Shown: positions 1 to 64,000 of the stretch, one piece after another | How positions within the stretch are numbered: position 1 is the first letter of the stretch | How the letters are laid out: each line of letters starts with the position of its first letter | IMG/VR virus record: IMGVR_UViG_3300017917_001996 | Location: 124,001 to 188,000 of that record | DNA: 64,000 nucleotides | Strand: one strand, 5' to 3' | Made by a program: the position numbers and the translations under genes | Notes under the pieces: model-generated | Told to the model about the DNA's origin: nothing | Databases searched by the model: none | Seen by the model: only the letters and a program-made list of their open reading frames with translations

Positions 1-1
1 C

Positions 2-1642
2 TATCAAAGCTCGTTACCCGAAGTCTACATTGGGCATCCTAACCGTTTAGAGCGTTATAATCAGTACGAACAAATGGATATGGACAGCGAAGTTAACGCA
101 GCTTTGGACATTTTAGCCGAATTTAGCAGCCAGCCCGAAGAGTCTACTGGTATGCCTTTTACTATCGATTATAAAGAAAAACCCACGGATACTGAAGTTG
201 AGATAATCAAAGAACAGCTACAACAATGGATAACATTAAATGATCTAAAAAAGAGAATTTTCAAGATTGTGCGTAACACCCTAAAATATGGCGATCAGGT
301 GTTTGTTCGCGATCCAGAAACATTCCAACTTTACTGGGTTGAAATGAGTAAAGTTGTTAAGATTATTGTTAACGAAGCCAAGGGCAAAGAGCCCGAGCAG
401 TATATTGTTAAAGAAGTTGCTCCTAACTTACAGAATTTAACTGTTACGGCAGTTACTACATCTGACACCTATATGAACCATCCACAAGTTGGTGGCCCAA
501 GCGGTGCTTATGTACAACCTAATGCACCTTTTGCTGGTGGTAGTCGCTTTACTCATGCACAAAATGAAACAGCAATTAATGCTGAACATATAGTTCATTT
601 AAGCCTAACTGAAGGGTTAGACCTATTCTGGCCATTTGGTAATAGCGTATTAGAAAACATCTTTAAAGTATTCAAACAAAAAGAATTGCTTGAAGATGCT
701 ATCATTATCTATCGTGTACAACGTGCTCCTGAGCGTAGAATCTTTAAGATTGATGTAGGTAACATGCCGAGTCACATGGCTATGGCTTATGTAGAACGCA
801 TTAAAAATGAAATATGGCAACGCCGTATTCCTACACAAACAGGCGGCGGTGCTAACATGATGGATGCAACTTACAATCCGTTAAGCACCAACGAAGATTA
901 CTTCTTTCCTGTAACAGCCGACGGACGAGGAAGTAGTGTAGACACACTACAGGGTGGAACAAATCTAGGCGAAATTACAGATTTACAATTCTTTACTAAC
1001 AAGTTATTCCGTGGTTTGCGTATTCCTAGCAGTTATTTGCCTACAGGCACAGATGATGGAACACAAGCAGTTAACGACGGGCGTGTAGGTACTGCACTTA
1101 TTCAAGAATGGCGCTTTAATCGCTATTGTATTCGTTTACAAAATATGATCTGCGGTAAACTAGACCAAGAGTTTAAGATGTTTATGCGTTGGAGAGGCAT
1201 TAACATTGATGGACAATTGTTTGAACTTAGGTTAAACGAACCGCAGAACTTTGCACAGTATCGTCAAACCGAAGTTGATGCAGCTAGAATTAGTACATAT
1301 GCACAATTAGAGCCTTTGCCTTACTTTAGTAAGCGTTTCTTAATGAAGCGTTATCTTGGTCTCAATGAGCAAGAGATGCAAGAAAACGAAGAAATGTGGC
1401 TAGAAGAGCAAGGCGAAACTAAGCCAGCAGACCAAATGGATGTTGGTCTAAGAAGCGTTGGAATTACACCTGGATCTATCAGTGGTGACCTATCGCAAGC
1501 TGAAGCATTACCAGCAGCTGGAGAAATGCCGCAGGGTGGTATGCCTGGCGAGATTGGTGCTCCAAGTGGAATGCCGGCTCCTGGTATTCAAGGTGGTGGC
1601 GCACCAGGCGGTATTCCAGCTGGCCCTACAGGCGTAATTTAA
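2..1642 (+). CDS. gp20: T4-like portal vertex protein (gp20), 5'-truncated by the window edge
   Basis: Frame is open from base 2 (YQSSLPEVYIGHPNRLERYNQYEQM...). Contains gp20 motifs LEDAIIIYRVQRAPERRIFKIDVGNMP, EDYFFP and GGTNLGEITD; first gene of the gp20-21-22-23 order. Confidence 0.95.
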   Translation, partial: YQSSLPEVYIGHPNRLERYNQYEQMDMDSEVNAALDILAEFSSQPEESTGMPFTIDYKEKPTDTEVEIIKEQLQQWITLNDLKKRIFKIVRNTLKYGDQVFVRDPETFQLYWVEMSKVVKIIVNEAKGKEPEQYIVKEVAPNLQNLTVTAVTTSDTYMNHPQVGGPSGAYVQPNAPFAGGSRFTHAQNETAINAEHIVHLSLTEGLDLFWPFGNSVLENIFKVFKQKELLEDAIIIYRVQRAPERRIFKIDVGNMPSHMAMAYVERIKNEIWQRRIPTQTGGGANMMDATYNPLSTNEDYFFPVTADGRGSSVDTLQGGTNLGEITDLQFFTNKLFRGLRIPSSYLPTGTDDGTQAVNDGRVGTALIQEWRFNRYCIRLQNMICGKLDQEFKMFMRWRGINIDGQLFELRLNEPQNFAQYRQTEVDAARISTYAQLEPLPYFSKRFLMKRYLGLNEQEMQENEEMWLEEQGETKPADQMDVGLRSVGITPGSISGDLSQAEALPAAGEMPQGGMPGEIGAPSGMPAPGIQGGGAPGGIPAGPTGVI

Positions 1643-1650
1643 TTGCCTTT

Positions 1651-1658
1651 GGTAAATA
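1651..1658 (+). promoter_or_regulatory. T4-type late promoter box (GGTAAATA)
   Basis: Intergenic TAAATA core 6 nt upstream of ATG 1665. Confidence 0.6.
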
Positions 1659-1664
1659 CTTAAT

Positions 1665-1898
1665 ATGTTTCTTAACGAAGTTTTCCAGTCTACAGTCAAA
1701 GACCAGTACAGCACAGAAAAAGATGACAATTCTGTGCAAAAACTTTCTGACACTCGTAAGAGTAGGCTAACACTAGCTCAAATAAAACGCCTGCGTATTA
1801 TGAACGACATGCGTAAATTCGAACATCAAAAAGAGGTAGAAGGACTATCAAAACAGTATCGTCCAGCAGCACCTCCTGGCGCAATGCCAGGTCTATAA
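1665..1898 (+). CDS. Small head-module protein (position of T4 gp67/gp68 prohead core genes)
   Basis: 77-aa ORF between portal and protease; N-terminal LNE resembles a gp21 cleavage motif. Function inferred from synteny only. Confidence 0.6.
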   Translation: MFLNEVFQSTVKDQYSTEKDDNSVQKLSDTRKSRLTLAQIKRLRIMNDMRKFEHQKEVEGLSKQYRPAAPPGAMPGL

Positions 1899-1949
1899 CC
1901 TCAAAATCATTCAAAAAACCACCATTTAACACATAATATTAAGATATTA

Positions 1950-1957
1950 TGTAAATA
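1950..1957 (+). promoter_or_regulatory. Late promoter box (TGTAAATA) overlapped by a 9-bp palindrome
   Basis: TAAATA at 1952-1957; SD AAGGAG before ATG 1992. Confidence 0.6.
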
Positions 1958-1991
1958 TTATTAAGCTAACACATAATTCTAAGGAGCTCCT

Positions 1992-2921
1992 ATGAACAAA
2001 TACGAACAGCTGATTGAGTTTATTATCAATGAGCAAGAAGACAAAGCCCGTGAACTTTTCCACCAAATCGTGGTTGAAAAGTCGCGTGAAATCTACGAAA
2101 ACCTAATTGACGAAACCGACGTCGACGAGTCTTTTCGCGATGGCGATCAAGTTGAAGATCTAATGCAAGACGTTGATGCCGACGGCGCTGCTGGTTTACC
2201 AGAAGCCGACGATAACATGGACGATGCCGACGACCTACTAGGTATGGATGACGGCATGGACGATGGTATGGACGACGGCATGGGCGACGATGGCATGGGC
2301 GGTGAAATGGGCGGTGAAGAAGGCCTAGAAGATCGCGTTATGGATCTTGAAGACGCCCTAGACGAACTAAAAGCTGAATTTGACAAGCTAATGGCTGGTG
2401 AAGAAGGCGAAGAAGAACATGCCGATTCTGACTTTGATATGGACGATTCTGGTGAAGAAGGCGGCGATGAAGGCGGCGATGAAGAAGGTGAGAAAGAAGA
2501 CGACGTTGTTATGGAATATGTTAACAAGGTTGGTCATGACTGGGACAAAAACGCCAACAAACAAGAAGGCAAAGCAGTTGGTGCTCGTGCTGACAGCGTA
2601 ACTGGCGCTACTAACACAAGAACACCAACAGCCGGTAAAAACGACATGGGCGGTTCTGCTGGTAATATTGCTAAAGGTGGCGCAGAGTCTGCTCCAGACG
2701 GTCAGCGTCCAGGTGGCAAAGCTGGCGGCTTCCTAAAGAACCCACAAGAGATTGACGTTGCCAAGCGTAACGTAAACAAGCCAGGCGGCAACAAAGGCGC
2801 ACAAAACTACTATGATAAGAAGGAAACTTCTTACGAAAAAGCCAAAGGTGCTGAAGGACAAACTACAGATGGTAAGCTACCTGTAAATCCTAAGTCACTA
2901 CAAGGCGGTAAAGTTCGCTAA
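1992..2921 (+). CDS. Acidic prohead core / internal head protein
   Basis: Very D/E-rich N-half with DDGM repeats, G/K-rich C-half, several [ILV]-X-E motifs, strong SD, lies just before gp21. Confidence 0.65.
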   Translation: MNKYEQLIEFIINEQEDKARELFHQIVVEKSREIYENLIDETDVDESFRDGDQVEDLMQDVDADGAAGLPEADDNMDDADDLLGMDDGMDDGMDDGMGDDGMGGEMGGEEGLEDRVMDLEDALDELKAEFDKLMAGEEGEEEHADSDFDMDDSGEEGGDEGGDEEGEKEDDVVMEYVNKVGHDWDKNANKQEGKAVGARADSVTGATNTRTPTAGKNDMGGSAGNIAKGGAESAPDGQRPGGKAGGFLKNPQEIDVAKRNVNKPGGNKGAQNYYDKKETSYEKAKGAEGQTTDGKLPVNPKSLQGGKVR

Positions 2922-2936
2922 TCAACAGAGACAGCA

Positions 2937-3572
2937 ATGGCTTATTTAAAAGAAAATTTAACTTTCGACCGTGCTCAGCTAGAAGTCCTCTATGAGGACA
3001 AAGCTGGCACTGGTACCAAAGAGTGCTACATGAAGGGCATCTTTATCGAAGGTGGAGTTCGCAACTTAAACGAACGTGTTTATCCAGTTAGCGAAATTAC
3101 CAAGGCCGTTTCTGCAATTAACGAACAACTAAAAGAAGGTTATAGCGTTTTAGGCGAAGTTGACCATCCAGATGATCTAAAAATTAATTTAGATCGTGTT
3201 TCACATATGATTCAACAAATGTGGATGGATGGTCCTTGCGGCCACGGTAAACTAAAGATTCTACCAACACCAATGGGACAACTTGTACAAGCTATGCTAA
3301 CAAGTGGTGTTAAGTTAGGTGTTTCAAGCCGCGGTAGCGGCAATGTCGATGATGCCACTGGGCACGTCAGTGACTTCGAGATTGTTACAGTTGATATCGT
3401 AGCACAGCCAAGTGCTCCACATGCATATCCAACGGCCATTTACGAAGGGCTGATGAATATGCGCCACGGACACCGTGTGCTCGAGGATGTACGTGACATT
3501 CAAGACGATAAAAAAGTGCAAAAGTATCTAAAAGAGCAGGTAACTCGCTTGATTAGAGACTTAAAATTATAA
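2937..3572 (+). CDS. gp21: Prohead core protease (gp21)
   Basis: Catalytic motifs GEVDHP, GVSSRGSG and DIVAQPSAP, plus NxNxRVYP. Confidence 0.95.
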   Translation: MAYLKENLTFDRAQLEVLYEDKAGTGTKECYMKGIFIEGGVRNLNERVYPVSEITKAVSAINEQLKEGYSVLGEVDHPDDLKINLDRVSHMIQQMWMDGPCGHGKLKILPTPMGQLVQAMLTSGVKLGVSSRGSGNVDDATGHVSDFEIVTVDIVAQPSAPHAYPTAIYEGLMNMRHGHRVLEDVRDIQDDKKVQKYLKEQVTRLIRDLKL

Positions 3573-3583
3573 GGGGAACAGCT

Positions 3584-4681
3584 ATGTTTGATGCTATCAA
3601 ACCATTGCTAGAAAGTGGACTAGTTAACGAGGAGACTCGCACAGCTATCAATGAAGCTTGGGAATCCAAGCTAAATGAAGCTCGCGATCAGATCCGCGCT
3701 GAACTGCGCGAAGAAATGGCTACTCGTTACGAACACGATAAGAAGGTAATGGTAGAAGCTCTAGACAAAATGGTTACTGAAAGTCTTGCCAAAGAAATCG
3801 ATGAATTCGTTGGTGAGAAAAAAGCTGTCGTAGAAGATCGTGTGAGAGTAAAAAATCACATGATGGAGAGTGCTGGTCGTTTCAACGATTTTATGGTTAA
3901 CAAGTTAGCTGAAGAAATCAAGGAACTACACAAAGATCGTGAAATCCAAAAAGAAAACTATCAACGCCTTGAGAAGTTCATTGTTAAGGCATTGGCAGAA
4001 GAAATCAAAGAGTTCGCACAGGACAAGCAAGCCGTAGTTGAGACTAAGGTTCGTTTAGTTGCTGAAGCTAAGAAAAAGCTAGGCGAATTAAGATCACGTT
4101 TTGTTGAGAACAGTGCACGACTAGTTAAAGAGTCAGTTACTACTAAGCTAGATGCTGAGCTAACACAACTCAAAGAAGACGTTCAACATGCTCGCGAGAA
4201 CATGTTTGGTCGTCGTATCTTTGAAGCATTTGCTAGTGAGTTTTCGTTAACACATCTTAACGAGAACCGTGAATTAGCAAAGCTAAAAAAGGTTATTGAT
4301 CAACAACAAGAGCAACTTGCCGAAGCTGCACAAGCTAAAGCAGAAGCACAACAAATTGTTGAATCAAGAGAGCGCGAGATTCGCGTGATCAAGGAGAGTA
4401 TTAGTCGTAAGGAAGTGATGAACCAATTACTAGGTACTCTAAACAAAGAGAAAGCCACAGTGATGCGTGACTTACTCGAGTCGGTGCAGACAGAAAAATT
4501 AAAGTCTGCATTTGAAAAGTATCTACCAGCAGTACTTAACAATGGTACACCAGCTAAGGACAAAACCGTTCTTGCTGAAAGCCGCGTTGAAGTAACTGGA
4601 GATAAAACTGCTAAAAGTGCTGCACAACCAGCCGTTGACACCAACGTTGTTGAGCTTAGACGTTTAGCAGGGTTAAGATAA
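3584..4681 (+). CDS. gp22: Prohead scaffold protein (gp22)
   Basis: Coiled-coil-like E/K-rich protein between gp21 and gp23 with many LxE/IxE motifs. Confidence 0.85.
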   Translation: MFDAIKPLLESGLVNEETRTAINEAWESKLNEARDQIRAELREEMATRYEHDKKVMVEALDKMVTESLAKEIDEFVGEKKAVVEDRVRVKNHMMESAGRFNDFMVNKLAEEIKELHKDREIQKENYQRLEKFIVKALAEEIKEFAQDKQAVVETKVRLVAEAKKKLGELRSRFVENSARLVKESVTTKLDAELTQLKEDVQHARENMFGRRIFEAFASEFSLTHLNENRELAKLKKVIDQQQEQLAEAAQAKAEAQQIVESREREIRVIKESISRKEVMNQLLGTLNKEKATVMRDLLESVQTEKLKSAFEKYLPAVLNNGTPAKDKTVLAESRVEVTGDKTAKSAAQPAVDTNVVELRRLAGLR

Positions 4682-4708
4682 AATAGTTAAACCTTAAAGG
4701 AAAGAAAA

Positions 4709-5893
4709 ATGACACAAGAACTATTAGAAAGCCGTTGGGGCGAGACTAAAGATGCCCTGCTAGAAGGCCTACAAGGTAGCCGTCGCACTTCGATGAGCGT
4801 TATCCTTGAAAACACACGCAAGCACTTAACTGAAAGTGCTTCTGCTGGCGCTACTGCTGCTGGTAACGTTGCAACACTTAACCGTGTTATTCTTCCAGTT
4901 ATCCGCCGTGTAATGCCTACAGTTATTGCTAACGAAATCGTTGGTGTTCAGCCAATGACAGGACCTGTTGCACAGATCCACACTCTACGTGTTCGTTATG
5001 CAGAATCTGCAAACAGCTCTGGCGCAGCAGGTTTTGACACCGACGTTCTAGCTGGTGACGAAGCTCTAAGCCCATTCAAGATCGCTACAGCATACTCTGG
5101 TAGCCTAGCTACTGGTCGTGCTGATTCTACAGCCGCTCTAGAAGGCGTACCAGGTCGTAAGATCAACGTCCAGATTCTAAAGCAAGTTGTAGAAGCTAAG
5201 ACTCGTAAGTTAAGCGCTCGCTGGACTTTCGAAGCTGCTCAAGATGCACAAGCTATGCACGGTCTTGATGTTGAAGCAGAAATCATGGCTGCTCTAGCAC
5301 AAGAAATCACAGTAGAAATCGACCAAGAAGTTCTTGGTTCTCTACGTGCTCTAGCTGCTTCCGAGTTCACATACAACCAAGCCGCTGTATCTGGTACAGC
5401 TACTTTCGTTGGTGACGAGCACGCCGCTCTTGCAGTTCTAATCAACCGTTCCGCTAACCTAATTGCACAGCGTACACGTCGCGGTGCTGGTAACTGGGCA
5501 GTTGTTTCTCCAGCTGCATTGACTGTTCTACAGAGTGCAACAACTTCTGCTTTCGCTCGTACAACAGAAGGTACATTCGAAGCACCTACAAACACCAAGT
5601 TTGTTGGTACTCTAAACGGCGCAATGAAGATCTACGTTGACAGCTATGCTAGCGACAGCACTCCTGTTCTAGTTGGCTATAAGGGTTCTTCCGAGGCTGA
5701 TGCAGCAGCATTCTACTGCCCATACGTTCCTCTAATGAGCTCTGGCGTTGTTCTAGATCCAGCTACTTTCGAACCAGTAGTTGGCTTCATGACACGTTAT
5801 GGTTACGTAGAACTAACCAACACAGCTTCTTCTCTAGGTAACGCAGGTGACTACGTTTCTGAGATCGCTGTTTCTAACTTGTCTTTCAGCTAA
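4709..5893 (+). CDS. gp23: Major capsid protein (gp23)
   Basis: gp23 motifs GVQPMTGP, VEAKTRKLSARWT.E.AQD..A.HG.D.E.E, EIDQE, FYCPYVPL and TFEPVVGFMTRYG. Confidence 0.97.
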   Translation: MTQELLESRWGETKDALLEGLQGSRRTSMSVILENTRKHLTESASAGATAAGNVATLNRVILPVIRRVMPTVIANEIVGVQPMTGPVAQIHTLRVRYAESANSSGAAGFDTDVLAGDEALSPFKIATAYSGSLATGRADSTAALEGVPGRKINVQILKQVVEAKTRKLSARWTFEAAQDAQAMHGLDVEAEIMAALAQEITVEIDQEVLGSLRALAASEFTYNQAAVSGTATFVGDEHAALAVLINRSANLIAQRTRRGAGNWAVVSPAALTVLQSATTSAFARTTEGTFEAPTNTKFVGTLNGAMKIYVDSYASDSTPVLVGYKGSSEADAAAFYCPYVPLMSSGVVLDPATFEPVVGFMTRYGYVELTNTASSLGNAGDYVSEIAVSNLSFS

Positions 5894-5917
5894 TCAACCA
5901 GCTGGATCTCAAAAATC

Positions 5918-5946
5918 AAAAGGCCCTCCGGGGCCTTTTTGTTTTT
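5918..5946 (+). terminator. Rho-independent terminator after gp23
   Basis: AAAAGGCCC-TCC-GGGCCTTTT hairpin followed by TTGTTTTT. Confidence 0.85.
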
Positions 5947-5947
5947 C

Positions 5948-5955
5948 TATAAATA
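5948..5955 (+). promoter_or_regulatory. Consensus T4 late promoter TATAAATA
   Basis: Perfect match directly after the terminator, 4 nt before ATG 5960. Confidence 0.75.
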
Positions 5956-5959
5956 TAAT

Positions 5960-6667
5960 ATGGTAGAATTAATTTATACATTGATTGTAACGCACATTAC
6001 AATCGTATGTGTTACCCTTTATCTACATAGAGGGCAGGCACATAGAGCAATTGTATTCCATCCTATACTAGAACATTTTATGCGATTCTGGCTTTGGCTA
6101 ACCACAGGCATGGTAACCAAGGAATGGGTAGCAGTACACAGGGCACATCATAGATTCTGTGAAGAAAACAAAGATCCGCACAGCCCACATGTTTATGGAA
6201 TTTTCAAGGTGCTATTCCAAGGCGCAATGCTATACTATACTGCATCAAAGGATCGCAACATGGTAGAACAATTTGGGGTAGGAACACCCGACGATTGGCT
6301 AGAAAATAAATTATATACACCACACAGTCGTCTAGGAATTTTAATTATGTTATTAATTAATATTCTTTTATTTGGGTCTATAGGATTATTAGTATGGGGC
6401 ATACAAATGATTTGGATTCCATTTCATGCTGCAGGGATAGTCAATGGATTAGGTCATTGGTGGGGTTATAGGAACACCAATACAAAAGATAAAAGCAGAA
6501 ATTTAATACCACTGGCAGTTTGGATTGGCGGTGAAGAATTACACAATAACCATCATGCTGATCCAGGAAATCCTAAACTAAGCCGTCGATGGTTTGAGTT
6601 TGATATCGGTTGGATGTGGCTAACTGTTTTCAGAGCATTCGGGTTAGCAAAAATCAAAAACTCATAA
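5960..6667 (+). CDS. desA: Membrane fatty-acid (delta-9 acyl-CoA-type) desaturase, auxiliary metabolic gene
   Basis: Three His boxes HRGQAH, HRAHH and HNNHH; FWLWLTTGM and GHWWGYRN motifs; hydrophobic segments. Start moved from TTG 5939 (inside the terminator) to ATG 5960. Confidence 0.9.
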   Translation: MVELIYTLIVTHITIVCVTLYLHRGQAHRAIVFHPILEHFMRFWLWLTTGMVTKEWVAVHRAHHRFCEENKDPHSPHVYGIFKVLFQGAMLYYTASKDRNMVEQFGVGTPDDWLENKLYTPHSRLGILIMLLINILLFGSIGLLVWGIQMIWIPFHAAGIVNGLGHWWGYRNTNTKDKSRNLIPLAVWIGGEELHNNHHADPGNPKLSRRWFEFDIGWMWLTVFRAFGLAKIKNS

Positions 6668-6670
6668 ATA
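6663..6670 (+). promoter_or_regulatory. Late promoter box (CATAAATA)
   Basis: TAAATA overlapping the desaturase stop codon. Confidence 0.65.
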
Positions 6671-6674
6671 TATT

Positions 6675-6726
6675 GTTCGCTCGAAAGAGAGTTTATGCGG
6701 TCCCCGCCGCGTAGGCCTAGAACGCT
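6675..6726 (+). ncRNA. Candidate structured cis-regulatory 5'-leader RNA
   Basis: CTC-GAAA-GAG hairpin, GTTTATGCGG/CCGCGTAGGC stem and GTTC/GAAC pairing, located between the promoter and SD TAAGGAG. Confidence 0.55.
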
Positions 6727-6743
6727 ATTTTAAGGAGAAACAA

Positions 6744-7412
6744 ATGGGACGTCCAGTTAATAAGAGATATTTTGGATCAGGTGCAGGTAATCAGATCAAG
6801 GTTCGTGCTAAAATTGGAAGCAATGCTGAAGGTGACGGTTTTATCGTTGCACAAAAAGGTTCTAATAGATTCAAAGTTACAGTAGGTGCAAACACAGGCA
6901 TCTGCACATTAGTTAACAAGAACACTGGTAGCTTGTCTGCCAACGAAATGATCATCAACGTTGCAACAGATGCTAGTACTTGGCAACAAGTTACTAGATT
7001 GTACAATCGCACAGCGCAAGTAGAAGGTGGCCAAAAAGTTACTTGGAACTTTGCTACTAGCACATCTGATGGTGCAGTACAAGTTGCTGATGTTGAAGGC
7101 TCTAATGCTAAGACTATTACAATTAACACACAACCATCTAGTACAACAGCTAACGTAACAGCTAATGCTAACGTAACAGTGACATTTACTGTTGTTGCTA
7201 GCGGTGTAGGCGATTTGGCTTACCAGTGGCAGAAGCAAGAGTCCGGCGCAGGTGCTTGGGCTTCAATCAATGGTGCAACAGCAAGCTCTTACACAACTCC
7301 AATTTTAACAATTGGTGCTGATAATACAGATGCATATCGTGTTGTTGTTTCGTCTACAAGCGGCGCAGCACAGTCTGTTACTTCTAACGTAGCAGTACTA
7401 ACAGTTGTTTAA
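6744..7412 (+). CDS. Virion protein with C-terminal Ig-like domain (Hoc-like decoration candidate)
   Basis: C-terminal ITINTQP..VTFTVVA..LAYQWQK..INGAT.SSYT..YRVVV Ig pattern; own promoter, strong SD and terminator. Confidence 0.7.
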   Translation: MGRPVNKRYFGSGAGNQIKVRAKIGSNAEGDGFIVAQKGSNRFKVTVGANTGICTLVNKNTGSLSANEMIINVATDASTWQQVTRLYNRTAQVEGGQKVTWNFATSTSDGAVQVADVEGSNAKTITINTQPSSTTANVTANANVTVTFTVVASGVGDLAYQWQKQESGAGAWASINGATASSYTTPILTIGADNTDAYRVVVSSTSGAAQSVTSNVAVLTVV

Positions 7413-7427
7413 TTTTTGACAACTAAC

Positions 7428-7457
7428 AAAAATAGCACCTCCGGGTGCTATTTTTTT
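7428..7457 (+). terminator. Rho-independent terminator
   Basis: AAAAATAGCACC-TCCG-GGTGCTATTTTT (cUNCGg loop) followed by a U-tract. Confidence 0.9.
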
Positions 7458-7459
7458 AT

Positions 7460-7467
7460 GATAAATA
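7460..7467 (+). promoter_or_regulatory. Late promoter box (GATAAATA)
   Basis: Intergenic TAAATA directly after the terminator. Confidence 0.65.
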
Positions 7468-7486
7468 TCTAAAACGGAATCTATTA

Positions 7487-8113
7487 ATGACCACAGTTAA
7501 TCGCGCATTTGGAGACTTGTATATAAAGTCTTTAAACGGCAATGTTTACATTGATGCACAGAACGGTAATGGTGTAACTACCATTACAGGCAATCTTGTG
7601 GTTATCGGTAAGCAGACAAATATTGGTTCGATTGAAACCATTATTAGTGATAACATCATTACATTAGCTGCAAATATAACATCAGGTCCTCCACTTCCGA
7701 ATGCTGGACTTGAAGTACGTCGCGGTGATGAACCAAACTCTGCATTTCAATGGATTGAAGCAGTTAAACGTTGGCAAGTATTTGATGGGTCATATTGGGC
7801 CAACGTAATGATTAGAGTAGAGGATGATCCAGATCCTCATTTAGGTGGTAATCTTAATGTTAACAACTTTTACGTGTACTCGCATCCTGACAAAAACATC
7901 GTTCTTTGGCCAGGTAAACAAGACGGAAAAAGCACAGCAGGAATAGAGATAAAATATACTGAAGAGAAAATGGATGTTGCGGCAAATGCCGTTGTGCTAT
8001 CTTCTATGGTTCCTGGAAATGGAAAGTCGGGTTTGTATGTAACAAATACTGTTTCAGATAACGAAGAATTGATCACTAAAAGAAAAGCAGTTGTTTACTC
8101 TTTAGTGTTGTAA
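7487..8113 (+). CDS. Fibre/baseplate-associated structural protein with hydrophobic C-terminal tail (VVYSLVL)
   Basis: ITGNLVV.G and ISDNIITL fibre-shaft motifs. Start moved to ATG 7487, downstream of the terminator and promoter. Confidence 0.65.
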   Translation: MTTVNRAFGDLYIKSLNGNVYIDAQNGNGVTTITGNLVVIGKQTNIGSIETIISDNIITLAANITSGPPLPNAGLEVRRGDEPNSAFQWIEAVKRWQVFDGSYWANVMIRVEDDPDPHLGGNLNVNNFYVYSHPDKNIVLWPGKQDGKSTAGIEIKYTEEKMDVAANAVVLSSMVPGNGKSGLYVTNTVSDNEELITKRKAVVYSLVL

Positions 8114-8122
8114 GGATTTATA

Positions 8123-9442
8123 ATGGCATTGGTTAGCACATCATTATCGGTTAACGTTGGTAACATTTATGTAAGTTCAAGTAGTAATGCAATTACTACT
8201 ATGTACTTTTGTAATACCAGCGACACAACTGCACATTTTACGGTTTATGCAGTTCCTGCCAGCCAGGCCCCAGATCCGACAAAAATAATTTATTTTCAAG
8301 TTCCGTTGGCAGCACACGACACATATGTAGTCGACACTGAAAAATTAATACTTGAAGACGGCGATAGATTGTGTGCTAACATTGTTGATCCGTCAACATT
8401 AGCAATTAAAGGATTGTTTGGGTCGGGCTGGGGATCTAATGTAGTCTATGCTTCTATGTGGGCCACAGATAGAACAGAATATATTATTGTCGGGGATAGC
8501 GGCAAAGTTGCTATAAGTCAGACTGGTGAAAGCTGGGACTATCAACCCGGGGTTAGTTTTCTAGGTTGGCCTGCTGATGTTAAAGCCAACGACATTACAC
8601 GTATTCCATTATTGAAATACGTAATGGTTGGAGATAAAGGGTGGATGGCCGCTAGTGCCGACGGTGTAAACTGGGGTTACCAGAATGCGTTATTAACGTC
8701 CAGCTGGGGACCAGCAAATATCAATGCAATAACAAATAACGGCTCTGTTTATGTTGCAGTAGGAGATGGCGGCCGCGTAGCAACTAGCACTAATGGATAT
8801 ATTTGGACAGTGCAATCTGGATTATCCTCAACTGCTTGGGGTATAGCGAATGTATATACAATTATTTGGGATGGTCAAAGATTTTTAGTCGGTGGCGACG
8901 AAGGAAGAATAGCAACTAGTACTGATGCAATTACTTGGACATACGTGTCTAGTTTAGCCACAAATCCGTCGTGGGGTGTATCAACTAGATTGACTACATT
9001 AGTGTACTCCGGTAGCGCAGCTCTCGGTTATCTAGCAGTGTCATACGATAACAATAAAGCCGCTACTAGTTTAAACGGAATAAACTGGACGTATGATGCC
9101 GGCTTAGCAGGTGTTGCCAGCGCCACTGTTCCTGGATCTGGTGGCGCAACATATAAGCCTGGTTTTGGTTTTTATGTTATAGGCAACAGTTCAGAAATAT
9201 ATCATAGAGATACTAGCGGAACATGGGCAATGTATAACGGTCTAAGGTATCCACCGTGGTTGGGCCATGCAGGTACAGATATTATTTGGAACGGCGAACG
9301 TGCTGAATTTATGGCAGTAGGTCACGGAGCTAGAGTTGCTACTAGTAACAATGGCGAAGATTGGACTTTCCGTAGCAGCGGCAATGACACTAACATTATT
9401 ATGCCTGAAGTAGTTGCAACAGTGTTTAGTATTGGTATTTAA
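8123..9442 (+). CDS. Adaptor-family domain carrying an inserted 7-repeat BNR/YCF48-like beta-propeller
   Basis: N-terminal domain with KLILEDGD motif; seven VGD.G..A.S..G..W repeats. Confidence 0.7.
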   Translation: MALVSTSLSVNVGNIYVSSSSNAITTMYFCNTSDTTAHFTVYAVPASQAPDPTKIIYFQVPLAAHDTYVVDTEKLILEDGDRLCANIVDPSTLAIKGLFGSGWGSNVVYASMWATDRTEYIIVGDSGKVAISQTGESWDYQPGVSFLGWPADVKANDITRIPLLKYVMVGDKGWMAASADGVNWGYQNALLTSSWGPANINAITNNGSVYVAVGDGGRVATSTNGYIWTVQSGLSSTAWGIANVYTIIWDGQRFLVGGDEGRIATSTDAITWTYVSSLATNPSWGVSTRLTTLVYSGSAALGYLAVSYDNNKAATSLNGINWTYDAGLAGVASATVPGSGGATYKPGFGFYVIGNSSEIYHRDTSGTWAMYNGLRYPPWLGHAGTDIIWNGERAEFMAVGHGARVATSNNGEDWTFRSSGNDTNIIMPEVVATVFSIGI

Positions 9443-9444
9443 AC

Positions 9445-9858
9445 ATGGGAAGATATCTAAAAAATAGAGAGATACCTACTGCTAGTTATAGTGTTCGTAT
9501 TCCTATGGGTACTAATGCACTGGGGCCCGATGCTCCGGTTACGGGATTAATACGTTTTAACGAAACTGAAGACAATCCTCAGATTTATTTAAAAAATGCT
9601 TGGCGTAATTTTTTAGTTTCTTTAGAAACAATGATTTATCCATCCAAGGACACATTTTTTGGTGATGGTAATACAACAGACTTTGGCCCTATGCAGTACG
9701 GTTACCTGCAAGGTAATGAAATTATGATATTGGTGTTTATAGGTAACGTTTTTCAAAATCCTGGCGTAGCCTATATTGTATCGGATACGACAATTAGTTT
9801 TACTAGTCCACCACCTGATGGGCATCCAATTGTAATCTTACATGGATTTGCGAGATAA
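9445..9858 (+). CDS. Small virion structural protein
   Basis: GLIRFN motif and a F.GDG.T..F / GNVFQ.P..AY / ISFTSPP domain that recurs in ORFs 33282 and 41973. Confidence 0.6.
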   Translation: MGRYLKNREIPTASYSVRIPMGTNALGPDAPVTGLIRFNETEDNPQIYLKNAWRNFLVSLETMIYPSKDTFFGDGNTTDFGPMQYGYLQGNEIMILVFIGNVFQNPGVAYIVSDTTISFTSPPPDGHPIVILHGFAR

Positions 9859-9861
9859 ACA

Positions 9862-10686
9862 ATGGCAATAGGACGCATTACTGGCCCAATGCTTGTTCCA
9901 CATTTGGAACGACAAGGCATTGATTTGTATGTTGAAGACGGGTTACTTTACTTAAATGTAACTCAACGTAAAGTTGGTATTAACACCAAAACACCTAACG
10001 TTGAATTGGATGTTGTTGGCCGTGCAAACATTAGCTCTAACTTATTTGTTGGCGGCACAGTTACTGTTGGTAACTTGTATAGACTACCCACGGAAGCACC
10101 TTCTGGTGCTGGGCAGATTTTAACATCTGTTGGTTACGGCAATCTTGATACAGTCTGGGCACCCGGTCCCCCTGATCTATCGATACGTCGTAGAAGATAT
10201 GAAACTACTATAACCAGTTTACTAGGTTATGGCAGTGTTGATTTAGTTTTGAGCTTAGGTGTAAGTTCTATTGTTTATGGTGTTAGTGTTAGTAGACCGG
10301 TTAAAGTTGAAGTATTTGGGACTCCACAACGAGATGAGCCTAACCCTTATACTTTTATTGCTACACCAGATCATTTAACTGATGATGGAGTTGTAGTTCT
10401 CAACGACGGAAGTAGTTTTCAAAGTAGGCAATACAGTATTTTTTCAAATTTAGAAGAACCTGCACAACCAAATGTATATGTAACAGTGAGTAGTTTGGAT
10501 CCATTTGAAGCATCAACACCTGTTACATTAAGTTTGTGGTATTTCCCTGCTGTAACTGACAGTAGACCGGCAGTAGATGTAGTAACTGCGTTGCCAGCAG
10601 CCGGGTACGAAGGTAAAATGGTTTACAACACCTCTGACAGCAACCTTTACATTTGGGCTGAAGGGCAGTGGCGTCAAGGAAATTAA
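9862..10686 (+). CDS. Virion structural / fibre protein
   Basis: KVGINT..P...LDV.G fibre-shaft motif and C-terminal G.MVYNT....LYIW...W motif. Confidence 0.6.
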   Translation: MAIGRITGPMLVPHLERQGIDLYVEDGLLYLNVTQRKVGINTKTPNVELDVVGRANISSNLFVGGTVTVGNLYRLPTEAPSGAGQILTSVGYGNLDTVWAPGPPDLSIRRRRYETTITSLLGYGSVDLVLSLGVSSIVYGVSVSRPVKVEVFGTPQRDEPNPYTFIATPDHLTDDGVVVLNDGSSFQSRQYSIFSNLEEPAQPNVYVTVSSLDPFEASTPVTLSLWYFPAVTDSRPAVDVVTALPAAGYEGKMVYNTSDSNLYIWAEGQWRQGN

Positions 10687-10710
10687 CTGAGATAAAGAAT
10701 CATTTACAGT

Positions 10711-10718
10711 GATAAATA
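10711..10718 (+). promoter_or_regulatory. Late promoter box (GATAAATA)
   Basis: Intergenic TAAATA; SD TAAGGAG before ATG 10769. Confidence 0.65.
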
Positions 10719-10768
10719 AAATATAATCTGGTGCTTACTTTTGGCGCAAGATAAGGAGTATTATAACA

Positions 10769-12937
10769 ATGGCTACCATACGTACAATTTACGAAGTTTC
10801 TAAACCTCAGCAGCAATTTTATTCTGTTGAAAGGGTTGGATACACAGATTTAAGCACAGCAACATATCAGATTGTTAATGATCTATTGCAATTAGGCGCA
10901 TTTACAATTGCAAACGTTAACTTTAAATCTTTACAGTCTGGGTCCTTAAGTGCAGGATCTTGGCCAATTGGCGAAAGACAATACAGTTTAACATCCGGGG
11001 GCTCCGGTTACAAAGTTGGTGATGCACTAAAAGTCCAAGGCGGTGTTGGCACTACCCCTTACACTATACGAGTAGATTCAGTTAAAACAGAATCAAGACT
11101 TGGAGTAACTTATGGGGGTGTTATTAGTACATTTACGGTTACTGATGCAGGAACTTATACAGTTGATCCCGGTCCAGCCGACGATCTTCCTATTATCTAT
11201 ACTAATCCTTTGTATTCAGTTGCAACGCTAATAATCAGAGGTAATGTAACTAGTAGTACCGGTAATGTTGTTGTTCCGCCGGCTAGGAATTCTGCTCAAG
11301 TTAACGACACCGATTGGATTACGAGCTACGGCACTACCGGCGGAGGCGGTATTGATGGGTCACGTTGGCCTGAAGATGGAGCTTGGTGCTTTAACACAGA
11401 TTTTGATGCCAATGTTGTAATAGGTTCATTGGTTAGTTTTGAGTCGGGTAGCAACGATGCTTTGATCCCTGAAGGTACATATGTAACAAAGATTGTACCA
11501 ATCTCTGGAATTGTTAACGGCATATCGAGAGCAAGCTCCCTTGCTCCATATTATGAAAAAACAACAGAGGGATTCTACTTACAGTTTAGTCAACCTATAA
11601 CTATTAGAAAAGGAGATAGATTAAACTTTAGAGGTTTTGGTGCAACCGTAGAGAACCTTAATAAGAAAATTCCTAATCAATGGCAAGTTACACTCGAAGC
11701 TGGTGGTGCAGTTGATCCTCTCAATGATAACATTGGAGTGTTCGGCAATGTTGTAGCAGGTATAACCGACGGAAACGTCATCCAAGTTACTAACCTGGTA
11801 ACTTCTAATAATTATAATCCTGTTATATATGCAGGCCAAACTGTTACACAACCGCCTAATGCTATTGGTACCCCATTACCAGCTGGTGTATTAGTGAAGT
11901 CAGTAGACAACTATACGGAAGTAGTCGCAGGACAAAAAGTCTTTAAAGCAAATGTAACATTGAACACTAATGTAACGGTTCCTACAGATAAACAATTACA
12001 GTTTGTTTTCTCTAACCCGCAACCGTGGAGAGTCTGCTTCCAAGTTCTAGAAAACGTTACTACTCCAGCGTCAGGTTCTCAGATGTTATGTGTGTATGCT
12101 GCTACAGAGTTACAATTGCCAAACAACGGTGTCATTTACAAAGTAACTGATAGTTCAGGTACTCATGTAGACTGGGCAGGTTTAATAGGTAATGTTTGGT
12201 CTAACCCTGCAACTAAGAGACCAGACAGGTTCAGCTCTGATCAAGGTTTTTACAATAGAGAAGCTCGTATTAAAGATTCCCCAAACAACTATCCTATCAA
12301 CTACTCATTGACTATTACAAATAGAGGAATATTCCTTGGTATGTGGGAAGGTAACTGGAGTACTTTACAACTGAGCACTGTAGACACAACTAAAGATAAC
12401 TTTTTCAATTGGTTCTTGATTCAACGACCAGTAAACAGATTAACAGGGAAAGTTGTTACAACAGGTCGTTGCCCAGTATTCTGTATCAACGGTGTAGGAT
12501 TTAAGTATTGGAAATTTATTGTTCGCGAAGAGGATGTTTTACACCCAACTACAGGCCCAGTGAATTCTCAGTATAGAAAAGCTGACCCACTAAGTGATGC
12601 TATTTCTGACCCAGTAAACACACCTTACAGAGTACCAGCTGACTATCATACTATTGATAGTTTTGCAATACTTAACACTACTAGTCAAATTAGTTTAACT
12701 GAAGATAGTAAGTATCTGCTATCATTCTTGAATAATTTAACTACACCTAGATTCAGGTATCCTGATGAATTAGATATGATTGGACAGACATCAGCAGACG
12801 TTGTTGGACAAGGAGTTGAATTGTCGATTACTCCATATGGTCAGACTTTGCCTAGTACCTATCGCGCATTGCCTGCAAACAACAAATATAACACAGGTAT
12901 GAGAATTTGTGTTATCAAAGATATTCCAACAACATAA
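10769..12937 (+). CDS. Virion structural protein, paralog A
   Basis: Shares its C-terminal domain with the next gene (LT.TNRGIFLG.WEG, WFL.QRPV.RLTG, KF.VRE.D, RFRY.DELDM.G). Confidence 0.65.
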   Translation: MATIRTIYEVSKPQQQFYSVERVGYTDLSTATYQIVNDLLQLGAFTIANVNFKSLQSGSLSAGSWPIGERQYSLTSGGSGYKVGDALKVQGGVGTTPYTIRVDSVKTESRLGVTYGGVISTFTVTDAGTYTVDPGPADDLPIIYTNPLYSVATLIIRGNVTSSTGNVVVPPARNSAQVNDTDWITSYGTTGGGGIDGSRWPEDGAWCFNTDFDANVVIGSLVSFESGSNDALIPEGTYVTKIVPISGIVNGISRASSLAPYYEKTTEGFYLQFSQPITIRKGDRLNFRGFGATVENLNKKIPNQWQVTLEAGGAVDPLNDNIGVFGNVVAGITDGNVIQVTNLVTSNNYNPVIYAGQTVTQPPNAIGTPLPAGVLVKSVDNYTEVVAGQKVFKANVTLNTNVTVPTDKQLQFVFSNPQPWRVCFQVLENVTTPASGSQMLCVYAATELQLPNNGVIYKVTDSSGTHVDWAGLIGNVWSNPATKRPDRFSSDQGFYNREARIKDSPNNYPINYSLTITNRGIFLGMWEGNWSTLQLSTVDTTKDNFFNWFLIQRPVNRLTGKVVTTGRCPVFCINGVGFKYWKFIVREEDVLHPTTGPVNSQYRKADPLSDAISDPVNTPYRVPADYHTIDSFAILNTTSQISLTEDSKYLLSFLNNLTTPRFRYPDELDMIGQTSADVVGQGVELSITPYGQTLPSTYRALPANNKYNTGMRICVIKDIPTT

Positions 12938-12953
12938 TTAGGAGATTTATAAT

Positions 12954-14219
12954 ATGGCTTGTTTTTCAGTCACAAAAATAGGAATTTTAACAATTCCTGA
13001 ACTAGTTACTAACATTGTCAATGAAATGACCGGTAACGTCGCCGGTGGCGCAACTAATTCTATTCAATATTTTGATAAAGTATACGAAGGTAACAGCACA
13101 ACATATACTAGTAACAAAATTGTTATTTTAAAGTCTAATGTTGCAGTTGATCCATTGGCTAATGCATCGGTAGTAGGATCTTCGTTTGTGTCGAACACTT
13201 CACCTGGCTGGAGAATATGTTTTAACATTGATTCAACTCAAAAACGTATGCACGTTCATGTTGGAACAGATCTACAGTTGTCTAACAATGGTGCAATTGC
13301 AAGATTGAGCGATAGAGATACATCTTCTGCTCAGCCTATTGAACCAGTTGGAAACCTAACAGACACTTGGACAAATAATGGCCAGCCTGATCCAGATAAG
13401 TTTAATGAATTCTGGATAAACAGAAATGCAACTGGTACTGGTTATGAAGGTGCATATCCAATGAGCTACCTTCTTACTATGACTAATAGAGGCATTTTCT
13501 TAGGAGTATGGGAAGGAAGCCAAGAAGAAAATCCTCAAGGATTATCAGGGCCGTTTAAAAATGAAAACACTAACCCAGACTCTAACGCCGGTTATGGTAA
13601 TTCTCCGTTACGTTGGTTCTTAGTTCAAAGACCAGTTGACCGTTTGACAGGGCATGTTCGCGGTGGCGGCGCCCTTAGAGGCAGTAACGACCCAGCAGAC
13701 GAAAAGAGTAGATGTCCAGTTATTGCAATATCTGGATATGGTGCTCCGCAGAGATATAAAAAGTTTGTAGTCAGAGAAGTTGACATTCCGGTTCCGAGTC
13801 GTAAGAGACTTGCAGATGTGCAAACCGAAGACCAGCCTGCTATGTTAAATCCATATCAGCAACAGTCTTTAACTGAAACTGGTGAATTTATTGTTACGTT
13901 TATTAATTCAATTAATACATCACGTTTCCGTTATGCCGACGAGCTTGATATGCTAGGTACAGTAAGTGCTCGAGTAGTAGGTCCAGGTACGTCAATTACT
14001 GTTCGTGTATACGACGAGACTGACGATGGTACTCCTACTGGTATGCCAATGTATAGACAATACACAGCATTGTACTCGACTGAACGATATGGTGTTGGTA
14101 TGAGATTAATGGTTCTTACTAAGGTCGGTGTTGACATTAATGATCCTACCGATAATAGCCCTGCAGCAATACAACGAGCTATTGATGTCGAGAATCGCCA
14201 CGTGTTGCATTCAACTTGA
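12954..14219 (+). CDS. Virion structural protein, paralog B
   Basis: Same motifs as 10769-12937; SD AGGAG. Confidence 0.65.
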   Translation: MACFSVTKIGILTIPELVTNIVNEMTGNVAGGATNSIQYFDKVYEGNSTTYTSNKIVILKSNVAVDPLANASVVGSSFVSNTSPGWRICFNIDSTQKRMHVHVGTDLQLSNNGAIARLSDRDTSSAQPIEPVGNLTDTWTNNGQPDPDKFNEFWINRNATGTGYEGAYPMSYLLTMTNRGIFLGVWEGSQEENPQGLSGPFKNENTNPDSNAGYGNSPLRWFLVQRPVDRLTGHVRGGGALRGSNDPADEKSRCPVIAISGYGAPQRYKKFVVREVDIPVPSRKRLADVQTEDQPAMLNPYQQQSLTETGEFIVTFINSINTSRFRYADELDMLGTVSARVVGPGTSITVRVYDETDDGTPTGMPMYRQYTALYSTERYGVGMRLMVLTKVGVDINDPTDNSPAAIQRAIDVENRHVLHST

Positions 14220-14264
14220 TTTGAAAAGGAAAGTCTTTGAAACTTTTCAGTGTAACAGGGGTGC

Positions 14265-17200
14265 ATGATGTTCAGCAGCGCCTCGTCATGCATTCCTGAG
14301 TCACTAGTATCAGTTGACTTTGTTAGCCTTAAAGATCAAGTTCTTGATATCTCCATTGACGTAACTATCACAGTCAATGGAGAAATTATTTCTGATCGTC
14401 CAATTAATTTACTAATCGGCGACAGAGTTAAAGCCGAAGTAGTCAGTCCTCTAGGTTATTTACAATACCAGTTTTACGAATATTTTCTCGACGGACAAAA
14501 ACATCATTTTGCTGTAGTTAATAAAAGCTATTACGCACCTACTGTCAAAACAGCCGACGTTCCTAAAAAATGGTTCAACTATAATGTTTCTGATCTACGT
14601 ATAAGTTTCTACGACCCAGATGATGCAATAACCTATCCAATTGGTTTTGCTAAAAATTTTGTTGACATACAATCCTCGCATATCGTTCTAGACCACATAA
14701 ACAATACAGTTGGTTTCTATGGCGTTAATCATAATATGATTACAATGGTTACATTGCCAGGCGGACCAATTGAATATAAAAAGTTTTCCTATCAAATACC
14801 ACAAACAGATATTACAACCACCGATGTATTGGTACTTTGTTCTAATAGAAGATTATACCGTATTAGGTTTGATAACCGCTATTCGGATAACGGTGAATTT
14901 ACTCCTACTGTAATTCCTCTATTTAACTTAGGTAACCTTTGGTTTGATCAGGATATGCCTACAGGAGAGTCGTTTATTGAGTTCAGGCGTCAACGACTAT
15001 TGAATAAGTTATCTCCTGTATTAACAGCAATCGATATAGGTAACAATTACATCTGGCTAGCAGGCTACGACAGTATCTTTATTTTAAGTAAATCAAATTT
15101 TTCTCTTTTAAACACAATTAAGATAAATTTTGGAACAATAATATCAATATGTGCGATCAACAACGATGCTATTGCTACAACAAGGGACGGTAAGGTTCTT
15201 TATATTAATTACGCAGGAACAGTTACTACATTACATACTACCAGAGTTCTAGGAATGCCCTCCTCGATCAACAATAATACCGCTGTAGCGGTTCCTGACC
15301 CTGACAATAGATATATCTTAATTTTTGAGGATGATACGGGCAACTATACAACTTGGAACACTGAAGATTTTGCTCCTGCCTATGCCAGAGAATTTGAAGG
15401 ACAACTTTGGGTGACCGGGCACGATAACAATACAGTTCTACGATTTAATTCTCCCACCGACGTTTCAAAATTTAGTTTTGAAAATAAAGTTACTACAGTT
15501 TCAGTAGTTGGCAAATCAATACTAGCAACACATTACTTGCAAAACGTAACTACTTTAAACTTGGACGGTGTTGAAAAAATAATCTCGATGTCCTTTGAAA
15601 CTAAAAAAGGACCCATGAGTCATGTTGGTTCGGAACCTAATCGAGTAACTATGATAGGACAGGAAGGTATACTGCCCAAAACAAGTCCTGGACTAACTTG
15701 TTGGACTAACGGAATAATCAACGAGCCAACAAAGACAGGGGATTATGTAGGAGTTAGTTATCGAGGAGAAGCGGTCGGTAAATTCCGCTCGGTTTTAATT
15801 CTAGGTGAAACAGCTATCGATTACGATGTAGAAATAGCAGAAACTCCTGCAGAGTTTAAGTGTAGGAATTTTACACCTAAGGTAATTACATCAGACCAAA
15901 TAAGTACAACCACAGTTATTGTGTATATTGATCAAGATATTGAGTTAGAATCAAACATATTAGTGTCGGCAACGTTTGGCTACTTGTCTGTAAATAATGC
16001 AAGTTATTACGGTAAAGATTTTATAACTAAAAGTAGTTTTATTACACTTAAAGTTCCGTTTAACGATTCTTTAAGAGCAATTGCACCGATACTTAGCATT
16101 GGTACACATCAGATTGCTATTCCAATTAAATCATCGATCAACTCGCAGACAGAACTTGAATCATTATTACCTAGCAACATAACAAGTCTGACAGATCTTC
16201 TACCTAATGTAGTAGTCAATGGTTCTTTAATAATTCCTGTGACAGACAGTTACTTTATTCCTGATTATTATAGAGTTTCTACTGATCCAAACATTGGAGA
16301 TATAAATTTTACCTTAATAAGAGAAACTGAAGAAACTGTTCTTACTAAAGGTTTTACCTATGACCTTATGGCAGGCGATGAAGTTTTTGTTAGCAACATC
16401 GTTACATCTCCTAGCATCCATGACAAAAGACAGACTTTATTAGTGGGATCATTTGTAACAGGGCTATCCTGGCAAACAGCCGGTCCACCTCTAATAGACA
16501 CGTTGACTTTTGACACTTTAGTTGAACCATTCAAAAGCAATAATGAATATATCTTAATAGATGGTATTGTTTACGATGTTGGTTATAGATTATATGAATC
16601 TTCAATTGCAACGATAACATCTTCGAGTGCAATTACATGCAACCTTTATGTTAATAACAGCAATGCCGGTATGATCATTGATGGTAATACGGTCAACGGT
16701 TATTATGCCATTGATGTGCCAATTAGCTCGACAATTTCGTTAACTAGAAATATTACAGATTTCTTTCAAGAAGCTATTAATTTATACCAAGTTTTTTATG
16801 ATAATGAAATCTCAAGTAATGTTTATATCTCTGTGGGCAATTGGGACATTCAAAATAAGTACGGAACATCCTCAGATTTAGATACTAAGAATTTGGTACT
16901 AGAAGATATAAATTCTTCAATCATCGACGAACAGAATTTATTACATATAGCAATTACTCCAGAATCTCTAGCCGATTTATATACTCAGTTGGGAATTAAG
17001 ATCAGCGCACTGAATGTAAAATTTACAGAAATTCTTAAAGAGATTTCTGGGTTCGTATCACAGAGTCAAGATGCAATAATAGCTACACCACTCTCAGTAA
17101 TTCTTGAAAAATATAACGATGATTTAAAAACGGGTCAGAACTTCTTATCTTTCCAACAAATAAGTTTGTTTGATGTTAAACTTTCGATTGAAAATATATT

Positions 17201-19985
17201 AGAAAAATTTAAACAGACTGTTATATCTAAGAATCTTAGTGTTGAACTAATTCCTGGAACGTATGGACAAAATTTAGTTGCCAGTAGCGAACAACCTGTG
17301 TTGTTATCTGGTGCATCAGGTAGCAGTTTAATAGTAGGGGATATATTCGATAGTATATTTGTCCCTGAAAGAATAATCTCAACGCAACAAGATTACCTCA
17401 AAGTAAAGAACAACACTTATAAGAATACATTATTTAATGTAAGAATTATCAATGACCAAACCCCAGTTAGTAACAAGAATACATTATTTAATGTAAGAAT
17501 TATCAATGACCAAACTCCAGTTAGTGACAGGAGTTCTTTGTTTACAAAGAAAATTATCAATAATCAAATTCCAGTCAGTGACAGGAGTTCTTTGTTTACA
17601 AAGAAAATTATCAACGACTGGGTACCTGCTACTGATAGAATAACACTAACCAACGATCGAATTATCAACAATCAATTTCCTGATACAAGTAAAAGAACTG
17701 TATTCTCTGCTCGCATAATCAACGACCAAGTACCTGCCACTGATAGAACAACAGTGGTTAACGATCGAATTATTAACAATCAATTTCCTGACACAAGTAA
17801 AAGAACCGTATTCTCTGCTCGCATAATCAACGACTGGGTACCTGCTTCATATAAAAGAACAGTTGTTGTAAATGCTATCAATAACGAAACAATACCAGAA
17901 TCTAACAGAAAAACTGTAGTTACCACTCGAATTAATAATGATCGAATACCTGAATCGTATAAAAGAACAGTTGTTAATTACCAAATAATTAATAATCAAG
18001 TAACTGAAAGTTTTGGAAAAACTGTAATAAGTGGACGTTACCGTGCAGTTGAATTACCAGAGAGTTCTAAAAAGACATTAATTAGTGTTCATCTTATATC
18101 TGATCAGATACCTGAGAACTTCGGCAAAACAATAATCAGTAGCAGCATTAAATCTAACCAGATACCCGAGAACTTCGGCAAAACAATAATCAATGGTAGT
18201 ATCAAGAATAAGCAAATACTTGAAAGTTCTGATAAATCGTTAGTTTTTAATAGACTTTATTCTGATTACTTACCTACGCCTTGGTTGTCAAAAATCAAAT
18301 TGAAATCAACATCATCTATTTCGCCAACTTTTGTTAAATTTAAGAAAGACAGCTCTTTAATACCAGAAACTCAAAGCAAGACTCTGGTTAAAAATAGATT
18401 AAATCAAGCAGTAACATTTAGACAAAATTTAGTATTGTTAAAAACTACAGCTACTATTCCTAAAAAATCAACGGCCATTGGATTCGAGTTCAACTCAAAA
18501 ATTTTAAATCCTTTCTCTAGTTTTAAAAATCAACAGTCGCCAGTTACTGGCAACGGTTCTGGTATTTTAACTAGTAAATTATCGATTCAAGCACCAAAGA
18601 ATTTCAAATTGATTTACGCAAAATGGAATTTTATTCGAACTAAAGAAAATCTTTACGATTTTAAAAATAAAACAACCATTGATTTTATTGGTAGTTATTT
18701 CTTTAACAAGACCTTATTTGAAATATCGTCTACTAATTTTTATAACGATAGAGTTAAAATTCAAGTTGACAAATACAATGAATTTACAGACAGATTTGAT
18801 ATCAACAGAGATATAGATGTAACATTATTGACTACAAAGAATAAATCGGTTGTAGATTTAAAAAATGAGATGTTTCTAGCGTTGGAAAAAAATCTCATAG
18901 TTAATCATACTGAGGTATCAAGTGACAATCCGGTAGAGGTTAATATCGATAATCTATCGTCGAGTAAACTTGATTCTGAAGTTGACAGCAACAAAAAACT
19001 GTTAATTAACCAATTGGAAAAAGTTAGAGAACCTCTGTATAACATAATTGAATATAAAAATAAAACAGAAATTGATTTAACAGAGGTAATCATATCTAAG
19101 AGTGATCCAGTTGCTTACTTTAATCCCAGCCTCTTAAATGGCACTTTAGATCTGATCCTTGATTTGAATAATTTGTTAAAATCTCGTTACACTCTAGATA
19201 TACTGCTCAACCCAGCTGGATCAATAACACAACTTGGAGTCATTATAGACAGCTTGTCTACAGCGTACATACAATTACAAAGTCTAATCTCAGGAACCGA
19301 GTCCTCATTGTTATCAAAGATTAATGAAACTATGGATAGCACTGCGTCACAAATTAATTCAATGCTGATTAGAATTGATGGCGTATACACTCAGATACTA
19401 AAGACGTTAGACTCTTACAATGATGTTGCGTCAATGGTTCAGCAACCGTTGACATTAATCGATGATGTGTTAACAGCATATACTGTAAACAGTCTACCAC
19501 CGTTAATGGATGCACCGACACAAATTAATCAACCATTGGATCCGATGCTCGATCAACCAACAAGAATCTTTAAGCTATTGGATATACTAAAAGATGAAGC
19601 TACGACAATCTTTAAACCAATGGTAGTTAAACTAGATGAAGACCAAATTTGGGTATCGGGCGAACTAAACAAAACTGGAGCATATACGACATTAATACAA
19701 GTATATGCTGACGATGGCCGAGGTGGTGATAAAGTAACAAATCGAGGACATCCGCCATCAAACTTGCCTTTTGTTCTTTACAGTAAAGAATACAACTATG
19801 GATATGGTAGTTACTTGACCTTTGGAGAAGCTCAGGCAGCAGCCGATAAATACGCTTCAGCAACACCAATTCCTATTGTTGATACAAATTACTGGAATTA
19901 CAGAATTTATTTCAATAATAAACATTATTGTGTTCCAAAGAAGGGATTGGTATTCCCTGTTAAATGGTACATCCGCGGAGGCTAA
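14265..19985 (+). CDS. Large virion/fibre protein with a propeller-like N-region and 18-aa repeats; start uncertain
   Basis: 1906-aa ORF. The start lies inside a 14-bp hairpin and an out-of-frame TTG start with SD exists at 14237. Confidence 0.65.
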   Translation: MMFSSASSCIPESLVSVDFVSLKDQVLDISIDVTITVNGEIISDRPINLLIGDRVKAEVVSPLGYLQYQFYEYFLDGQKHHFAVVNKSYYAPTVKTADVPKKWFNYNVSDLRISFYDPDDAITYPIGFAKNFVDIQSSHIVLDHINNTVGFYGVNHNMITMVTLPGGPIEYKKFSYQIPQTDITTTDVLVLCSNRRLYRIRFDNRYSDNGEFTPTVIPLFNLGNLWFDQDMPTGESFIEFRRQRLLNKLSPVLTAIDIGNNYIWLAGYDSIFILSKSNFSLLNTIKINFGTIISICAINNDAIATTRDGKVLYINYAGTVTTLHTTRVLGMPSSINNNTAVAVPDPDNRYILIFEDDTGNYTTWNTEDFAPAYAREFEGQLWVTGHDNNTVLRFNSPTDVSKFSFENKVTTVSVVGKSILATHYLQNVTTLNLDGVEKIISMSFETKKGPMSHVGSEPNRVTMIGQEGILPKTSPGLTCWTNGIINEPTKTGDYVGVSYRGEAVGKFRSVLILGETAIDYDVEIAETPAEFKCRNFTPKVITSDQISTTTVIVYIDQDIELESNILVSATFGYLSVNNASYYGKDFITKSSFITLKVPFNDSLRAIAPILSIGTHQIAIPIKSSINSQTELESLLPSNITSLTDLLPNVVVNGSLIIPVTDSYFIPDYYRVSTDPNIGDINFTLIRETEETVLTKGFTYDLMAGDEVFVSNIVTSPSIHDKRQTLLVGSFVTGLSWQTAGPPLIDTLTFDTLVEPFKSNNEYILIDGIVYDVGYRLYESSIATITSSSAITCNLYVNNSNAGMIIDGNTVNGYYAIDVPISSTISLTRNITDFFQEAINLYQVFYDNEISSNVYISVGNWDIQNKYGTSSDLDTKNLVLEDINSSIIDEQNLLHIAITPESLADLYTQLGIKISALNVKFTEILKEISGFVSQSQDAIIATPLSVILEKYNDDLKTGQNFLSFQQISLFDVKLSIENILEKFKQTVISKNLSVELIPGTYGQNLVASSEQPVLLSGASGSSLIVGDIFDSIFVPERIISTQQDYLKVKNNTYKNTLFNVRIINDQTPVSNKNTLFNVRIINDQTPVSDRSSLFTKKIINNQIPVSDRSSLFTKKIINDWVPATDRITLTNDRIINNQFPDTSKRTVFSARIINDQVPATDRTTVVNDRIINNQFPDTSKRTVFSARIINDWVPASYKRTVVVNAINNETIPESNRKTVVTTRINNDRIPESYKRTVVNYQIINNQVTESFGKTVISGRYRAVELPESSKKTLISVHLISDQIPENFGKTIISSSIKSNQIPENFGKTIINGSIKNKQILESSDKSLVFNRLYSDYLPTPWLSKIKLKSTSSISPTFVKFKKDSSLIPETQSKTLVKNRLNQAVTFRQNLVLLKTTATIPKKSTAIGFEFNSKILNPFSSFKNQQSPVTGNGSGILTSKLSIQAPKNFKLIYAKWNFIRTKENLYDFKNKTTIDFIGSYFFNKTLFEISSTNFYNDRVKIQVDKYNEFTDRFDINRDIDVTLLTTKNKSVVDLKNEMFLALEKNLIVNHTEVSSDNPVEVNIDNLSSSKLDSEVDSNKKLLINQLEKVREPLYNIIEYKNKTEIDLTEVIISKSDPVAYFNPSLLNGTLDLILDLNNLLKSRYTLDILLNPAGSITQLGVIIDSLSTAYIQLQSLISGTESSLLSKINETMDSTASQINSMLIRIDGVYTQILKTLDSYNDVASMVQQPLTLIDDVLTAYTVNSLPPLMDAPTQINQPLDPMLDQPTRIFKLLDILKDEATTIFKPMVVKLDEDQIWVSGELNKTGAYTTLIQVYADDGRGGDKVTNRGHPPSNLPFVLYSKEYNYGYGSYLTFGEAQAAADKYASATPIPIVDTNYWNYRIYFNNKHYCVPKKGLVFPVKWYIRGG
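17421..18284 (+). repeat. About 16 tandem 54-nt (18-aa) coding repeats
   Basis: KNTLFNVRIINDQTPVSN / RSSLFTKKIINNQIPVSD / KRTVFSARIINDQVPATD etc.; near-identical copies at 17421 and 17475. Confidence 0.9.
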
Positions 19986-19991
19986 TTTTTA

Positions 19992-22900
19992 ATGATACTT
20001 GGTCAAAATCATCACGTTATTGTACCTGATACAAAAGACGAAGTTGCTATTGTAGAAAAAGTCTACTCTTTAACTTCAGCTGAGCTCGATAAAGATCTAA
20101 TTAGAATCGAGATGTACGGTGATGATTTTATGTTCGGAAGGAATCCAGATGATCTTCCTCCTGAGCCCGGTGTTGGTATATTAGATGATTTTACAGCAAG
20201 AGTGCCGACTCCGCCACATGAGCTAATTAAAGTTTTCTTGCCGCAATTTCAAATCGAATCAGTTAATCGTGCAATTGGAAATACAGCTAGTGCTGATTTA
20301 CTAAACGGAACCAATGGTATCAGTAGCATATGGCCAGACAACGTTAACGGAAATATTATAGTTATAAATTATGGTTTACACGATGCCAAAGCAAACATTG
20401 ACATTCAAACTTATAAAAATAATTTAATATCGTTACGTCAGGGTTTGGCAGAAGAACAAATTTTAGTTTGGCAAACACCATCACCTACACTTACAGTTAA
20501 TACTGCTCCTTATGCTGATGCAATGATTGAAGTAGCTGCACAGTTCAACGACATAGTTTCAGATACCAGGAAAATTTCAAATTGGACTGATGAATTGCCC
20601 GACGGTGAGTACCCACGTCAGTTAGGTTATTCTCGTTGGGTTGATTTAGTATTGTCTGAAAAAATAAACTTGGCAATTTTAAAACATTTAGGATCTGACA
20701 GACATAGGTATTATAGACTTGACTACCAGGAAAAATTTATTTTAGATAATCAAAATCAAATTGATTTATCATTTACCCCTTTGTCAACTAGTTGGGTTGA
20801 AATATATCACAGAAAAAATACAGCTTTTTATGCAGTGTCAAGAGGCAATGTTGACATTATAACCAATCCAATTAACAATGTAAGCGGACATTTAGCCGGT
20901 GGCCTGCACAGTATAGAAACTGGCGAGCAGTTAGTATCTGTAACCAACGGATATACTTTAATTAAAATTCGTAGAGAAACCGGGCAAGTAATCTATCATA
21001 AAACATTTAATTTTGAAGCGGATATACAAAATGCCAAAGCATTGGCTACAGCGTTAAACGAAACATCGAGCGATTACATTGTTGTAGTAACAACATACAA
21101 TGAACCAAAATCTAATAGACTTATATTTGAATTAGCAGATGCTATGTGTCGCTGCGGTGCAAGTACTGAGATATTTGGCAATCCAGAATTTAGACAAAGT
21201 GCAGCTTATATATTAATTGGTATTCCTGGCGTAGGTGCTGGCGGAGGTATGGAAGCATACGCAGGAATGATAGATAATGACAGGTATGCATATTGCGAAA
21301 TTGATTTTGAAATAGCATCCAACGGTGTACCATATGCTCGGGATATCTTTCCTCCAGTGGCCCAAATACGAAATTTAGATGATGAAGTTATACCTTTAAT
21401 TAATCCTGTCTACGATTTAATTGCTGGAGTACCGCCCATTAACGGAGAACGAATTCTTAACCCTAGGTATGCAACATTCTTTACTCCAGGTGTAACCAAT
21501 GAAACCTTTGTAATACAAGGAAACAAGATTATTTTTAGCTCTCAGTTAACTGGTATCGTTACAGTAATTTGTGATACGCAACCAGAAACGTCGGCTAACG
21601 GTGTGGTAATCAACATTGACAACATTCACAACGTTACAAATTATATACATAGATTTAACCCAGCAAGATGGGCGCCTGGGAAGCTAACAACAACTTATCC
21701 TCCAGCTGGCACGGATCCTTTATCGCCACCACAAGTTGTAAGTGCCGCAGGAGTTAATGCATTAGGACTATACAACACATCATTGGCTGCAAGAGTAGGC
21801 GATTCTTTTTATTGTGAACCAATAGTTATCAATCAGCCAAACTTTGGTTATGTACGAATTACCTCAGACCGTAAAAAGATGATTTACTACCCATTTCCTA
21901 ACTATATAGGAATGGACAGCTTTTCATACACGTTAATGACACAGCACGGCCAGGCTGGAATGACCAAAGCAGTTTATGTTAAAGTCACTTCGACTCCAGT
22001 GCCAACTTATATGTTAACTTCTAATGTAAATGAAATCGAAGAAGGTGGTAATGTTAAGATCACGTTGACAACAACTTTGATAAGCAACGGAACAAGAGTA
22101 CCGTACATGATATACGGAGTTAATAAGGATGACCTCGTTAGTCAAAATTTAACTGGAGAATTTGTTGTACAAAATAACCAGTCGATACTTGTAATAACTG
22201 CGGCTAGTGATTTTTTAACAGAAGGCCCTGAGTATTTAACGCTTGCTTTGACTGGTGTTTACCCAACTAAAAAGATTCAGATCAAAATAAAAGATACGTC
22301 TAGAACTCCTGTTTATCGACTAACTTCCAATTTGGCAGTAGCAAACGAGGGCGATGTAGTTAGATTTACAGCAAATGCTAATTATGTGTTAGATGGGACA
22401 ACAGTAGGTTTCTTAATCACTGGTATATCTCCTCAAGATATTGTACAACCACTGTCGGGCAACTTTACTTTTTTATCAAATGTGGCCTATAAAGATATTC
22501 AGATAGCCAGAGATGCCAAGACTGAAGGCTCAGAGACAATGACAATGTCTCTAATAGGTCCTCTTCCTACAGTAAGTAATAGTGTGTTTATAACAGACAC
22601 CTCGTTAGATCCATCTTACAAATTATATTCTAATATTAATATATCTGGGGAAGGCGATACAATTAAGTTTTATGTAGAGACTACTGAAGTTCAAAACGGT
22701 ACAACAATACCTTATGTAATCACCGGTATACAACCCGATGACATCCTTTCGCCTCTCAGCGGAAACTTTACAATTCAAAATCACTATGCTGAGCAACTAA
22801 TAACTTCGAGAAAAGACAGAACCACAGAAGGCCCAGAAGTATTGGTTATGTCTTTACAAGGAATACCTCAGTCTAACGCAAATGTTATAACCACTAGCGT

Positions 22901-24467
22901 TCTGATCAATGATACATCGATTGATCCGACTTATAAACTATTCTCTAATGTTAATGTAATCGACGAAGGAAATTCAATTAAGTTCTATATTCAAACTACT
23001 GATGCACTCAATGGAGACATTGTACCGTATGAAATAACTGGAATTTCCTCATCTGACATAGTCCAGTCGTTGTCTGGGGTGTTCTCAATAAACAATAATT
23101 ATGCCGAGACTGTAATTACTACACGAGAAGATAGGACCACCGAAGGCGCAGAAACTATTACATTTAAAATATCTGGAGTTTTAGAATCTTCTGCAAATAT
23201 AACATCAGCTAATGTAACAATAAATGATACGTCGCTAACACCAAATTATATTTTAAGCTCTAATGTTAGCTCTGTTAACGAAGGCAATAGCGTTAAGTTT
23301 ATACTTTCTACATCTAATGTTCCTAACGGAGAAAAAGTGTATTATTCAATTGATAATATGACAATCGCTGATATAAATCAACCTCTGTCTGGTTATTTTG
23401 AAATTAATAGCAACATTGGTGAAGTAGTAATTACTACCAAGAAAGATTTAAATACCGAAGGTGACGAACAACTTACGTTATCTCTTGACACTATATCAAC
23501 GGTTGGAAATGTTACTAGTCATACAGTTACAGTTATAGATACTTCTTTATCGCCGCTTATGTCTTTTACTTCAAACAGGACAGTGATGATGGAGTCTAGT
23601 ACAGTTAAATTTACGGTGACTGTAGTATCTCAAAACGTTCCAGACGGTACTCAAATTCTTTACTCATTGGAGGGATTAGACGGTTTTAATGTAAGCGAAG
23701 ATTTGGTAGGATCATATGAAGGACCTAATTATTTAACGATCAATAATAATCAGGCAGAGCTGTTGTTTACAACTGTGTCTGATAGACGTACTGAGAACAC
23801 CGAGATTTTACGTGTTTCGATATTACCAATATTTAATGCAGTCTGGGTCGACCAACGATCATCTATAGATGTATCAGTGATTGATTCATCCAAGGGCTTA
23901 ACGTACAGCATTTCTTTTAGTGCTTCAACGATATTTGAGGGTGCTAGCACTGTAGCTACAATTGTGTGTACTGGATTATTCCCGGGCGAAACAATTAACT
24001 ATTCTATATCAGGTACAAATGTAGGAGCAACATTGGTAACATCAGCAATTGGAACGTTAACGCCTGTTAACGGTATCGCAACATTAAATATCCAAACAAA
24101 AATTGATGGTGTAAAATCTGGTGCAAGACCTGTTATGCTTTATATCTCAGGCCCTGGCGGCAGTTCTGCTTCTGCATCGTTTACCTTAGATGATTACTAT
24201 ACCTGTAACAACACTATCAGTCAATTTGGAACTTACACGATCGATTTTGGAACCAGAACAGGAGTCATTGGTATCAATTACGATTCATATGGCGCACCGG
24301 ATTCATATTCGTTAACTTGGAATGGAATTACAAGATCTGGAATTCTAAGATCCGGAACAGGATCTTTGCGTATTACTAAAACTACAGCATATCCTACTAC
24401 TGCAACTTTTACAATGACTTCTGGGTCTGCAGGTAGTCAAGCAGAAGCAACAATTTATTGCGGCTAA
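19992..24467 (+). CDS. Mosaic adhesin: degenerate SGNH domain, ILEI/GG-type lectin-like domain, cadherin-like Ig domain, 7 Calx-beta-like repeats
   Basis: GDD / NYGLHDA / DGEYP blocks; FRQSAAYILIGIPG; YYP.PNYIGMDSFSY; repeated EG..V.F...TEG.E...I.DTS units. Confidence 0.7.
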   Translation: MILGQNHHVIVPDTKDEVAIVEKVYSLTSAELDKDLIRIEMYGDDFMFGRNPDDLPPEPGVGILDDFTARVPTPPHELIKVFLPQFQIESVNRAIGNTASADLLNGTNGISSIWPDNVNGNIIVINYGLHDAKANIDIQTYKNNLISLRQGLAEEQILVWQTPSPTLTVNTAPYADAMIEVAAQFNDIVSDTRKISNWTDELPDGEYPRQLGYSRWVDLVLSEKINLAILKHLGSDRHRYYRLDYQEKFILDNQNQIDLSFTPLSTSWVEIYHRKNTAFYAVSRGNVDIITNPINNVSGHLAGGLHSIETGEQLVSVTNGYTLIKIRRETGQVIYHKTFNFEADIQNAKALATALNETSSDYIVVVTTYNEPKSNRLIFELADAMCRCGASTEIFGNPEFRQSAAYILIGIPGVGAGGGMEAYAGMIDNDRYAYCEIDFEIASNGVPYARDIFPPVAQIRNLDDEVIPLINPVYDLIAGVPPINGERILNPRYATFFTPGVTNETFVIQGNKIIFSSQLTGIVTVICDTQPETSANGVVINIDNIHNVTNYIHRFNPARWAPGKLTTTYPPAGTDPLSPPQVVSAAGVNALGLYNTSLAARVGDSFYCEPIVINQPNFGYVRITSDRKKMIYYPFPNYIGMDSFSYTLMTQHGQAGMTKAVYVKVTSTPVPTYMLTSNVNEIEEGGNVKITLTTTLISNGTRVPYMIYGVNKDDLVSQNLTGEFVVQNNQSILVITAASDFLTEGPEYLTLALTGVYPTKKIQIKIKDTSRTPVYRLTSNLAVANEGDVVRFTANANYVLDGTTVGFLITGISPQDIVQPLSGNFTFLSNVAYKDIQIARDAKTEGSETMTMSLIGPLPTVSNSVFITDTSLDPSYKLYSNINISGEGDTIKFYVETTEVQNGTTIPYVITGIQPDDILSPLSGNFTIQNHYAEQLITSRKDRTTEGPEVLVMSLQGIPQSNANVITTSVLINDTSIDPTYKLFSNVNVIDEGNSIKFYIQTTDALNGDIVPYEITGISSSDIVQSLSGVFSINNNYAETVITTREDRTTEGAETITFKISGVLESSANITSANVTINDTSLTPNYILSSNVSSVNEGNSVKFILSTSNVPNGEKVYYSIDNMTIADINQPLSGYFEINSNIGEVVITTKKDLNTEGDEQLTLSLDTISTVGNVTSHTVTVIDTSLSPLMSFTSNRTVMMESSTVKFTVTVVSQNVPDGTQILYSLEGLDGFNVSEDLVGSYEGPNYLTINNNQAELLFTTVSDRRTENTEILRVSILPIFNAVWVDQRSSIDVSVIDSSKGLTYSISFSASTIFEGASTVATIVCTGLFPGETINYSISGTNVGATLVTSAIGTLTPVNGIATLNIQTKIDGVKSGARPVMLYISGPGGSSASASFTLDDYYTCNNTISQFGTYTIDFGTRTGVIGINYDSYGAPDSYSLTWNGITRSGILRSGTGSLRITKTTAYPTTATFTMTSGSAGSQAEATIYCG
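22005..24194 (+). repeat. Seven ~100-aa Calx-beta/Ig-like coding repeats
   Basis: Units begin TY.L.SN....EG and end I.DTS..P. Confidence 0.8.
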
Positions 24468-24492
24468 CCAAAAATAAAAGATTTCCGAACTT

Positions 24493-24500
24493 AATAAATA
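24493..24500 (+). promoter_or_regulatory. Late promoter box (AATAAATA)
   Basis: Intergenic TAAATA. Confidence 0.6.
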
Positions 24501-24537
24501 CATAATATCTTGACAAAGATCGAAACGGATTTAACCA

Positions 24538-24894
24538 ATGGCCGCGCCAAATTTAACCACAACTACGTCTATTATAGGCAAAACTAAAGCAGATTGGATT
24601 CCAGCTACGCTAACAGCCATTCTTACTAATACGGCCAACAGTTCACAAGCATACAGAATAAACGTACTATATGTAACAAACTTGAGCGCATCAGATTCAA
24701 CAGTAACTGTAGATCTTTATAGGAATTCAATTAGTATTAAATTAGCCAATAATATTCCAGCACCTACACAAACATCATTGGTAGTTATCGGTAAAGATAC
24801 CAGCATTTATCTCGAAGAGGGCGATTCTTTACGTATTTCCGCAGGCTCAGCTAGTACGTTACAGTATGTTATTTCCTACGAAATTATGAGTTAA
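24538..24894 (+). CDS. ~120-aa fibre adaptor-family protein
   Basis: MAAPNL... / IYLEEGDSL / ISYE..S; paralog of 32948, 34683, 44700 and the N-domain of 8123. Confidence 0.7.
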   Translation: MAAPNLTTTTSIIGKTKADWIPATLTAILTNTANSSQAYRINVLYVTNLSASDSTVTVDLYRNSISIKLANNIPAPTQTSLVVIGKDTSIYLEEGDSLRISAGSASTLQYVISYEIMS

Positions 24895-24901
24895 TTAGAA
24901 A

Positions 24902-27900
24902 ATGACGATACGTTACCTACGTCAGCCGCCGGTATTAAACAACCTAAGTAAATCGTCGAATGTAAGTTCGACAGTACTAGGAACGCCCCTACGAATTACC
25001 AATGCTGCTGCTAGTACGTCGTTTACAACTGGTGCATTGATTGTCACCGGTGGCGTAGGTATTTCGGGTAACTTAAACGTTGCTAACGTAAGAGCCAATA
25101 CTGTTAGCGGAACTATTACCACTGCAAATCAACCCAATATTACTAATATTGGTGTGCAGCAAAATTTTACAGCAGTTAATGTAACTATTACTGGTAACCT
25201 AGTTTTAGCTGGTAACCTTTCTACTGTTAGTTCTGAAAATTTATCTGTTTCGGATTCTCTATTAGAAATCCACACCAGTGGAACAGCATTAACTGTTGAC
25301 GACGGCAGAGACTTAGGTCTTGCTATTCATTACTATAAAACTGGTGACCAAACTGCGTTTTTAGTCTGGGACAATGCCACTGGCAGTTTGAAGTATTACG
25401 CCGATGGTTCAGCTAGCGTTAGTGGTGTTGTATCCGGTACACTGGGTACAATTAACGCTGGCGAATTTATTGCGTCGAATATTACACCTTCGACTAGTAC
25501 ATTAACTGGTGCTTTACAAGTAGCTGGTGGTGCTGGTATTCAAGGTAATGTTTTTGCTGGTGCAGTATATACAAACAATTTATATTACGCCAATGGTAGT
25601 CCGTACAGTTCTTCCATGGGTGCAACTGGTGCCCAGGGTCCGATTGGTGCAACTGGTGCCCAAGGTGCTACAGGCGCTGGCTACACAGGAAGTCGAGGTG
25701 ACACTGGTTTAACTGGTGCAACTGGACCAATTGGTGCAACTGGTTTTGGTGTTCCAGGACAAGCAGGTTACACGGGTAGCCAAGGTATACCAGGTATAGC
25801 TGGTGTACAAGGTGCAACTGGCGCAAGCGGTATAGCAGGACCTGTAGGCGGCCTTGGCGCTACAGGTGCAACTGGACCAGCTGGCGCACCAGGAACTATT
25901 GGCCAGACAGGTTATACTGGTAGTGCAGGCTCAGCAGGCTCAGCAGGCGCACAAGGTGCAACTGGTGCAAGCGGCATAGCAGGACCAGCTGGTAGTACTG
26001 GACCTACTGGTTACACAGGTAGTCGGGGCATTGCCGGAACAGCAGGTACAGCCGGCGCAACTGGTGCCACGGGACCAGCCGGTTTACCTGGCGCAGCAGG
26101 TATTGATGGTGCAACAGGTGCAACAGGCTCTGTGGGACCTGCAGGTCCTGCGGGCGAAACTGGTGCTACGGGCTTACCTGGATTACCTGGCGCAGCAGGC
26201 CTAGACGGAGCAACCGGTGCCACAGGTATTGCTGGACCTGCAGGTCCTATAGGAGAAACGGGTGCAACTGGTCCAATTGGATTACCTGGTACAGCAGGTA
26301 TTGATGGTGCTACTGGCGCTACGGGTATAGCAGGTCCCGTTGGACCAGCAGGCGAAACGGGTGCAACAGGACCGGCTGGTTTATCTGGCGCAGCAGGCCT
26401 AGACGGAGCAACCGGTGCCACAGGTATTGCAGGTCCAGCCGGTCCTGTTGGTGAAACAGGTGCAACTGGTCCAATTGGATTACCTGGTACAGCAGGTATT
26501 GATGGTGCTACTGGTGCTACGGGTATTGCCGGTCCAGTGGGTCCGTTAGGTTCAACAGGTGCTACGGGTTTAACTGGTGCTACTGGTACACCTGGCAATG
26601 TTGGTTACACAGGTAGCCAAGGTTTAGCGGGTACAGCAGGACGTGATGGGGAAGCCGGTGCAACTGGTCCAATTGGATTACCTGGCGCAGCGGGCCGCGA
26701 TGGTTCTACAGGTGCAACTGGTATAGCTGGTCCAGTAGGTCCTGCAGGTCTAACAGGAGCAACAGGCCCTGCAGGTTTACAAGGTACAGCAGGTATTGAT
26801 GGTGCTACTGGTGCTACGGGTATTGCCGGTCCCGTTGGACCAGCAGGCGAAACGGGCGCAACTGGTCCAATTGGATTACCAGGCGCAGCAGGTATTGATG
26901 GTGCCACCGGTGCTACAGGTATTGCCGGTCCAGTGGGTCAAGATGGCGCAACAGGAGCAACAGGACCCGCAGGACAAATAGGTTTGTCAGGGCAAGATGG
27001 TGCTACTGGTGCTACGGGCATTGCTGGACCAGTTGGCCCTGCAGGTGAAACAGGTGCAACAGGACCTGCAGGATTACAAGGTGTAGCAGGAACAGACGGT
27101 GCTACCGGTGCCACAGGTATTGCAGGTCCAGTAGGTCCTGCAGGTGAAACAGGTGCAACTGGTCCAATTGGATTACCTGGTACAGCAGGCCGCGATGGAG
27201 CAACAGGTGCCACAGGTATTGCTGGACCAGTAGGTCAAGACGGTGCTACTGGTGCTACTGGTCCTGCTGGACAAATTGGCTTACCAGGTCAAGACGGTGC
27301 TACTGGTGCTACAGGTATTGCAGGTCCAGTTGGTCCTATAGGAGAAACAGGTGCAACTGGTCCAATTGGTTTACCTGGCGCAGCGGGCCGCGATGGTTCT
27401 ACAGGTGCAACTGGTATAGCTGGTCCGGTTGGCCAAGACGGTGCTACTGGTGCAACTGGTCCAATTGGTTTAACAGGTTCTCCTGGTATAGATGGAGCAA
27501 CAGGTGCCACAGGTATTGCAGGTCCAGTAGGTCCAATTGGTTTAACTGGTTCTACAGGACCTCAGGGCCCAGCGGGCGTTAATGGAAGAGATGGCGCCAC
27601 GGGTGCTACAGGTATTGCAGGTCCAGTGGGGCAAGACGGTGCTACAGGTGCAACTGGTCCTGCTGGACAGATTGGTTTAACAGGTAGAGATGGTTCCACT
27701 GGTGCAACTGGTGTTGCTGGACCAGTTGGTCCTATAGGAGAAACAGGTGCCACTGGCCCGATTGGTCAAACAGGTCTTCCGGGCAGGGATGGTTCCACTG
27801 GTGCAACTGGCCCAGTGGGCCCAGTAGGACAAAATGGAGCCACTGGTGCAACCGGTCCAATTGGTCAAACGGGTCTTCCGGGTCGTGATGGCTCAACGGG

Positions 27901-29449
27901 TGCAACTGGCCCAGTGGGCCCAGTGGGTCAGAGCGGTGCTACAGGTGCCACTGGCCCTATAGGTTTACCTGGTATAGCAGGTATTGATGGTGCTACTGGT
28001 GCTACGGGTATAGCAGGTCCAGTAGGTCCTATTGGTCCAGCTGGTGCAACAGGCTTGATAGGAGCTACAGGTCTACAAGGTGATCTAGGTTACACTGGTA
28101 GTCAAGGTATTCCAGGATCACCAGGTGGCGCAACTGGCCCAATTGGTTTTACAGGTAGTTCGGGCAGTACTGGCCCAATTGGTTTTACAGGTAGTCGAGG
28201 ACTATCTGGATTTGTTGGATCGTCGGGCGATTTTGGAGCAACTGGTTTAACTGGTTATACAGGTAGTCAAGGTTTACCAGGCGCAGCAGCAGATAAAGGT
28301 TTCACTGGTAGTCAAGGTGAAGTAGGTTTTACTGGTAGTTCGGGTATAAACGGGTATACAGGTAGTCAGGGTATACCTGGTGCTTATGCAGCAATTGGTT
28401 ATACTGGTAGCCAAGGAGACCTAGGTTATACTGGAAGTCAGGGTATCCCTGGCGAGTTTGCAGCATTAGGTTATACTGGATCTAAGGGTGACACAGCTAC
28501 TAACTTTACTGGCCCTCAAGATATCGGAGTCATTGGTGGCAATAGTTATACACTAGCGACATTTGATGCTGGTAATTTACTAAAATTAGACAGTACACAA
28601 GAGTTTACCTTAACAATTCCAACAAACGACCAAGAGCCATTTTTAATTGGACAGCGTGTTGATATTCAACAAGCAAACATTGGTTCTATAAACATAGTTA
28701 CAAGTACTGGCGTTACACTGCAATCAGTTGGAATTTCAGGATTAGTTACACGATATTCTGTTGGTACACTGTTTAAGGTTGATTTTAACGAATGGTTGTT
28801 TGTTGGACCAGAATCAACAGGTTACACAGGTAGCCGGGGAGATTTAGGTTACACAGGTAGCCGGGGCGAAAAAGGTGATACAGGGTTAACAGGGTATACA
28901 GGTAGTCAAGGTATACCTGGTGCTTATGCAGCAATTGGTTATACGGGCAGTATAGGTTATACTGGATCCGTTGGTGAACAAGGGCTCAGAGGATATGTAG
29001 GAAGCTCTGCAACTATAGCAGTAGGATTACTTGATTCTAATAACCAACTTGGTAATGTTGTAACACAAATAAACACTATCCAATTTGATCAAGAATCTGG
29101 TTTTAGCGTAACTGATTTAGGTTCAGGTGCAGTAAGAATTTCGGGCGGAGCAGGTGGCACAACTGGCAATGTTTCGTCATTCAGATTCTGGGAAGTCGAT
29201 GGGCAAAATACGCTGGTTGCCAGCGGTTCTGACACTGTTAAATTTGTTGCCGGTAGCGGTATTACTATAGAAACAGATGATTCAACAAACCCAAAAACTA
29301 TAATCTTTTCTGCTCCTAGATTTACTGTTAATTTGGATGCAAATGGTGTTAATAGACCTTACGGGTTAGATGCTTATTATGATGGCGGATATCCGGACAG
29401 CGTTTACGGAGGCATTGTTCCGCTTGATGCAGGCGGTATTGACTTTTGA
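24902..29449 (+). CDS. Very long collagen-like fibre protein
   Basis: About 950 residues of Gly-X-Y repeats flanked by fibre-shaft domains; ends LDAGGIDF. Confidence 0.9.
25619..28495 (+). repeat. Collagen Gly-X-Y array with 99-nt unit and 198-nt higher-order period
   Basis: Unit [33 protein letters not shown] (33 aa); identical DNA stretches at 26191/26389 and 26281/26479. Confidence 0.9.
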
Positions 29450-29456
29450 ATAAATA
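29449..29456 (+). promoter_or_regulatory. Late promoter box (AATAAATA)
   Basis: Intergenic TAAATA. Confidence 0.6.
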
Positions 29457-29479
29457 GAGTATAAACGGATCGAATCTTT

Positions 29480-29923
29480 ATGGCAGTTCAGATACAATTA
29501 CGGAGAGGCACATCAGCTGAGTGGTCTTCAGTTAACCCTGTTATCGCACAGGGTGAATTTGTCATTGAACTCGACACAGGGCGTTTTAAGTTAGGTAACG
29601 GCGTAGATCGCTGGAATAACTTAAATTATAACGGATTTATAGGACACGGCAGCGACCCAAGTAACTGGAATACTAATGTAAAACTTGGCTTGTACGATGT
29701 AAATAGGCTTAGCTGGAGCGGAACTTTAGGTTCCCCTACTGATGCCGTCCCTAAAGGTTTACTAGCAGTTTATGTTAGTGGAACTAGCATCGTTCAGAGA
29801 TATCAACCTACTAATGATGCATTAGTTACAGTTGAGTATGTTCGTACAAAATTTGGAATTGAAGATTGGAGCCCATGGTCTCAAGCAACCGATGGTGCTA
29901 AAGTTGATGGTGGCACTTTCTGA
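29480..29923 (+). CDS. Short fibre segment with Mtd-N/hyaluronidase-N-like domain
   Basis: IQLRRGT.AEW...NPV.A.GE...E.DTGRFKLGNG...WN.L; ends VDGGTF. Confidence 0.75.
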   Translation: MAVQIQLRRGTSAEWSSVNPVIAQGEFVIELDTGRFKLGNGVDRWNNLNYNGFIGHGSDPSNWNTNVKLGLYDVNRLSWSGTLGSPTDAVPKGLLAVYVSGTSIVQRYQPTNDALVTVEYVRTKFGIEDWSPWSQATDGAKVDGGTF

Positions 29924-29931
29924 CCGTTTTT

Positions 29932-29939
29932 TATAAATA
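29932..29939 (+). promoter_or_regulatory. Consensus late promoter TATAAATA
   Basis: Perfect intergenic match. Confidence 0.75.
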
Positions 29940-29961
29940 TAGAATAAGAGGAAACTAACAA

Positions 29962-31263
29962 ATGGCAAATAAGATTATACTTAAAAGGGCAAATACCACC
30001 GGTAAAATACCATTGGTTACTGATATTGACCTTGGCGAATTGGCTATTAACACCTTCGATGGTAGACTATTCGCCAAGAAAAACGATGGTACAGCCAGCA
30101 TTATTGACTTAAAACAAAACGACCCTATTCGTGTTTTAGGCGACGCAACAAGCGCATATGCTTGGGACCAAAGTACATATACCAGTAACGTCACAATGAC
30201 GTTAAACACCGTTAATGCCAATGTTGGCACATACGGTGGTAAAGCTGGTGGTGTTATTGAAATCCCTATTTTCACCGTTAACGAAAAAGGTTTAGTTACT
30301 AGCGTAACAACAACTACCTATTCTGCATCTGGCGATTTAGGTACAATGGCCAGCCAAAATGCTAATGCTGTCGCTATTACTGGTGGTACAATTGATGGTA
30401 CCGCAATTGGTCAGACAACAAGAGCAGCTGGTAATTTTACAGACATTGACACCACTGGTAACGTAACCATTGGCGGTAAGTTATTCAGTAATGACTTAAC
30501 TGCAACAAGTATTACAGTTGATGGTGACACCGTAATTTCGGGTAACTTAACTGTTCAAGGTGTAACAACAACTGTTAACTCTAACACAGTTAGTGTTGGA
30601 GACCTAAACATCCAATTAGCTAAAGATGCGCTAAACGCAGCTCAAGCAAACGGCGGCGGTATTACCGTTGTTGGGCCAGCGACACCGGCTACGATTACAT
30701 ATGCTAGCCTAGATGATAGCTGGAACCTTAACAAAGCGTTAAACGGTGTTTCTGCAGACTTCACAGGTAACGTAGGTGCTGATTTTGGTGATTTCAGTAG
30801 CAACGTTTCTGTCGGCGATAGCTTATCTGTTGCTAATTCGGCTACAATTGGTAATTTAACAATTACAGGAACAACCAGCTTAGGTTCTATTACTACCAGC
30901 GGTGTATCAGCAGGAAGAATAGTTTATGGTGGCACAGGCGGTGTTTTAACTTCTGAATCTGCCCTAACTTATAATGCTACTAGCAATACACTGACGTTGA
31001 CCAACTTAGTTGGTACAACAGCTAATTTATCTAACACTCTAGATGTTTCTGGTGTTACTACACTAAAGAGTACTGTAAACCTTACAGACATTAGCACATA
31101 TACTGTGGCTAATTATACAACTGGTGCATTCACCGTTGCCGGTGATGCAAGTTTTGCCAAGAGTATTCAGGTTCAAACTGATATCCGTGCAGCAGGTACA
31201 ATTTATAAAGCTGGTTTAGAAGTTCTAAATACCGGAGATACAATCGACGGCGGATCTTATTAA
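29962..31263 (+). CDS. Tail fibre segment with T4 gp37-like N-terminus
   Basis: I.LKR....G..P.....GELAIN..D..LF.K resembles the T4 gp37 N-terminus; ends IDGGSY. Confidence 0.75.
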   Translation: MANKIILKRANTTGKIPLVTDIDLGELAINTFDGRLFAKKNDGTASIIDLKQNDPIRVLGDATSAYAWDQSTYTSNVTMTLNTVNANVGTYGGKAGGVIEIPIFTVNEKGLVTSVTTTTYSASGDLGTMASQNANAVAITGGTIDGTAIGQTTRAAGNFTDIDTTGNVTIGGKLFSNDLTATSITVDGDTVISGNLTVQGVTTTVNSNTVSVGDLNIQLAKDALNAAQANGGGITVVGPATPATITYASLDDSWNLNKALNGVSADFTGNVGADFGDFSSNVSVGDSLSVANSATIGNLTITGTTSLGSITTSGVSAGRIVYGGTGGVLTSESALTYNATSNTLTLTNLVGTTANLSNTLDVSGVTTLKSTVNLTDISTYTVANYTTGAFTVAGDASFAKSIQVQTDIRAAGTIYKAGLEVLNTGDTIDGGSY

Positions 31264-31265
31264 AG

Positions 31266-31273
31266 ACTAAATA
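31266..31273 (+). promoter_or_regulatory. Late promoter box (ACTAAATA)
   Basis: Intergenic TAAATA. Confidence 0.55.
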
Positions 31274-31302
31274 AGTGTATTGAAGTTTTAATACGCACAA
31301 GT

Positions 31303-31337
31303 AATTGGGAGACTTCAATAGTCTCCCAATTTTATTT
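31303..31337 (+). terminator. Perfect 12-bp hairpin, terminator- or attenuator-like
   Basis: AATTGGGAGACT-TCAAT-AGTCTCCCAATT followed by TTATTT. Confidence 0.65.
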
Positions 31338-31375
31338 GTACGTTAGCTTTCTAGCTTTTAGGACAGACCATAACT

Positions 31376-32941
31376 ATGGCAAACATAATCAAATTAAAAC
31401 GATCTAGTGTTCCAGGAAAAATTCCGGATCCAAATGATTTAAGCGTTGGCGAAATTGCTATTAACACCGCCGACGGGGTTTTATACACAAAACATAGCGA
31501 TAACACAATTAAGTCGATTGGCAACGTTCAGTCGTTTATTAGCAATGTAACATTAGACACAGTTACACTTGCAGGAAATTTTAGCAATCAAGCAATTGAT
31601 ATTAAAGATACTACTATTAGTGCCAATGTATTAACTGGTGCACTAACAGTAGCAGGCGGTGTTGGTGTGCAAGGAAATATCAATGCTGGTAATGTTAATA
31701 CCACTCATATCGGTGCTAGCTCCATTTTAGCTAGCACTGTTTATACCAATAGTTTATTGTTTAGTAATGGTGCTCCTTACATTGCACCAGTTACTGGTAG
31801 CTCAAACATTCTTCACGTTGCAAAAAACGGCAGTGATACCAACGATGGCTCAATTAACAAGCCATTCCTTACTATTAAAGCAGCACTAGCAGCAGCTACA
31901 ACAGGACAAGCAGTTAATGTTGCTCCTGGTACGTATATTGAAGATAATCCTGTAACTATTCCAGCAGGTGTAAGTCTTAAAGGCGATGACCTACGCACGG
32001 TATTTGTTAAACCACTAAATCCTAGCAGCGATTTATTTTATGTTAAAAATGCCAGTTATGTTTGGGGATTAACAATCATTGATTATTTGGCCAACGGATT
32101 TGCATTTGATCCATCGACTCCGACGCAAAACATCTACGTAAGTCCTTATATTCAAAACGTTACCAGCAGTACTACAACAGGCACCTGTGTTAAGATTGAC
32201 GGTAGCTTGAATAGTTCTGTTAGTACCAAGGCAATGATCCTAGGGTTTTTAACAATAATCAATCGTGGCGGCAAAGGTGTACACCTTATAAACAAAGCAT
32301 ACAGTCAAGCAGTTAACGTATACACTATTGCGGCTGATGTGGGTGTGTTAGCCGAAAGCGGATCGTTTATTACACTCAACGGTAGCGACAACGGAATTGG
32401 TAATTATGGTCTAAAAGCCGACGGTAAAGGTCCTGAAGAGTTATCTGGTCAAACCTACGGAACAAGTATTCAAGGGATATTCCAAATTAGAAATCTAGCA
32501 GGTCAACCAAAAGTTAATCAGGTCATGACCATTGATGGCGATTCCAATTATTACAGTATTGATACTGTTTCTCAAGTTGATGGGTTAACTTGGCAAGTAA
32601 GCATACAAGAGGTTTATACTGATACTCTAGCTGCTAATACCACTGTTCGTTTTTACCAGCGCAGTGCTATTATTGCCAGCGCACATACTTTTGAGTATGT
32701 AGGTGCCGGTACCAATCCTGCTACAGCATTACCTCAATATGGTGGTATTCCAGTTGAAGCTAATGAAGTTGTACAGGTCAATGGCGGTAAAGTGACATTC
32801 ACTTCAACTGACCACAAAGGAAATTTTAAAATTGGTGCAAATTTAGTCATCAATCAAACCACAGGAATTATTAACGGCGATAGTTTTAACAGAAGTATGT
32901 TTGCCTTAATGACTCCATATATTCTAGCATTGGAAGGTTAA
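31376..32941 (+). CDS. Tail fibre protein: gp37-like N-terminus plus pectin-lyase-like beta-helix
   Basis: IKLKRS..PG..P...L..GEIAIN..DG; HVAKNGSD.NDG....PFLTIK.A, V.PGTY.E and GDDLR; ends YILALEG. Confidence 0.75.
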   Translation: MANIIKLKRSSVPGKIPDPNDLSVGEIAINTADGVLYTKHSDNTIKSIGNVQSFISNVTLDTVTLAGNFSNQAIDIKDTTISANVLTGALTVAGGVGVQGNINAGNVNTTHIGASSILASTVYTNSLLFSNGAPYIAPVTGSSNILHVAKNGSDTNDGSINKPFLTIKAALAAATTGQAVNVAPGTYIEDNPVTIPAGVSLKGDDLRTVFVKPLNPSSDLFYVKNASYVWGLTIIDYLANGFAFDPSTPTQNIYVSPYIQNVTSSTTTGTCVKIDGSLNSSVSTKAMILGFLTIINRGGKGVHLINKAYSQAVNVYTIAADVGVLAESGSFITLNGSDNGIGNYGLKADGKGPEELSGQTYGTSIQGIFQIRNLAGQPKVNQVMTIDGDSNYYSIDTVSQVDGLTWQVSIQEVYTDTLAANTTVRFYQRSAIIASAHTFEYVGAGTNPATALPQYGGIPVEANEVVQVNGGKVTFTSTDHKGNFKIGANLVINQTTGIINGDSFNRSMFALMTPYILALEG

Positions 32942-32947
32942 ACCAAA

Positions 32948-33280
32948 ATGGCAGTCGCAATTAATATTTTTAAAACAGTTACAGCAAACGTAACCACAGT
33001 TGGAACTACAATTTATACTGCACCTGCAGGTTATACTTCTGTTGTCTTGCTAGCACAGGTTAGTAACATTGGTGGTAGTACTATTACAGTTGAAGCCAAC
33101 CATCTAAGAAATGGAAACCAGACTAGTATTATTAAAGGAATTTCGTTACCCACAGCTGACTCTCTTAGCTTGGTACAAGGAAAGATGATCCTGGAAACAG
33201 GCGATGGATTTGAAATTTCTGCTAGTGCAAATGCCGCAGCTCAAATTGTATTAAGCCTATTAGAAACTGCAAACCCATAA
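32948..33280 (+). CDS. ~110-aa fibre adaptor-family protein
   Basis: KMILETGD motif; paralog family of 24538. Confidence 0.7.
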   Translation: MAVAINIFKTVTANVTTVGTTIYTAPAGYTSVVLLAQVSNIGGSTITVEANHLRNGNQTSIIKGISLPTADSLSLVQGKMILETGDGFEISASANAAAQIVLSLLETANP

Positions 33281-33281
33281 T

Positions 33282-34673
33282 ATGAAACAGATAAGCAAAT
33301 TATCCAGCGGACGGGTACCAGTTAAAGGCCCGTTAGAGGTCGGTTCAGAAAGATATGAATTTCTGGACTTGGCCAGTGCTGAACCAAATTTGGGTACAGC
33401 AGCCAACGGTTCAGTTTTAACAACTAATACGTCAGGGCAAAGAACTTGGACAAAAAACTTGTCTGTGGACAATGTCACTGTATCAACTAATGTAGTTGCC
33501 GATCGTGTTTATACAGACAGTTTGTTATTTGCTAACGGCGATCCTTATATCTCGGAAAGTACTCAAACTAACATATACAACGGTAATATTACAGTAGGAA
33601 CTACGGTTACTCTTGTTGACACGGTACCAGTTACTGGAACTAGTAGCGTTAGATGGTCTATTACAGCAAAAGATACGGTTAATGGAACACTACGATCTTC
33701 CACTATCGATAGTGTTAATGACGGTTCTAACACTTACTATAATGAATATGGTGTAGTACTCAGCAACAATGACTACGAAGTTGCAGTCTTTACCAGCAAC
33801 ATATCAGCTGGTAGTGTTAATTTATATGCCTTGGGCGAAAGCTCGGATGTAGTGGTAACATACCAGCGTGTGACCTTAGGAGATAATACTATTCCTGGTT
33901 ATATCGCCGGTGCTGGATATATTCAAAATGTAGTAGGTTCAGGAACAGCAACTACTTGTGTAGTTGACTCATTTGTTGGCACAGGATCACAAACTAATTA
34001 TACTTTAAGCGCAACACCCACTGACGAAGATCAAGTAATTGCAGTGGTTGCTGGTATTGTACAACCTAAATCTGCGTACACAGTAGCCGGACCAGTATTG
34101 ACTTTTAGTGCAGCACCTGACGTAAATGTACCAGTTGAATTTACAACATTTGTTACAACTACGGTAACCGGCTATACAGGGTCAGCGGGTGCCCAAGGTC
34201 CGATTGGTTATACAGGTAGTGCAGCCAGTGGTGTCATTGGTTATTCTGGCAGTGCCGGCGGCGGCGCAATTGACGGCAGCTTATATGTCAGTGATGTTCT
34301 TACAGTAAATAACACAATACTTCCAACTACTAGCAATGTTATTGACATTGGTAGTCCGACTATGCGCTTTGGTGCATTGTATTTGGCAGGTAATACCATT
34401 GACCTTGGCGGCACACAGATTACCACCAGCCAGACCGGCGAATTAGTATTTTCTACACAAGCTGGAAATGTTAGCTTGTCGGCAAACACGATTAGCTTTT
34501 TGAGTAGTGTAGCAGAAACTGCACAAACACAAGGGGATCTTACAGTTACCGGTAATATTACAGCTGGCGCATACTTTTATTCAAACGGTCAGCCGTTGTC
34601 ATCAGGCGGCAGTGGTAGCGGTGGCGGAAGTTCTCAAGCAACTACTATAATATTAGGAATGATATTTAATTAA
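33282..34673 (+). CDS. Mosaic fibre stalk protein
   Basis: Short GYTGS collagen stretch and F.G.GSQT..TL domain; ends IILGMIFN. Confidence 0.7.
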   Translation: MKQISKLSSGRVPVKGPLEVGSERYEFLDLASAEPNLGTAANGSVLTTNTSGQRTWTKNLSVDNVTVSTNVVADRVYTDSLLFANGDPYISESTQTNIYNGNITVGTTVTLVDTVPVTGTSSVRWSITAKDTVNGTLRSSTIDSVNDGSNTYYNEYGVVLSNNDYEVAVFTSNISAGSVNLYALGESSDVVVTYQRVTLGDNTIPGYIAGAGYIQNVVGSGTATTCVVDSFVGTGSQTNYTLSATPTDEDQVIAVVAGIVQPKSAYTVAGPVLTFSAAPDVNVPVEFTTFVTTTVTGYTGSAGAQGPIGYTGSAASGVIGYSGSAGGGAIDGSLYVSDVLTVNNTILPTTSNVIDIGSPTMRFGALYLAGNTIDLGGTQITTSQTGELVFSTQAGNVSLSANTISFLSSVAETAQTQGDLTVTGNITAGAYFYSNGQPLSSGGSGSGGGSSQATTIILGMIFN

Positions 34674-34682
34674 GGAATAACT

Positions 34683-35039
34683 ATGGCTAATCCAAATTTG
34701 GGAACAGCAACATCAATTATAGGCGATACAACAACTGCCGCCCTTACAACTACAGTAACAACAGCATTACTATCGGGTGTGTCCAATAAACTATTAAAGG
34801 TTAATAGCATAATTATTGCTAACGTAAACGGAACTAACGCTGCTAGTTGTACATTTAGTTTTTACGATGGTACCAACGATAGATATTTTGCCTATCAGAT
34901 TACAGTACCGGCAGGAAGTACGGTTGTGCTAATAGATAAGAATTCAGGTTTTTACGTCAAAGAAGGTTGTGAAATACGTGGTGGCGCAAGTTTAAATTCG
35001 TACCTTACAGCTTTAATTAGCTATGAAACACTAAGCTAA
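34683..35039 (+). CDS. ~120-aa fibre adaptor-family protein
   Basis: MANPNL / LKVNSI..AN / VPAGST...IDK / ISYE.LS. Confidence 0.7.
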   Translation: MANPNLGTATSIIGDTTTAALTTTVTTALLSGVSNKLLKVNSIIIANVNGTNAASCTFSFYDGTNDRYFAYQITVPAGSTVVLIDKNSGFYVKEGCEIRGGASLNSYLTALISYETLS

Positions 35040-35048
35040 GGAATAGAG

Positions 35049-36203
35049 ATGCCTAGGATAAATGGCGGAATAATTGGTAATTCAAATAAACCTCAGTACT
35101 GGCAAACTGGTGGTGTCTGGACTCCGGCTGATGTAGACGTAGCCAGACGAACCGGCCAATGGCCTTTAGCTATTTCTAATATTTCTCTGGCAATCGGACA
35201 TTCTAGCAGTCCTTATGTATCAGCTTATCCGTGGTACCCGTCAATTGGATTTGGGACAAAATATAGTAACCCAGTGGCGTTGCCGGCTGGTATTGCGTAT
35301 GGACTTTCATTTAGTCCGTCTGGCGAGGATGTAGCAGTACCACATGCTACTACTCCTTTTATATCAGTTTATAAATGGTCGAGTAACGGTTTTGGGACTA
35401 AGTACAGCGATCCTGGAACATTACCGGCTAACACAGGATACTCTGCATCGTTTAACTCAATTGGATCCGAAGTAATTATAGCAAATGCAGGAGTACCACA
35501 GGTAACAGCGTATCCGTGGTCACGCAATGTCGGCTTTGGTACAAAATATAATAATCCAGCAACAACACCTTTTGCTGCTGGTAACGGCTTAATGGCACGG
35601 TTTAGTAAAGACGATGATGCTGCATTTGTATCGGGTACTTACACTCCTACTATTGTGGCATATTCTTGGACACGCGGTGTTGGCTTTGGCACAAAATATA
35701 CAGACCCGTCGATTAGTAACTCAGGTGTTGAAGATTTTGCAGTTAATCCAGTTAACAATGATCTAGTATTTCCACTTAATGGTTCTGGTTATGTTTCGGC
35801 ATGGCCCTGGTCAACTCTTGGCGGGTTTGGTTCAAGATATACGGCACCTGCGGTTTATCCTGGTGGAAGTGGTAGTTCGTGTTATTCGGCAGCATTTACT
35901 CCTAGCGGTCTTGATGTAGCCATTGGCGCTAGTTTTAGTCCTCAAATTCATGCATATACGTGGAATATAGGAGCAGGTTGGGGATCAAAATATTCAAATC
36001 CTTCTACAGCGCCTGCAGGCAACGGAATTTCAGTGTCGTTTAGTCCGACTGGCAAGGATCTGGCTGTAGCGCATCCAACGACTCCTTTTGTATCGTCATA
36101 TCCGTGGACTTCGGGATCAGGATTCGGTACAAAATATGCAAATCCAAATAGTTTGCCGACCGGAAGCGGTAACGGTATTGCATTCACAGCTATAGCAGCT
36201 TAA
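35049..36203 (+). CDS. Seven-bladed beta-propeller, receptor-binding candidate
   Basis: Seven ~47-aa repeats P.V.AYPW....GFGTKY.NP...SF.P.G. Confidence 0.75.
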   Translation: MPRINGGIIGNSNKPQYWQTGGVWTPADVDVARRTGQWPLAISNISLAIGHSSSPYVSAYPWYPSIGFGTKYSNPVALPAGIAYGLSFSPSGEDVAVPHATTPFISVYKWSSNGFGTKYSDPGTLPANTGYSASFNSIGSEVIIANAGVPQVTAYPWSRNVGFGTKYNNPATTPFAAGNGLMARFSKDDDAAFVSGTYTPTIVAYSWTRGVGFGTKYTDPSISNSGVEDFAVNPVNNDLVFPLNGSGYVSAWPWSTLGGFGSRYTAPAVYPGGSGSSCYSAAFTPSGLDVAIGASFSPQIHAYTWNIGAGWGSKYSNPSTAPAGNGISVSFSPTGKDLAVAHPTTPFVSSYPWTSGSGFGTKYANPNSLPTGSGNGIAFTAIAA

Positions 36204-36223
36204 ATTTACAAAGGAAAACCAAA

Positions 36224-36598
36224 ATGGAATTTTATACAATAAGTCAACAAAAACATTACGAAACAGTAGCAGAAGCTATTGTGGGACGTGAGCAAGAGAT
36301 CTATCATTATGATCTCAATATTACCAACTACGAAGCAATGCTTGCAGCATTACCCGCAGACGACTGGCCAGAAAACCTAGCACAGTATCAAAGATCCACA
36401 TTAGATCAGGTTCCTGATGAGCACGATCAAACAGTTAGCGATTATCAGTACCGCGACCGTCTTCGTTTATTGTTAAAAACAGAACGCCTAGAGCGCAGCA
36501 AGAGCTACAGAGTTTATCAAGCTCTACTAGCACAGCTACCAGCAGATCAACGCGACACTTTGATAGCCGAAGCACACGCTAGAATGCAAACGCTTTAA
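36224..36598 (+). CDS. Small helical protein, possible fibre-tip chaperone
   Basis: 124 aa with SD AAGGA, directly after the propeller gene. Function inferred from position only. Confidence 0.5.
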   Translation: MEFYTISQQKHYETVAEAIVGREQEIYHYDLNITNYEAMLAALPADDWPENLAQYQRSTLDQVPDEHDQTVSDYQYRDRLRLLLKTERLERSKSYRVYQALLAQLPADQRDTLIAEAHARMQTL

Positions 36599-36614
36599 TT
36601 ACTAGACTATCGCC

Positions 36615-36622
36615 GGTAAATA
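36615..36622 (+). promoter_or_regulatory. Late promoter box (GGTAAATA)
   Basis: Intergenic TAAATA. Confidence 0.6.
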
Positions 36623-36639
36623 TGTAAAAAGGTTTTTGA

Positions 36640-36892
36640 ATGGCTATTTTAAAAGTTGAACCAAGTGCAATTAACACAGAAGCAGAATTCTCTTTTGCTA
36701 ACATTTCTGTTACTGGAAACATTTCTGTTGGTACATCAGTAATCTCAGCCACTGAAATCGGCGACATAGTCTTTAGTACTCCTACTGGTCCAGTTGAATT
36801 TAATTCAAATACAGTTAATTTTTTAAGTAATATTGCCATTGAAGGTCCGCAAGGGGCCATTGGATATACAGGCAGTGCTGGTGCAAATGGCA
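36640..36892 (+). repeat. Dispersed repeat copy 1 (copy 2 at 40986-41238)
   Basis: TATTTTAAAAGTTGAACCAAGTGCAAT.AACACAGAAGCAGAATTCTCTTTTGCTAACAT is shared and the two proteins are colinear. Confidence 0.85.
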
Positions 36893-37221
36893 GCATAGGC
36901 TATACCGGAAGCCAAGGTGTTATTGGATATACTGGTAGCGCAGGTACGACCGGAGGAGCAACAATATATTCAGCTTCGGTACCCAGTGGTTCATGGACCG
37001 GATCTGGACCTTATACACAAATAGTAAGTATTGTTGGGTTAACATCTGCAACTAACGTAATTCTTGATCTAGATTTATCTGCGGTATCTTTTGGTAATGT
37101 TTCTTCAGTTCAAACAAGTTATGCTCTTGTTTACCGTGCGGTCACAGGAACTGATCAAATAACACTATATGCAACTAGTGTTCCTGCAAATTCTTTTAAT
37201 ATTTTTGTGGCGGTAATTTAA
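36640..37221 (+). CDS. Short fibre anchor/stalk protein
   Basis: N-terminal ~84 aa duplicated in 40986; GYTGS repeats; C-terminal W.GSGPYTQ domain; TAATG-coupled to the next gene. Confidence 0.7.
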   Translation: MAILKVEPSAINTEAEFSFANISVTGNISVGTSVISATEIGDIVFSTPTGPVEFNSNTVNFLSNIAIEGPQGAIGYTGSAGANGSIGYTGSQGVIGYTGSAGTTGGATIYSASVPSGSWTGSGPYTQIVSIVGLTSATNVILDLDLSAVSFGNVSSVQTSYALVYRAVTGTDQITLYATSVPANSFNIFVAVI

Positions 37222-40200
37222 TGGATGCTTTAATTATTCGTAGGGGTGGAGGTACTACTAGCACAGCAACTGTGAGTATTTCTAATGTTGTTATTGCAGA
37301 TTTGCAAACCGTGTCGCCGACTGCGGTTAATATCGATTCTGTTGCTAATGTGACTGTAAATGGTTCAGGATTCAGTAACATCAGCTCAATTTCAATTGGC
37401 GGTGAAACAGTAACTAATTATACCGTACTAAGCACTTCTCAGATAAGAATCAACCAATTACCTTCTCTTGCCAGCGGGTTATATGATCTTGTATTAAAAT
37501 ATTCAAGTGGACAACAAGCTGTTATTTTTTCTATACAGTACCAAAACGAAAAACCGGTCTGGAGCACTCAACCGTCATCAATATATATTATTCCCGGGGA
37601 ATCTGTAAGTTCTAGCATTCTCTCAGATTACAGCAATTCTTTTGGAGAAACCTACGAGTTATCGGCAAATACTTCGTTACCTACAGGATTGTCTTTATCG
37701 TCAAACGGAGCATTAACAGGAACAGTTAGCGTGTCCAATGTTGGTACTTATCCTATAACAGTGTTATCAAAAGATGCTTTTAATCAAACAACTGCTCAAA
37801 CATTCAACATAGTTGTACGAGATAATAGGTATGACGCATCAAATTTAGCAATATCTACAGACTATGGAAATTTCAGATCTTATCAACAGATCAGTAAGGT
37901 CAGTAGTGTTGATTACCTAACAACAGTTTTTCAAGGTAGCGGCTATTCTGACAGCAACCCTAAAATACACGATGTTAGGTTTTCTACAGACGGGTATTAC
38001 ATGTACTCCGTATCTTCAATTATACACTCATTGGTTCAATATTATTGTACAACACCATGGGCAGTTTCAACAGCCCGTGTAATTTCATATGTTGACCTAA
38101 GCAGTCTGCTTCAGCCTGGATCCTTTTCTTGGACCGGTGGTATCTATTTCAAACCGGACGGTTCTAAATTATACATCGCCGGTCGTACCAGTGGTAATTC
38201 AGGAATATTGTACGAATGTAATTTATCAAGAAGTTGGATGATCTCTTCGATTATGTATTCCGGGTCTCAATCTATAAGCGCCTATAACAGCACGCCTGGA
38301 TCTGTGTATTTTAAACCTGATGGAACAAGAGCATGGATTTTTGACGCTTTTACTAGCAGCGTCAAGGAATGGAATTTATCTCAAGCCTGGAACATATCTA
38401 CATTGACTTATTCCAAGTCGTTGCAGTTTAGTCCCTCTGATAATGCATATCCTCCGAACGTTAGTTTATCGATAAACGATATTGGAACAATTTTTTATTA
38501 CTCATCTGGTACCGGTTTGAATATTGTTAATTTCAGAGGATGCACAATGTCGCCAGCATGGACATTGCCTGCCTCTCTGAGCGTAACTACTAATATCAAT
38601 TACACACTTCCATCTAATGGCGTAGCCGATCAGACTCCGTCTGGTGTAGTAGTAATTAACGACACTCCATTGGTCGCAATAACTGAAAGATTTTTTTATG
38701 ATCTAACAGCATCTCCGTATTCTTTTTACAGTCCTAGAAATATGGTAAATTTTAAAGATAACGATAATATAAACGGAAATGCATATACCCTGTCAGGATC
38801 TATTTTAGTTAGTTTAGGATCATTGGCACCTGCTCAATTACCGGTAATCGGAACAGCGTCTTCTTTTTGTTTTGACGCATATGGCAAAAATGCTTATATA
38901 GTATCAGTATCTGGATCTGAAAAAATTATCACGAGATTAACAGGATCCACTTCCCAGTGGTCGGTATCCGAGTATGCTAAAGTGTCTCAGTCGATGGGGG
39001 ATGTGGCTAAAATTGCAATTAGCAGGGACGGAGGAAAATTATTTTTACTTGAAGCTGCTGCTAAAAAGATTCATTTGTTTAATTTAACCAACAAATATAG
39101 TATTTCAAAGATTCAATATAGTCAAGCATACACATTAAATCTTAAAGGCACCATAAAGTCATTTCAATTTTCCAAAGACGGCAAAGAGGTTAATTTTTTA
39201 GTTAATTCTATCATATATAGATATCCTTTGACAGTGGCTTGGGATCTATCTACTATGACGTCGGCTACTAGTTTTAGAACTGTTGATTCAGCGGCAACCA
39301 GTTTTACCATTGATTATCAAACAAAAAGTTTGGTCACTGTTTCGTCATCAAAAATAGAAACTTATTCTAATTTTACCAGCATTGATCTAGCAGGCTGGAC
39401 TATTGATACTTCTGTAATAGATGGTTCTAGTTCTAGTTTAAATTTTAGTACCGACGGAACAAAAATGTATATATACGGAACTTCTGACAATTCATTGGTA
39501 CAATTTGAGTTACAAACAGCATGGGATCCAACCACAGCTCAATCTTTTTATAAATTAACAGCAAACGAATTGTTTGAGCAAGCAGTAGGAGCACTGATAG
39601 CCTTTGCATTTAAGAGCGATGGGTCCAAATTATTTGCAGTATTTAATACGGGTGATGTTGTTAAACAGTACACACTTACCAGACCTTGGGAAATTGCATC
39701 GTTAACGTATGATAATATATCATTTAGTATTACTTCACAGGAAACTACACCAACAGGAATTTATGTTAGTCCGGACGGCACACGAATGTATGTAATTGGA
39801 TCAACTGGTGATAAAGTAAATGAGTACGCACTATCAGTTGGTTGGGATCTCAGTACTGCTAGTTTCACTAGATCGATAAGCATTGCAACACAAGAATCCG
39901 CATCAAGTGATGTGTATTTTAAATCCGACGGCACACGAATGTATGTAATTGGTACTGGCAGTGACAACGTAAATGAGTATAGTTTGTCAACGGCTTGGAA
40001 TGTCAGTACTGCTAGCTATGTAAGAGCATTTAGTGTCGCTACACAAGAAACAAACTCCTCGGGATTTGCTTTTAATTCCGACGGTACTCGAATGTATCTA
40101 CTCGGAACAACAGCTGACACAGTATTTGTTTACAATCTAGGTACAGGTTGGGATATGTCAACAGCGTCTTATTCTGGTAGTTCTTATAAAATAATCCAGC

Positions 40201-40928
40201 CTGACACAACCTATAATGGAATGCGTTTTAAACCAGACGGAACCTCAGTATTTTTAATTGGAACACTTAGAGATACCATAACCGAATATCGATTAAGTAC
40301 ACCATGGATGATTTCCACGGCCAAATACTATAAAACTGCTGGAACTACAGTTGCCGCACAAGATACTACATCTACAGGATTGTTTTTTAAACCAGATGGA
40401 TTACAGGTATTTGTTGTTGGGTCGACCAACGATTCGGTATACTCATACACATTGTCTTCTGCCTGGGAAATACAAACCCTAACATTTTCGGCAAACGTCA
40501 GTGTTGCAGCAAAAGAAACCACGCCAAGAGATGTATATTTTAAAACAGACGGCACAAAGATGTACATATTAGGTTCGGCTAGCGACAATGTTCACGAATA
40601 CACACTATCAACACCCTGGGATATAACTACAGCAGTGTTTAGCCAATCTTTATCCATATCTGCAAAAGAAATTAATTCCAGCGGAATAAAGTTTAATAAC
40701 GATGGTACAAAAATGTACATAATTGGAACTACCAGTGACAGTGTTATTGAATACAATCTTTCGTCTGCATGGAACATCAGCACTGCAACATTTGCAAGAC
40801 AATCTGCTGCAATAACATTGTACCAAGGAGCACCAGAATCAATCGACATTGATGATAGCGGAAAATATTGCTACGTAATCGGGTCAAGTAATACTAATAC
40901 CACGCTGATACAAATGAAGTTTGAATGA
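37221..40928 (+). CDS. Adhesin: IPT/TIG and Ig domains plus multiple beta-propeller repeats
   Basis: VTVNGSGF; LPTGLSLSSNG.LTGT; many ~50-aa F..DGT.MY..G...D.V.EY.LS..W..STA repeats. Confidence 0.75.
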   Translation: MDALIIRRGGGTTSTATVSISNVVIADLQTVSPTAVNIDSVANVTVNGSGFSNISSISIGGETVTNYTVLSTSQIRINQLPSLASGLYDLVLKYSSGQQAVIFSIQYQNEKPVWSTQPSSIYIIPGESVSSSILSDYSNSFGETYELSANTSLPTGLSLSSNGALTGTVSVSNVGTYPITVLSKDAFNQTTAQTFNIVVRDNRYDASNLAISTDYGNFRSYQQISKVSSVDYLTTVFQGSGYSDSNPKIHDVRFSTDGYYMYSVSSIIHSLVQYYCTTPWAVSTARVISYVDLSSLLQPGSFSWTGGIYFKPDGSKLYIAGRTSGNSGILYECNLSRSWMISSIMYSGSQSISAYNSTPGSVYFKPDGTRAWIFDAFTSSVKEWNLSQAWNISTLTYSKSLQFSPSDNAYPPNVSLSINDIGTIFYYSSGTGLNIVNFRGCTMSPAWTLPASLSVTTNINYTLPSNGVADQTPSGVVVINDTPLVAITERFFYDLTASPYSFYSPRNMVNFKDNDNINGNAYTLSGSILVSLGSLAPAQLPVIGTASSFCFDAYGKNAYIVSVSGSEKIITRLTGSTSQWSVSEYAKVSQSMGDVAKIAISRDGGKLFLLEAAAKKIHLFNLTNKYSISKIQYSQAYTLNLKGTIKSFQFSKDGKEVNFLVNSIIYRYPLTVAWDLSTMTSATSFRTVDSAATSFTIDYQTKSLVTVSSSKIETYSNFTSIDLAGWTIDTSVIDGSSSSLNFSTDGTKMYIYGTSDNSLVQFELQTAWDPTTAQSFYKLTANELFEQAVGALIAFAFKSDGSKLFAVFNTGDVVKQYTLTRPWEIASLTYDNISFSITSQETTPTGIYVSPDGTRMYVIGSTGDKVNEYALSVGWDLSTASFTRSISIATQESASSDVYFKSDGTRMYVIGTGSDNVNEYSLSTAWNVSTASYVRAFSVATQETNSSGFAFNSDGTRMYLLGTTADTVFVYNLGTGWDMSTASYSGSSYKIIQPDTTYNGMRFKPDGTSVFLIGTLRDTITEYRLSTPWMISTAKYYKTAGTTVAAQDTTSTGLFFKPDGLQVFVVGSTNDSVYSYTLSSAWEIQTLTFSANVSVAAKETTPRDVYFKTDGTKMYILGSASDNVHEYTLSTPWDITTAVFSQSLSISAKEINSSGIKFNNDGTKMYIIGTTSDSVIEYNLSSAWNISTATFARQSAAITLYQGAPESIDIDDSGKYCYVIGSSNTNTTLIQMKFE

Positions 40929-40952
40929 GATAAATTACTTTTTTAATAAATT

Positions 40953-40960
40953 AATAAATA
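40953..40960 (+). promoter_or_regulatory. Late promoter box (AATAAATA)
   Basis: Intergenic TAAATA. Confidence 0.6.
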
Positions 40961-40985
40961 TCCATAATATGGAGATATCTGGACC

Positions 40986-41921
40986 GTGTCTATTTTAAAA
41001 GTTGAACCAAGTGCAATAAACACAGAAGCAGAATTCTCTTTTGCTAACATCTCTGTAGAAGGAAACATTACTGTTGGTACAGCAGTAATTTCAGCCACAG
41101 AAACAGGTGATATTGCTTTTACGACACCTGCTGGTGCAATTGAATTTAATTCAAATACCGTTAACTTTTTAAGCAATGTTGCTGTTGAAGGACCGCAAGG
41201 TACTGTCGGTTATACAGGCAGTGCTGGTGCAAATGGCACGATTGGTGTTGATGGCTATACTGGCAGCGCGGGTACAAATGGATTTACAGGTAGTATTGGT
41301 TACACAGGCAGCGCAGCCACTACAGGCATTATTACAACAAGCAACACGGCACCAGTAAGCCCTTCGGCCGGCGATTGGTGGTATTATACTACCAGCGATG
41401 TTTTACTTCGTTACATGAATGTTGGAACAGGAACACACTGGATTGATGTATCTGGCCCAACTTATAATTTTGGAATTAGTTCAGTGACTACAACCGAGAT
41501 TAATTTGTCAGCAGGAATTCCAACTTCAATTGAATACTTGATCGTTGCCGGCGGCGGAGGTGGTGGTACAGGAAGCTGGACTCAATATGGCGGCGGTGGC
41601 GGCGGATCTTACACTACCTATAGAGGAACAGGTGGCGGAGGCGTTGGTATTCTTGGACAAGGTGCAAACGGCGCCGCCGGTACATCTGTATATACATCTG
41701 GAGCACCTACTGCCGGCGGTGGTGGATCGGGCGGAACTAACGGAACAGTAACATTAGGTAACGATCTTAAAACAGGCGGCCCGTACGGTGGTGCAGGGGG
41801 ATCTTTTGCAACAGGGTTTTCTTCCGCTAACGCAGGTTGGCTAGCAGGCGCAGCAGGTGCAGTTCGTATTATTTGGGGTACAGGCAGGGCGTTTCCGTCA
41901 ACAAACACAGCAGATATATGA
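40986..41921 (+). CDS. Fibre protein: duplicated anchor, GYTGS stalk and Gly-rich tip
   Basis: GTG start with GGAG upstream; N-terminus paralogous to 36640; AP.SP..GDWW motif; IEYLIVAGGG. Confidence 0.7.
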   Translation: MSILKVEPSAINTEAEFSFANISVEGNITVGTAVISATETGDIAFTTPAGAIEFNSNTVNFLSNVAVEGPQGTVGYTGSAGANGTIGVDGYTGSAGTNGFTGSIGYTGSAATTGIITTSNTAPVSPSAGDWWYYTTSDVLLRYMNVGTGTHWIDVSGPTYNFGISSVTTTEINLSAGIPTSIEYLIVAGGGGGGTGSWTQYGGGGGGSYTTYRGTGGGGVGILGQGANGAAGTSVYTSGAPTAGGGGSGGTNGTVTLGNDLKTGGPYGGAGGSFATGFSSANAGWLAGAAGAVRIIWGTGRAFPSTNTADI

Positions 41922-41933
41922 TAAAAATTTATA

Positions 41934-41941
41934 GCTAAATA
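41934..41941 (+). promoter_or_regulatory. Late promoter box (GCTAAATA)
   Basis: Intergenic TAAATA. Confidence 0.6.
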
Positions 41942-41972
41942 AGTAATAACGCCAATAGGGAGATATGGAACT

Positions 41973-44684
41973 GTGGCAAACAAGAACTTTGTAGTTAAGA
42001 ATGGCCTTACGGTTGGTAACTTAACTATCGATGCCGATTCAGGCAATATAACAACAACTGGTAACATTGTAACTTCAGGGATTCAAACTGATTCCTATTT
42101 CTTTGCCAACGGCGCTCCGTTTACTAATTTAGGCTATACTGGTAGTATCGGATTCACCGGAAGCACTGGTTCACAAGGGTCTATTGGATTTACTGGCAGT
42201 GTAGGACCGGGAGTGCCAGCTGGTGGCGCAGCAGGCACTTACCTAGTAAAAAATTCAATTACAGATTACGACACAGGTTGGACAGATAGAGTAAATGCTA
42301 AAACTATCTACGAAACTGTTAAAAATACTACTTTAAGCACAATTAATAAAGGCACGCCGGTCTATCAATCCGGAATGGCAGGCAACACAGTTACTGTGGG
42401 TCTAGCTCGTGCCGATGACCCAAATAAACTAGCCATTGGTGTACTTGACGAAAACATACTCCCTGAAGCTGAAGGTAGGATGTTGGTCCTGGGCGAAATT
42501 AAAGGTGTTGACACTTCGGCTTTTACTGTCGGTGACGAAGTATATCTGGGCGAAACTGGTGGATATACTAATGTTCCGCCCACTGGCGCTAACGTAGCTA
42601 GACAATTCTTAGGTGTAGTATTTAGAGTAAGTGACACCAATGGTTCTGGATACATTACGGGAACGTTAACACCAGACAGCATCAAATACACCAATGGTAG
42701 TTTCTACGGTTGGACTGGTACTCAGTGGGACTTATTAGAAACACAAGGCAACGTTGGTTATACTGGTAGCGCAGGTATTAATGGGTATACTGGTAGTCGA
42801 GGTGATACAGGTCTTGGATTTACTATTGCTAAGACATATGCTAGTGTTGCAGCATTAACAGCAGATACTAGCCCCACAGGAATAGTTGCTGGTCAATTTG
42901 CTATTATCGATACAGGTAATGTTAACGACACAGAAAATAGTAGACTTTATATTTGGAATGGGTCAAGCTATCAATACGTAAACGATTTATCGGGTGCAAT
43001 CGGTCTAACCGGTCCGCAAGGAACTGCTGGTTATACAGGTAGCAAAGGAGCCGATGGTACGATTGGTGTAGATGGCTACACAGGTAGCAAGGGTGACTTG
43101 GGTTACACAGGTAGCCAAGGTGTTCAAGGAACTACAGGTTATACTGGTAGTGTTGGGTACGCTGGTAGTAGCGGAGCTCTAAATAATTGGACAGTTATCA
43201 GTTCAAACTATACTACAGCAGACAAAGATAGATTAATATTAAACGCATCAGCTGGAACATTTACTGTAACTTTACCGGCTACTCCGAGTACTGGGTCTTA
43301 CATACAAATGACATCGGCATCGGATTTATCTGTTACCGATGTTACAGTTAACCCAAATGGTAATACCATTGAAGGTGACGCATCTGACATATTATTGGAT
43401 GTACCTAATTCTACCTTTGAGTTTATCTATGATGGCTCCACCTGGCAAATAACCAGTACCGCTGGCCCAAGAGGTTACCTAGGATCTGTTGGATACACAG
43501 GTAGCGCAGGATATACAGGTAGCGCCGGTGTAGGAGGCTATACTGGTAGCCGAGGTGATACTGGACTCGGATTTACCATTGCTAAAACTTATGCTAGTGT
43601 TGCAGCATTAACAGCAGACACAAGTCCTACAAGTATTGTTGCAGGTCAGTTTGCTATTATTGAAACTGGTAATGTTGATGATGCAGAAAATTCTAGACTA
43701 TATCTTTGGAATGGTTCTAGTTATTCGTATGTAAATGACTTATCGGGCGCTGTTGGTTTAACTGGTCCTCAAGGATCTGCAGGTTACACAGGTAGTGCAG
43801 GCTCGCAAGGAACTATTGGTTACACAGGTAGCAAAGGAGCCGATGGTACTATAGGTGTAGATGGTTACACAGGTAGCAAAGGAGACTTAGGTTACACCGG
43901 TAGCAAAGGAGCCGATGGTACTATAGGTGTAGATGGTTATGCCGGCAGTCGAGGTGATACTGGTTATACAGGATCTAACGGTACCTTAGGATACACAGGC
44001 AGTTCTGGAAGTGGATATACCGGTAGTCAAGGTATACCGGGTGTAGTAACTAGCAGTTTAGTAGTTAACAACTTTACTGGAACAGGATCTCAAACGGTGT
44101 TTACGTTAACAGTAACACCAACTGATATCAATCAGACTTTAGTAGTAGTTGATGGTGTTGCACAACTTAGAAATGCATATTCCTTAAGCGGCACAACGTT
44201 GACATTTACTGAAGCCCCAGTTAACGATGCCCAAATCGAAGTTACGATTTTTGTTTACGGAACTTCGACTTTTGTAAATAGACTTTATACAGGTGACGGT
44301 TCTGCTAATGCGTTTACAGTTACTAGTGGAGTTACAAACAATAGCGTTATAGTAACTGATAACGGTATCGTTCAACGACCGGTTACTGATTACACTGTTT
44401 CTGGATCAACAATAACTTTTGTAACTACACCAGCAAACGGATCAAGTATTCAAATTAGAGAGATTCCGGCCGGTGTTGTAGGATATACTGGTAGTGCTGG
44501 TACAAATGGGTACACTGGTTCAGCTGGTACCGATGGATACACAGGTAGTGCTGGTGCAAATGGGTACACTGGTTCAGCTGGTACCAATGGATACACAGGT
44601 AGTGCTGGTGTAGGATATACAGGTAGTGTTGGATCAGGGTCTATGGCAGCAACTGTAGGTTATTCATTGGTATTTGGATTATAA
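41973..44684 (+). CDS. Mosaic collagen-like fibre stalk with a T4 gp9/gp10/gp34-like domain
   Basis: NKNFVVKNGL start; GYTGS arrays; FTVTLPATP..G and VNPNGNTIEG...IY.G.TW domain; ends VGYSLVFGL. Confidence 0.75.
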   Translation: MANKNFVVKNGLTVGNLTIDADSGNITTTGNIVTSGIQTDSYFFANGAPFTNLGYTGSIGFTGSTGSQGSIGFTGSVGPGVPAGGAAGTYLVKNSITDYDTGWTDRVNAKTIYETVKNTTLSTINKGTPVYQSGMAGNTVTVGLARADDPNKLAIGVLDENILPEAEGRMLVLGEIKGVDTSAFTVGDEVYLGETGGYTNVPPTGANVARQFLGVVFRVSDTNGSGYITGTLTPDSIKYTNGSFYGWTGTQWDLLETQGNVGYTGSAGINGYTGSRGDTGLGFTIAKTYASVAALTADTSPTGIVAGQFAIIDTGNVNDTENSRLYIWNGSSYQYVNDLSGAIGLTGPQGTAGYTGSKGADGTIGVDGYTGSKGDLGYTGSQGVQGTTGYTGSVGYAGSSGALNNWTVISSNYTTADKDRLILNASAGTFTVTLPATPSTGSYIQMTSASDLSVTDVTVNPNGNTIEGDASDILLDVPNSTFEFIYDGSTWQITSTAGPRGYLGSVGYTGSAGYTGSAGVGGYTGSRGDTGLGFTIAKTYASVAALTADTSPTSIVAGQFAIIETGNVDDAENSRLYLWNGSSYSYVNDLSGAVGLTGPQGSAGYTGSAGSQGTIGYTGSKGADGTIGVDGYTGSKGDLGYTGSKGADGTIGVDGYAGSRGDTGYTGSNGTLGYTGSSGSGYTGSQGIPGVVTSSLVVNNFTGTGSQTVFTLTVTPTDINQTLVVVDGVAQLRNAYSLSGTTLTFTEAPVNDAQIEVTIFVYGTSTFVNRLYTGDGSANAFTVTSGVTNNSVIVTDNGIVQRPVTDYTVSGSTITFVTTPANGSSIQIREIPAGVVGYTGSAGTNGYTGSAGTDGYTGSAGANGYTGSAGTNGYTGSAGVGYTGSVGSGSMAATVGYSLVFGL
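42783..43022 (+). repeat. 80-aa module, copy 1 of 3 (others at 43536-43775 and 52826-53065)
   Basis: [70 protein letters not shown]. Confidence 0.9.
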
Positions 44685-44699
44685 AGGATATAAAATAAA

Positions 44700-45071
44700 A
44701 TGGCAGCACCAAATTTAATCGGCGCAACAACAATTAACGGTAAGACAACAGGAGCAAACTTGACAACCACAAGCGCAACTACTGTTTTGAACAATCCTGC
44801 AAGTAGTGGTAAATGTTTAAAAGTTAATACATTAAACGTTGCTAACTATGGAGCTTCTGCTGCAAATATTTCTATAGCTTGGAATAACGCAGCAAACTTA
44901 AGTGGTACCGATTTCGCTATTGCCGGAAACATTTCAGTTCCCGGCGGCAGTACACTAAATATCATCGATAAAACAAGTCAATACTACTTAGAAGAAAATC
45001 AGAGTTTAGGGGCAACTGCAGGCACAGCAAATACATTAGTGGTTACGTGTAGTTACGAGGATATAAGTTAA
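44700..45071 (+). CDS. ~120-aa fibre adaptor-family protein
   Basis: MAAPNL / LKVNTL.VAN / VPGGSTL.IIDK / YYLEE / SYEDIS; TAATG-coupled to the next gene. Confidence 0.7.
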   Translation: MAAPNLIGATTINGKTTGANLTTTSATTVLNNPASSGKCLKVNTLNVANYGASAANISIAWNNAANLSGTDFAIAGNISVPGGSTLNIIDKTSQYYLEENQSLGATAGTANTLVVTCSYEDIS

Positions 45072-46000
45072 TGGTTAAAAGATATTTTGCTGGCGTTATT
45101 AGTGCGACACAACCGACACCAAATAACATTGTTGCAAGTGGATTTTTTAATACGACTCAGCAAACGCAATTACAGCAATCAAATCAGTGGCCTCTTCCTA
45201 TTCCCCCTTTTGATTCAGTAGAATATTTAGTTGTCGCAGGCGGCGGATCAGGAGGACGAGGACAGTCAGGTGGAGGAGGCGCGGGTGGTCTACGCACAGG
45301 AACTTTGTCTGGTATTTCTACTGGAGTAACATATACAGTTACGGTAGGAGCCGGTGGCGCCGCCCAAGCTACGTCAGAGGCACGAGGAAACAACGGTAAT
45401 GATAGTGTATTCCATACTATAACAAGCACTGGTGGCGGTGGTGGCGGATCGTATGGTACTGGCCCGGGTAAATCAGGAGGTTCAGGTGGTGGTGCCGGCT
45501 CTGCCCCCGGTGGACCACATTCCGGTGGAACTGCAACAAGTGGTCAAGGTAACAACGGTGGCGGAACACCTTCATACTCTGCACCGTACCGCGGCGGCGG
45601 TGGCGGTGGCGCCGGCGCAGCAGGCGCAGCAGGTAATGTGTCTGGAAACGGTGGAATTGGTTTGCAATCTAGTATAACTGGAACCGCTACTTATTATGCG
45701 GGTGGCGGAGGAGGCGGCGCTTATTCCGACACATCGGGTACAGGCGGTCAGGGAGGAGGCGGCGGCGGATCCCTTACTAATAATGGCGACGGTATCAGTG
45801 GCACTGCTAACACAGGTGGAGGTGGCGGTGGTACAGGTTACCCTGGCGGCAACGGCGCAGCTGGTGGATCGGGTATAGTTGTTATAAGATATTCGGCCGT
45901 TCATCCTTTAGCTTCTTCGACTACTGGTTCTCCTACTGTTACAACCTCGGGTGGATATAGAATATATACATTTACTAGTTCAGGATCAATAACTTTTTAA
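45071..46000 (+). CDS. Glycine-rich adhesin (polyglycine, gp38-like composition)
   Basis: VEYLVVAGGG, YTVTVGAGG, YYAGGGGG, GGSGIVVIRY; ends YTFTSSGSITF. Confidence 0.75.
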   Translation: MVKRYFAGVISATQPTPNNIVASGFFNTTQQTQLQQSNQWPLPIPPFDSVEYLVVAGGGSGGRGQSGGGGAGGLRTGTLSGISTGVTYTVTVGAGGAAQATSEARGNNGNDSVFHTITSTGGGGGGSYGTGPGKSGGSGGGAGSAPGGPHSGGTATSGQGNNGGGTPSYSAPYRGGGGGGAGAAGAAGNVSGNGGIGLQSSITGTATYYAGGGGGGAYSDTSGTGGQGGGGGGSLTNNGDGISGTANTGGGGGGTGYPGGNGAAGGSGIVVIRYSAVHPLASSTTGSPTVTTSGGYRIYTFTSSGSITF

Positions 46001-46012
46001 AAGGATACATAA

Positions 46013-46381
46013 ATGGCACATTTTGCACAAATAGATGAAAACAACATTGTTCAACAAGTTATCGTTGTACACAATAACGAACTGTTAGACGAGAACGGTA
46101 TCGAACGAGAAATAAAAGGTATACAATTCTGCCAATCATTGCTTGGTGGTAATTGGGTACAAACTAGCTATAATGCTAATTTCAGAAAAAATTATGCTGG
46201 TCAAGGGTATACGTATGATTCAGTGAGAGATGCATTCATTCCACCGAAACCATACAATTCTTGGGTATTGAATGAAGATACATGTAACTGGGAAGCACCT
46301 GTTACTCACCCGACTGACGGAAAACTGTATGTTTGGGACGAAAGCACAGTGTCTTGGGTAGAAATAGCTCAAGGGGAATAA
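46013..46381 (+). CDS. MAHFAQID-family small protein, possible fibre chaperone or tip partner
   Basis: W.QTSYN...RKNYAG.GYTYD..RDAFIPPKPY.SW; paralog of 47355. Confidence 0.7.
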   Translation: MAHFAQIDENNIVQQVIVVHNNELLDENGIEREIKGIQFCQSLLGGNWVQTSYNANFRKNYAGQGYTYDSVRDAFIPPKPYNSWVLNEDTCNWEAPVTHPTDGKLYVWDESTVSWVEIAQGE

Positions 46382-46382
46382 T

Positions 46383-47342
46383 ATGGATATAGGACCGGGA
46401 ATTACAATAGGTGCAGGAATTTCTTACGTCGAATCGCCGGCACTTGCGTCAGTTGAATATTTAGTAGTTGCTGGCGGGGGTGGTGCCGGCGGAGCAGACA
46501 ATGGCCGCGGGGGCGGCGGCGGAGGCGGTGCAGGAGGATATCGATTATCGTCCTTATCAGTGACACCGGGTGTTGCGTACACTATTACTGTTGGTGCAGG
46601 GGGCGCAGGCGGCTCATATAATGCAGCTAATGGATCACAGGGCGGCGACTCTATATTTTCTACTATAACATCTACGGGTGGTGGATACGGCGGTAGAGCA
46701 GTCGTTAACGGTGGTAACGGAGGTTCTGGTGGCGGTGGTGGTGGTCGCCCTGGTCAGTCCGGAGGAACAGGAATAGCAGGTCAAGGTAACAACGGTGGCG
46801 CTAGTGGAGGAAACGGCGCTGCAGGCGGAGGCGGCGGCGCAGGCGCCGCAGGCGGAAATGCTGACACTAACGGTGGTTCAGGTGGCAACGGTCTTCAAAC
46901 AAGTATCAGCGGATCTGCAACATATTATGCAGGTGGCGGCTACGGTGGTACACCAGGTGGCGGTGGCGGTGCAGGCGGTGTAGGGGGCGCCCCGGCTCAG
47001 TCTGGTAATGGCGGCGTCGGCTTACAATGGGTTGACGGAAACTACTACGCAGGCGGCGGTGGCGGTTCCTATGGCACTGGCGGTAATGGTGGAGGTGGTG
47101 CTGGTGGTGGATTAGCACCAACTGGCAATGGTAAGAACGGTACTGCTAATACCGGAGGTGGAGCAGGTGCCGGATACAGTGTTGGAAGTACCGCTGGTGG
47201 CACCGGCGGCTCGGGTGTTGTAATTGTTAGATACTCAACTGCCTATGCACAAGCATCATCAACTACAGGATCCCCGACATATTCAGTTGTTGGGAATTAT
47301 AGATATTATAAATTTACTACCTCAGGTAGCATAAAATTCTAA
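46383..47342 (+). CDS. Glycine-rich adhesin, paralog of 45071
   Basis: Same motif order as 45071; ends YKFTTSGSIKF. Confidence 0.75.
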   Translation: MDIGPGITIGAGISYVESPALASVEYLVVAGGGGAGGADNGRGGGGGGGAGGYRLSSLSVTPGVAYTITVGAGGAGGSYNAANGSQGGDSIFSTITSTGGGYGGRAVVNGGNGGSGGGGGGRPGQSGGTGIAGQGNNGGASGGNGAAGGGGGAGAAGGNADTNGGSGGNGLQTSISGSATYYAGGGYGGTPGGGGGAGGVGGAPAQSGNGGVGLQWVDGNYYAGGGGGSYGTGGNGGGGAGGGLAPTGNGKNGTANTGGGAGAGYSVGSTAGGTGGSGVVIVRYSTAYAQASSTTGSPTYSVVGNYRYYKFTTSGSIKF

Positions 47343-47354
47343 TTAGGAGAAAAA

Positions 47355-47738
47355 ATGGCACATTTTGCACAAATCGATGATAACAATGTAGTAACACAAG
47401 TAATTGTAGTAGAACAAGATGTAATTGATACAGGCTTGTTTGGTGATCCAGCTAAGTGGATTCAAACCAGCTACAACACACGTGGTGGCTTACACTACGG
47501 CCCGGACGGAAATCCCGACGGCGGCGTTGCACTAAGAAAAAACTATGCAGGTATTGGTTACACTTATGATGCAGCTAGAGATGCATTTATTCCACCAAAA
47601 CCCTACGCAAGCTGGGTCCTAGACGAAGCAACATGTTGGTGGACTGCACCAGTAGCACAGCCAGCACCCCAAGAAGGTATAATATATACCTGGAACGAAG
47701 AAAATCAAACTTGGGATTCTATAACACTACCTGCTTAA
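47355..47738 (+). CDS. MAHFAQID-family small protein
   Basis: Paralog of 46013; SD AGGAG. Confidence 0.7.
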   Translation: MAHFAQIDDNNVVTQVIVVEQDVIDTGLFGDPAKWIQTSYNTRGGLHYGPDGNPDGGVALRKNYAGIGYTYDAARDAFIPPKPYASWVLDEATCWWTAPVAQPAPQEGIIYTWNEENQTWDSITLPA

Positions 47739-47751
47739 TTGAGAACAAAAA

Positions 47752-50700
47752 ATGGCACAGTATATTACAGCAAACAACATTGAACCCGCAACTCTTACTA
47801 CATTGTCTGGACCCAAGATACAAAGTATTACCTATCCTGGCAACGATACGGCAGTGAATGTAGCCGGTGGTGACACAGTTACTTTAACTGGTACAGGATT
47901 TGTCAGCGGCTGTACTATACTGGTCAACGGTTCGGCAGCACCGTCAGTTACTTTTAATAGCTCAACCAGTGTGCAGTTTACTACTCCAGCATTGAGTGCA
48001 GGTGGATATGTTGTATACTTAATTAATCCCGACGGTGGAACAGCTATTGCAGTGCCGGGCTTACAGTACAGTGGTGTGCCCGCGTGGTCAACCGCAGCAG
48101 GTACGCTAGGCACAGTTTATGAAACTAGTTCTATTAATACCACAGTCGCAGCCACAGGTGATGCACCAATCACCTACACATTGCAAAGTGGTAGTTTACC
48201 AACAGGTGCCAATTTAAATAGTTCAACAGGTTTGATCAGTGGTACTAGTCCAATTACTGCCAACTCTACTACTTACAGTTTTACTATACGTGCCACAGAT
48301 GGACAAAATCAAGATACAGATCGTGCATTTAGTATTACTATTAATCCTGATGTGGTCACATGGTCATCACCGGCTGACGGCACCGCCTATTCTGTAGGCG
48401 TTGATTCGGCTATTAGTAATGTTTCACTGGTGGCTAGTAGTGCTGCTGGCAACGGAGTTCAATATACTGCAAACACATTACCTACTGGTTTGACTTTGAC
48501 GGGTAATGTCATAAGTGGAACACCTACAGTTACAGGAAATGTCAGCACACTGTTAACTGCAACAGCCAATGTTTCTAACAGGTCTGCAACTAGAACTATC
48601 AGCTGGGTGGTTAATGTCAGTGGCGATACAAATTGGAACTATGTAACCACTCTCTTAAGTGCTAATATGGCAGTTGCTCCCTTTAATGATGACGCAAGTA
48701 CAAATAATTTTGCAGTGACAATTAATGGTGACACACGACCAAACAATTTTAATCCGTATACTCCAGGATACTATAGTAATTATTTTGATGGTAATGGAGA
48801 TTATTTAACTGTTGCAACTTCTGCTAGTATGGTGGCATCTGGGGATTTTACTTTTGCGGCTTGGGTATATCCAACAGCAGCTTCCCCAATCAGAGGATGG
48901 TTATTCAACAATGCAGGAAGTGGATCAACTGCTAGCCATGAAATATTTGGGGTATCTCTCAGCGACACCCTTGCAATAGGAGTTTGGTATAATGATTTTT
49001 CAAATATTAAATTAGGTACTAACAGTAACACAGTACCGATCAACCGATGGTCATATATATCTGTGGTAAGGTCTGGTTCATCTGTTACAATTTATATAAA
49101 TGGAGTCTTGTCATCAACCTCAACTGGAACTAGAACAGGAAACATTGGTTCTAGCACAGTAAATGGAACGATTGGCGCGTATCAGGTTTCACAATATTTT
49201 ATAGGGTATATTGCTGATCTGAGTTGGACTAATGATAGTGTTATAACTACAGTTCCTACTAGCCCTAAATCATCAACTGGTACAAGTTTATTAACCTGTC
49301 AATCAAACAGATTTATAGATAATTCAACAAACAATTTTACAGTTACTAGAAATGGTGACACTAGAATAAGTTCATTTGATCCATTTGTACCAAACAGTAG
49401 TTACAGTACCTATGGTAGTACATACTTTGATGGTACTGGGGATTATTTAATAGTTAACGGTAATTCAAATTTAGCATTAGGCTCAGGCGATTTTACAGTA
49501 GAGGGTTGGTTCTATATTGGAACCAACACATCAATTTGGCGTGCTCTTGTTATTATTGGTAATTCCAACGATAACGGAATATATTTAAGCACTAGTAATA
49601 CGCTTACTTGGTTTGAAAGTGGCGCTCAGGCATCGTCGGCTACAGTGATACCTAGCAGTTGGAATCATTTTGCAGTATCTAGACAAGGTACAACGTTAAG
49701 ATTATTTCTAAACGGAGTTAAATCATCAAGTGATTATACAACTTCTACTAATTATACAAGAACCTCAGTGTATATTGGTTCCAACGGTACTGGAGGAGAG
49801 CCTTACACGGGATATTTGTCAGATATTAGAGTAGTCAAAGGAACCGCAGTCTATACCTCAGCATTCACACCACCTACTGCACCACTAACAGCAATAGCAA
49901 ACACAAGTCTATTAACCTGTCAAACAAACCAACCATTTAACAATAACATATTCTTAGACAACAGTACTAATAATTTCTTAATTACAAGAGCAGGTAACAC
50001 CACACAAGGTACATTTAGTCCTTATGGTGCAGGTTGGAGCGGCAACTTTAACGGTTTAAATTCAATGATAGATATAGGATTTACTGGCGTAGCACCAACC
50101 GCAGATTTTACCATCGAAATGTGGTTCTATGGTAATTCTTTTACAGCACAAACTGGTGGTGATACAGGATTGACTTTCATTGGATTGGCTACCGACACCA
50201 GTGGCAGACTTAACTTGTTTGTAACTGCCGCCGGCGAAATTAAAGCGTCGATGACAAACAACAGTGGAACAGTTGTAATTAACTTATCATCGAATACCGG
50301 TGTAGTTAACAAAACTACATGGTATCATGCGGCATTTGTCAGAAACGGAAATAATTATAACATTTATTTAAATGGAACATCGGTGGCTTCAACTACAAGT
50401 GCGACAGCAATGACTTATGCACAAGATATGTTGTATGTAGGTATTAACAGACCCGGCGGATCTGGAACAAGTTCTCACCCCTGGGATGGATACATTAGTA
50501 ATTATAGGTATACCAAGTCTGCGGTTTACACCGGTAATTTTACGCCAAGTGCAGTACCATTACAACCAATTACAAATACAGTTTTAATGCTATTGCAGGA
50601 TTCTAGGTTTGTTGACAACTCAGTAACACGGTACCCTGTTACTCCTACTAATGTTACAGTTCAACGCTTTAGTCCATTTGCAGGAACAATATTACCCGCT

Positions 50701-52476
50701 CCTGCTTACAGTGCTTATTTTGATGGCACTGGAGATTTCTTAACAATGCCGGCAACATCGCCGGCTATATTTGCATTTGGTGCAAACGATTTTACAATTG
50801 AAACATGGGTTTATTTCAATGATGTCACAACATCTCAGAATATATATGAGTCAAGACCCGATGTTGGTGATGGTTTGTATCCTACAATATACATATCTTC
50901 GGGGACAATAAAATTTTATACCAATGGTTCTAACCGTATAACATCTTCCTCTGTTGTTGTTGGTCAGTGGTATCACTTGGCAGTGTCCAAGAACTCAGGT
51001 ACCACAAAAATGTTTTTAAATGGTGCTCAGGTGGGTAGCTCATATGCTGATACAAACACTTATATAAACGGGTCTGCGTATCGTCCTTGCATTGCAACAT
51101 ATAATGGAAGTACAGGATACCTTAACGGATATCTGTCAAATTTAAGAGTGTTAAACGGTACAGGCTTGTACACATCTACATTTACTCCGCCGACTTCACC
51201 GCTAACAGCGATAACAAACACAATTTTATTAACTTGTCAAAGTGCAACATTCGTTGATAATTCAACTAATGCATTTAGCATAATTGTCAATGGCAACAGT
51301 CGCCCAACAACCTTTACGCCATTCACAGTCTCGTACTCAACAAAACAAAGTTACACACCTGAAGTATTTGGTGGTAGTATGTACTTTGATGGTACTGGGG
51401 ATTATTTGAATATTGCCAGCCAGGCAACACTAGCTCCAGGATCAGGTAATTTTACATTAGAATTCTGGATTTATTTAACTGCTACGCCAGGCGTTCTTGC
51501 AGGAATTTATGATAACAGACCAGCAAGCACACAAGGAGCCTATATATTTTTATATCTTAATAGTGATAGAACTGTAAGATTATGGGTAAGTGGTGCTGAT
51601 AGAATTACCAGTTCAGCACTAGCATTAAACACTTGGTATCATCTAGCGGTAGTTAAAAATTCTGGAACTACTACCATGTATTTGAATGGTGTGGTTACTG
51701 GATCAACTTATAGTGATTCTACTACCTATTTACAAAACGGAACCCTTATTGGAGCTAGTTATGGTGGAGGAGCATCAGTATCAAGTTATTTGACTGGTTA
51801 TTTGTGTGATGTAAGAATGACAATAGGAACCGCAGTCTATGCCTCAAACTTTGTAACACAAAATGCTCCACTAACCGCAGTACAAAATTCTGTATTGTTG
51901 TTAAACGGTACTAGTGCTAGCATCTATGATTCCAGCGGCATGAATGCGTTTGAAACTGTAGCTGATGCAAAATTAAGCACAAGTGTTGTTAAGTACGGAA
52001 ATACCAGTATGTATTTTGATGGTACTGGGGATTATTTAAGTATACCTTCGTCGCCGAATTTAAACTTAGGTCCGGGCAATTTTACAATAGAAATGTGGGC
52101 ATACAAATCAAATACTACTGATACTTTTTCGCTTTTTCAGAAAAGCAGTAGTTATGAATTAAAATGTGATGCCGGAAGATGGGTATGGCAAATTAATACA
52201 GGAACAAATGTGTTTGTAACTAATGGTAATTTGACTCAGGGCACCTGGAGTCATGTTGCATTAGTAAGAAACGGCGCAACAACTACTCTTTATGTTAACG
52301 GTAGTTCAGCAGCTTCAGGGTCGTCATCTAATCCTACCGATAATACCAGCGCTCTATTGATAGGTACCGGTGCCGTTGCATTTAATGGTTACATTTCTGA
52401 TTTTAGAATTACCAAAGGTGTCGCACGTTACACTGCCAACTTCACCCCACCAACAGCAGCATTCTTTAAGAATTGA
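47752..52476 (+). CDS. Adhesin: IPT/TIG, Ig-like domains and six LamG/ConA-like lectin domains
   Basis: Six S.YFDG.GDYL-type domain starts, each with FT.E.W.Y, W.H.A..R, LNG and GYIS..R motifs. Confidence 0.85.
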   Translation: MAQYITANNIEPATLTTLSGPKIQSITYPGNDTAVNVAGGDTVTLTGTGFVSGCTILVNGSAAPSVTFNSSTSVQFTTPALSAGGYVVYLINPDGGTAIAVPGLQYSGVPAWSTAAGTLGTVYETSSINTTVAATGDAPITYTLQSGSLPTGANLNSSTGLISGTSPITANSTTYSFTIRATDGQNQDTDRAFSITINPDVVTWSSPADGTAYSVGVDSAISNVSLVASSAAGNGVQYTANTLPTGLTLTGNVISGTPTVTGNVSTLLTATANVSNRSATRTISWVVNVSGDTNWNYVTTLLSANMAVAPFNDDASTNNFAVTINGDTRPNNFNPYTPGYYSNYFDGNGDYLTVATSASMVASGDFTFAAWVYPTAASPIRGWLFNNAGSGSTASHEIFGVSLSDTLAIGVWYNDFSNIKLGTNSNTVPINRWSYISVVRSGSSVTIYINGVLSSTSTGTRTGNIGSSTVNGTIGAYQVSQYFIGYIADLSWTNDSVITTVPTSPKSSTGTSLLTCQSNRFIDNSTNNFTVTRNGDTRISSFDPFVPNSSYSTYGSTYFDGTGDYLIVNGNSNLALGSGDFTVEGWFYIGTNTSIWRALVIIGNSNDNGIYLSTSNTLTWFESGAQASSATVIPSSWNHFAVSRQGTTLRLFLNGVKSSSDYTTSTNYTRTSVYIGSNGTGGEPYTGYLSDIRVVKGTAVYTSAFTPPTAPLTAIANTSLLTCQTNQPFNNNIFLDNSTNNFLITRAGNTTQGTFSPYGAGWSGNFNGLNSMIDIGFTGVAPTADFTIEMWFYGNSFTAQTGGDTGLTFIGLATDTSGRLNLFVTAAGEIKASMTNNSGTVVINLSSNTGVVNKTTWYHAAFVRNGNNYNIYLNGTSVASTTSATAMTYAQDMLYVGINRPGGSGTSSHPWDGYISNYRYTKSAVYTGNFTPSAVPLQPITNTVLMLLQDSRFVDNSVTRYPVTPTNVTVQRFSPFAGTILPAPAYSAYFDGTGDFLTMPATSPAIFAFGANDFTIETWVYFNDVTTSQNIYESRPDVGDGLYPTIYISSGTIKFYTNGSNRITSSSVVVGQWYHLAVSKNSGTTKMFLNGAQVGSSYADTNTYINGSAYRPCIATYNGSTGYLNGYLSNLRVLNGTGLYTSTFTPPTSPLTAITNTILLTCQSATFVDNSTNAFSIIVNGNSRPTTFTPFTVSYSTKQSYTPEVFGGSMYFDGTGDYLNIASQATLAPGSGNFTLEFWIYLTATPGVLAGIYDNRPASTQGAYIFLYLNSDRTVRLWVSGADRITSSALALNTWYHLAVVKNSGTTTMYLNGVVTGSTYSDSTTYLQNGTLIGASYGGGASVSSYLTGYLCDVRMTIGTAVYASNFVTQNAPLTAVQNSVLLLNGTSASIYDSSGMNAFETVADAKLSTSVVKYGNTSMYFDGTGDYLSIPSSPNLNLGPGNFTIEMWAYKSNTTDTFSLFQKSSSYELKCDAGRWVWQINTGTNVFVTNGNLTQGTWSHVALVRNGATTTLYVNGSSAASGSSSNPTDNTSALLIGTGAVAFNGYISDFRITKGVARYTANFTPPTAAFFKN

Positions 52477-52481
52477 CAATA

Positions 52482-52489
52482 GATAAATA
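52482..52489 (+). promoter_or_regulatory. Late promoter box (GATAAATA)
   Basis: TAAATA 6 nt before ATG 52496. Confidence 0.6.
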
Positions 52490-52495
52490 TTGAAT

Positions 52496-55165
52496 ATGGC
52501 ATTAACTAAGATTACCTCATCAGGGCTAACCGGGAACCTAATACTCGGTAATGTAACTATTGCCGGTAGTTTGCGTGACAGTAACGGCGCAGTATTTTCC
52601 AGCGGCATTAGCTCAGGATACACCGGATCTGCTGGTGCAGGTTATACTGGATCTGCTGGTAGTGCTGGATACACCGGATCAGCTGGAACCAATGGATTCA
52701 CTGGTAGTCAAGGTAATGTTGGATTCACCGGTAGTGCTGGAACTAATGGATTCACCGGATCAGCTGGAACTAGTGGATTCACCGGTAGCACTGGTGTAGG
52801 TTACTCAGGTAGTCAAGGCGATGCTGGTTATACTGGTAGTCGTGGTGACACTGGCTTAGGTTTTGCCATTGCTAAGACATATGTTAGTGTTGCTGCATTA
52901 ACCGCAGATACTAGTCCAACCGGAATAGTTGCAGGACAGTTTGCTATTATTGATACAGGTAATGTTGATGATGCAGAAAATTCAAGATTGTATCTTTGGA
53001 ATGGATCAACGTATCAATATGTAAATGATTTATCAGGTGCTATAGGTCTAACTGGGCCGCAGGGCAATGCAGGTTATACAGGTAGTGCGGGTACAGATGG
53101 ATATACTGGTAGTCAGGGTGATTTAGGTTATACTGGTAGTCAGGGTGATTTAGGTTATACTGGTAGTGCAGGCGCTGATGGATATGTTGGTAGTCGGGGC
53201 AATTTAGGCTACACTGGTAGTGCAGGTACAGATGGCTATACTGGTAGTCAAGGCGATTTAGGTTACACAGGTAGTCAAGGTGCACCTGGTGAATATGCAG
53301 GTGTAGGCTATACAGGTAGTCAAGGTGATACAGGCTATGTAGGCAGTCAAGGTGATTTAGGTTATACTGGCAGTCAAGGACTTACTGGTTTTACAGGTAG
53401 CCAAGGTATTCCTGGAGAATATGCAGCCATTGGATACACAGGTAGTCAAGGTGATACAGGCTATGTAGGCAGTCAAGGGGTGCGTGGATACACAGGTAGT
53501 CATGGAGATACTGGCGCAACTGGGCCTCAAGGTGCAACAGGGCCAACAGGTGCAACCGGAGTACAAGGACCAATTGGTGCAACTGGACCAGAAGGCGTTC
53601 AGGGCATTCAAGGTATACAAGGTTACACAGGTAGTCAAGGTGATCCTGGCGAGCAAGGTAATATTGGTTATACAGGTAGCCAAGGTACAGCCGGTACCAA
53701 CGGAGCCGACGGTGCAACTGGTCCTACTGGAGCAACTGGTCCTACTGGTCCAACTGGTTACACGGGTAGCCAAGGAGAAGCAGGTACCAACGGTTACACG
53801 GGTAGCCAAGGAGAAGCAGGTACTAATGGCTATACAGGTAGCCGAGGTACATTTTCTGGAACTACTTCGGATGCAATTATTACCACCAACACTACACCAT
53901 CAACAGGTACTAGCTCAGGTGCACTACAAGTAGCTGGCGGTGCTGGCATTCAAGGAACATTATATGTTGGTCAAGATGCCTATGTCACAGGCAACTTGTA
54001 TGTATCCAATTCTTTTTCTATATCATCACAAACAATTACAGTTACTGATCCGTTATTGTATCTTCAAACTAGCCAAGTTTATCCATACAATTACGACATT
54101 GGTTTTTACAGCCATTTCAGAGGCGGCCCTGCAAATGCCTATGTTCATACAGGTGTTGTACGAGATCATCAGTCTGAAATTTGGGGGTTCTTCAGTAACA
54201 TACACACAGAACCCACAAACAACGGCATAAGCTGGACCGACACTGGACTTATTTGGGACACAATTAAGACCGGTGATCATATTATTGCCAACAATACACC
54301 ATCAACTAGCACAACCACTGGAGCTTTACGTGTTGCTGGTGGCGCCGGAATCGAAGGTAATGTTTACGCAACCGCAGTTTATACATCGGGTTTATTTTAC
54401 CCAAATAGTACCCCATACAGCACAGGCGGAACTGGAGATGGCTACACTGGAAGCCGAGGTGATCTAGGTTATACAGGTAGTCAAGGAAGTCAAGGCAGTG
54501 TAGGTTATACAGGAAGCCAAGGCGACACGGGTAATAGCGGTTATACTGGAAGCCGAGGTGATTCGGGTTATACAGGTAGCCATGGCGATTTGGGTTACAC
54601 AGGTAGTATTGGTTACACAGGTAGCCAAGGTGTACAAGGACTAATTGGTGCTACTGGACCCGAAGGTGTACAAGGTATTCAAGGCGTACAAGGTTACACA
54701 GGTAGTCAAGGTGTTGAAGGTTACACAGGTAGCCGAGGTGCTGAAGGTTATACAGGTAGTCAAGGTATTCCTGGAGAAGCAACGGCCATTGGATACACAG
54801 GTAGTGCTGGTACATCTGGTGTACTTTCCCAAGTTAGAATCGGTAGCAATGAATTTGCTACATCGGGTAATATTACACCAACTTCGGATACTGTAGACCA
54901 ATATAATATATTAGGACTAACTGGAAATATCACAATGTTGCCTCCTAGCGGAACTCCAACTGATGGACAGCGTCTCTTATTAAGATTCAGAGATAATGGA
55001 ACTGCTAGGACAATAACATGGACAACAACTGGAAATGCTAGCTATCGAGCAATTGGTACAACTTTACCGGAAATAACTACAATTAATAAAATAATTTATG
55101 TAGGTTGTGTTTACAATTCTCAAGATACTTTCTGGGATGTAATAGCAGTTACAATTCAATCATAA
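52496..55165 (+). CDS. Collagen-like (GYTGS) fibre stalk protein
   Basis: MALTKI start (ATG 52496); long GYTGSQG arrays; C-terminal PSGTP.DGQ.L.LR..DNGTAR.I.W...WDVIAV domain. Confidence 0.8.
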
Positions 55166-55176
55166 AAGGTTCAATA

Positions 55177-55365
55177 ATGCAAATCAGATTTAGTTACGAA
55201 ACAAAATACGGTACATTCAGCGATGCTCTTAACTTACCTGATGATCATGGGTACACTGATACAGAACTTGAAGCAATGAAAGAACAACGCAGGGATGCCT
55301 GGGTTGCCTATATAGACAGTACTCAAGTTGCTGCTACAACAGAAACAATAATAGAAACGCCATAA
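55177..55365 (+). CDS. Small acidic protein (62 aa)
   Basis: ATG 55177 preceded by AAGGT; MQIRFSYETKYGTFSDALNLPDDH. Confidence 0.6.
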   Translation: MQIRFSYETKYGTFSDALNLPDDHGYTDTELEAMKEQRRDAWVAYIDSTQVAATTETIIETP

Positions 55366-55373
55366 AAATTAAA

Positions 55374-55381
55374 AGTAAATA
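55374..55381 (+). promoter_or_regulatory. Late promoter box (AGTAAATA)
   Basis: Intergenic TAAATA; SD AGGA before ATG 55413. Confidence 0.6.
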
Positions 55382-55412
55382 CTATATTAGAAGTAATCGA
55401 TTAGGATTTTAA

Positions 55413-58400
55413 ATGGCTGATAGATATTGGGTAGGCGGCACAGGAACCTGGAATACATTAAGTACAACCAACTGGAGTGCTACTAGCGGTGGGTCTGGCG
55501 GAGCCAGTGTGCCAACAGCAGCCGATAGTGTTTTCTTTGATCAAGCTACTACGTACACAGTTACAATGACTGGTGCATTAAACTGTTTGGACATAACAGT
55601 AAGTGCAGGCACGGTAACATTTGCAACAGGAACTACCCCTACATTAAGTGTTGCCGGAAATTGGAGTACAATTGCTAACACTGTTTGGAACAGCACAGGT
55701 ACTATTACATTTACATCAAGGACAGCCAGAACAATAAATTCTAATAATATTACTATAGCTGCGCCAGTAATATTTAATGGAATAGATGGTTCATGGACAT
55801 TACAAAATAATTTTATCACATCAAGTACATCAGGAACCACATTAACTAATGGTACTTTGTCTTTAGACACTTATACATTACAAACTTCAGCATTCTCCAG
55901 TAGTAATAGTAATAATAGAACAATTAATTTTAACACAGGCAAGATATCCATAGTAGCCTCTGCTAACGCAACAGTATGGAACACGTCTACTGTCACTAAC
56001 TTTAGTTACAACGGTACTCCAACAGTAGAATTTTCAGGCGGCGGAGTTTCTCCAGTAACTAAAACAATCAACACCGGTGTAATGTCTGAAGCGCAGGCTT
56101 TAGATTTTAGAATAATCGACACCGGAGGCTCACCTAGATACGCATTTACTACTGGAAACACTGTTGGTAATTTAACCATTAACGGTGCTCAAACTATAAA
56201 CAATATTGCAATAACGATTTTAAAATCGTTTACTCATGAAACCACCAACGGAACTACGTCATTTACTGGTGGTGCTAATGCCTGGACCTTTGCTGCTACC
56301 AGTGGCAATCATACAATTAACAATATTTCTGGGTTTTCGTACGCATTCCCTTGGACTTTTGGTAGTGCCTCGAGTACCGCAACCTGGACATTGGCAAATA
56401 ATTTAAATATCTCAACAAGTAATTTAACATTAACCAATGGTACATTAGATTTTAATAGTAAAACATTAACTGCCGGCGGTATCGTTATATTAACAGGAAC
56501 CCCAAGTATTGCTAATACTGGTACAGGCAGCTTTACAACTTCAGTACCAATAACACATACCAGTGGAACTTTTACACTTCCATTTAATGTTACTACAACT
56601 AGTGCATCAGGGTATACACTTACCGCTGGTACATTGGCATTGGGAACTAATACGTTAACTACTACAATATTCTCTAGTAGTAATTCAAATACAAGAACAC
56701 TGAACTTTGGTACAGGTAAAATTATTCTTACTGCCGGAGGAACAGTTACTCTTTGGAATACTGCAACAGTTACAAACTTATCAGTCTCGGGAACTCCTCT
56801 GGTTGAATCGATTGCACCTGGCACTTCGGTGACTAAAACAATTAATACAGGCGCACTGAGCGAAGCCAATGCAATTAGTTTTAGTTTATTAACTGGGGGT
56901 GGTAGCACAGGGGTAACTTATGCATTTACCTCAGGCAATACTGTAAAAGATTTGGTTATTAACGGTTCTGGCCAGATAATCAGTAACATAAGTATTCTCA
57001 TTTACGGTTCTTTTACCCATAGCACTGCAAACGGAACTACTACATTTACCGCTGGTACAAGCGCATGGACATTTGCAGCAACAAGTGGAAACTACAACAT
57101 TAATAACATTGCCGGCTTTACCTACGACTTCCCTTGGACCTTTGGTAGTGCCGCGAGTACAGCCACATGGACATTGGCAAATAATTTAACACTAGGTGCA
57201 ACACGACAATTAACTTTAACCAATGGCACGTTGGATTTTAATAGTAAAACGTTAAGCGCCGCAGGTATTACTATACAAACCGGGTCGCCAACTATTGCCA
57301 ATACAGGTACAGGTAGTTTTACTACAACATTACCGTTTACACATACCAGTGGTACTTTTACATTACCATTTAATGTTACCACAAGCTCAGCAACCGGTTA
57401 TACTTTAACTGCCGGTACTCTAGCATTGGGTACAAATACATTGACTACTCTGGTATTCTCTAGTAGCAACTCAAATTCAAGAACATTAAATTTTGGTAAT
57501 GGTAAAATTGTATTGAACGGATCAGTAACCGCAACTATCTGGAATACCTCCACAGTTACCGGTATGACAGTAACTGGAACATCATTGGTTGAATCTATCG
57601 GTGGAGGATCTGGTGTAACAAAAACCATCACACCAGGCGGACTGAGTGAAGCCAATGCAATTAATTTTAGTTTGTTAAATACTTCTGGTACAGTGACTTA
57701 CACAATTACTGCAGGCGCAGTTAGCAATTTAATAGTTAATGGAGTACAAACTCTAAACAATACTGCATTAACAATTTATGATAATTTTACTCACCTAACA
57801 ACAAACGGTACTACAACTTTCACTGCTGGCACTAATGCCTGGACTTTTGCTGCTACTTCAGGTACACATAATCTAGGATTTATTCAAGGCTTCACTTACG
57901 ACTTTCCGTGGACATTTAACGGCATTGGCGGAACTTGGGTATTGCCCAATAACCTAACCCTCGGTGCTACTCGTGCATTAACACTAACCAATGGTACTGT
58001 TGATTTTAATAGTAAGACCGTTTCTGCCAGCGGTATCACGGTAGTAACTGGATCTGCCACAGCTACTAACTTAACTACTACTCTAAACCTTACTCATACC
58101 AGTGGTACTCTTACACTAGGATCGGCAACTACTGTTAACAACTATACTTTAACCGCTGGTACAATAAATCTTAACTTTGATTTAACTTGTGCTACGTTTT
58201 CTAGCAACAATACAAATACAAGAACTATAGTAATCCCGCCACAATCTGCGTTGACAATTTTTGTAACAGGTAGTAATGCTACCATAGTAGATGTATCAAA
58301 CGCCACTAACTTTTCATTCTCTGGAGTTTTCAAGTTTGCTAGCACCTACACCGGATCAACTGGCACCAGAGTTTTTAACTACGGAAGTAGTGGAATTACA

Positions 58401-61400
58401 AGTTATGCTTTACAAGTTGTTGGAATGGGTGTAAGCGTTAATACTACTGGCGCAACAACAGGTTTTGTAATTCAATCGACATCAACTGACACCGTAACTT
58501 TCACTGGAAGTTATGACGATTTTGATCTTAGCGGATTTGCTGGAACATTGTCAAATACTGCTAGAAGTATCTACGGTAATTTAGTTATTCCAGCCTCGGT
58601 TACACTATCGTCGGGTACTGCTGTTACTACTTTTGCATCTCTAACCGGTCAAAATGCCGCCACTAAAACAATTACAACCAACGGCAAGACTATACCATTT
58701 CCTGTTACCGTTAACAGTGCCGCCAGTGGTTACTCGTTCCAATTAGCCGACAATTTAACTTTAAACACCGCAGTTGCAACTAACATCTTGACATTAACAG
58801 CCGGAACTTTAGATCTTAGTAATCAAGTAGTAACTGCATATGCCTTGAGTTCTAATAACTCAAATGTTAGATCTATTAACTTTGGTGCATCAGGACAAAT
58901 TATTTTAACCGCTAGTGCAGCAACAGTGGTTGATTTTACCACCGCTTCAAATTTTACATACACTGGAATTCCCTATATCTATACTAACTACGCCGGTGCT
59001 ACTGGAACTAGAACGATCAACTTTGGCGGCACTGCTGGCGCAATTACAACAAATGTTTTTGACATTACATCTAACATTTCCGGTCCAGGTTTAGTTATCG
59101 ATCCAACCGCAACTGATACAATAAGTTTAACCGGCGGCTTTGGCGCAGTTAACCTTACCGGAATATCTGCAACCATTGGTAATGCTGCTAGAACTATCTA
59201 TGGTAATTTGACCGTTCCGGCCTCAGGCGGCGCACTAACAGCAGGCACCGCAACAACTACATTATCTTCTGCAGCACTGCCTCGGAACGACAGTTACAGC
59301 ACATACTTCAGCGGAACGTCTAGAGCAACTATACCAAATTCTCCAACTTTTAATTTTGGATCGGACGCTTTTACTATAGAAGCCTGGATTTATCTTACCG
59401 GAGACCTAACAGGCGAAAACCTAATAGTCAGCTTATACGGTTACACCGATAATAGAAGATCTTGGTATTTTGGAACGCGGCTCGGAGTACTTGAATTTAG
59501 GTACGACAATGATGGAACTCTTGCAACATCAGTTAATGGAGCCACTCCGCTTTCTTTAAGAGTATGGTACCATGTAGCTGTGGTAAGGTCAACCGGAGTT
59601 AAAATATATTTAAATGGTGTACTGGATGGATCTCGCGCTACTATGGCATCCACATTGTACAATAACACTGTAGACCCTGTTTTGATAGGTGCAGTAGGAC
59701 CAAACTTAGCTGGACATTTCCCTGGCTATATTTCAAACCTACGGATAGTACGCGGTGTTGAAGTTTACACTGGTAATTTTACAGTACCAACTGGCCCATT
59801 GGGGGTTACACAACCTGCAGATACAAACATTAGCGAAATTACTGGTACACAGACAATTTTATTAACTTGCCGCAAACCTACCTTTGTTGATGATAGTACC
59901 TATGGTTGGTCAATAACACCGGTTTCAACTAGTCAGTCAGTTACCAGCCCATTTGTCTTAATAGCCTCTACTTCTGTGATAACAACTAATGAAAGAACAT
60001 TAGACTTTCCGGTCACAGTTGACCCAACTGCCGCCGGAGCAGTTCAACTTTCGGGTAACCTAACATTAGGCAGTACCAGATCACTTACCTTAACACAAGG
60101 ATCGTTGTTGCTTAACGAGAAATCTTTAACAGCACAAACATTTATTTCTAGTAACTCGAATACAAGATCAATTGATTTTGGTTTAACTGGTCGAATAATT
60201 GTAACAGGCAATGCAGCAACATTAGTCAATTTTACCACCGCAACCAATTTTACTTATTCTGGCGTGCCCTACATCTACAGTAATTACACAGGAGCCACTG
60301 GCACAAGAACTTTTAACTTTGGTGGTACAGCTGGTGCAAGTTCTAGTAATGCTTTTGATGTTACAACCAGCACTGCTGGCACAGGATTAATTATTGGGTC
60401 TACTGCTACCGATACTGTGGCACTAACTGGTGTGTTTGACAATGTTGATCTAACAGGGCTAACTTCTGTGCTCAGCAATACTGCGAGAACTGTTTACGGC
60501 AATTTAACAATTCCGGCAACAGGAGGAACATTAACAGCCGGTGCAGCAGCAACTACGCTATCATCAATATCTCTTCCTAACATTAACGGATACAGTGTTT
60601 ATTTTAATGGACTGTCATACCTTCAAGTAGAACATGACTCTTCGTTAGAATTTGGCACGGGTGCATTTACAGCAGAAGCTTGGATTTTTATCAACTTAGT
60701 AGGAAGCCCTCAAACCATTTTTAATAAAGCACCAGACTCAACACCACAGTCAGGTTGGCTCTTACAAGTATCTAGGGCAATGACACTTATTACTCGAGTC
60801 GGAGCCATACCTTACGCTAGTGGAATTTCGTTATCTTTATTTACTTGGTATCATGTTGCATTAATAAGAGACAATGCTGGTAATGTGTATCTAAGCGTAA
60901 ACGGAGCAGTTTCGCAAGTGGGGGTATCGAGTGCTAACTTGAGTCAAGTTACTCCGTTGAGAGTCGGAACAGCCATTTCTAGTGGTGCAGAGTTCCGTGG
61001 TTACATCAGCAACGCAAGACTTGTTAAAGGTGTGGCTCTCTATACTTCAAACTTTACACCTAGTACATCTCCACTGACGGCCTCAGCCGAAACAGTCTTC
61101 TTAGGATTACAAAATATCACGTTTGTTGATAATAGCACCTATGCAAAGACAATAAATGTAATTTCAGGAGCAGTTACTTCGACAAGCTCTCCTTTTCCAC
61201 TTTCTGAAATTAGTACCTCGTTGATAACTACAAACGGTCGCACACTAGATTTTCCGATTATTGTTGGTGATCCTGCAAATACCACTAACGTTGTTAAACT
61301 AGCAGGCAATCTTACACTAGGATCTACTAGGGCCCTAACGTTTAGTTACGGAACGTTAAATCTCAATGACTCTGTACTGACAGCTAGTGCATTTAGTTCA

Positions 61401-63434
61401 AGCAACAGCAATGGCAGAGACTTAGTTTTTGGAACATCTGGTCGACTACAATTAACCGGTAGCAGTGCCACCATTCTGGATATCAGCACAATCACTAACT
61501 TTAGTTATTCGGGAACTCCATATATTCAAAGTAGCTACACCGGATCGGTAGGCACTAGAACGTTTAACGTTGGAACATCTGGTGCTTTAGTTTCACAAGT
61601 CTTTGACGTAGCGACCAGTGGTACCACTGGTATAGTAATTGGTGTAGCAACAGACACAGTTGCGCTAACTGGTACATTTAACAACGTAAACTTAACTGGG
61701 TTAACAAACACTTTAAGTAATACTGTTAGAACCATTTATGGTAACTTGATTGTTCCGGCAACAGGCGGAACACTAACCGCTGGAACATCGGCAACTACAA
61801 TAGGAGCACCGACGGTACCTAATGTCAATGGTTACAGTGTTTATTTCAACGGAACTGGTACTTATTTAACAGCTCCGGCAGAAGCAGGTAATTTTGCAGG
61901 AGCGTTTACGGTTGAGGGATGGGTATATATACCCGCAGCAACCCATGCTCTGAGACTTTTTGTAAGCACATATCTTAATTCTACTACCGGTTGGTCAATA
62001 GGCACGGATGCAAACGGATATCTATCAGCGTGGCTAACTGGCGATGTAGCAGACATAACCGGAAGCACATCAATGACTTTGAATGCTTGGCATCATTTTG
62101 CATTATCTGGTCAAACAGGATCTATTAATTTATTTTTAAATGGAATACAGCAAGGAGCAACTTATACAGGTGGAACAACTATCAGTTCTGGCGGATTACT
62201 AACCCTGGGTGTAACGTCAACGGCTTTTCAAAATCTTTTGACAGGCTATTTAAGTAACATACGAATACTTAAAGGACAGGCGTTATATACATCGAATTTT
62301 ACCGTTCCTACTGCACCACTAACAGCAATTGAAAATACAAGTTTGTTGACCTGCCAAAATACTACAATAGTAGATAACAGTACCAATAATTATACTATTA
62401 CAAAAACAGGTTCTCCGTCTGTAAGTAGTCTAAGTCCTTTTGCAGTAGAGCCCGGTACGGTTCAATTGACAACCAATGGACGAACTCTTGATTTCCCTAT
62501 CACTTTCGGTGAATTAACTAACGGATCAGGTGTAGTAAAATTAGATGGTGCGTTAACATTAGGAAGTACCAGATCTGTTACTCATACTATTGGTACCTTA
62601 GATTTAAATGATTTTACTTTAACTGCATTAACGTATGTTTCTAATATTGGCAACAACAGATCTATTAATTTTAGATCAACGGGTCTAATTGTGTTGTCTG
62701 GTAGCGCCGCAACAGTATGGGACACATCTACAGGTACAGGTTTCTCCTGGTCGGGTAACTTTCAAGTTAATTCAACATACGCCGGATCCACTGGAACTAG
62801 AACATTTAACTTTGGAAATATCTCCGAAACATATGCACCTAATGTTAAGGTTAGCACAGGAGCAGGCGTGTTTAGTTTAGGTACTGCTGCTGATGTAAAA
62901 GTAGTTACAGGATCTATAAATGACTTTGACCTAACTAGTTTTGCTGGTAACTTAAACAACAGCACAAGAACTATTTACGGTAATTTAACTATACCATCAA
63001 CTGGGGGAAATATAATTGCTGGTACTTCGACAACCACATTTGGTTCAACTTCAGGTGTAGTTAAAACTGTTAACACCAATGCTAGAACAACGGATTTTCC
63101 GTATACCTTTGACGGAGTTGGTGGTAACTGGCAGCTGACAAATAATTTAGTAACTAGCGCAAGTCGTATAGTAACACTAACCAATGGTACTGTTGATTTT
63201 AATCAGAAATCAGTAACCGCTGCTAACATTAGAGTATTAACTGGAAATGCTGCACTAACCAATTTATCAACGACATTAAATATTGTACACACCAGTGGAA
63301 ATTTAACAATCAATTCAGGAACCATCAATAGCGCAACAACTGGTACATATACATTAACAGCAGGTAATTTAATTTTGAGCGGACCTTTAAGCACTGGAGC
63401 ATTTACCAATAACGGTGGGGGAATTTTGTTATGA
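55413..63434 (+). CDS. Giant T/S/N/G-rich beta-solenoid adhesin with three inserted LamG domains
   Basis: MADRYWVGGTG.W...NWS..SGG..GASVP N-domain; long repeats (LTLT.GTL, FSSSNSN.R..NFG, DFP.TF); three LamG motif sets. Confidence 0.85.
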   Translation: MADRYWVGGTGTWNTLSTTNWSATSGGSGGASVPTAADSVFFDQATTYTVTMTGALNCLDITVSAGTVTFATGTTPTLSVAGNWSTIANTVWNSTGTITFTSRTARTINSNNITIAAPVIFNGIDGSWTLQNNFITSSTSGTTLTNGTLSLDTYTLQTSAFSSSNSNNRTINFNTGKISIVASANATVWNTSTVTNFSYNGTPTVEFSGGGVSPVTKTINTGVMSEAQALDFRIIDTGGSPRYAFTTGNTVGNLTINGAQTINNIAITILKSFTHETTNGTTSFTGGANAWTFAATSGNHTINNISGFSYAFPWTFGSASSTATWTLANNLNISTSNLTLTNGTLDFNSKTLTAGGIVILTGTPSIANTGTGSFTTSVPITHTSGTFTLPFNVTTTSASGYTLTAGTLALGTNTLTTTIFSSSNSNTRTLNFGTGKIILTAGGTVTLWNTATVTNLSVSGTPLVESIAPGTSVTKTINTGALSEANAISFSLLTGGGSTGVTYAFTSGNTVKDLVINGSGQIISNISILIYGSFTHSTANGTTTFTAGTSAWTFAATSGNYNINNIAGFTYDFPWTFGSAASTATWTLANNLTLGATRQLTLTNGTLDFNSKTLSAAGITIQTGSPTIANTGTGSFTTTLPFTHTSGTFTLPFNVTTSSATGYTLTAGTLALGTNTLTTLVFSSSNSNSRTLNFGNGKIVLNGSVTATIWNTSTVTGMTVTGTSLVESIGGGSGVTKTITPGGLSEANAINFSLLNTSGTVTYTITAGAVSNLIVNGVQTLNNTALTIYDNFTHLTTNGTTTFTAGTNAWTFAATSGTHNLGFIQGFTYDFPWTFNGIGGTWVLPNNLTLGATRALTLTNGTVDFNSKTVSASGITVVTGSATATNLTTTLNLTHTSGTLTLGSATTVNNYTLTAGTINLNFDLTCATFSSNNTNTRTIVIPPQSALTIFVTGSNATIVDVSNATNFSFSGVFKFASTYTGSTGTRVFNYGSSGITSYALQVVGMGVSVNTTGATTGFVIQSTSTDTVTFTGSYDDFDLSGFAGTLSNTARSIYGNLVIPASVTLSSGTAVTTFASLTGQNAATKTITTNGKTIPFPVTVNSAASGYSFQLADNLTLNTAVATNILTLTAGTLDLSNQVVTAYALSSNNSNVRSINFGASGQIILTASAATVVDFTTASNFTYTGIPYIYTNYAGATGTRTINFGGTAGAITTNVFDITSNISGPGLVIDPTATDTISLTGGFGAVNLTGISATIGNAARTIYGNLTVPASGGALTAGTATTTLSSAALPRNDSYSTYFSGTSRATIPNSPTFNFGSDAFTIEAWIYLTGDLTGENLIVSLYGYTDNRRSWYFGTRLGVLEFRYDNDGTLATSVNGATPLSLRVWYHVAVVRSTGVKIYLNGVLDGSRATMASTLYNNTVDPVLIGAVGPNLAGHFPGYISNLRIVRGVEVYTGNFTVPTGPLGVTQPADTNISEITGTQTILLTCRKPTFVDDSTYGWSITPVSTSQSVTSPFVLIASTSVITTNERTLDFPVTVDPTAAGAVQLSGNLTLGSTRSLTLTQGSLLLNEKSLTAQTFISSNSNTRSIDFGLTGRIIVTGNAATLVNFTTATNFTYSGVPYIYSNYTGATGTRTFNFGGTAGASSSNAFDVTTSTAGTGLIIGSTATDTVALTGVFDNVDLTGLTSVLSNTARTVYGNLTIPATGGTLTAGAAATTLSSISLPNINGYSVYFNGLSYLQVEHDSSLEFGTGAFTAEAWIFINLVGSPQTIFNKAPDSTPQSGWLLQVSRAMTLITRVGAIPYASGISLSLFTWYHVALIRDNAGNVYLSVNGAVSQVGVSSANLSQVTPLRVGTAISSGAEFRGYISNARLVKGVALYTSNFTPSTSPLTASAETVFLGLQNITFVDNSTYAKTINVISGAVTSTSSPFPLSEISTSLITTNGRTLDFPIIVGDPANTTNVVKLAGNLTLGSTRALTFSYGTLNLNDSVLTASAFSSSNSNGRDLVFGTSGRLQLTGSSATILDISTITNFSYSGTPYIQSSYTGSVGTRTFNVGTSGALVSQVFDVATSGTTGIVIGVATDTVALTGTFNNVNLTGLTNTLSNTVRTIYGNLIVPATGGTLTAGTSATTIGAPTVPNVNGYSVYFNGTGTYLTAPAEAGNFAGAFTVEGWVYIPAATHALRLFVSTYLNSTTGWSIGTDANGYLSAWLTGDVADITGSTSMTLNAWHHFALSGQTGSINLFLNGIQQGATYTGGTTISSGGLLTLGVTSTAFQNLLTGYLSNIRILKGQALYTSNFTVPTAPLTAIENTSLLTCQNTTIVDNSTNNYTITKTGSPSVSSLSPFAVEPGTVQLTTNGRTLDFPITFGELTNGSGVVKLDGALTLGSTRSVTHTIGTLDLNDFTLTALTYVSNIGNNRSINFRSTGLIVLSGSAATVWDTSTGTGFSWSGNFQVNSTYAGSTGTRTFNFGNISETYAPNVKVSTGAGVFSLGTAADVKVVTGSINDFDLTSFAGNLNNSTRTIYGNLTIPSTGGNIIAGTSTTTFGSTSGVVKTVNTNARTTDFPYTFDGVGGNWQLTNNLVTSASRIVTLTNGTVDFNQKSVTAANIRVLTGNAALTNLSTTLNIVHTSGNLTINSGTINSATTGTYTLTAGNLILSGPLSTGAFTNNGGGILL

Positions 63435-64000
63435 GTGACTTAACAGTTACTTCTTTTGTATCAACAGGAACCACTGCACGTAGCATTGATTTTAGTACTG
63501 GCAATATAATAGTGGCCAACAATGCAGGTGGTACATTAATTAATATGACTGCCACTGGTTTAACCGCTACCGGAGAGAGCACCGGCAATGGATTTATCGT
63601 TCAAAACAATAGCGCGAATGCTACAACATTAACCTTTGGGGCATTTACAGAACCCAACGCAATGAACTTGTCTATTGACCGTGGTACATATGCATTAACC
63701 CTAGCATCCAGTGGCGCATATAGAAACTTAAATTTTACTGGATTTGCAGGTTCTCTAACTAACGTAGCAAGTTCTATATATGGAAACTTGATATTGTCTA
63801 CTGGAATGACTCTAGTAGCTGGTACCGCTGCTTGGACACTAGCTGCAACAACAGACAATTGGACTGTCACCACAAATGGCAAAACTCTTGATTTCCCTCT
63901 TACCTTCGGTACTGCTACTAGTGCATTGGCTACCTGGATCTTACAAGATGCACTTACACTAGGAACAACCAGACTTTTAACTCTTACCGGCGGTAATTTA
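63431..64000 (+). CDS. Next solenoid adhesin of the same repeat family, 3'-truncated by the window edge
   Basis: ATG overlaps the upstream stop (ATGA); open to the window end: MSDLTVTSFVSTGTTARSIDFSTGNII...TTNGKTLDFPLTFG...LTLTGGNL. Confidence 0.8.
   Translation, partial: MSDLTVTSFVSTGTTARSIDFSTGNIIVANNAGGTLINMTATGLTATGESTGNGFIVQNNSANATTLTFGAFTEPNAMNLSIDRGTYALTLASSGAYRNLNFTGFAGSLTNVASSIYGNLILSTGMTLVAGTAAWTLAATTDNWTVTTNGKTLDFPLTFGTATSALATWILQDALTLGTTRLLTLTGGNL

What the first reader, a model, noticed from the sequence alone, without database searches (positions are those of the whole stretch)
6675..6726. Compact structured RNA fills the 5' leader of the Ig-domain gene
A GC-rich island starts at the predicted late TSS and ends just before the SD. 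Visible pairings are CTC-GAAA-GAG (GNRA loop, 6680-6689), GTTTATGCGG/CCGCGTAGGC (6691-6700 with 6707-6716, 10 bp, 3 G-U) and GTTC/GAAC (6675-6678 with 6720-6723), forming a three-way junction. Alternatively GGC-CTAGAAC-GCT (6714-6726) forms a hairpin whose loop GAAC pairs with the 5' GTTC as a pseudoknot. G-U pairs and the GNRA loop point to RNA-level structure. There is no U-tract, so it is not a terminator, and I do not recognise a known family. Candidate translational operator controlling decoration-protein stoichiometry, or a riboswitch-like element.
Basis: partly seen in the sequence, partly recalled or inferred. Interest (0 to 1): 0.7.

Follow-up and report, generated by a model that had tools for sequence, protein, structure and literature searches.

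The report
Known phage leader RNA (freshwater-2)
The structured RNA in front of the Ig-domain gene is real and conserved, but it is a slightly divergent copy of the already catalogued "freshwater-2" RNA motif (Rfam RF02980). Here it turns out to be the late-mRNA leader of the capsid-decoration-like gene that follows the major capsid gene in a large group of aquatic T4-like phages.

Summary
Rfam's default thresholds report nothing. An E-value search matches RF02980 "freshwater-2" over its full length at window 6676-6746 (45.1 bits; gathering score 49.9; E about 3e-6). Relatives score 52-72 bits.

More than 110 non-identical homologous leaders from viral contigs share one architecture:
- a T4-type late promoter;
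- a variable hairpin P1;
- a conserved hairpin P2 (UAUGCNG/CNGCGUA, with a fixed U·G pair);
- hairpin P3, a 3-6 bp covarying stem with a 7-nt loop NUAGAAC;
- a strong Shine-Dalgarno (SD) sequence and AUG-GGN-CGN-CC (MGRP).

Covariation is decisive: 97% of cells are paired and the score is 0.52, against 0.10 for shuffles.

The GTTC/GAAC closing helix, the three-way junction, the GNRA loop and the lowest 3 bp of the "10-bp" stem are not family features.

The motif occurs about once per genome. In 81 of 81 loci where the major capsid gene is visible, it lies downstream of gp23.

Its function is untested. The fixed nucleotides suggest a translational operator or enhancer recognised by a specific factor. 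It is a new member of a known kind, of modest interest.

The parts
6663..6670 (+). T4-type late-promoter-like octamer CATAAATA (7 of 8 matches to TATAAATA). It overlaps the desaturase stop codon TAA at 6665-6667. The predicted transcript start is about 6676-6678.
   Evidence: ATAAATA occurs 10 times in the window, always on the + strand, against 23 expected on both strands. TAAATA precedes the motif in 89 of 114 homologous leaders. The start position is inferred from T4 late promoters (my own knowledge), not measured.
6676..6692 (+).
   Evidence: In the family, 69 of 70 non-redundant spacers of at least 19 nt fold into a hairpin, with mean z = -2.4. The sequence is not conserved, and P1 is absent in 16 leaders.
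6694..6713 (+). P2, UAUGCGG (6694-6700) paired with CCGCGUA (6707-6713). It has a fixed U6696·G6711 wobble and the loop UCCCCG (6701-6706).
   Evidence: Compensatory changes at two pairs and 99% of cells paired. The lower five pairs are almost invariant in sequence.
6714..6726 (+). P3, GGC (6714-6716) paired with GCU (6724-6726), with the 7-nt loop CUAGAAC (6717-6723).
   Evidence: 39 distinct stems, almost all of 3-6 bp, surround the loop NUAGAAC. All 4 model pairs show double changes. One close ortholog has CCAGAAC.
6727..6746 (+). Linker AUUUU, strong SD AAGGAG (6732-6737), a 6-nt spacer and AUG (6744-6746). This stretch is part of the Rfam model (positions 56-84).
   Evidence: It is the strongest SD among the neighbouring genes.
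6744..7412 (+). Downstream gene of 222 aa with N-terminus MGRPVNKRYFG. The predicted fold is two Ig-like beta-sandwich domains, a candidate capsid decoration protein.
   Evidence: Model pLDDT 91. The best multi-domain PDB matches are chains in the phage Moo19 and N4 capsid reconstructions. PHROG 'head protein' at E = 3e-11. The Pfam I-set match is weak. The PA5oct homolog is a virion protein confirmed by mass spectrometry.
4709..5893 (+). Major capsid protein gp23. It is the conserved upstream anchor of the motif.
   Evidence: Pfam Gp23 at E = 8e-98. The synteny holds in 81 of 81 loci.
5918..5939 (.). Intrinsic terminator-like palindrome after the capsid gene.
5939..6667 (+). Fatty-acid desaturase-like gene inserted between the capsid gene and the leader. 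The likely start is ATG 5960.
   Evidence: Pfam FA_desaturase at E = 1.6e-11. Relatives have 0 to 4.4 kb of varied insert at this position.

Best explanation
The element is a copy of the freshwater-2 RNA motif (Rfam RF02980), scoring slightly below the family's threshold.

In this phage lineage it is the 5' untranslated leader of a late mRNA. A T4-type late promoter (6663-6670) starts transcription a few bases before P1. The RNA then folds into three tandem hairpins (P1, P2, P3) that end 5 nt before a very strong SD. The gene it leads encodes a tandem-Ig, decoration-like virion protein with the N-terminus MGRP, and this gene always sits downstream of the major capsid gene.

Most likely mechanism (inferred, roughly 45% likely): the leader is a translational operator or enhancer recognised by a specific factor.
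- The near-invariant lower P2 stem (UAUGC/GCGUA, with a fixed U·G wobble) and the P3 loop UAGAAC would be the recognition surface. The partner could be a protein (phage or host) or the ribosome.
- Binding next to the SD would set how much of this accessory capsid protein is made.
- The variable P1 at the extreme 5' end would additionally protect the mRNA.

What is shown: the identity of the element, the fold, the covariation, the genomic context and the promoter-like signal. What is inferred: the transcript start, the partner and the direction of regulation.
For: Family identity:
- The match to RF02980 is full-length, at 45.1 bits and E about 3e-6.
- Relatives with the same architecture score 52-72 bits.

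Fold:
- P2 and P3 have 97.2% of cells paired, against 74.8% for shuffles.
- The covariation score is 0.52, against 0.10 for shuffles and at most 0.08 for slid registers.
- P3 has 39 distinct stems.
- P1 hairpins are present in 69 of 70 spacers.

RNA rather than DNA or coding:
- The fixed U·G pair would be an A·C mismatch on the other strand.
- The P2 AUG falls equally in all three frames relative to the main AUG.
- MGRP is conserved with synonymous CGU/AGA codons, so that conservation is at the protein level.

Gene specificity:
- About 126 of 127 hits to a pattern covering only P2-P3 precede MG(A)R genes.
- There is one copy per 130-330 kb phage record.
- The motif lies downstream of gp23 in 81 of 81 loci.

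Promoter.

Transcription: freshwater metatranscriptome contigs cover 6674-6861 but not the flanks.

Specific recognition: fixed stem and loop bases lie beside freely covarying pairs.
Against: - The score is below Rfam's gathering threshold.
- No experiment or 5'-end mapping exists, and the metatranscriptome data are contigs from relatives that could include DNA.
- No binding partner is identified.
- The encoded protein has Ig-like folds and no known RNA-binding fold.
- Homologs in PA5oct, Phosso and a 455-kb phage keep the MGRP N-terminus without the RNA. The protein motif therefore does not need the RNA.
- The P3-to-SD distance varies from about 2 to about 25 nt, which argues against simple steric occlusion at a fixed distance.
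Confidence: 0.85

Rival explanations
1. The leader is a constitutive 5'-UTR module with no trans-acting regulator. In this reading it acts as a 5'-terminal stabiliser against 5'-end-dependent decay and as a structural insulator. It keeps the strong SD unpaired so that a high-copy capsid accessory protein is translated efficiently.
For: - P1 begins about 5-9 nt after the promoter-like TAAATA, so it lies at or near the 5' end.
- The gene has the strongest SD in the neighbourhood.
- The SD is not consistently sequestered, with mean unpaired probability 0.6.
- No partner is known.
Against: A stabiliser or insulator needs structure, not sequence. Here five P2 base pairs (including a U·G), the P3 loop and two P2-loop cytosines are nearly invariant across leaders whose other pairs covary freely. 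P1, the part best placed to stabilise the mRNA, is dispensable in 16 leaders.
Confidence: 0.3
2. The leader is an autogenous operator. Unassembled MGRP decoration protein would bind its own leader through its basic N-terminal arm (MGRPxNKRxFG) and repress translation. This would couple synthesis to capsid assembly.
For: - The RNA and the MGRP N-terminus are strictly linked.
- Precedents from my own knowledge are autogenous control by T4 gp32 and gp43 and by the P22 scaffolding protein.
- The N-terminal arm is basic and extended in the model.
Against: - The MGRP arm is conserved in phages that lack the RNA, so it has another role, probably capsid anchoring.
- The fold is Ig-like, not RNA-binding.
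- Linkage of a leader to its own gene is expected in any case.
Confidence: 0.12
3. The leader is a riboswitch that senses a small molecule and controls translation.
For: It has conserved loop and stem nucleotides and a 5'-UTR location. Rfam files the family as cis-regulatory.
Against: - The fold is three tandem hairpins with 0-2 nt linkers and no multi-helix junction.
- There is no conserved alternative pairing that hides the SD.
- The regulated gene is a structural capsid protein with no metabolic link.
- P1 is optional.
Confidence: 0.07
4. The element works at the DNA level, as a recombination or insertion hot-spot boundary or a protein-binding site, rather than as RNA.
For: Between the capsid gene and the leader there are variable inserts of 0 to 4.4 kb, here a desaturase. 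The gene after the leader is hypervariable beyond its N-terminal domain.
Against: Compensatory changes, a fixed U·G that is only a pair on the sense strand, and G·U pairs in P3 all point to a transcribed strand. The element sits between the promoter and the SD.
Confidence: 0.03

Closest known systems
freshwater-2 RNA motif (Rfam RF02980; from the 224-motif screen of Weinberg et al. 2017, PMC5737381)
   Same: All model elements are present in order and full-length: P1, UUAUGC...GCGUA (P2), a short stem with loop CUAGAAC (P3), AAGGAGAAA and AUG. The source is a freshwater or pond metagenome. The downstream gene family is the same as for members scoring above threshold.
   Different: It scores 45.1 bits, below the 49.9-bit gathering score. 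The reasons are a 3-bp P3 with a G·U pair, a mismatch in P1 and a short P3-SD linker.

The paper's main text does not mention the motif, and its supplement is not held here. As I recall, the family had no assigned organism or function. The phage context described here (T4-like phage, late promoter, gene downstream of gp23) is my own finding.
Translational operators of phage T4 (gene 32 leader pseudoknot, gene 43 hairpin operator, RegA sites)
   Same: Each is a structured or specific RNA site next to the ribosome-binding site of a phage mRNA and is recognised by a protein to set protein dosage. This describes how the element might work, from my own knowledge.
   Different: There is no sequence or structure similarity. 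Those operators control early or middle replication genes, not a late capsid gene. No binding protein is known here.
5'-terminal stem-loop mRNA stabilisers (for example the ompA 5' UTR)
   Same: A hairpin lies at or near the 5' end of a highly expressed mRNA (P1).
   Different: Stabilisers are not conserved in sequence. P2 and P3 carry invariant bases, and P1 is optional.
HK022 put / lambda nut antitermination RNAs
   Same: These are hairpins placed just after a promoter in a phage transcript. P1 of the window's closest relatives reads CGCUCUUAA, which resembles lambda boxA as I remember it.
   Different: The boxA-like string is confined to one sublineage, lies inside a stem and is absent from the window (CGCUCGAAA). 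The motif is tied to the SD and AUG of a single gene, which is followed at once by a terminator-like palindrome and a new late promoter.

Membership tests
freshwater-2 RNA (RF02980) | Covariance-model score at or above the gathering threshold (49.9 bits) | tested here: not met
   The score is 45.1 bits, with E = 2.7e-6 to 3.9e-6, covering model positions 1-84 of 84. Nothing is reported at gathering thresholds. Fourteen copies in relatives score 52.6-72.4 bits.
freshwater-2 RNA (RF02980) | P2, a 7-bp hairpin UAUGCNG/CNGCGUA preceded by U | tested here: met
   6694-6700 pairs with 6707-6713 and matches the consensus exactly. The family shows compensatory changes.
freshwater-2 RNA (RF02980) | P3, a short stem directly after P2 with the 7-nt loop cUAGAAC | tested here: met
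   6714-6726, GGC-CUAGAAC-GCU, has 3 bp where the model has 4.
freshwater-2 RNA (RF02980) | A variable 5' hairpin P1 ending 1-2 nt before UUAUG | tested here: met
   6676/6679-6692, with an ambiguous register.
freshwater-2 RNA (RF02980) | A conserved AAGGAGAAA SD and an AUG downstream, leading an MGRP gene | tested here: met
   SD at 6732-6740, AUG at 6744, protein MGRPVNKRYFG. About 126 of 127 pattern hits share this gene family.
Intrinsic (Rho-independent) terminator | A G+C-rich hairpin followed by a U-tract | tested here: not met
   The terminator scan does not list it. P3 is followed by AUUUUAAGGAG, and the element lies after a promoter-like site.
Known riboswitch or ribozyme classes (Rfam 15) | A match to any such covariance model | tested here: not met
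   Only RF02980, plus one chance-level miRNA hit at E = 8.8.
T4-type late promoter | A TATAAATA octamer upstream of a late gene, on the coding strand | tested here: inconclusive
   CATAAATA at 6663-6670. All 10 ATAAATA sites in the window are on the + strand and the word is otherwise depleted. TAAATA is present in 89 of 114 homologous leaders. I did not search for gp55 or gp33, and no 5'-end data exist.

The most novel reading that the evidence does not exclude
freshwater-2 may be an assembly-coupled translational operator specific to tailed-phage capsid accessory genes. A late phage protein would bind the invariant P2 stem and P3 loop and throttle translation. The protein could be the unassembled MGRP decoration protein, acting through its basic N-terminal arm. 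In some sublineages, including this one (GUUC 6675-6678 with GAAC 6720-6723), a pseudoknot between the 5' end and the P3 loop would contribute.
Probability: 0.12. Interest if true: 0.6.

Novelty: new member of a known kind. Interest (0 to 1): 0.33.

Why it matters
As a structure, the element is not new. It belongs to an orphan Rfam motif that had been seen only in aquatic metagenomes.

This analysis adds a biological context for that orphan motif:
- It belongs to T4-like, often jumbo, aquatic phages.
- It sits behind a late promoter.
- It occurs about once per genome.
- It always leads the hypervariable tandem-Ig "MGRP" virion gene downstream of the major capsid gene.

This makes its function testable with reporter fusions and binding assays using late phage proteins. 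It also gives annotators a compact marker for this capsid-module boundary, which is a hot spot for inserted genes such as the desaturase here.

Tried and rejected
- **Rfam at gathering thresholds:** no hit. E-value mode was needed.
- **tRNA/tmRNA scan:** none found.
- **blastn of the locus against isolated phages:** no match.
- **Repeats or paralogs in the 250-kb record:** a single copy only.
I tested complementarity of the 5' spacers to the P3 loop against all 120 permutations of the loop.
  - The mean longest match was unremarkable (rank 30 of 120).
  - A match of at least 4 bp occurred in 28% of spacers, against 12% for permutations.
  - The matches are concentrated in a few sublineages and in leaders without P1.
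  - The result is inconclusive and the helix is not a family feature.
- **SD sequestration or an expression platform:** no consistent pairing.
- **uORF from the invariant P2 AUG:** rejected. The frames are spread evenly and lengths range from 2 codons to open.
- **RNA-level constraint on the MGRP codons:** rejected, because synonymous codons vary.
- **Phage-encoded ribosomal protein S21 as a partner:** none found in the record.
- **Literature:** full-text searches found nothing on freshwater-2. The 2017 paper's main text does not name it and its supplement is not held.
- **Metatranscriptome contigs:** these give presence only and no 5' ends.
- **Scan of cellular genomes:** 66 pattern hits, of which only 7 have the full architecture. 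All 7 are on MAG contigs, which are probably mis-binned phage DNA.
- **DNA for the closest ortholog (P0002):** not available.
- **Complex prediction:** not used, because jobs that include RNA return no verdict.

Full report
**1. What is in the sequence**

The window is positions 124001-188000 of a 250-kb IMG/VR virus record. The phage is T4-like:
- ORF 4709-5893 is a gp23 major capsid protein (Pfam E = 8e-98).
- It is preceded by a scaffold-like gene. It is followed by a terminator-like palindrome at 5918-5939, a fatty-acid desaturase-like ORF ending at 6667, the element, and a 222-aa ORF at 6744-7412 that begins MGRPVNKRYFG.

The island 6675-6726 is 60% G+C, against 37% in the flanks. With flanks the z-score is only -1.3. 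Folding energy therefore does not settle the question.

**2. It matches a known family**

At Rfam's gathering thresholds the 64-kb window gives no hit. In E-value mode, 6676-6746 matches RF02980 "freshwater-2" over all 84 model positions. The score is 45.1 bits against a gathering score of 49.9, with E about 3e-6.

The model's structure is three tandem hairpins followed by a conserved SD and AUG. In the window they map as follows:

| Element | Window coordinates | Details |
|---|---|---|
| P1 | about 6676-6692 | register ambiguous |
| P2 | 6694-6700 with 6707-6713 | |
| P3 | 6714-6716 with 6724-6726 | loop CUAGAAC |
| SD | 6732-6737 | AAGGAG |
| AUG | 6744 | |

The score falls short for three reasons: P3 has 3 bp including a G·U pair, P1 has a mismatch, and the linker is short.

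**3. Comparative evidence**

Homologs of the downstream protein in viral contigs carry the same leader.

A second pattern restricted to P2-P3, with no constraint on what follows, also hit the limit. About 126 of its 127 hits precede a gene starting MGRP, or rarely MGN or MAR.

Evidence for each hairpin from 114 non-identical leaders:
- **P2.** It occurs as UAUGCGG/CCGCGUA (57 leaders), UAUGCUG/CAGCGUA (23), UAUGCAG/CUGCGUA (17) and UAUGGGG/CCCCGUA (10).
- **P3.** It has 39 distinct stems, almost all of 3-6 bp, around the loop NUAGAAC.
- **P2 and P3 on a 43-sequence alignment.** 97.2% of cells are paired, against 74.8% for shuffles. The covariation score is 0.52, against 0.10 for shuffles and at most 0.08 for slid registers.
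- **P1.** It is conserved only as structure. 69 of 70 spacers of at least 19 nt form a hairpin (mean z = -2.4), and it is missing in 16 leaders with short spacers.

The evidence that the conserved structure is RNA is twofold. The invariant third pair of P2 is U·G, which is a pair only on the sense strand. The conserved AUG inside P2 is not a uORF, because its frame relative to the main AUG is evenly distributed and the ORF lengths are erratic.

Conservation of MGRP itself is at the protein level: the Arg codon is CGU in 60 leaders and AGA in 40, and the Pro codon is CCA in 67, CCU in 33 and CCG in 11.

**4.

- The lower three pairs of the "10-bp" stem (6691-6693 with 6714-6716) compete with P1 and P3 and are not supported.
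- The GNRA loop is one of three possible P1 registers, and P1 loops are not conserved. Close orthologs have GUUAA, AUUA and UUA.
- The GTTC/GAAC helix would have to be a pseudoknot into the P3 loop.
  - GUUC is retained in the window's sublineage.
  - Some leaders without P1 carry UCUAG or UUCUA, which can also pair with the loop.
  - Family-wide, only 28% have at least 4 bp of complementarity, against 12% for loop permutations. The mean match is unremarkable.
  - I call this inconclusive for the sublineage and not a family feature.

**5. Context (new here, as far as I can tell)**

- **Copy number.** The motif is a one-per-genome element. There is a single copy in this record and in records of 318, 328, 175 and 135 kb, and none in a complete 455-kb relative. 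Occasionally there are two copies before tandem MGRP genes (L103, L023).
- **Position.** In all 81 loci where gp23 is visible, the leader and its gene lie downstream on the same strand, 128 nt to 4.4 kb away (median 473 nt). The desaturase here is one of many inserts at this spot.
- **Promoter.**
  - A terminator followed by (N)TAAATA typically precedes the motif.
  - In the window, ATAAATA occurs 10 times, always on the + strand and next to gene starts. It is otherwise depleted, with 23 occurrences expected.
  - The octamer at 6663-6670 is therefore plausibly a T4-type late promoter. That would place P1 within a few bases of the 5' end, which I infer from T4 and have not measured.
- **Transcription.** Freshwater metatranscriptome contigs from relatives cover 6674-6861 lightly and the capsid gene heavily, and they skip the non-conserved flanks. 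This is consistent with transcription but is not proof.
- **Cellular genomes.** A scan found only 7 full copies, all on MAG contigs.

**6. The gene**

The 222-aa protein models confidently (pLDDT 91) as two beta-sandwich domains with an extended N-terminal arm.

Its best multi-domain PDB matches are chains in the capsid reconstructions of phages Moo19 and N4; the remaining matches are generic Ig domains. PHROGs gives "head protein".

N-terminal homologs in Pseudomonas phage PA5oct (a virion protein confirmed by mass spectrometry) and in Sinorhizobium phage Phosso also start MGRP and sit behind TAAATA. Their leaders are short and unstructured.

The protein is therefore probably a capsid decoration or accessory protein. 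Its N-terminal motif does not depend on the RNA.

**7. Mechanism**

The pattern of conservation is five P2 pairs with a U·G, the P3 loop and two P2-loop cytosines held fixed while neighbouring pairs covary freely. This argues for specific recognition by a protein, the ribosome or a tertiary contact, not merely for a stabilising hairpin.

The SD is the strongest in the neighbourhood and is not consistently sequestered. The hairpins are joined by 0-2 nt with no junction. A riboswitch is therefore unlikely.

My estimates for the mechanism, which together come to about 1:

| Mechanism | Probability |
|---|---|
| Translational operator or enhancer recognised by a specific factor, with P1 as an optional 5' protector.
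| Constitutive stabiliser or insulator | about 0.3 |
| Riboswitch | under 0.1 |
| DNA-level element | about 0.03 |
| No listed mechanism | about 0.15 |

None of these can be decided with sequence alone.

**8. Novelty and score**

The copy is sub-threshold, so standard annotation would miss it, which makes it a new member of a known kind.

The family's function is still unknown. Placing the family in phage biology is useful but incremental, so interest is about 0.33.

Noticed in passing
window 5939-6667 (promoter-like TATAAATA at 5948-5955, ATG at 5960): A fatty-acid desaturase-like gene sits between the capsid gene and the leader. Its only plausible ATG lies 4 nt after a perfect TATAAATA. The mRNA would therefore be leaderless or nearly so, or else made by read-through of the capsid-gene terminator.
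   Followed up: partly
L073:13720-13854 (-): A related phage contig that carries freshwater-2 also carries a Polynucleobacter-1 RNA (RF01718, 85 bits). This second orphan aquatic RNA motif may also be phage-borne, or may hint at the host.
   Followed up: no
L103:466-537 and 1647-1721; L023:1454-1486 and 3173-3205: Some relatives have two freshwater-2 copies, each in front of one of two tandem paralogous genes (MGRP, and one MGNALKIRK). The leader therefore duplicates together with the gene.
   Followed up: partly
L184, L186, L188, L197, L206, L213, L214 (genome contigs): Seven MAG contigs filed as cellular carry complete freshwater-2 plus MGR(P/A) genes. They are labelled Rhizobium, Crocinitomicaceae, Vampirovibrionales, Haliscomenobacter (two contigs, 183 and 148 kb), Legionellales and Rickettsiales. 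They are probably phage DNA binned into MAGs.
   Followed up: no
window 7428-7467 and 10712-10718: The unit of terminator-like palindrome plus (G)ATAAATA repeats after the MGRP gene (7428-7455, then 7460-7467). ATAAATA recurs at 10712. All 10 ATAAATA sites in the window are on the + strand. This suggests a chain of separately promoted late genes.
   Followed up: partly
window 9445-9858: A neighbouring structural gene also starts MGR (MGRYLKNREIP). It has no freshwater-2 leader and its start abuts the previous gene's stop.
   Followed up: no
L065, L073, L093, L125, L126 (P1 region): In the window's sublineage, P1 reads CGCUCUUAA, which resembles lambda/rrn boxA as I remember it. The window itself has CGCUCGAAA. 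This is probably coincidence.
   Followed up: no
window 26001-28000: There is a sharp G+C peak here (0.57, against about 0.40 elsewhere) with strong positive GC skew.
   Followed up: no
L224:1220-1232: A close ortholog (77% protein identity) has the P3 loop CCAGAAC instead of CUAGAAC. The loop U is therefore not strictly invariant. My search patterns had forced UAGAAC.
   Followed up: partly

What the first reader, a model, noticed from the sequence alone, without database searches (positions are those of the whole stretch)
14226..14299. Start of the 1906-aa gene is locked in a 14-bp hairpin crossed by an out-of-frame uORF
AGGGGTGCATGATG (14257-14270) pairs with CGTCATGCATTCCT (14284-14297; 3 G-U, 13-nt loop), burying the putative SD and both ATGs (14265, 14268). 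Upstream, SD AAGGA plus TTG 14237 opens a 20-codon ORF (MKLFSVTGVHDVQQRLVMHS) that stops at TGA 14297-14299, at the hairpin base. Removing 28 nt (14261-14288) fuses the two frames into a natural-looking MKLFSVTGCIPESLVSVDF. Possible explanations: uORF-dependent unmasking of the start, a +1 shift or bypass as in T4 gene 60, a recent palindromic micro-insertion that silences the gene, or an assembly artefact.
Basis: partly seen in the sequence, partly recalled or inferred. Interest (0 to 1): 0.65.

Follow-up and report, generated by a model that had tools for sequence, protein, structure and literature searches.

The report
Conserved start-masking hairpin with leader ORF
In an uncultured freshwater jumbo phage, the start of a giant tail-region gene is buried in an RNA hairpin crossed by a 20-codon leader ORF; both are conserved in distant relatives, so this looks like a classical translational-coupling switch and not a gene defect, bypass or assembly error.

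Summary
A 15-bp hairpin (14256-14270 with 14284-14298, -23.4 kcal/mol, z -4.6) buries the Shine-Dalgarno (SD) sequence and both ATGs of the 1906-aa gene. An out-of-frame 20-codon ORF (TTG 14237 to TGA 14299), with its own SD, runs through it.

The fused, bypass, micro-insertion and artefact readings are rejected. Homologues begin MFSS.S.C.P, so the "removable" 28 nt encode conserved residues of a folded N-terminal domain. A second assembly gives the identical sequence.

Across 29 distinct homologous loci (41-59% protein identity), 22 keep a hairpin in the same register, with compensatory changes. Each 5' UTR pairs better with its own coding arm than with others' (z -4.8). A start codon in the same -1 frame, open into the hairpin, is kept in 21 of those 22 (15 of 16 lineages; chance 0.26; p about 2e-8), in nine different configurations.

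In the one hairpin-less clade that also lacks the leader ORF and keeps the same upstream gene, that gene's stop lies 9 nt before the ATG.

Best explanation: leader-ORF translation, probably fed by the upstream sheath-like gene, opens the hairpin and permits limited initiation. This resembles R1 tap-repA and MS2 coat-lysis. It is a new member of a known kind. Function is inferred, not shown.

The parts
12954..14219 (+). Upstream gene, 421 aa, the second of two sheath-like genes. Its stop is TGA 14217-14219. It is the probable source of ribosomes for the leader ORF.
   Evidence: ORF list. Matches phrog_12249 'tail sheath' at 2e-43. The same gene precedes the giant gene in the homologous loci whose gene tables were returned.
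14226..14230 (+). SD-like AAGGA of the leader ORF, 6 nt before TTG 14237.
   Evidence: Sequence. Pairing to an anti-SD tail is -5.6 kcal/mol. 13 of 21 homologous leader ORFs have -5.4 or better, against a background mean of -1.3 with 4% at -6 or better.
14237..14299 (+). Leader ORF (uORF): TTG start, 20 codons, TGA stop at 14297-14299. It is in the -1 frame relative to the giant gene, reads through both arms of the hairpin and overlaps the main ORF by 32 nt.
   Evidence: An in-frame start at -37 to -25, open into the hairpin, is present in 21 of 22 hairpin-bearing homologues and 15 of 16 lineages. The shuffle null is 0.26 and the binomial tail is 1.7e-8. The other two frames score 1/22 and 3/22.
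14256..14270 (+). 5' arm of the hairpin. It holds the main SD (AGGGG, 14257-14261) and both ATGs (14265, 14268).
   Evidence: Folds. Same register in homologues, with compensatory changes.
14271..14283 (+). 13-nt loop, covering codons 2-6 counted from ATG 14268 (F-S-S-A and the first base of the next Ser codon).
14284..14298 (+). 3' arm of the hairpin. It covers the last two bases of codon 6, codons 7-10 (S-C-I-P) and the first base of codon 11, counted from ATG 14268.
   Evidence: Ser6, Cys8 and Pro10 (S7, C9 and P11 in the alignment's numbering from ATG 14265) are invariant in homologues. The codons between them covary with the 5' UTR.
14268..19985 (+). Giant gene. The conserved start ATG 14268 aligns with the M of MFSS... 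in homologues. ATG 14265 gives the 1906-aa 'MMF' form, which some homologues also have. The N-terminus is an Ig-like beta-sandwich plus a beta-propeller. The middle is a long run of ~15-aa repeats.
   Evidence: (ATG invariant in 29 of 29).

Best explanation
This is a conserved cis-acting translational control element at the junction between an abundant tail-sheath-like gene and a giant, presumably low-copy, virion gene.

1. The mRNA folds so that the giant gene's SD and AUG pair with its own codons 6-10. On its own this would nearly abolish initiation.
2. A short leader ORF starts about 31 nt upstream. It has its own SD directly after the upstream gene's stop, and it is read in the -1 frame through both arms of the hairpin.
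3. It ends at the 3' foot of the stem, about 30 nt past the main AUG. A ribosome finishing the leader ORF therefore holds the 3' arm inside itself and leaves the SD and AUG single-stranded just behind it.
4. Either a fresh 30S subunit or the terminating ribosome itself can then start on the giant gene.
5. The giant protein is thus made only as a fixed, small fraction of upstream translation.

Shown here: the structure, its conservation and covariation, the conservation of the leader ORF's start, frame and SD, and the conserved main SD and ATG.
Inferred: that the leader ORF is translated, that it activates rather than represses, that it is fed by the upstream gene, and that the purpose is stoichiometry.
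For: - Strength: the hairpin is strong and an outlier in its genome.
- Conservation: 22 of 29 distinct homologous start regions have an SD/AUG-to-codon 6-10 duplex of -11 kcal/mol or better in the same register. Those loci were found through protein motifs far from the start.
- Compensatory changes: the arms read AGGUUGG/UCAACCU in L034, GGGGAC/GUCCCC in L041, GUGCAC/GUGCAC in L017, GGGUACA/UGUACCC in L028 and CGCAUGA/UCAUGCG in L005.
- Pair counts: 74% of cells in the inner helix are paired. For the whole tested structure it is 64%, against 31-46% with slid partners. 7 of 11 inner pairs show changes on both sides.
- Cognate test: each 5' UTR pairs with its own coding arm at a mean of -14.2 kcal/mol, against -11.95 +/- 0.48 for permuted partners (z -4.8).
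- Leader ORF: a start is kept in the same frame in 15 of 16 lineages in nine configurations (TTG/ATG/GTG at -31, TTG/ATG at -28, TTG/ATG at -34, ATG at -37, ATG at -25), p about 2e-8. The other frames are nearly empty.
- Leader SD: present in 13 of 21.
- Main start: the ATG is invariant in 29 of 29, and the main SD is -6 kcal/mol or better in 18 of 21.
- Association: the leader ORF occurs in 21 of 22 hairpin-bearing sequences against 2 of 7 hairpin-less ones (Fisher 0.001).
- Hairpin-less clade: L016, L022, L029 and L042 have no leader ORF, and the upstream gene's stop lies 9 nt before the ATG. That is coupling by another route.
- Age: hairpin plus leader ORF occur on both sides of the midpoint root of the protein tree.
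- Transcription: there is no strong plus-strand terminator between 7455 and 24467, so co-transcription with the sheath-like genes is likely.
- Precedent: RNA-unfolding and termination-reinitiation coupling at -38 to -50 nt overlaps in fr and MS2 coat-lysis (PMC12548453), and leader peptides Tap and RepR (PMC8053102).
Against: - There are no expression data: no RNA run holds the stretch, and there is no ribosome profiling or mass spectrometry.
- The host and its anti-SD sequence are unknown.
- The leader ORF's stop just after the stem derives from the conserved Asn/Asp-Ser codons. It is also present in hairpin-less homologues, so its position need not be selected for this role.
- By lineage, the hairpin-uORF association is weak (15/16 against 2/4, p 0.09).
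- The composition-matched controls of the cognate test reach z -2 to -2.8, so the excess is real but not huge.
- A ribosome crossing the main start in another frame could also inhibit initiation.
- L008/L009 keep a weaker hairpin without a well-placed leader start.
Confidence: 0.6

Rival explanations
1. The hairpin is a plain constitutive throttle, or the operator of a trans-acting repressor, that keeps the giant protein scarce. The leader ORF is not an activator: it is neutral, inhibitory, or only a 30S standby or loading site next to the stem.
For: - The hairpin's conservation and covariation fit any masking model.
- The leader peptide sequence is not conserved.
- Its stop position is explained by conserved codons of the main frame.
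- L008/L009 keep a hairpin without the leader start.
- The same genome has another SD-masking hairpin with no overlapping uORF, at G000:10728.
- Ribosome standby on single-stranded flanks is an established way to overcome structured ribosome-binding sites (PMC5934652, abstract).
Against: - Frame-specific retention of a start codon in nine configurations, usually with an SD, is hard to explain if the ORF is never translated.
- A stem of about -23 kcal/mol over SD and AUG would leave almost no spontaneous initiation, yet the main SD and ATG are strictly kept.
- No repressor candidate or conserved loop motif beyond the coding constraint was identified.
Confidence: 0.3
2. The protein is made from the upstream TTG by recoding, and the hairpin is a recoding stimulator. 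The route would be either a +1 frameshift in the overlap (for instance at UCC UGA G, 14294-14300) or a T4 gene 60-like bypass of about 28 nt.
For: - Both frames are open between 14256 and 14296, so a +1 event anywhere there would fuse them.
- The window's leader ORF ends with UCC UGA, which from my own knowledge resembles the antizyme shift site.
- A stem-loop sits at the site.
Against: - Homologues start at the conserved ATG with a conserved SD.
- The residues inside the would-be gap are invariant or nearly so, and residues 6-9 form the first strand of the modelled domain.
- Leader peptides differ in length and sequence.
- The codons before the leader stop are not conserved: UCC UGA, CCC CAA UAG, CCC CGA UAG, UCC UGG UAG.
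- One clade has a stop in that frame 4 nt before the ATG and no leader ORF at all.
- For bypass there are no matched take-off and landing codons (GGG at 14258, but TCA at 14286), and no stop follows the take-off codon.
Confidence: 0.03
3. The feature is a recent palindromic micro-insertion that silences the gene, or an assembly error.
For: None beyond the fact that removing 28 nt happens to give an open fused frame.
Against: - An independent Logan contig of the pond-metagenome run is identical over 13300-15300 at word depth 103, with no indel or alternative contig. It probably comes from the source sample.
- The same hairpin architecture is present in 21 other, independently assembled loci from many samples.
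- The 1906-aa frame is intact.
Confidence: 0.01

Closest known systems
Plasmid leader-peptide coupling: R1 tap-repA, IncI2 repR-repA, IncI1/IncB repY-repZ
   Same: A short leader ORF of about 20 codons overlaps the start of the main gene. The main gene's translation is coupled to leader translation, and RNA structure at the main ribosome-binding site is overcome by the leader's ribosome (PMC8053102).
   Different: In the plasmids, the leader stop lies at or next to the main start, and an antisense RNA controls leader translation (plus a pseudoknot in IncI1/IncB). Here the leader stops about 30 nt beyond the main AUG. No antisense RNA or pseudoknot is known, and the setting is a phage structural operon. 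There is no sequence relationship.
Coat-lysis coupling in RNA phages MS2 and fr
   Same: The downstream start lies inside a hairpin, tens of nucleotides upstream of the stop of an overlapping out-of-frame ORF. The overlap is -50 nt in MS2 and -38 nt in fr, and -32 nt here. Termination of the overlapping ORF activates the masked start by unfolding or by back-scanning (PMC12548453).
   Different: There, the overlapping ORF is a full-length gene (coat) in an RNA genome. Here it is a dedicated mini-ORF in a dsDNA jumbo phage, placed between a sheath-like gene and a giant gene.
T4 gene 60 translational bypass
   Same: A stem-loop lies at the start of a discontinuity between two reading frames in a phage gene.
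   Different: There are no matched take-off and landing codons and no stop after the take-off codon. The 'gap' encodes conserved protein, and the downstream frame has its own conserved SD and ATG. It neither works like gene 60 nor is a member. The gene 60 features are from my own knowledge.
SD-sequestering hairpins and ribosome standby (MS2 coat start)
   Same: Stable structure over the SD and AUG sets the initiation rate, and single-stranded flanks can help 30S access (PMC5934652).
   Different: Here a conserved, SD-equipped, frame-conserved ORF crosses the stem. This points to active unfolding by an elongating ribosome rather than passive standby.

Membership tests
Leader-ORF translational coupling by RNA unfolding (tap-repA type) | RNA structure sequesters the SD and/or start codon of the main gene. 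| tested here: met
   15-bp stem over the SD and both ATGs, -23.4 kcal/mol, z -4.6. Conserved with compensatory changes. This is a predicted structure, not a probed one.
Leader-ORF translational coupling by RNA unfolding (tap-repA type) | A short upstream ORF with its own initiation signals is read through the sequestering structure. | tested here: met
   AAGGA plus TTG 14237, 20 codons crossing both arms. The start and frame are conserved in 15 of 16 lineages, p about 2e-8. An SD is present in 13 of 21.
Leader-ORF translational coupling by RNA unfolding (tap-repA type) | Main-gene translation depends on leader-ORF translation. | not testable with these tools
   This needs reporters, toeprinting or profiling. 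The only indirect support is co-occurrence (21/22 against 2/7) and the direct 9-nt coupling in the hairpin-less clade.
Leader-ORF translational coupling by RNA unfolding (tap-repA type) | An antisense RNA controls leader translation (plasmid systems). | not tested
   No minus-strand promoter or terminator was flagged at 13800-14700. No RNA data are available.
MS2/fr coat-lysis type termination-dependent activation | The masked start lies tens of nucleotides upstream of the stop of an overlapping out-of-frame ORF. | tested here: met
   The leader stop ends at 14299 and the main ATG is at 14268, an overlap of 32 nt. In most homologues the stop is at +30 or +33.
MS2/fr coat-lysis type termination-dependent activation | Activation requires termination at that stop. 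| not testable with these tools
   This needs stop-codon relocation experiments.
T4 gene 60-type bypass | Matched take-off and landing codons flank the gap, with a stop directly after the take-off codon. | tested here: not met
   The take-off codon would be GGG 14258-14260, followed by GTG, not a stop. The triplet that ends the proposed gap, where a matching landing codon would have to lie, is TCA 14286-14288.
T4 gene 60-type bypass | The gap is untranslated. | tested here: not met
   The gap encodes F3, S5 and S7. S5 and S7 are invariant in 30 homologues and F3 is 90% or more conserved. Residues 6-9 form the first strand of the modelled domain.
Programmed +1 frameshift (prfB/antizyme type) | A conserved shift-prone codon next to a stop or slow codon, and no independent start in the downstream frame. 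| tested here: not met
   The codons before the leader stop vary among homologues. The downstream frame has an invariant ATG and a conserved SD.
Any curated RNA family (Rfam 15) | A covariance-model match at or above the gathering score. | tested here: not met
   Nothing overlaps 14226-14299. The only hit in 13900-14600 is a sub-threshold chance match elsewhere.

The most novel reading that the evidence does not exclude
The leader ORF may be more than a passive coupler. It could be a regulated relay: sheath-like gene stop, then leader ORF, then backward reinitiation about 30 nt upstream. Its efficiency would be tuned by a phage or host factor, or by ribosome dwell time at the leader stop, so that the giant protein is made at a set time and in a set ratio during tail assembly. 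Such a device would be widespread and ancient in a whole clade of uncultured freshwater jumbo phages.
Probability: 0.12. Interest if true: 0.6.

Novelty: new member of a known kind. Interest (0 to 1): 0.45.

Why it matters
- Annotation: the gene is not broken. It starts at the conserved ATG 14268 (or 14265), and no recoding needs to be invoked.
- Regulation: this is a well-supported, phylogenetically deep example of a leader-ORF plus masking-hairpin element in dsDNA jumbo phages, a group whose post-transcriptional regulation is almost unstudied. It has no Rfam family.
- Biology: it suggests how such phages might set a large expression ratio between an abundant sheath-like protein and a giant downstream protein that are probably made from one transcript.
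- Testability: the paired natural variants give ready material for testing unfolding against scanning models of translational coupling. These are the hairpin-plus-leader version and the 9-nt direct-coupling version of the same junction.

Tried and rejected
- DNA search of 13700-15200 against isolated phage genomes found no match.
- A single-protein scan of viral contigs found nothing. An alignment-based scan was needed.
- Pfam finds nothing for the giant protein, PHROGs gives only one weak, uninformative hit, a PDB sequence search finds nothing, and the ESM Atlas feature search scores below 0.8, which is a lead only.
- An outer helix between the conserved TTGACTAT at -31 and codons 11-13 (AAT AGT CAA) looked plausible by eye and in single folds. 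It showed no cognate advantage (z -0.18) and only 50% paired cells, so it was dropped as a conserved feature. It may still form in the window itself.
- TTGAC as a sigma-70 -35 box was rejected. No -10 box lies at the right spacing, the transcript would start inside the coding region, and nothing was flagged by the scan.
- An intrinsic terminator was rejected: there is no U-run after the stem.
- RNAalifold on all 29 sequences gave an empty consensus.
- Synonymous-site conservation over codons 6-11 was not clearly elevated and was uninformative.
- Two other apparently structured 'starts' in the window (5939, 7445) are intrinsic terminators sitting upstream of the true ATGs.
- Two look-ups of the closest homologues returned no DNA because the sample file was too large.
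- Only contigs, not raw reads, were available for the read check, and no RNA run holds the stretch.
Full report
**Context**

The window is bases 124001-188000 of a 250-kb IMG/VR virus record estimated to be 71% complete. A pond-metagenome run holds the same sequence. The region is a plus-strand structural block:
- two consecutive genes that match a PHROG tail-sheath family (722 aa at 10769-12937 and 421 aa at 12954-14219);
- the 1906-aa ORF (14265-19985);
- a 1491-aa protein with an ILEI domain here, whose homologues also carry GDSL-lipase domains.

This gene order recurs in the homologous loci. No strong plus-strand terminator lies between 7455 and 24467. Co-transcription of the sheath-like genes and the giant gene is therefore likely, but it is inferred.

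**1.

- Bases 14256-14270 pair with 14284-14298: 15 bp, 3 G-U pairs and a 13-nt loop.
- The stem alone folds at -23.4 kcal/mol, z -4.6. A 116-nt context gives -38.3 kcal/mol, z -4.15.
- The 5' arm holds the SD-like AGGGG and both ATGs.
- AAGGA (14226-14230) followed by TTG 14237 opens a 20-codon ORF in the -1 frame. It stops at TGA 14297-14299.
- Opening SD plus AUG costs about 22-24 kcal/mol. This is the highest of 37 starts in the window and of 322 crudely called starts in the whole record (median 6.4, 95th percentile 13.5).
- The two next-highest 'starts' in the window are really intrinsic terminators that precede the true ATGs.

**2. The gene is not broken, fused or bypassed**

- A word search with residues 1-500 found 44 homologues at 40-59% identity.
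- Forty-two of them begin MFSS.S.C.P or MMF... One of the other two has an N-terminal extension and the other is a fragment.
- In a 30-sequence alignment M2, S5, S7, C9 and P11 are invariant and F3 is nearly so.
- An AlphaFold model of residues 1-470 has mean pLDDT 82, and 86-95 over the first 100 residues. It places residues 6-9 as the first strand of an Ig-like beta-sandwich, followed by a beta-propeller. Foldseek matches filamin-NHL and other propellers.
- The ATG is invariant in 29 of 29 aligned start regions. An SD of -6 kcal/mol or better precedes it in 18 of 21.
- An independently built Logan contig of the probable source run is identical over 13300-15300 at word depth 103, with no indel or alternative contig.
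- The bypass, micro-insertion and artefact readings are rejected. A +1 shift has no conserved shift site and is unnecessary.

**3. The hairpin is conserved at the RNA level**

- I collected DNA for homologous junctions using protein motifs located 80-270 residues into the protein, so the sampling is blind to the start region. Sources were viral contigs, metagenome contigs and exact-protein look-ups.
- This gave 29 distinct start regions. They align without gaps around the ATG.
- In 22 of them, the segment just before the ATG (-11 to -1, sometimes into the ATG) pairs with codons 6-10 in the same register, at -11 to -24 kcal/mol.
- The arms differ in sequence but stay complementary. Examples are AGGUUGG/UCAACCU in L034, GGGGAC/GUCCCC in L041, GUGCAC/GUGCAC in L017, GGGUACA/UGUACCC in L028 and CGCAUGA/UCAUGCG in L005.
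- Pair counting on all 29 rows, including the 7 without a hairpin, gives 74% paired cells for the inner helix. The whole tested structure gives 64%, against 31-46% when partners are slid. Seven of 11 inner pairs show changes on both sides.
- Each 5' UTR pairs better with its own coding arm than with the arms of other loci: mean -14.2 against -11.95 +/- 0.48, z -4.8, with 0 of 20000 permutations as low.
- Composition-matched control segments give z -0.2 to -2.8, so the excess is real but moderate.
- The window has the strongest stem of all.

**4. The leader ORF is conserved too**

- In 21 of the 22 hairpin-bearing sequences (15 of 16 lineages on the tree), a start codon lies at -37 to -25 in the same -1 frame and stays open into the stem.
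- Shuffling the spacer gives this with probability 0.26, so the binomial tail is 1.7e-8. The other two frames score 1/22 and 3/22.
- The start occurs in nine configurations: TTG, ATG or GTG at -31; TTG or ATG at -28; TTG or ATG at -34; ATG at -37; ATG at -25. Wherever TTG -31/-28 is missing, an ATG, GTG or TTG in the same frame replaces it. Turnover of this kind points to selection on translation rather than on a DNA motif.
- An SD of -5.4 kcal/mol or better precedes the leader start in 13 of 21, against 4% of background windows at -6 or better. It often abuts the upstream gene's stop, as in TAAAGGAG or TAATGGAG.
- The leader peptide is not conserved. Its stop at +30 or +33 comes from the conserved Asn/Asp-Ser codons and is also present in hairpin-less homologues. 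I therefore do not claim that the stop position is itself selected.

**5. Natural variants**

- Seven sequences, forming four groups on the protein tree, lack the hairpin.
- In the L016/L022/L029 plus L042 clade, the leader frame is closed or lacks a well-placed start. The upstream gene's stop sits only 9 nt before the ATG. That is ordinary close-range coupling.
- L024 has a different upstream context.
- L015 and L026 keep a leader start without a hairpin.
- L008/L009 keep a weaker, bulged hairpin, but a 1-nt shift has moved the TTG out of frame.
- The leader ORF is associated with the hairpin in 21/22 against 2/7 sequences (Fisher 0.001). By lineage the figures are 15/16 against 2/4 (p 0.09).
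- Hairpin plus leader ORF occur on both sides of the midpoint root of the protein tree, with terminal branches of up to about one substitution per site. The arrangement is therefore old.

**6. Mechanism**

The best-supported model is leader-ORF-dependent unmasking.
- A ribosome that initiates at the leader start is probably helped by ribosomes released at the upstream stop 18 nt away. It melts the stem as it elongates.
- When it reaches the leader stop, the 3' arm is inside the ribosome. The SD and AUG, about 30 nt behind, are free for a new 30S subunit, or for the terminating ribosome to slide back.
- Both routes are established for the coat-lysis pairs of MS2 (-50 nt) and fr (-38 nt), as reviewed in PMC12548453.
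- Dedicated leader peptides with this role are known from plasmid R1 (Tap) and IncI2 (RepR) (PMC8053102).
- The likely benefit is a fixed, low ratio of the giant protein to the abundant sheath-like proteins. This is inference.
- I put 0.6 on this model, 0.3 on 'the hairpin is a throttle or operator and the leader ORF is not an activator', and a few percent on recoding or artefact.

**7. Comparison and novelty**

- The element works like tap-repA and like MS2 coat-lysis. It shares no sequence with either, lacks the antisense RNA of the plasmid systems as far as can be seen, and matches no Rfam family.
- Paper searches found no description of such an element in jumbo phages. That is absence in the searched library, not proof.
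- It is a new member of a known kind of regulation. Interest is moderate, for the depth of conservation and the natural paired variants.

**Limits**

- All structures are predicted.
- The host and its 16S tail are unknown.
- The homologues are metagenomic.
- The read check used contigs from the probable source sample.
- No expression data exist.
- No operator restriction was triggered.

Noticed in passing
window 5918-5960 and 7428-7490: Two strong, near-symmetrical intrinsic terminators: GGCCCTCCGGGGCC plus a T-run at 5918-5939, and AGCACCTCCGGGTGCT plus a T-run at 7428-7455. The first is followed by TATAAATA (5948-5955), which from my own knowledge resembles a T4 late promoter. The mechanical ORF starts TTG 5939 and GTG 7445 lie inside these terminators. 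The real starts are probably ATG 5960 and ATG 7487. TATAAATA occurs only twice in the window (also at 29932-29939), fewer than chance expects.
   Followed up: partly
window 10769-12937 and 12954-14219: Two consecutive genes (722 aa and 421 aa) both match the same PHROG tail-sheath family (phrog_12249). This pairing is conserved in the homologous loci. It could be a duplicated or split sheath, or a sheath plus a sheath-like tube or initiator.
   Followed up: no
window 14265-19985 (protein residues about 1110-1400): The giant protein carries a long run of degenerate ~15-residue repeats (of the form ...TLFNVRIINDQTPVS...). The N-terminal 470 aa are modelled as an Ig-like sandwich plus a beta-propeller. 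There is no Pfam hit. Homologues range from 1145 to 3233 aa and some add Laminin_G_3 or subtilase domains.
   Followed up: partly
G000:C1:10680-10790 (outside the window): A second SD-masking hairpin in the same genome. AACUAAGAGGG before an ATG pairs with CCCUCUUAGU in codons 4-7 of a protein with a signal-peptide-like N-terminus (MRLPLLVAGLFLSISAWAG). There is no overlapping leader ORF. Opening cost is 17.6 kcal/mol.
   Followed up: partly
L016:880-1000, L022, L029, L042:1440-1560: A clade of homologues has replaced the roughly 45-nt spacer, hairpin and leader ORF with a 9-nt spacer between the upstream gene's stop and the same conserved MFSS... start. This is a natural 'direct-coupling' version of the junction.
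   Followed up: yes
window 14237-14244 and homologous loci at -31 to -24: The motif (A)TTGAC(T/C)AT around the leader start is conserved at the nucleotide level in many loci, beyond what a start codon alone requires. It is not a sigma-70 promoter by spacing, and its apparent pairing with codons 11-13 shows no co-evolution. The reason for the extra conservation is unexplained.
   Followed up: partly
window 19992-24467: The next gene (1491 aa) starts 7 nt after the giant gene's stop. It carries an ILEI domain here, and its homologues also carry GDSL-lipase domains, PA14 or Laminin_G_3. It may be a host-envelope-degrading or adhesin-like tail protein.
   Followed up: no

What the first reader, a model, noticed from the sequence alone, without database searches (positions are those of the whole stretch)
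29420..31560. Second connector grammar: C-terminal DGG motif followed by an IxL[KR]R...GE N-domain, three times in a row
24902 ends LDAGGIDF and 29480 starts IQLRRG..GE. 29480 ends VDGGTF and 29962 starts IILKR..GELAIN. 29962 ends IDGGSY and 31376 starts IKLKR..GEIAIN. The N-domain resembles T4 gp37 N, which docks on gp36, and Mtd N. 31376 then ends in a hydrophobic tail feeding the adaptor grammar, so a single chain 24538-24902-29480-29962-31376-32948-33282-34683-35049 can be read from the gene order. If DGG tails are interchangeable, 29480 and 29962 could also self-polymerise.
Basis: partly seen in the sequence, partly recalled or inferred. Interest (0 to 1): 0.6.

Follow-up and report, generated by a model that had tools for sequence, protein, structure and literature searches.

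The report
Serial head-to-tail phage fibre joints
Four neighbouring tail-fibre genes of an uncultured jumbo phage appear to be joined end to end by a short C-terminal "DGG" peg that docks on the next protein's N-terminal domain. This is the same joint as T4 gp36-gp37, and it turns out to be a widespread, sequence-readable rule for how phage fibres are assembled.

Summary
ORF 24902 ends LDAGGIDF and 29480 starts MAVQIQLRRG. ORF 29480 ends VDGGTF and 29962 starts MANKIILKR. ORF 29962 ends IDGGSY and 31376 starts MANIIKLKR. A fourth such pair lies elsewhere in the same 250-kb phage genome.

The genome has exactly four N-domain genes, and each sits directly after one of its five DGG-tailed genes (chance about 3e-8).

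The rule holds across phages:
- Of 84 IMG/VR genes ending DGG[ST][FY], found by scanning for IDGGT[FY]-stop, about 59 are followed at once by this N-domain.
- Upstream neighbours of N-domain genes carry the tail motif in 93 of 167 cases, against 22 of 778 other genes.
- T4 gp36 (DFGYY) to gp37, BPP-1 Bbp9 (DLGGIA) to Mtd, and the gene before streptococcal HylP (LDGGKK) all obey it.

Tail and N-domain subtypes covary. A 3+3 complex model of the 29962 tail with the 31376 N-domain scored ipSAE 0.90, with a best control of 0.00. In it the last 10 tail residues lie against N-domain residues 1-10.

Best reading: a segmented fibre 24902 → 29480 → 29962 → 31376 built from generalised gp36-gp37 joints. 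Binding is predicted, not measured. Joints two and three are not obviously orthogonal, so the order, branching and possible self-joining of 29962 remain open.

The parts
24902..29449 (+). Collagen-like fibre protein (1515 aa) with no N-domain of the type studied here. It is the proposed first (proximal) segment and donates tail 1.
   Evidence: Pfam Collagen E = 2.5e-140 and many PHROG tail-fibre families. The syntenic homologue in L003 ends ..FGGVPSIDGGGVVMI.
29423..29446 (+). Tail 1: the C-terminal LDAGGIDF, a variant of the D(x)GG subtype. The stop codon follows directly.
   Evidence: The same extended tail (..YGG..P[IL][DN][AG]GG+1-4 residues) lies upstream of the close 'MAVQIQLRRGTAAEW' N-domains in L211, L212, L214, L219, L222, L225, L226, L229, L267 and L280.
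29480..29923 (+). 147-aa double-ended adaptor: a W-type (Mtd_N-like) N-domain, a small middle domain and a DGG tail.
   Evidence: Pfam Mtd_N 42.5 bits against a cut-off of 26.3. In the AF2 monomer model the N-domain has pLDDT of about 80-87. About 48 residues superpose on the HylP N-terminal domains 2c3f and 6x3m at rmsd 2.3-3.0 A and about 31% identity. The L003 homologue is 149 aa.
29480..29632 (+). N-domain of 29480 (aa 1-51), MAVQIQLRRGTSAEW..NPVIAQGE..DTGRFKLGNG; proposed acceptor for tail 1.
   Evidence: HMM E = 1.7e-16, domain 1-51; alignment A4.
29903..29920 (+). Tail 2: the C-terminal VDGGTF.
   Evidence: This is the canonical [ILV]DGG[ST][FY]-COOH motif, conserved in alignment A2.
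29962..31263 (+). 433-aa double-ended fibre segment: a P-type (gp37N-like) N-domain plus a DGG tail.
   Evidence: HMM E = 1.2e-21. The L003 homologue is 385 aa and ends TIDGGTY. 63 IMG/VR loci have related N-domains, mostly preceded by xDGG[ST][FY] tails.
29962..30120 (+). N-domain of 29962 (aa 1-53), MANKIILKRANTTGKIP..GELAINTFDGRLF; proposed acceptor for tail 2.
   Evidence: alignments A3 and A5.
31243..31260 (+). Tail 3: the C-terminal IDGGSY.
   Evidence: In the complex model, residues 66, 69 and 71-80 of the 80-residue tail fragment (so all of the last 10 residues, TGDTIDGGSY) form the whole interface on this side.
31303..31331 (+). Terminator-like hairpin (12-bp stem followed by a T run) in the 112-nt gap before 31376.
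   Evidence: This is a consensus match only; no function has been shown.
31376..32941 (+). 521-aa distal segment: a P-type N-domain, a beta-helix (DUF1565) and a conserved C-terminal fibre domain. It has no DGG tail and ends with the hydrophobic ..MTPYILALEG.
   Evidence: Pfam DUF1565 E = 1.9e-7. PHROG 17885 and 3442 C-terminal matches, and PHROG 35830/1699/19966 'long tail fiber distal subunit' at aa 5-140. The L003 homologue is 508 aa.
31376..31528 (+). N-domain of 31376 (aa 1-51), MANIIKLKRSSVPGKIP..GEIAINTADGVLY; proposed acceptor for tail 3.
   Evidence: HMM E = 7.3e-27. tblastn shows 49-51% identity to the gp37 N termini of Yersinia phage TG1 and Enterobacter phage CC31. In the model, residues 1-10, 15, 17-18, 21-23 and 28 contact the tail.

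Best explanation
These are four consecutive structural genes of a contractile-tailed jumbo phage. Their products most likely join head to tail into one segmented fibre: 24902 (collagen rod) → 29480 (147-aa adaptor) → 29962 → 31376 (beta-helix distal segment).

Each joint would form when the extreme C-terminal strand of the upstream trimer ([ILV]-D-G-G-[ST]-[FY]-COOH, or its D(x)GG variant) pairs, in parallel and across chains, with the first beta-strand (M-A-x-x-I-x-L-K-R) of the ~50-residue N-terminal domain of the downstream trimer. That domain is the same one as the N terminus of T4 gp37 and the Mtd_N/HylP N-domain. The joint is therefore a generalised T4 gp36-gp37 joint, used three times in series here and once more elsewhere in the genome.

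What is shown:
- the motifs and the gene order;
- their genome-wide exclusivity;
- the cross-phage co-occurrence in both directions;
- the covariation of tail and N-domain subtypes;
- the homology of the N-domains.

What is inferred:
- physical binding (model only);
- trimeric state;
- the strand-pairing geometry (read from the model's contact list);
- that gene order equals assembly order.
For: Within the genome:
- There are four N-domain genes, and each lies directly after a DGG-tailed gene.

Reverse test:
- The pattern IDGGT[FY]-TAA in IMG/VR gave 83 matches in the 80 listed loci, and every one ended an ORF of at least 54 aa.
- Of 84 assessable ORFs ending DGG[ST][FY], 51 are followed within 400 nt by the N-domain at HMM E<=1e-3. 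About 8 more have Mtd_N-like starts that the HMM missed.

Forward test:
- 93/167 non-redundant upstream neighbours carry the tail motif, against 22/778 other genes (p = 3e-60).
- For the strict motif the figures are 47/167 against 7/778.
- Several of the 22 'other' genes are followed by divergent N-domains.

Position of the domain:
- It is always at the extreme N terminus: 91/91 hits and none internal among 288. The motif is at or within a few residues of the extreme C terminus.

Cultured phages obey the rule:
- T4 gp36 ends ..VQDFGYY and gp37 starts MATLKQIQFKRS.
- TG1, CC31 and KP15 gp36 end IDFGAY, QDFGTY and IDFGSY.
- BPP-1 Bbp9 ends ..ADLGGIA before Mtd.
- The genes upstream of the Javan459 HylP, Cellulophaga phi19:2, PSS2, Arthrobacter GlobiWarming, Gordonia Huffy and Stenotrophomonas AXL_1 N-domain genes end LDGGKK, LDGGNSNS, IDGGGSCD, FDGGSAA, FDGGEL and FDGGGA.
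- The T4 literature states that trimeric gp36 binds the N-terminal region of gp37 (PMC3004832).

Covariation:
- Aromatic tails go with P-type and never with W-type N-domains, 47 against 0.
- GGN[FYW] tails go with 'IRIKR' N-domains in 38 of 44 cases; mutual information z = 18.

Complex model:
- Three copies of the last 80 aa of 29962 with three copies of the first 100 aa of 31376 gave ipSAE 0.90/0.89/0.90. The best of 3 controls was 0.00.
- That mark was reached by 58 of 80 solved complexes and 2 of 110 mismatched pairs.
- Partner pLDDT was 92-93, and at least 95% of contacts agreed between runs.
- The interface is tail residues 66, 69 and 71-80 against N-domain residues 1-10, 15, 17-18, 21-23 and 28.

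Conservation:
- The related contig L003 keeps all three joints in the same order at 60-76% identity.
- Two-joint chains are common: 50 distinct cases.
Against: - No experiment or solved structure shows the joint. PDB sequence searches find only HylP N-domains, without a partner.
- The complex job used my own alignments and 3+3 chains. The tool says its calibration, made on single-chain pairs, therefore holds only roughly.
- The rule is not universal. About 30% of DGG-tailed genes are followed by something else: a head-tail adaptor (Ad2) gene, a Gly-rich protein after ~77-aa DGG-tailed proteins, or a 'PSN..YGTVTGRF' start.
- Many W-type N-domain genes of T4-like cyanophages follow small acidic ORFs rather than a DGG tail.
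- The counts are dereplicated but not corrected for phylogeny.
- Tail 1 deviates from the canonical motif.
- Tails 2 and 3 (VDGGTF, IDGGSY), and their acceptors, fall in the same subtype. Sequence alone does not fix which tail takes which N-domain.
Confidence: 0.8

Rival explanations
1. The joint chemistry is real but the architecture is different. Because tails 2 and 3 and their acceptors are the same subtype, the joints would be promiscuous. 29480's tail could take either 29962 or 31376, giving alternative distal ends. 29962 could also add to itself, giving fibres of variable length that 31376 caps. Gene order would then not equal a single fixed chain.
For: GGT[FY] and GGS[FY] tails pair with both 'IILK[KR]' and 'IKLKR' N-domains, with no visible preference. 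29962 carries both an acceptor and a donor of the same subtype. In other phages with two joints, the two are visibly orthogonal (GGN[FY] to IRIKR, then GGT[FY] to IKLKR). Here they are not.
Against: The order 149 aa, 385 aa, 508 aa and the F/Y identity of the two tails are conserved in L003. Interface residues outside the core motif (66 and 69 of the tail fragment; 15-28 of the N-domain) could supply specificity. Uncontrolled polymerisation would be unusual for a virion part. Only one pair could be modelled.
Confidence: 0.3
2. There is no direct contact. The DGG tail is a generic C-terminal cap or folding nucleus of trimeric fibres, the N-domain is a generic attachment module for baseplate or fibre, and the two sit next to each other only because fibre genes cluster and duplicate in tandem.
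For: Some DGG tails are not followed by the domain, and some N-domain genes have no DGG neighbour. 29480 and 29962 carry both features, as tandem duplicates would.
Against: Immediate adjacency occurs in about 70% of cases, while N-domain genes are at most 9% of genes even in these enriched loci. The donors are unrelated proteins of 54 to 3412 aa that share only the last 6 or so residues. Tail and N-domain subtypes covary. The model places the two conserved motifs against each other, and the controls score 0.00. In T4 the two proteins are known to bind.
Confidence: 0.07
3. The pairs are pieces of one gene, joined by read-through, frameshifting or a sequencing error, so the motifs are internal linkers rather than chain termini.
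For: The gaps are short and some pairs elsewhere overlap by 1-4 nt.
Against: Gaps range from -4 to more than 100 nt, with different frames and their own ribosome-binding sites, for example AAGAGGAAA before 29962. A terminator-like hairpin lies in one gap. In T4, gp36 and gp37 are separate polypeptides. No internal copy of the N-domain was found among 379 hits.
Confidence: 0.02

Closest known systems
Bacteriophage T4 long tail fibre distal half: the gp36-gp37 joint
   Same: gp37 starts with the same N-domain (MATLKQIQFKRS..GELAIN). gp36, the gene directly upstream, ends D-F-G-Y-Y, and T4-like phages have IDFGAY, QDFGTY and IDFGSY. Trimeric gp36 is known to bind the N-terminal region of gp37 (PMC3004832).
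   Different: T4 has one such joint, and gp36 lacks the N-domain. Here the joint is used three times in a row, by proteins that carry both halves. The tail is DGG rather than DFG. To my knowledge, and in the searched literature, the residues that form the T4 joint have not been described.
Bordetella phage BPP-1 Mtd on its tail fibre (Pfam Mtd_N, PF18454)
   Same: 29480 passes the Mtd_N gathering score. Bbp9, the gene upstream of mtd, ends ..ADLGGIA, a D-x-G-G tail like 24902's LDAGGIDF. The fourth N-domain in this genome (..RQILLKRG..GEITLDTTLNTLRIHDG) resembles Mtd's own N terminus.
   Different: Mtd is a terminal receptor-binding protein diversified by a retroelement. The proteins here are fibre segments that pass the chain on, and no DGR is seen at this locus.
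Streptococcal prophage hyaluronidase HylP (PDB 2C3F, 6X3M)
   Same: The N-domain model of 29480 superposes on the HylP N-terminal domain (rmsd 2.3-3.0 A over 47-49 residues, about 31% identity), with sequence E = 5e-4. The gene upstream of hylP in Javan459 ends ..ILDGGKK.
   Different: HylP is an enzyme-bearing terminal fibre of a siphophage of a Gram-positive host. Its structures were solved without the partner.
Anchor-and-branch receptor-binding protein systems (phages G7C and CBA120, Klebsiella KP32-type; T4 gp10-like docking domains). From my own knowledge; not tested here.
   Same: The idea is the same: short conserved N-terminal modules let separately encoded fibres or spikes dock on one another, so the architecture can be read from the genes.
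   Different: The domains differ and docking is lateral, giving branches. Here the joint is end to end, between a C-terminal hexapeptide and an N-terminal beta-domain.

Membership tests
Pfam Mtd_N (PF18454), the N-terminal domain of Mtd, HylP and tail fibres | Sequence match above the curated gathering score | tested here: met
   29480 scores 42.5 bits against a cut-off of 26.3, E = 6e-11, aa 5-42. In the genome search it scored 44.4 bits, and the fourth gene scored 25.1 bits, just under the cut-off.
Pfam Mtd_N (PF18454) | The same match for 29962 and 31376 | tested here: not met
   No Pfam Mtd_N hit at E<=0.1. Profile-profile comparison nevertheless links their N-domain family to the Mtd_N-like one: 93% probability, E = 3e-7, 41 columns. 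They are homologous but form a distinct subfamily.
Pfam Mtd_N (PF18454) | Fold like the solved N-terminal domains | tested here: met
   The AF2 model of 29480 has N-domain pLDDT of about 80-87. Foldseek gives 2c3f, 2dp5 and 6x3m at probability 1.00 and rmsd 2.3-3.0 A over 47-49 residues, although E is only about 0.03 because the domain is small. The model is a monomer; the trimer was not modelled.
T4 gp36-gp37 type fibre joint | The acceptor has the gp37 N-terminal domain at its extreme N terminus | tested here: met
   PHROG 35830, 1699 and 19966 'long tail fiber distal subunit' match aa 5-140 of 31376. tblastn gives 49-51% identity to the gp37 N termini of TG1, PG7 and CC31. HMM domains start at residue 1.
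T4 gp36-gp37 type fibre joint | The donor is encoded directly upstream and ends in D-[GF]-G-x-aromatic | tested here: met
   29480 ends VDGGTF and 29962 ends IDGGSY. T4 gp36 ends DFGYY, and TG1, CC31 and KP15 end DFGAY, DFGTY and DFGSY. 24902 (DAGGIDF) meets this only loosely.
T4 gp36-gp37 type fibre joint | The donor is homologous to gp36 over its length | tested here: not met
   No PHROG or Pfam gp36-like hit for 24902, 29480 or 29962. The donors share only the last 6 or so residues. They work like gp36 at the joint but are not gp36 family members.
T4 gp36-gp37 type fibre joint | Physical binding of the donor C terminus to the acceptor N-domain | tested here: inconclusive
   The model supports binding: ipSAE 0.90 against a best control of 0.00 (the mark was reached by 58 of 80 solved complexes and 2 of 110 mismatched pairs). 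Partner pLDDT was 92-93 and at least 95% of contacts agreed between runs. A model does not show binding, and only one of the four pairs was modelled.
T4 gp36-gp37 type fibre joint | Both partners are parallel homotrimers | not testable with these tools
   Assumed from fibre biology (PMC3004832). The 3+3 model was confident, but other stoichiometries were not compared.

The most novel reading that the evidence does not exclude
The DGG tail and the gp37N/Mtd_N domain form a universal, sequence-readable connector code of tailed phages. A free C-terminal hexapeptide strand pairs with the first strand of a ~50-residue N-terminal trimer. Orthogonal subtypes exist: D(x)GG+1-4 residues with the 'IQLRRGT..W' type, DGG[ST][FY] with the 'IKLKRS..P' type, and GGN[FYW] with the 'IRIKR' type. 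These let one virion carry several non-crossing joints and let evolution shuffle fibre segments like bricks. Fibre connectivity, T4's uncharacterised gp36-gp37 joint included, could then be predicted and re-wired from sequence alone. Further grammars seen here (a hydrophobic tail followed by a ~110-aa adaptor; IDGGTA followed by a 'PSN..YGTVTGRF' start) would belong to the same kit.
Probability: 0.5. Interest if true: 0.8.

Novelty: new variant of a known kind. Interest (0 to 1): 0.66.

Why it matters
Tail fibres decide which hosts a phage can attach to, yet in metagenomic phages their many fibre genes cannot currently be assembled into an architecture on paper. A six-residue tail and a 50-residue N-domain mark who docks on whom. 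The evidence for that is co-occurrence in hundreds of unrelated phages, subtype covariation and a confident interface model. If it holds:

- Fibre chains can be read from gene order and motif subtype.
- 'Hypothetical' or 'structural' proteins can be annotated as donors, acceptors or double-ended adaptors.
- The joint between T4 gp36 and gp37, known for decades only at low resolution, gets a concrete residue-level hypothesis that can be tested.
- The joint is a natural break-point for building chimeric fibres in laboratory phages.

The locus itself is an extreme but not unique example. It has three joints in series. Two in series are common, and three were seen in two other contigs, L003 and L225.

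Tried and rejected
Single N-domains were used instead.
- The first DNA pattern, DGGTF-stop, had too few specified bases. It was extended by one codon to IDGGT[FY]-TAA, so the reverse test samples only Ile at position -6 and TAA stops.
- DNA similarity to cultured phages gave only two weak cyanophage or marine hits, so no close cultured relative is known.
- PDB sequence searches with N-domain profiles found no gp37N-type structure and no structure with a partner bound.
- Literature searches found no description of the joint's residues. I searched for the motif strings, for gp36/gp37 termini, for Mtd/Bbp9, for Mtd_N and for 'C-terminal motif ... docking'. The Mtd_N search was swamped by 'mtDNA'. 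Absence from this open-access library does not prove novelty.
- My first N-domain HMM missed Mtd_N-like and other divergent starts, so the co-occurrence counts are lower bounds.
- The AF2 monomer model of 29480 is confident only for the N-domain (mean pLDDT 67.5). The middle domain gave no clear fold match.
- Gene fusion was considered and rejected: no internal copy of the domain among 379 hits.
- Tandem duplication as the sole cause was considered and rejected: 24902 and the 164-aa gene at genome 244614 are donors without the N-domain, and 31376 is an acceptor without the tail.
- The other three pairs and the self-pairs could not be modelled, because complex prediction allows one job.
- No claim here rests on the absence of relatives.

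Full report
**Setting**

The window is bases 124001-188000 of a 250,289-bp IMG/VR virus record judged 71% complete. It encodes a portal, a head protease, a major head protein and two sheath-like proteins. It is therefore a large contractile-tailed phage. Its only DNA-level relatives among cultured phages are weak cyanophage or marine hits. From about 20 kb to the end, the window is an almost unbroken run of large fibre-like genes on the + strand.

**The observation**

- 24902-29449 is a 1515-aa collagen-like protein (Pfam Collagen E = 2.5e-140). It ends ..[15 protein letters not shown].
- 29480-29923 (147 aa) starts MAVQIQLRRGTSAEW and ends ..KVDGGTF.
- 29962-31263 (433 aa) starts MANKIILKRANTTGKIP..GELAIN and ends ..TIDGGSY.
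- 31376-32941 (521 aa) starts MANIIKLKRSSVPGKIP..GEIAIN and ends with a hydrophobic ..MTPYILALEG.

A fourth pair lies outside the window. The ORF at genome 244614-245108 (164 aa) ends ..LKIDGGTI. It overlaps the start of 245105-249067 (1320 aa), whose residues 11-64 are the same domain.

I built an HMM from 26 N-domains. In the whole genome it hits these four ORFs (E = 7e-27 to 4e-11) and nothing else, even at E<=10. Five of about 250 gene-like ORFs carry a D(x)GG-type tail, and four of those five are the immediate upstream neighbours of the four N-domain genes. Random placement would give that about 3e-8 of the time.

**What the N-domain is**

- 29480 passes the Pfam Mtd_N gathering score (42.5 bits against 26.3). 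It also hits PHROGs annotated as tail fibre, tail spike and hyaluronidase.
- Its modelled N-domain superposes on the N-terminal domain of the streptococcal phage hyaluronidase structures: rmsd 2.3-3.0 A over 47-49 residues, about 31% identity.
- 31376 hits PHROGs named 'long tail fiber protein distal subunit' over its first 140 residues.
- Its first 55 residues find the N termini of gp37 in T4-like phages (Yersinia TG1, Enterobacter CC31 and PG7, Klebsiella KP15 and others) and of many cyanophage fibre proteins. In total 276 phage records match.
- The two flavours are homologous by profile-profile comparison (93% probability, E = 3e-7). I call the Mtd_N-like flavour W-type (IQLRRGT..W..NP.L..GE). 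I call the gp37-like flavour P-type (IKLKRS..P...L..GELAIN).

**Does the grammar hold elsewhere?**

*Forward test.* I fetched IMG/VR loci holding relatives of each of the three N-domains: 73, 80 and 63 loci. I then read the C terminus of the gene just upstream.

- After dereplication, 93 of 167 upstream neighbours carry a D/N(x)GG-type tail, against 22 of 778 other genes in the same loci (Fisher p = 3e-60).
- For the strict motif DGG[ST][FYW]-stop the figures are 47/167 against 7/778, p = 7e-31.
- Several of the 22 'other' genes are in fact followed by divergent N-domains that my HMM missed.

*Reverse test.* This one is blind to the N-domain. I scanned IMG/VR for the DNA pattern encoding I-D-G-G-T-[FY]-TAA.

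- All 83 matches in the 80 listed loci ended an ORF of at least 54 aa.
- Of 84 assessable ORFs ending DGG[ST][FY], 51 are followed within 400 nt by the N-domain at HMM E<=1e-3. About eight more have Mtd_N-like starts below that threshold.
- N-domain genes make up at most 9% of genes even in these enriched loci.
- The donors range from 54 to 3412 aa. They share nothing but the last six or so residues (alignment A2: I, D, G, G nearly invariant).
- The domain was never internal: none of 91 hits and none of 288.

**Cultured phages**

- T4 gp36 ends ..VQDFGYY, and gp37 begins MATLKQIQFKRS..GELAIN eight bases later.
- TG1, CC31 and KP15 gp36 end IDFGAY, QDFGTY and IDFGSY.
- The T4 literature states that trimeric gp36 binds the N-terminal region of gp37 (PMC3004832). 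Recent cryo-EM work still models this region only at low resolution (bioRxiv 10.64898/2026.03.06.709160).
- In Bordetella phage BPP-1, Bbp9 ends ..ADLGGIA directly before Mtd.
- The genes upstream of W-type N-domains in six other phages end as follows:
  - Streptococcus phage Javan459 (HylP): LDGGKK
  - Cellulophaga phi19:2: LDGGNSNS
  - cyanophage PSS2: IDGGGSCD
  - Arthrobacter GlobiWarming: FDGGSAA
  - Gordonia Huffy: FDGGEL
  - Stenotrophomonas AXL_1: FDGGGA
- Prochlorococcus phage P-HM1 has TIDGGTF, then a 69-aa ORF, then the N-domain.

The rule therefore spans myo-, sipho- and podophages of Gram-negative, Gram-positive and cyanobacterial hosts.

**Exceptions**

- Some DGG-tailed genes are the last fibre gene before a head-tail adaptor (Ad2) gene (PHROG 211).
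- A family of ~77-aa proteins ends TGTLSTGTIDGGTY. Each is followed, with a 1-nt overlap, by a Gly-rich protein of roughly 300-600 aa.
- IDGGTA tails are followed by a different start, 'M..PSN..YGTVTGRF.LAY'.
- The giant W-type proteins of T4-like cyanophages follow small acidic ORFs rather than a DGG tail. Their donors, if any, are encoded elsewhere.

**Subtype code**

- In the forward sets, P-type N-domains are preceded by aromatic tails (DGG[ST][FYW]) 47 times. W-type N-domains are preceded by them zero times. W-type domains instead follow D/N(x)GG plus 1-4 non-aromatic residues, 15 times.
- The closest relatives of 29480 follow tails like 24902's..YGG..PILDAGGI..PINAGGV..PIDGGNAI.
- Among aromatic tails, position -2 = Asn (GGN[FYW]) goes with 'IRIKR' N-domains in 38 of 44 pairs. 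GGT[FY] goes with I[KQI][LIP]K[RK]. The mutual information is 18 sd above shuffles. This is not corrected for phylogeny.
- In the many two-joint chains, a small protein ending GGN[FY] feeds an 'IRIKR' protein. That protein ends DGGT[FY] and feeds an 'IKLKR' protein. The two joints of one virion therefore look orthogonal.

**Predicted interface**

I modelled three copies of the last 80 residues of 29962 with three copies of the first 100 residues of 31376, each with a 29-row alignment (A2, A3).

- ipSAE was 0.90, 0.89 and 0.90. The best of three controls scored 0.00.
- By the tool's calibration that mark was reached by 58 of 80 solved complexes and 2 of 110 mismatched pairs. The tool warns that the calibration holds only roughly here, because my own alignments and multiple copies were used.
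- Partner pLDDT was 92-93. The runs shared at least 95% of their contacts.
- The interface is tail residues 66, 69 and 71-80 (the last ten are TGDTIDGGSY). On the other side it is N-domain residues 1-10 (MANIIKLKRS), 15, 17-18, 21-23 and 28.
- The tightest pairs run in register: 72-3, 73-4, 74-4/5, 75-4/5/6, 76-6, 77-6/7/8/9, 78-8/9, 79-8. They often cross between different chain copies. I read this as parallel beta-strand pairing of the two conserved motifs around the three-fold axis. That reading is my inference from the contact list.
- No like complex is in the PDB by sequence, so the score is unlikely to come from memory of a solved structure.
- The residues that covary (tail position -2; N-domain strand positions equivalent to K6 and S10 of 31376) lie in this interface.

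**Architecture here**

The subtype code and gene order agree for joint 1: the DAGGIDF tail with a W-type N-domain. Joints 2 and 3 are both aromatic tail with P-type N-domain.

The related contig L003 keeps the same series, at 60-76% identity in the compared regions:

1. a collagen rod ending ..SIDGGGVVMI;
2. a 149-aa protein, MAIQIQLRRG ... FLDGGTF;
3. a 385-aa protein, MANKIIIKR ... TIDGGTY;
4. a 508-aa protein, MANTIKLKR ... ILALEG;
5. then the same 110-aa, 459-aa and 121-aa genes.

Double-ended proteins carrying both the N-domain and a tail are common: 134 distinct ones, 58 to 1265 aa long. Among distinct chains I counted 73 with one joint, 50 with two and 2 with three (L003 and L225).

So 24902 → 29480 → 29962 → 31376 is the most economical reading.

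It has a W-type acceptor and an aromatic donor tail, a combination never seen as a pair in the tail-unbiased forward scans. It cannot be excluded for 29962, whose donor and acceptor are the same subtype.

The links 24538-24902 and 31376-32948-33282-34683-35049 depend on another grammar.

- The four ~110-123-aa proteins of the window (24538, 32948, 34683, 44700) are paralogues. The family recurs in the fetched loci: 26 hits.
- In 14 of the 18 dereplicated cases where an upstream ORF was found, the gene before a member ends in a short hydrophobic tail. Examples are ..ALAIALG..TLVFG..AIVFG..IILGMIFN and ..YILALEG. Often that gene is a 63-131-aa protein that is little more than the N-domain.
- That adjacency looks real, but I did not test it for binding, and the role of the small proteins is unknown.

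**Comparison and novelty**

The joint works like T4 gp36-gp37, and the acceptors belong to the gp37N/Mtd_N domain family. The donors are not gp36 homologues.

What is known:
- the N-domain family;
- the fact that gp36 binds the gp37 N-terminal region;
- the general idea that fibre N termini are attachment modules (for example PMC12143355).

What I did not find described:
- the C-terminal D-G-G-x-aromatic peg as the conserved partner;
- its breadth across phages;
- its subtypes;
- its serial use by double-ended segments.

I looked in the searchable literature and in the PDB. I therefore rate this a new variant of a known kind, of moderately high interest. The main caveat is that binding is predicted, not measured.

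Noticed in passing
window 24538-24894, 32948-33280, 34683-35039, 44700-45071 (also L003:5534-5866 and L003:7237-7602, L130, L142, L350, L005, L125 and others): Four paralogous ~110-123-aa proteins belong to a family that recurs in the fetched fibre loci (26 hits). In 14 of the 18 dereplicated cases with an upstream ORF, the gene before a member ends in a short hydrophobic tail (..ALAIALG..TLVFG..AIVFG..IILGMIFN..VFGL..YILALEG). Another fibre gene usually follows. The adjacency looks real, but the function is unknown: no Pfam hit, only PHROG 1276 and 26609 of unknown function.
   Followed up: partly
genome G000:C1:244614-249067 (outside the window; L002 covers part of it): A fourth DGG-tail and N-domain pair in the same genome. 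A 164-aa ORF ending LKIDGGTI overlaps by 4 nt a 1320-aa ORF whose N-domain resembles BPP-1 Mtd's own N terminus.
   Followed up: partly
L225, L229, L248, L280, L290 (downstream of the W-type N-domain proteins at about 2501): Tails ending IDGGTA are followed about 20 nt later by a different conserved start, M(A)..PSN[LV].YGTV.G.F.LAY.DS. This may be a third acceptor type for DGG tails.
   Followed up: no
L086:9528-9758(-), L118:2438-2668, L138:9628-9858(-) and seven similar loci: A conserved ~77-aa protein (MSNY[TS]K.T[DN]F.AKD...TGTLSTGTIDGGTY) is always followed, with a 1-nt overlap, by a Gly-rich protein of roughly 300-600 aa that lacks the N-domain. Neither has a PHROG hit.
   Followed up: partly
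L094, L112, L125, L128, L130, L136, L005, L350 (63-75-aa ORFs): Mini-proteins that are essentially the N-domain plus a hydrophobic tail. They sit between a DGG-tailed fibre gene and a ~110-aa family gene or a head-tail adaptor gene.
   Followed up: no
window 31303-31331 (+): A strong terminator-like hairpin (12-bp stem, 5-nt loop, then a T run) in the 112-nt gap between 29962 and 31376. The distal segment may therefore be transcribed or attenuated separately.
   Followed up: no
L202 (Synechococcus phage S-IOM18) and about 45 IMG/VR loci among L221-L289: Giant structural proteins of T4-like cyanophages (more than 883 aa in the fetched stretch) have a W-type N-domain (MANRIQLRRGGAQEW) but follow small acidic, coiled-coil-like ORFs of 70-100 aa rather than a DGG tail. 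Their docking partner, if any, is encoded elsewhere.
   Followed up: no
window 55413-63434 (+): A 2673-aa protein ending ..NNGGGILL is the only D/N(x)GG-type tail in the genome that is not followed by the N-domain. The next gene (genome 187431-191555) starts MSDLTVTSFVSTG.
   Followed up: no
window 26000-28000: G+C rises to 0.57 (against about 0.40 elsewhere), with strong GC skew, inside the collagen G-x-y repeats of 24902. The long antisense ORFs there (for example 26011-26598) are by-products of the repeat.
   Followed up: no
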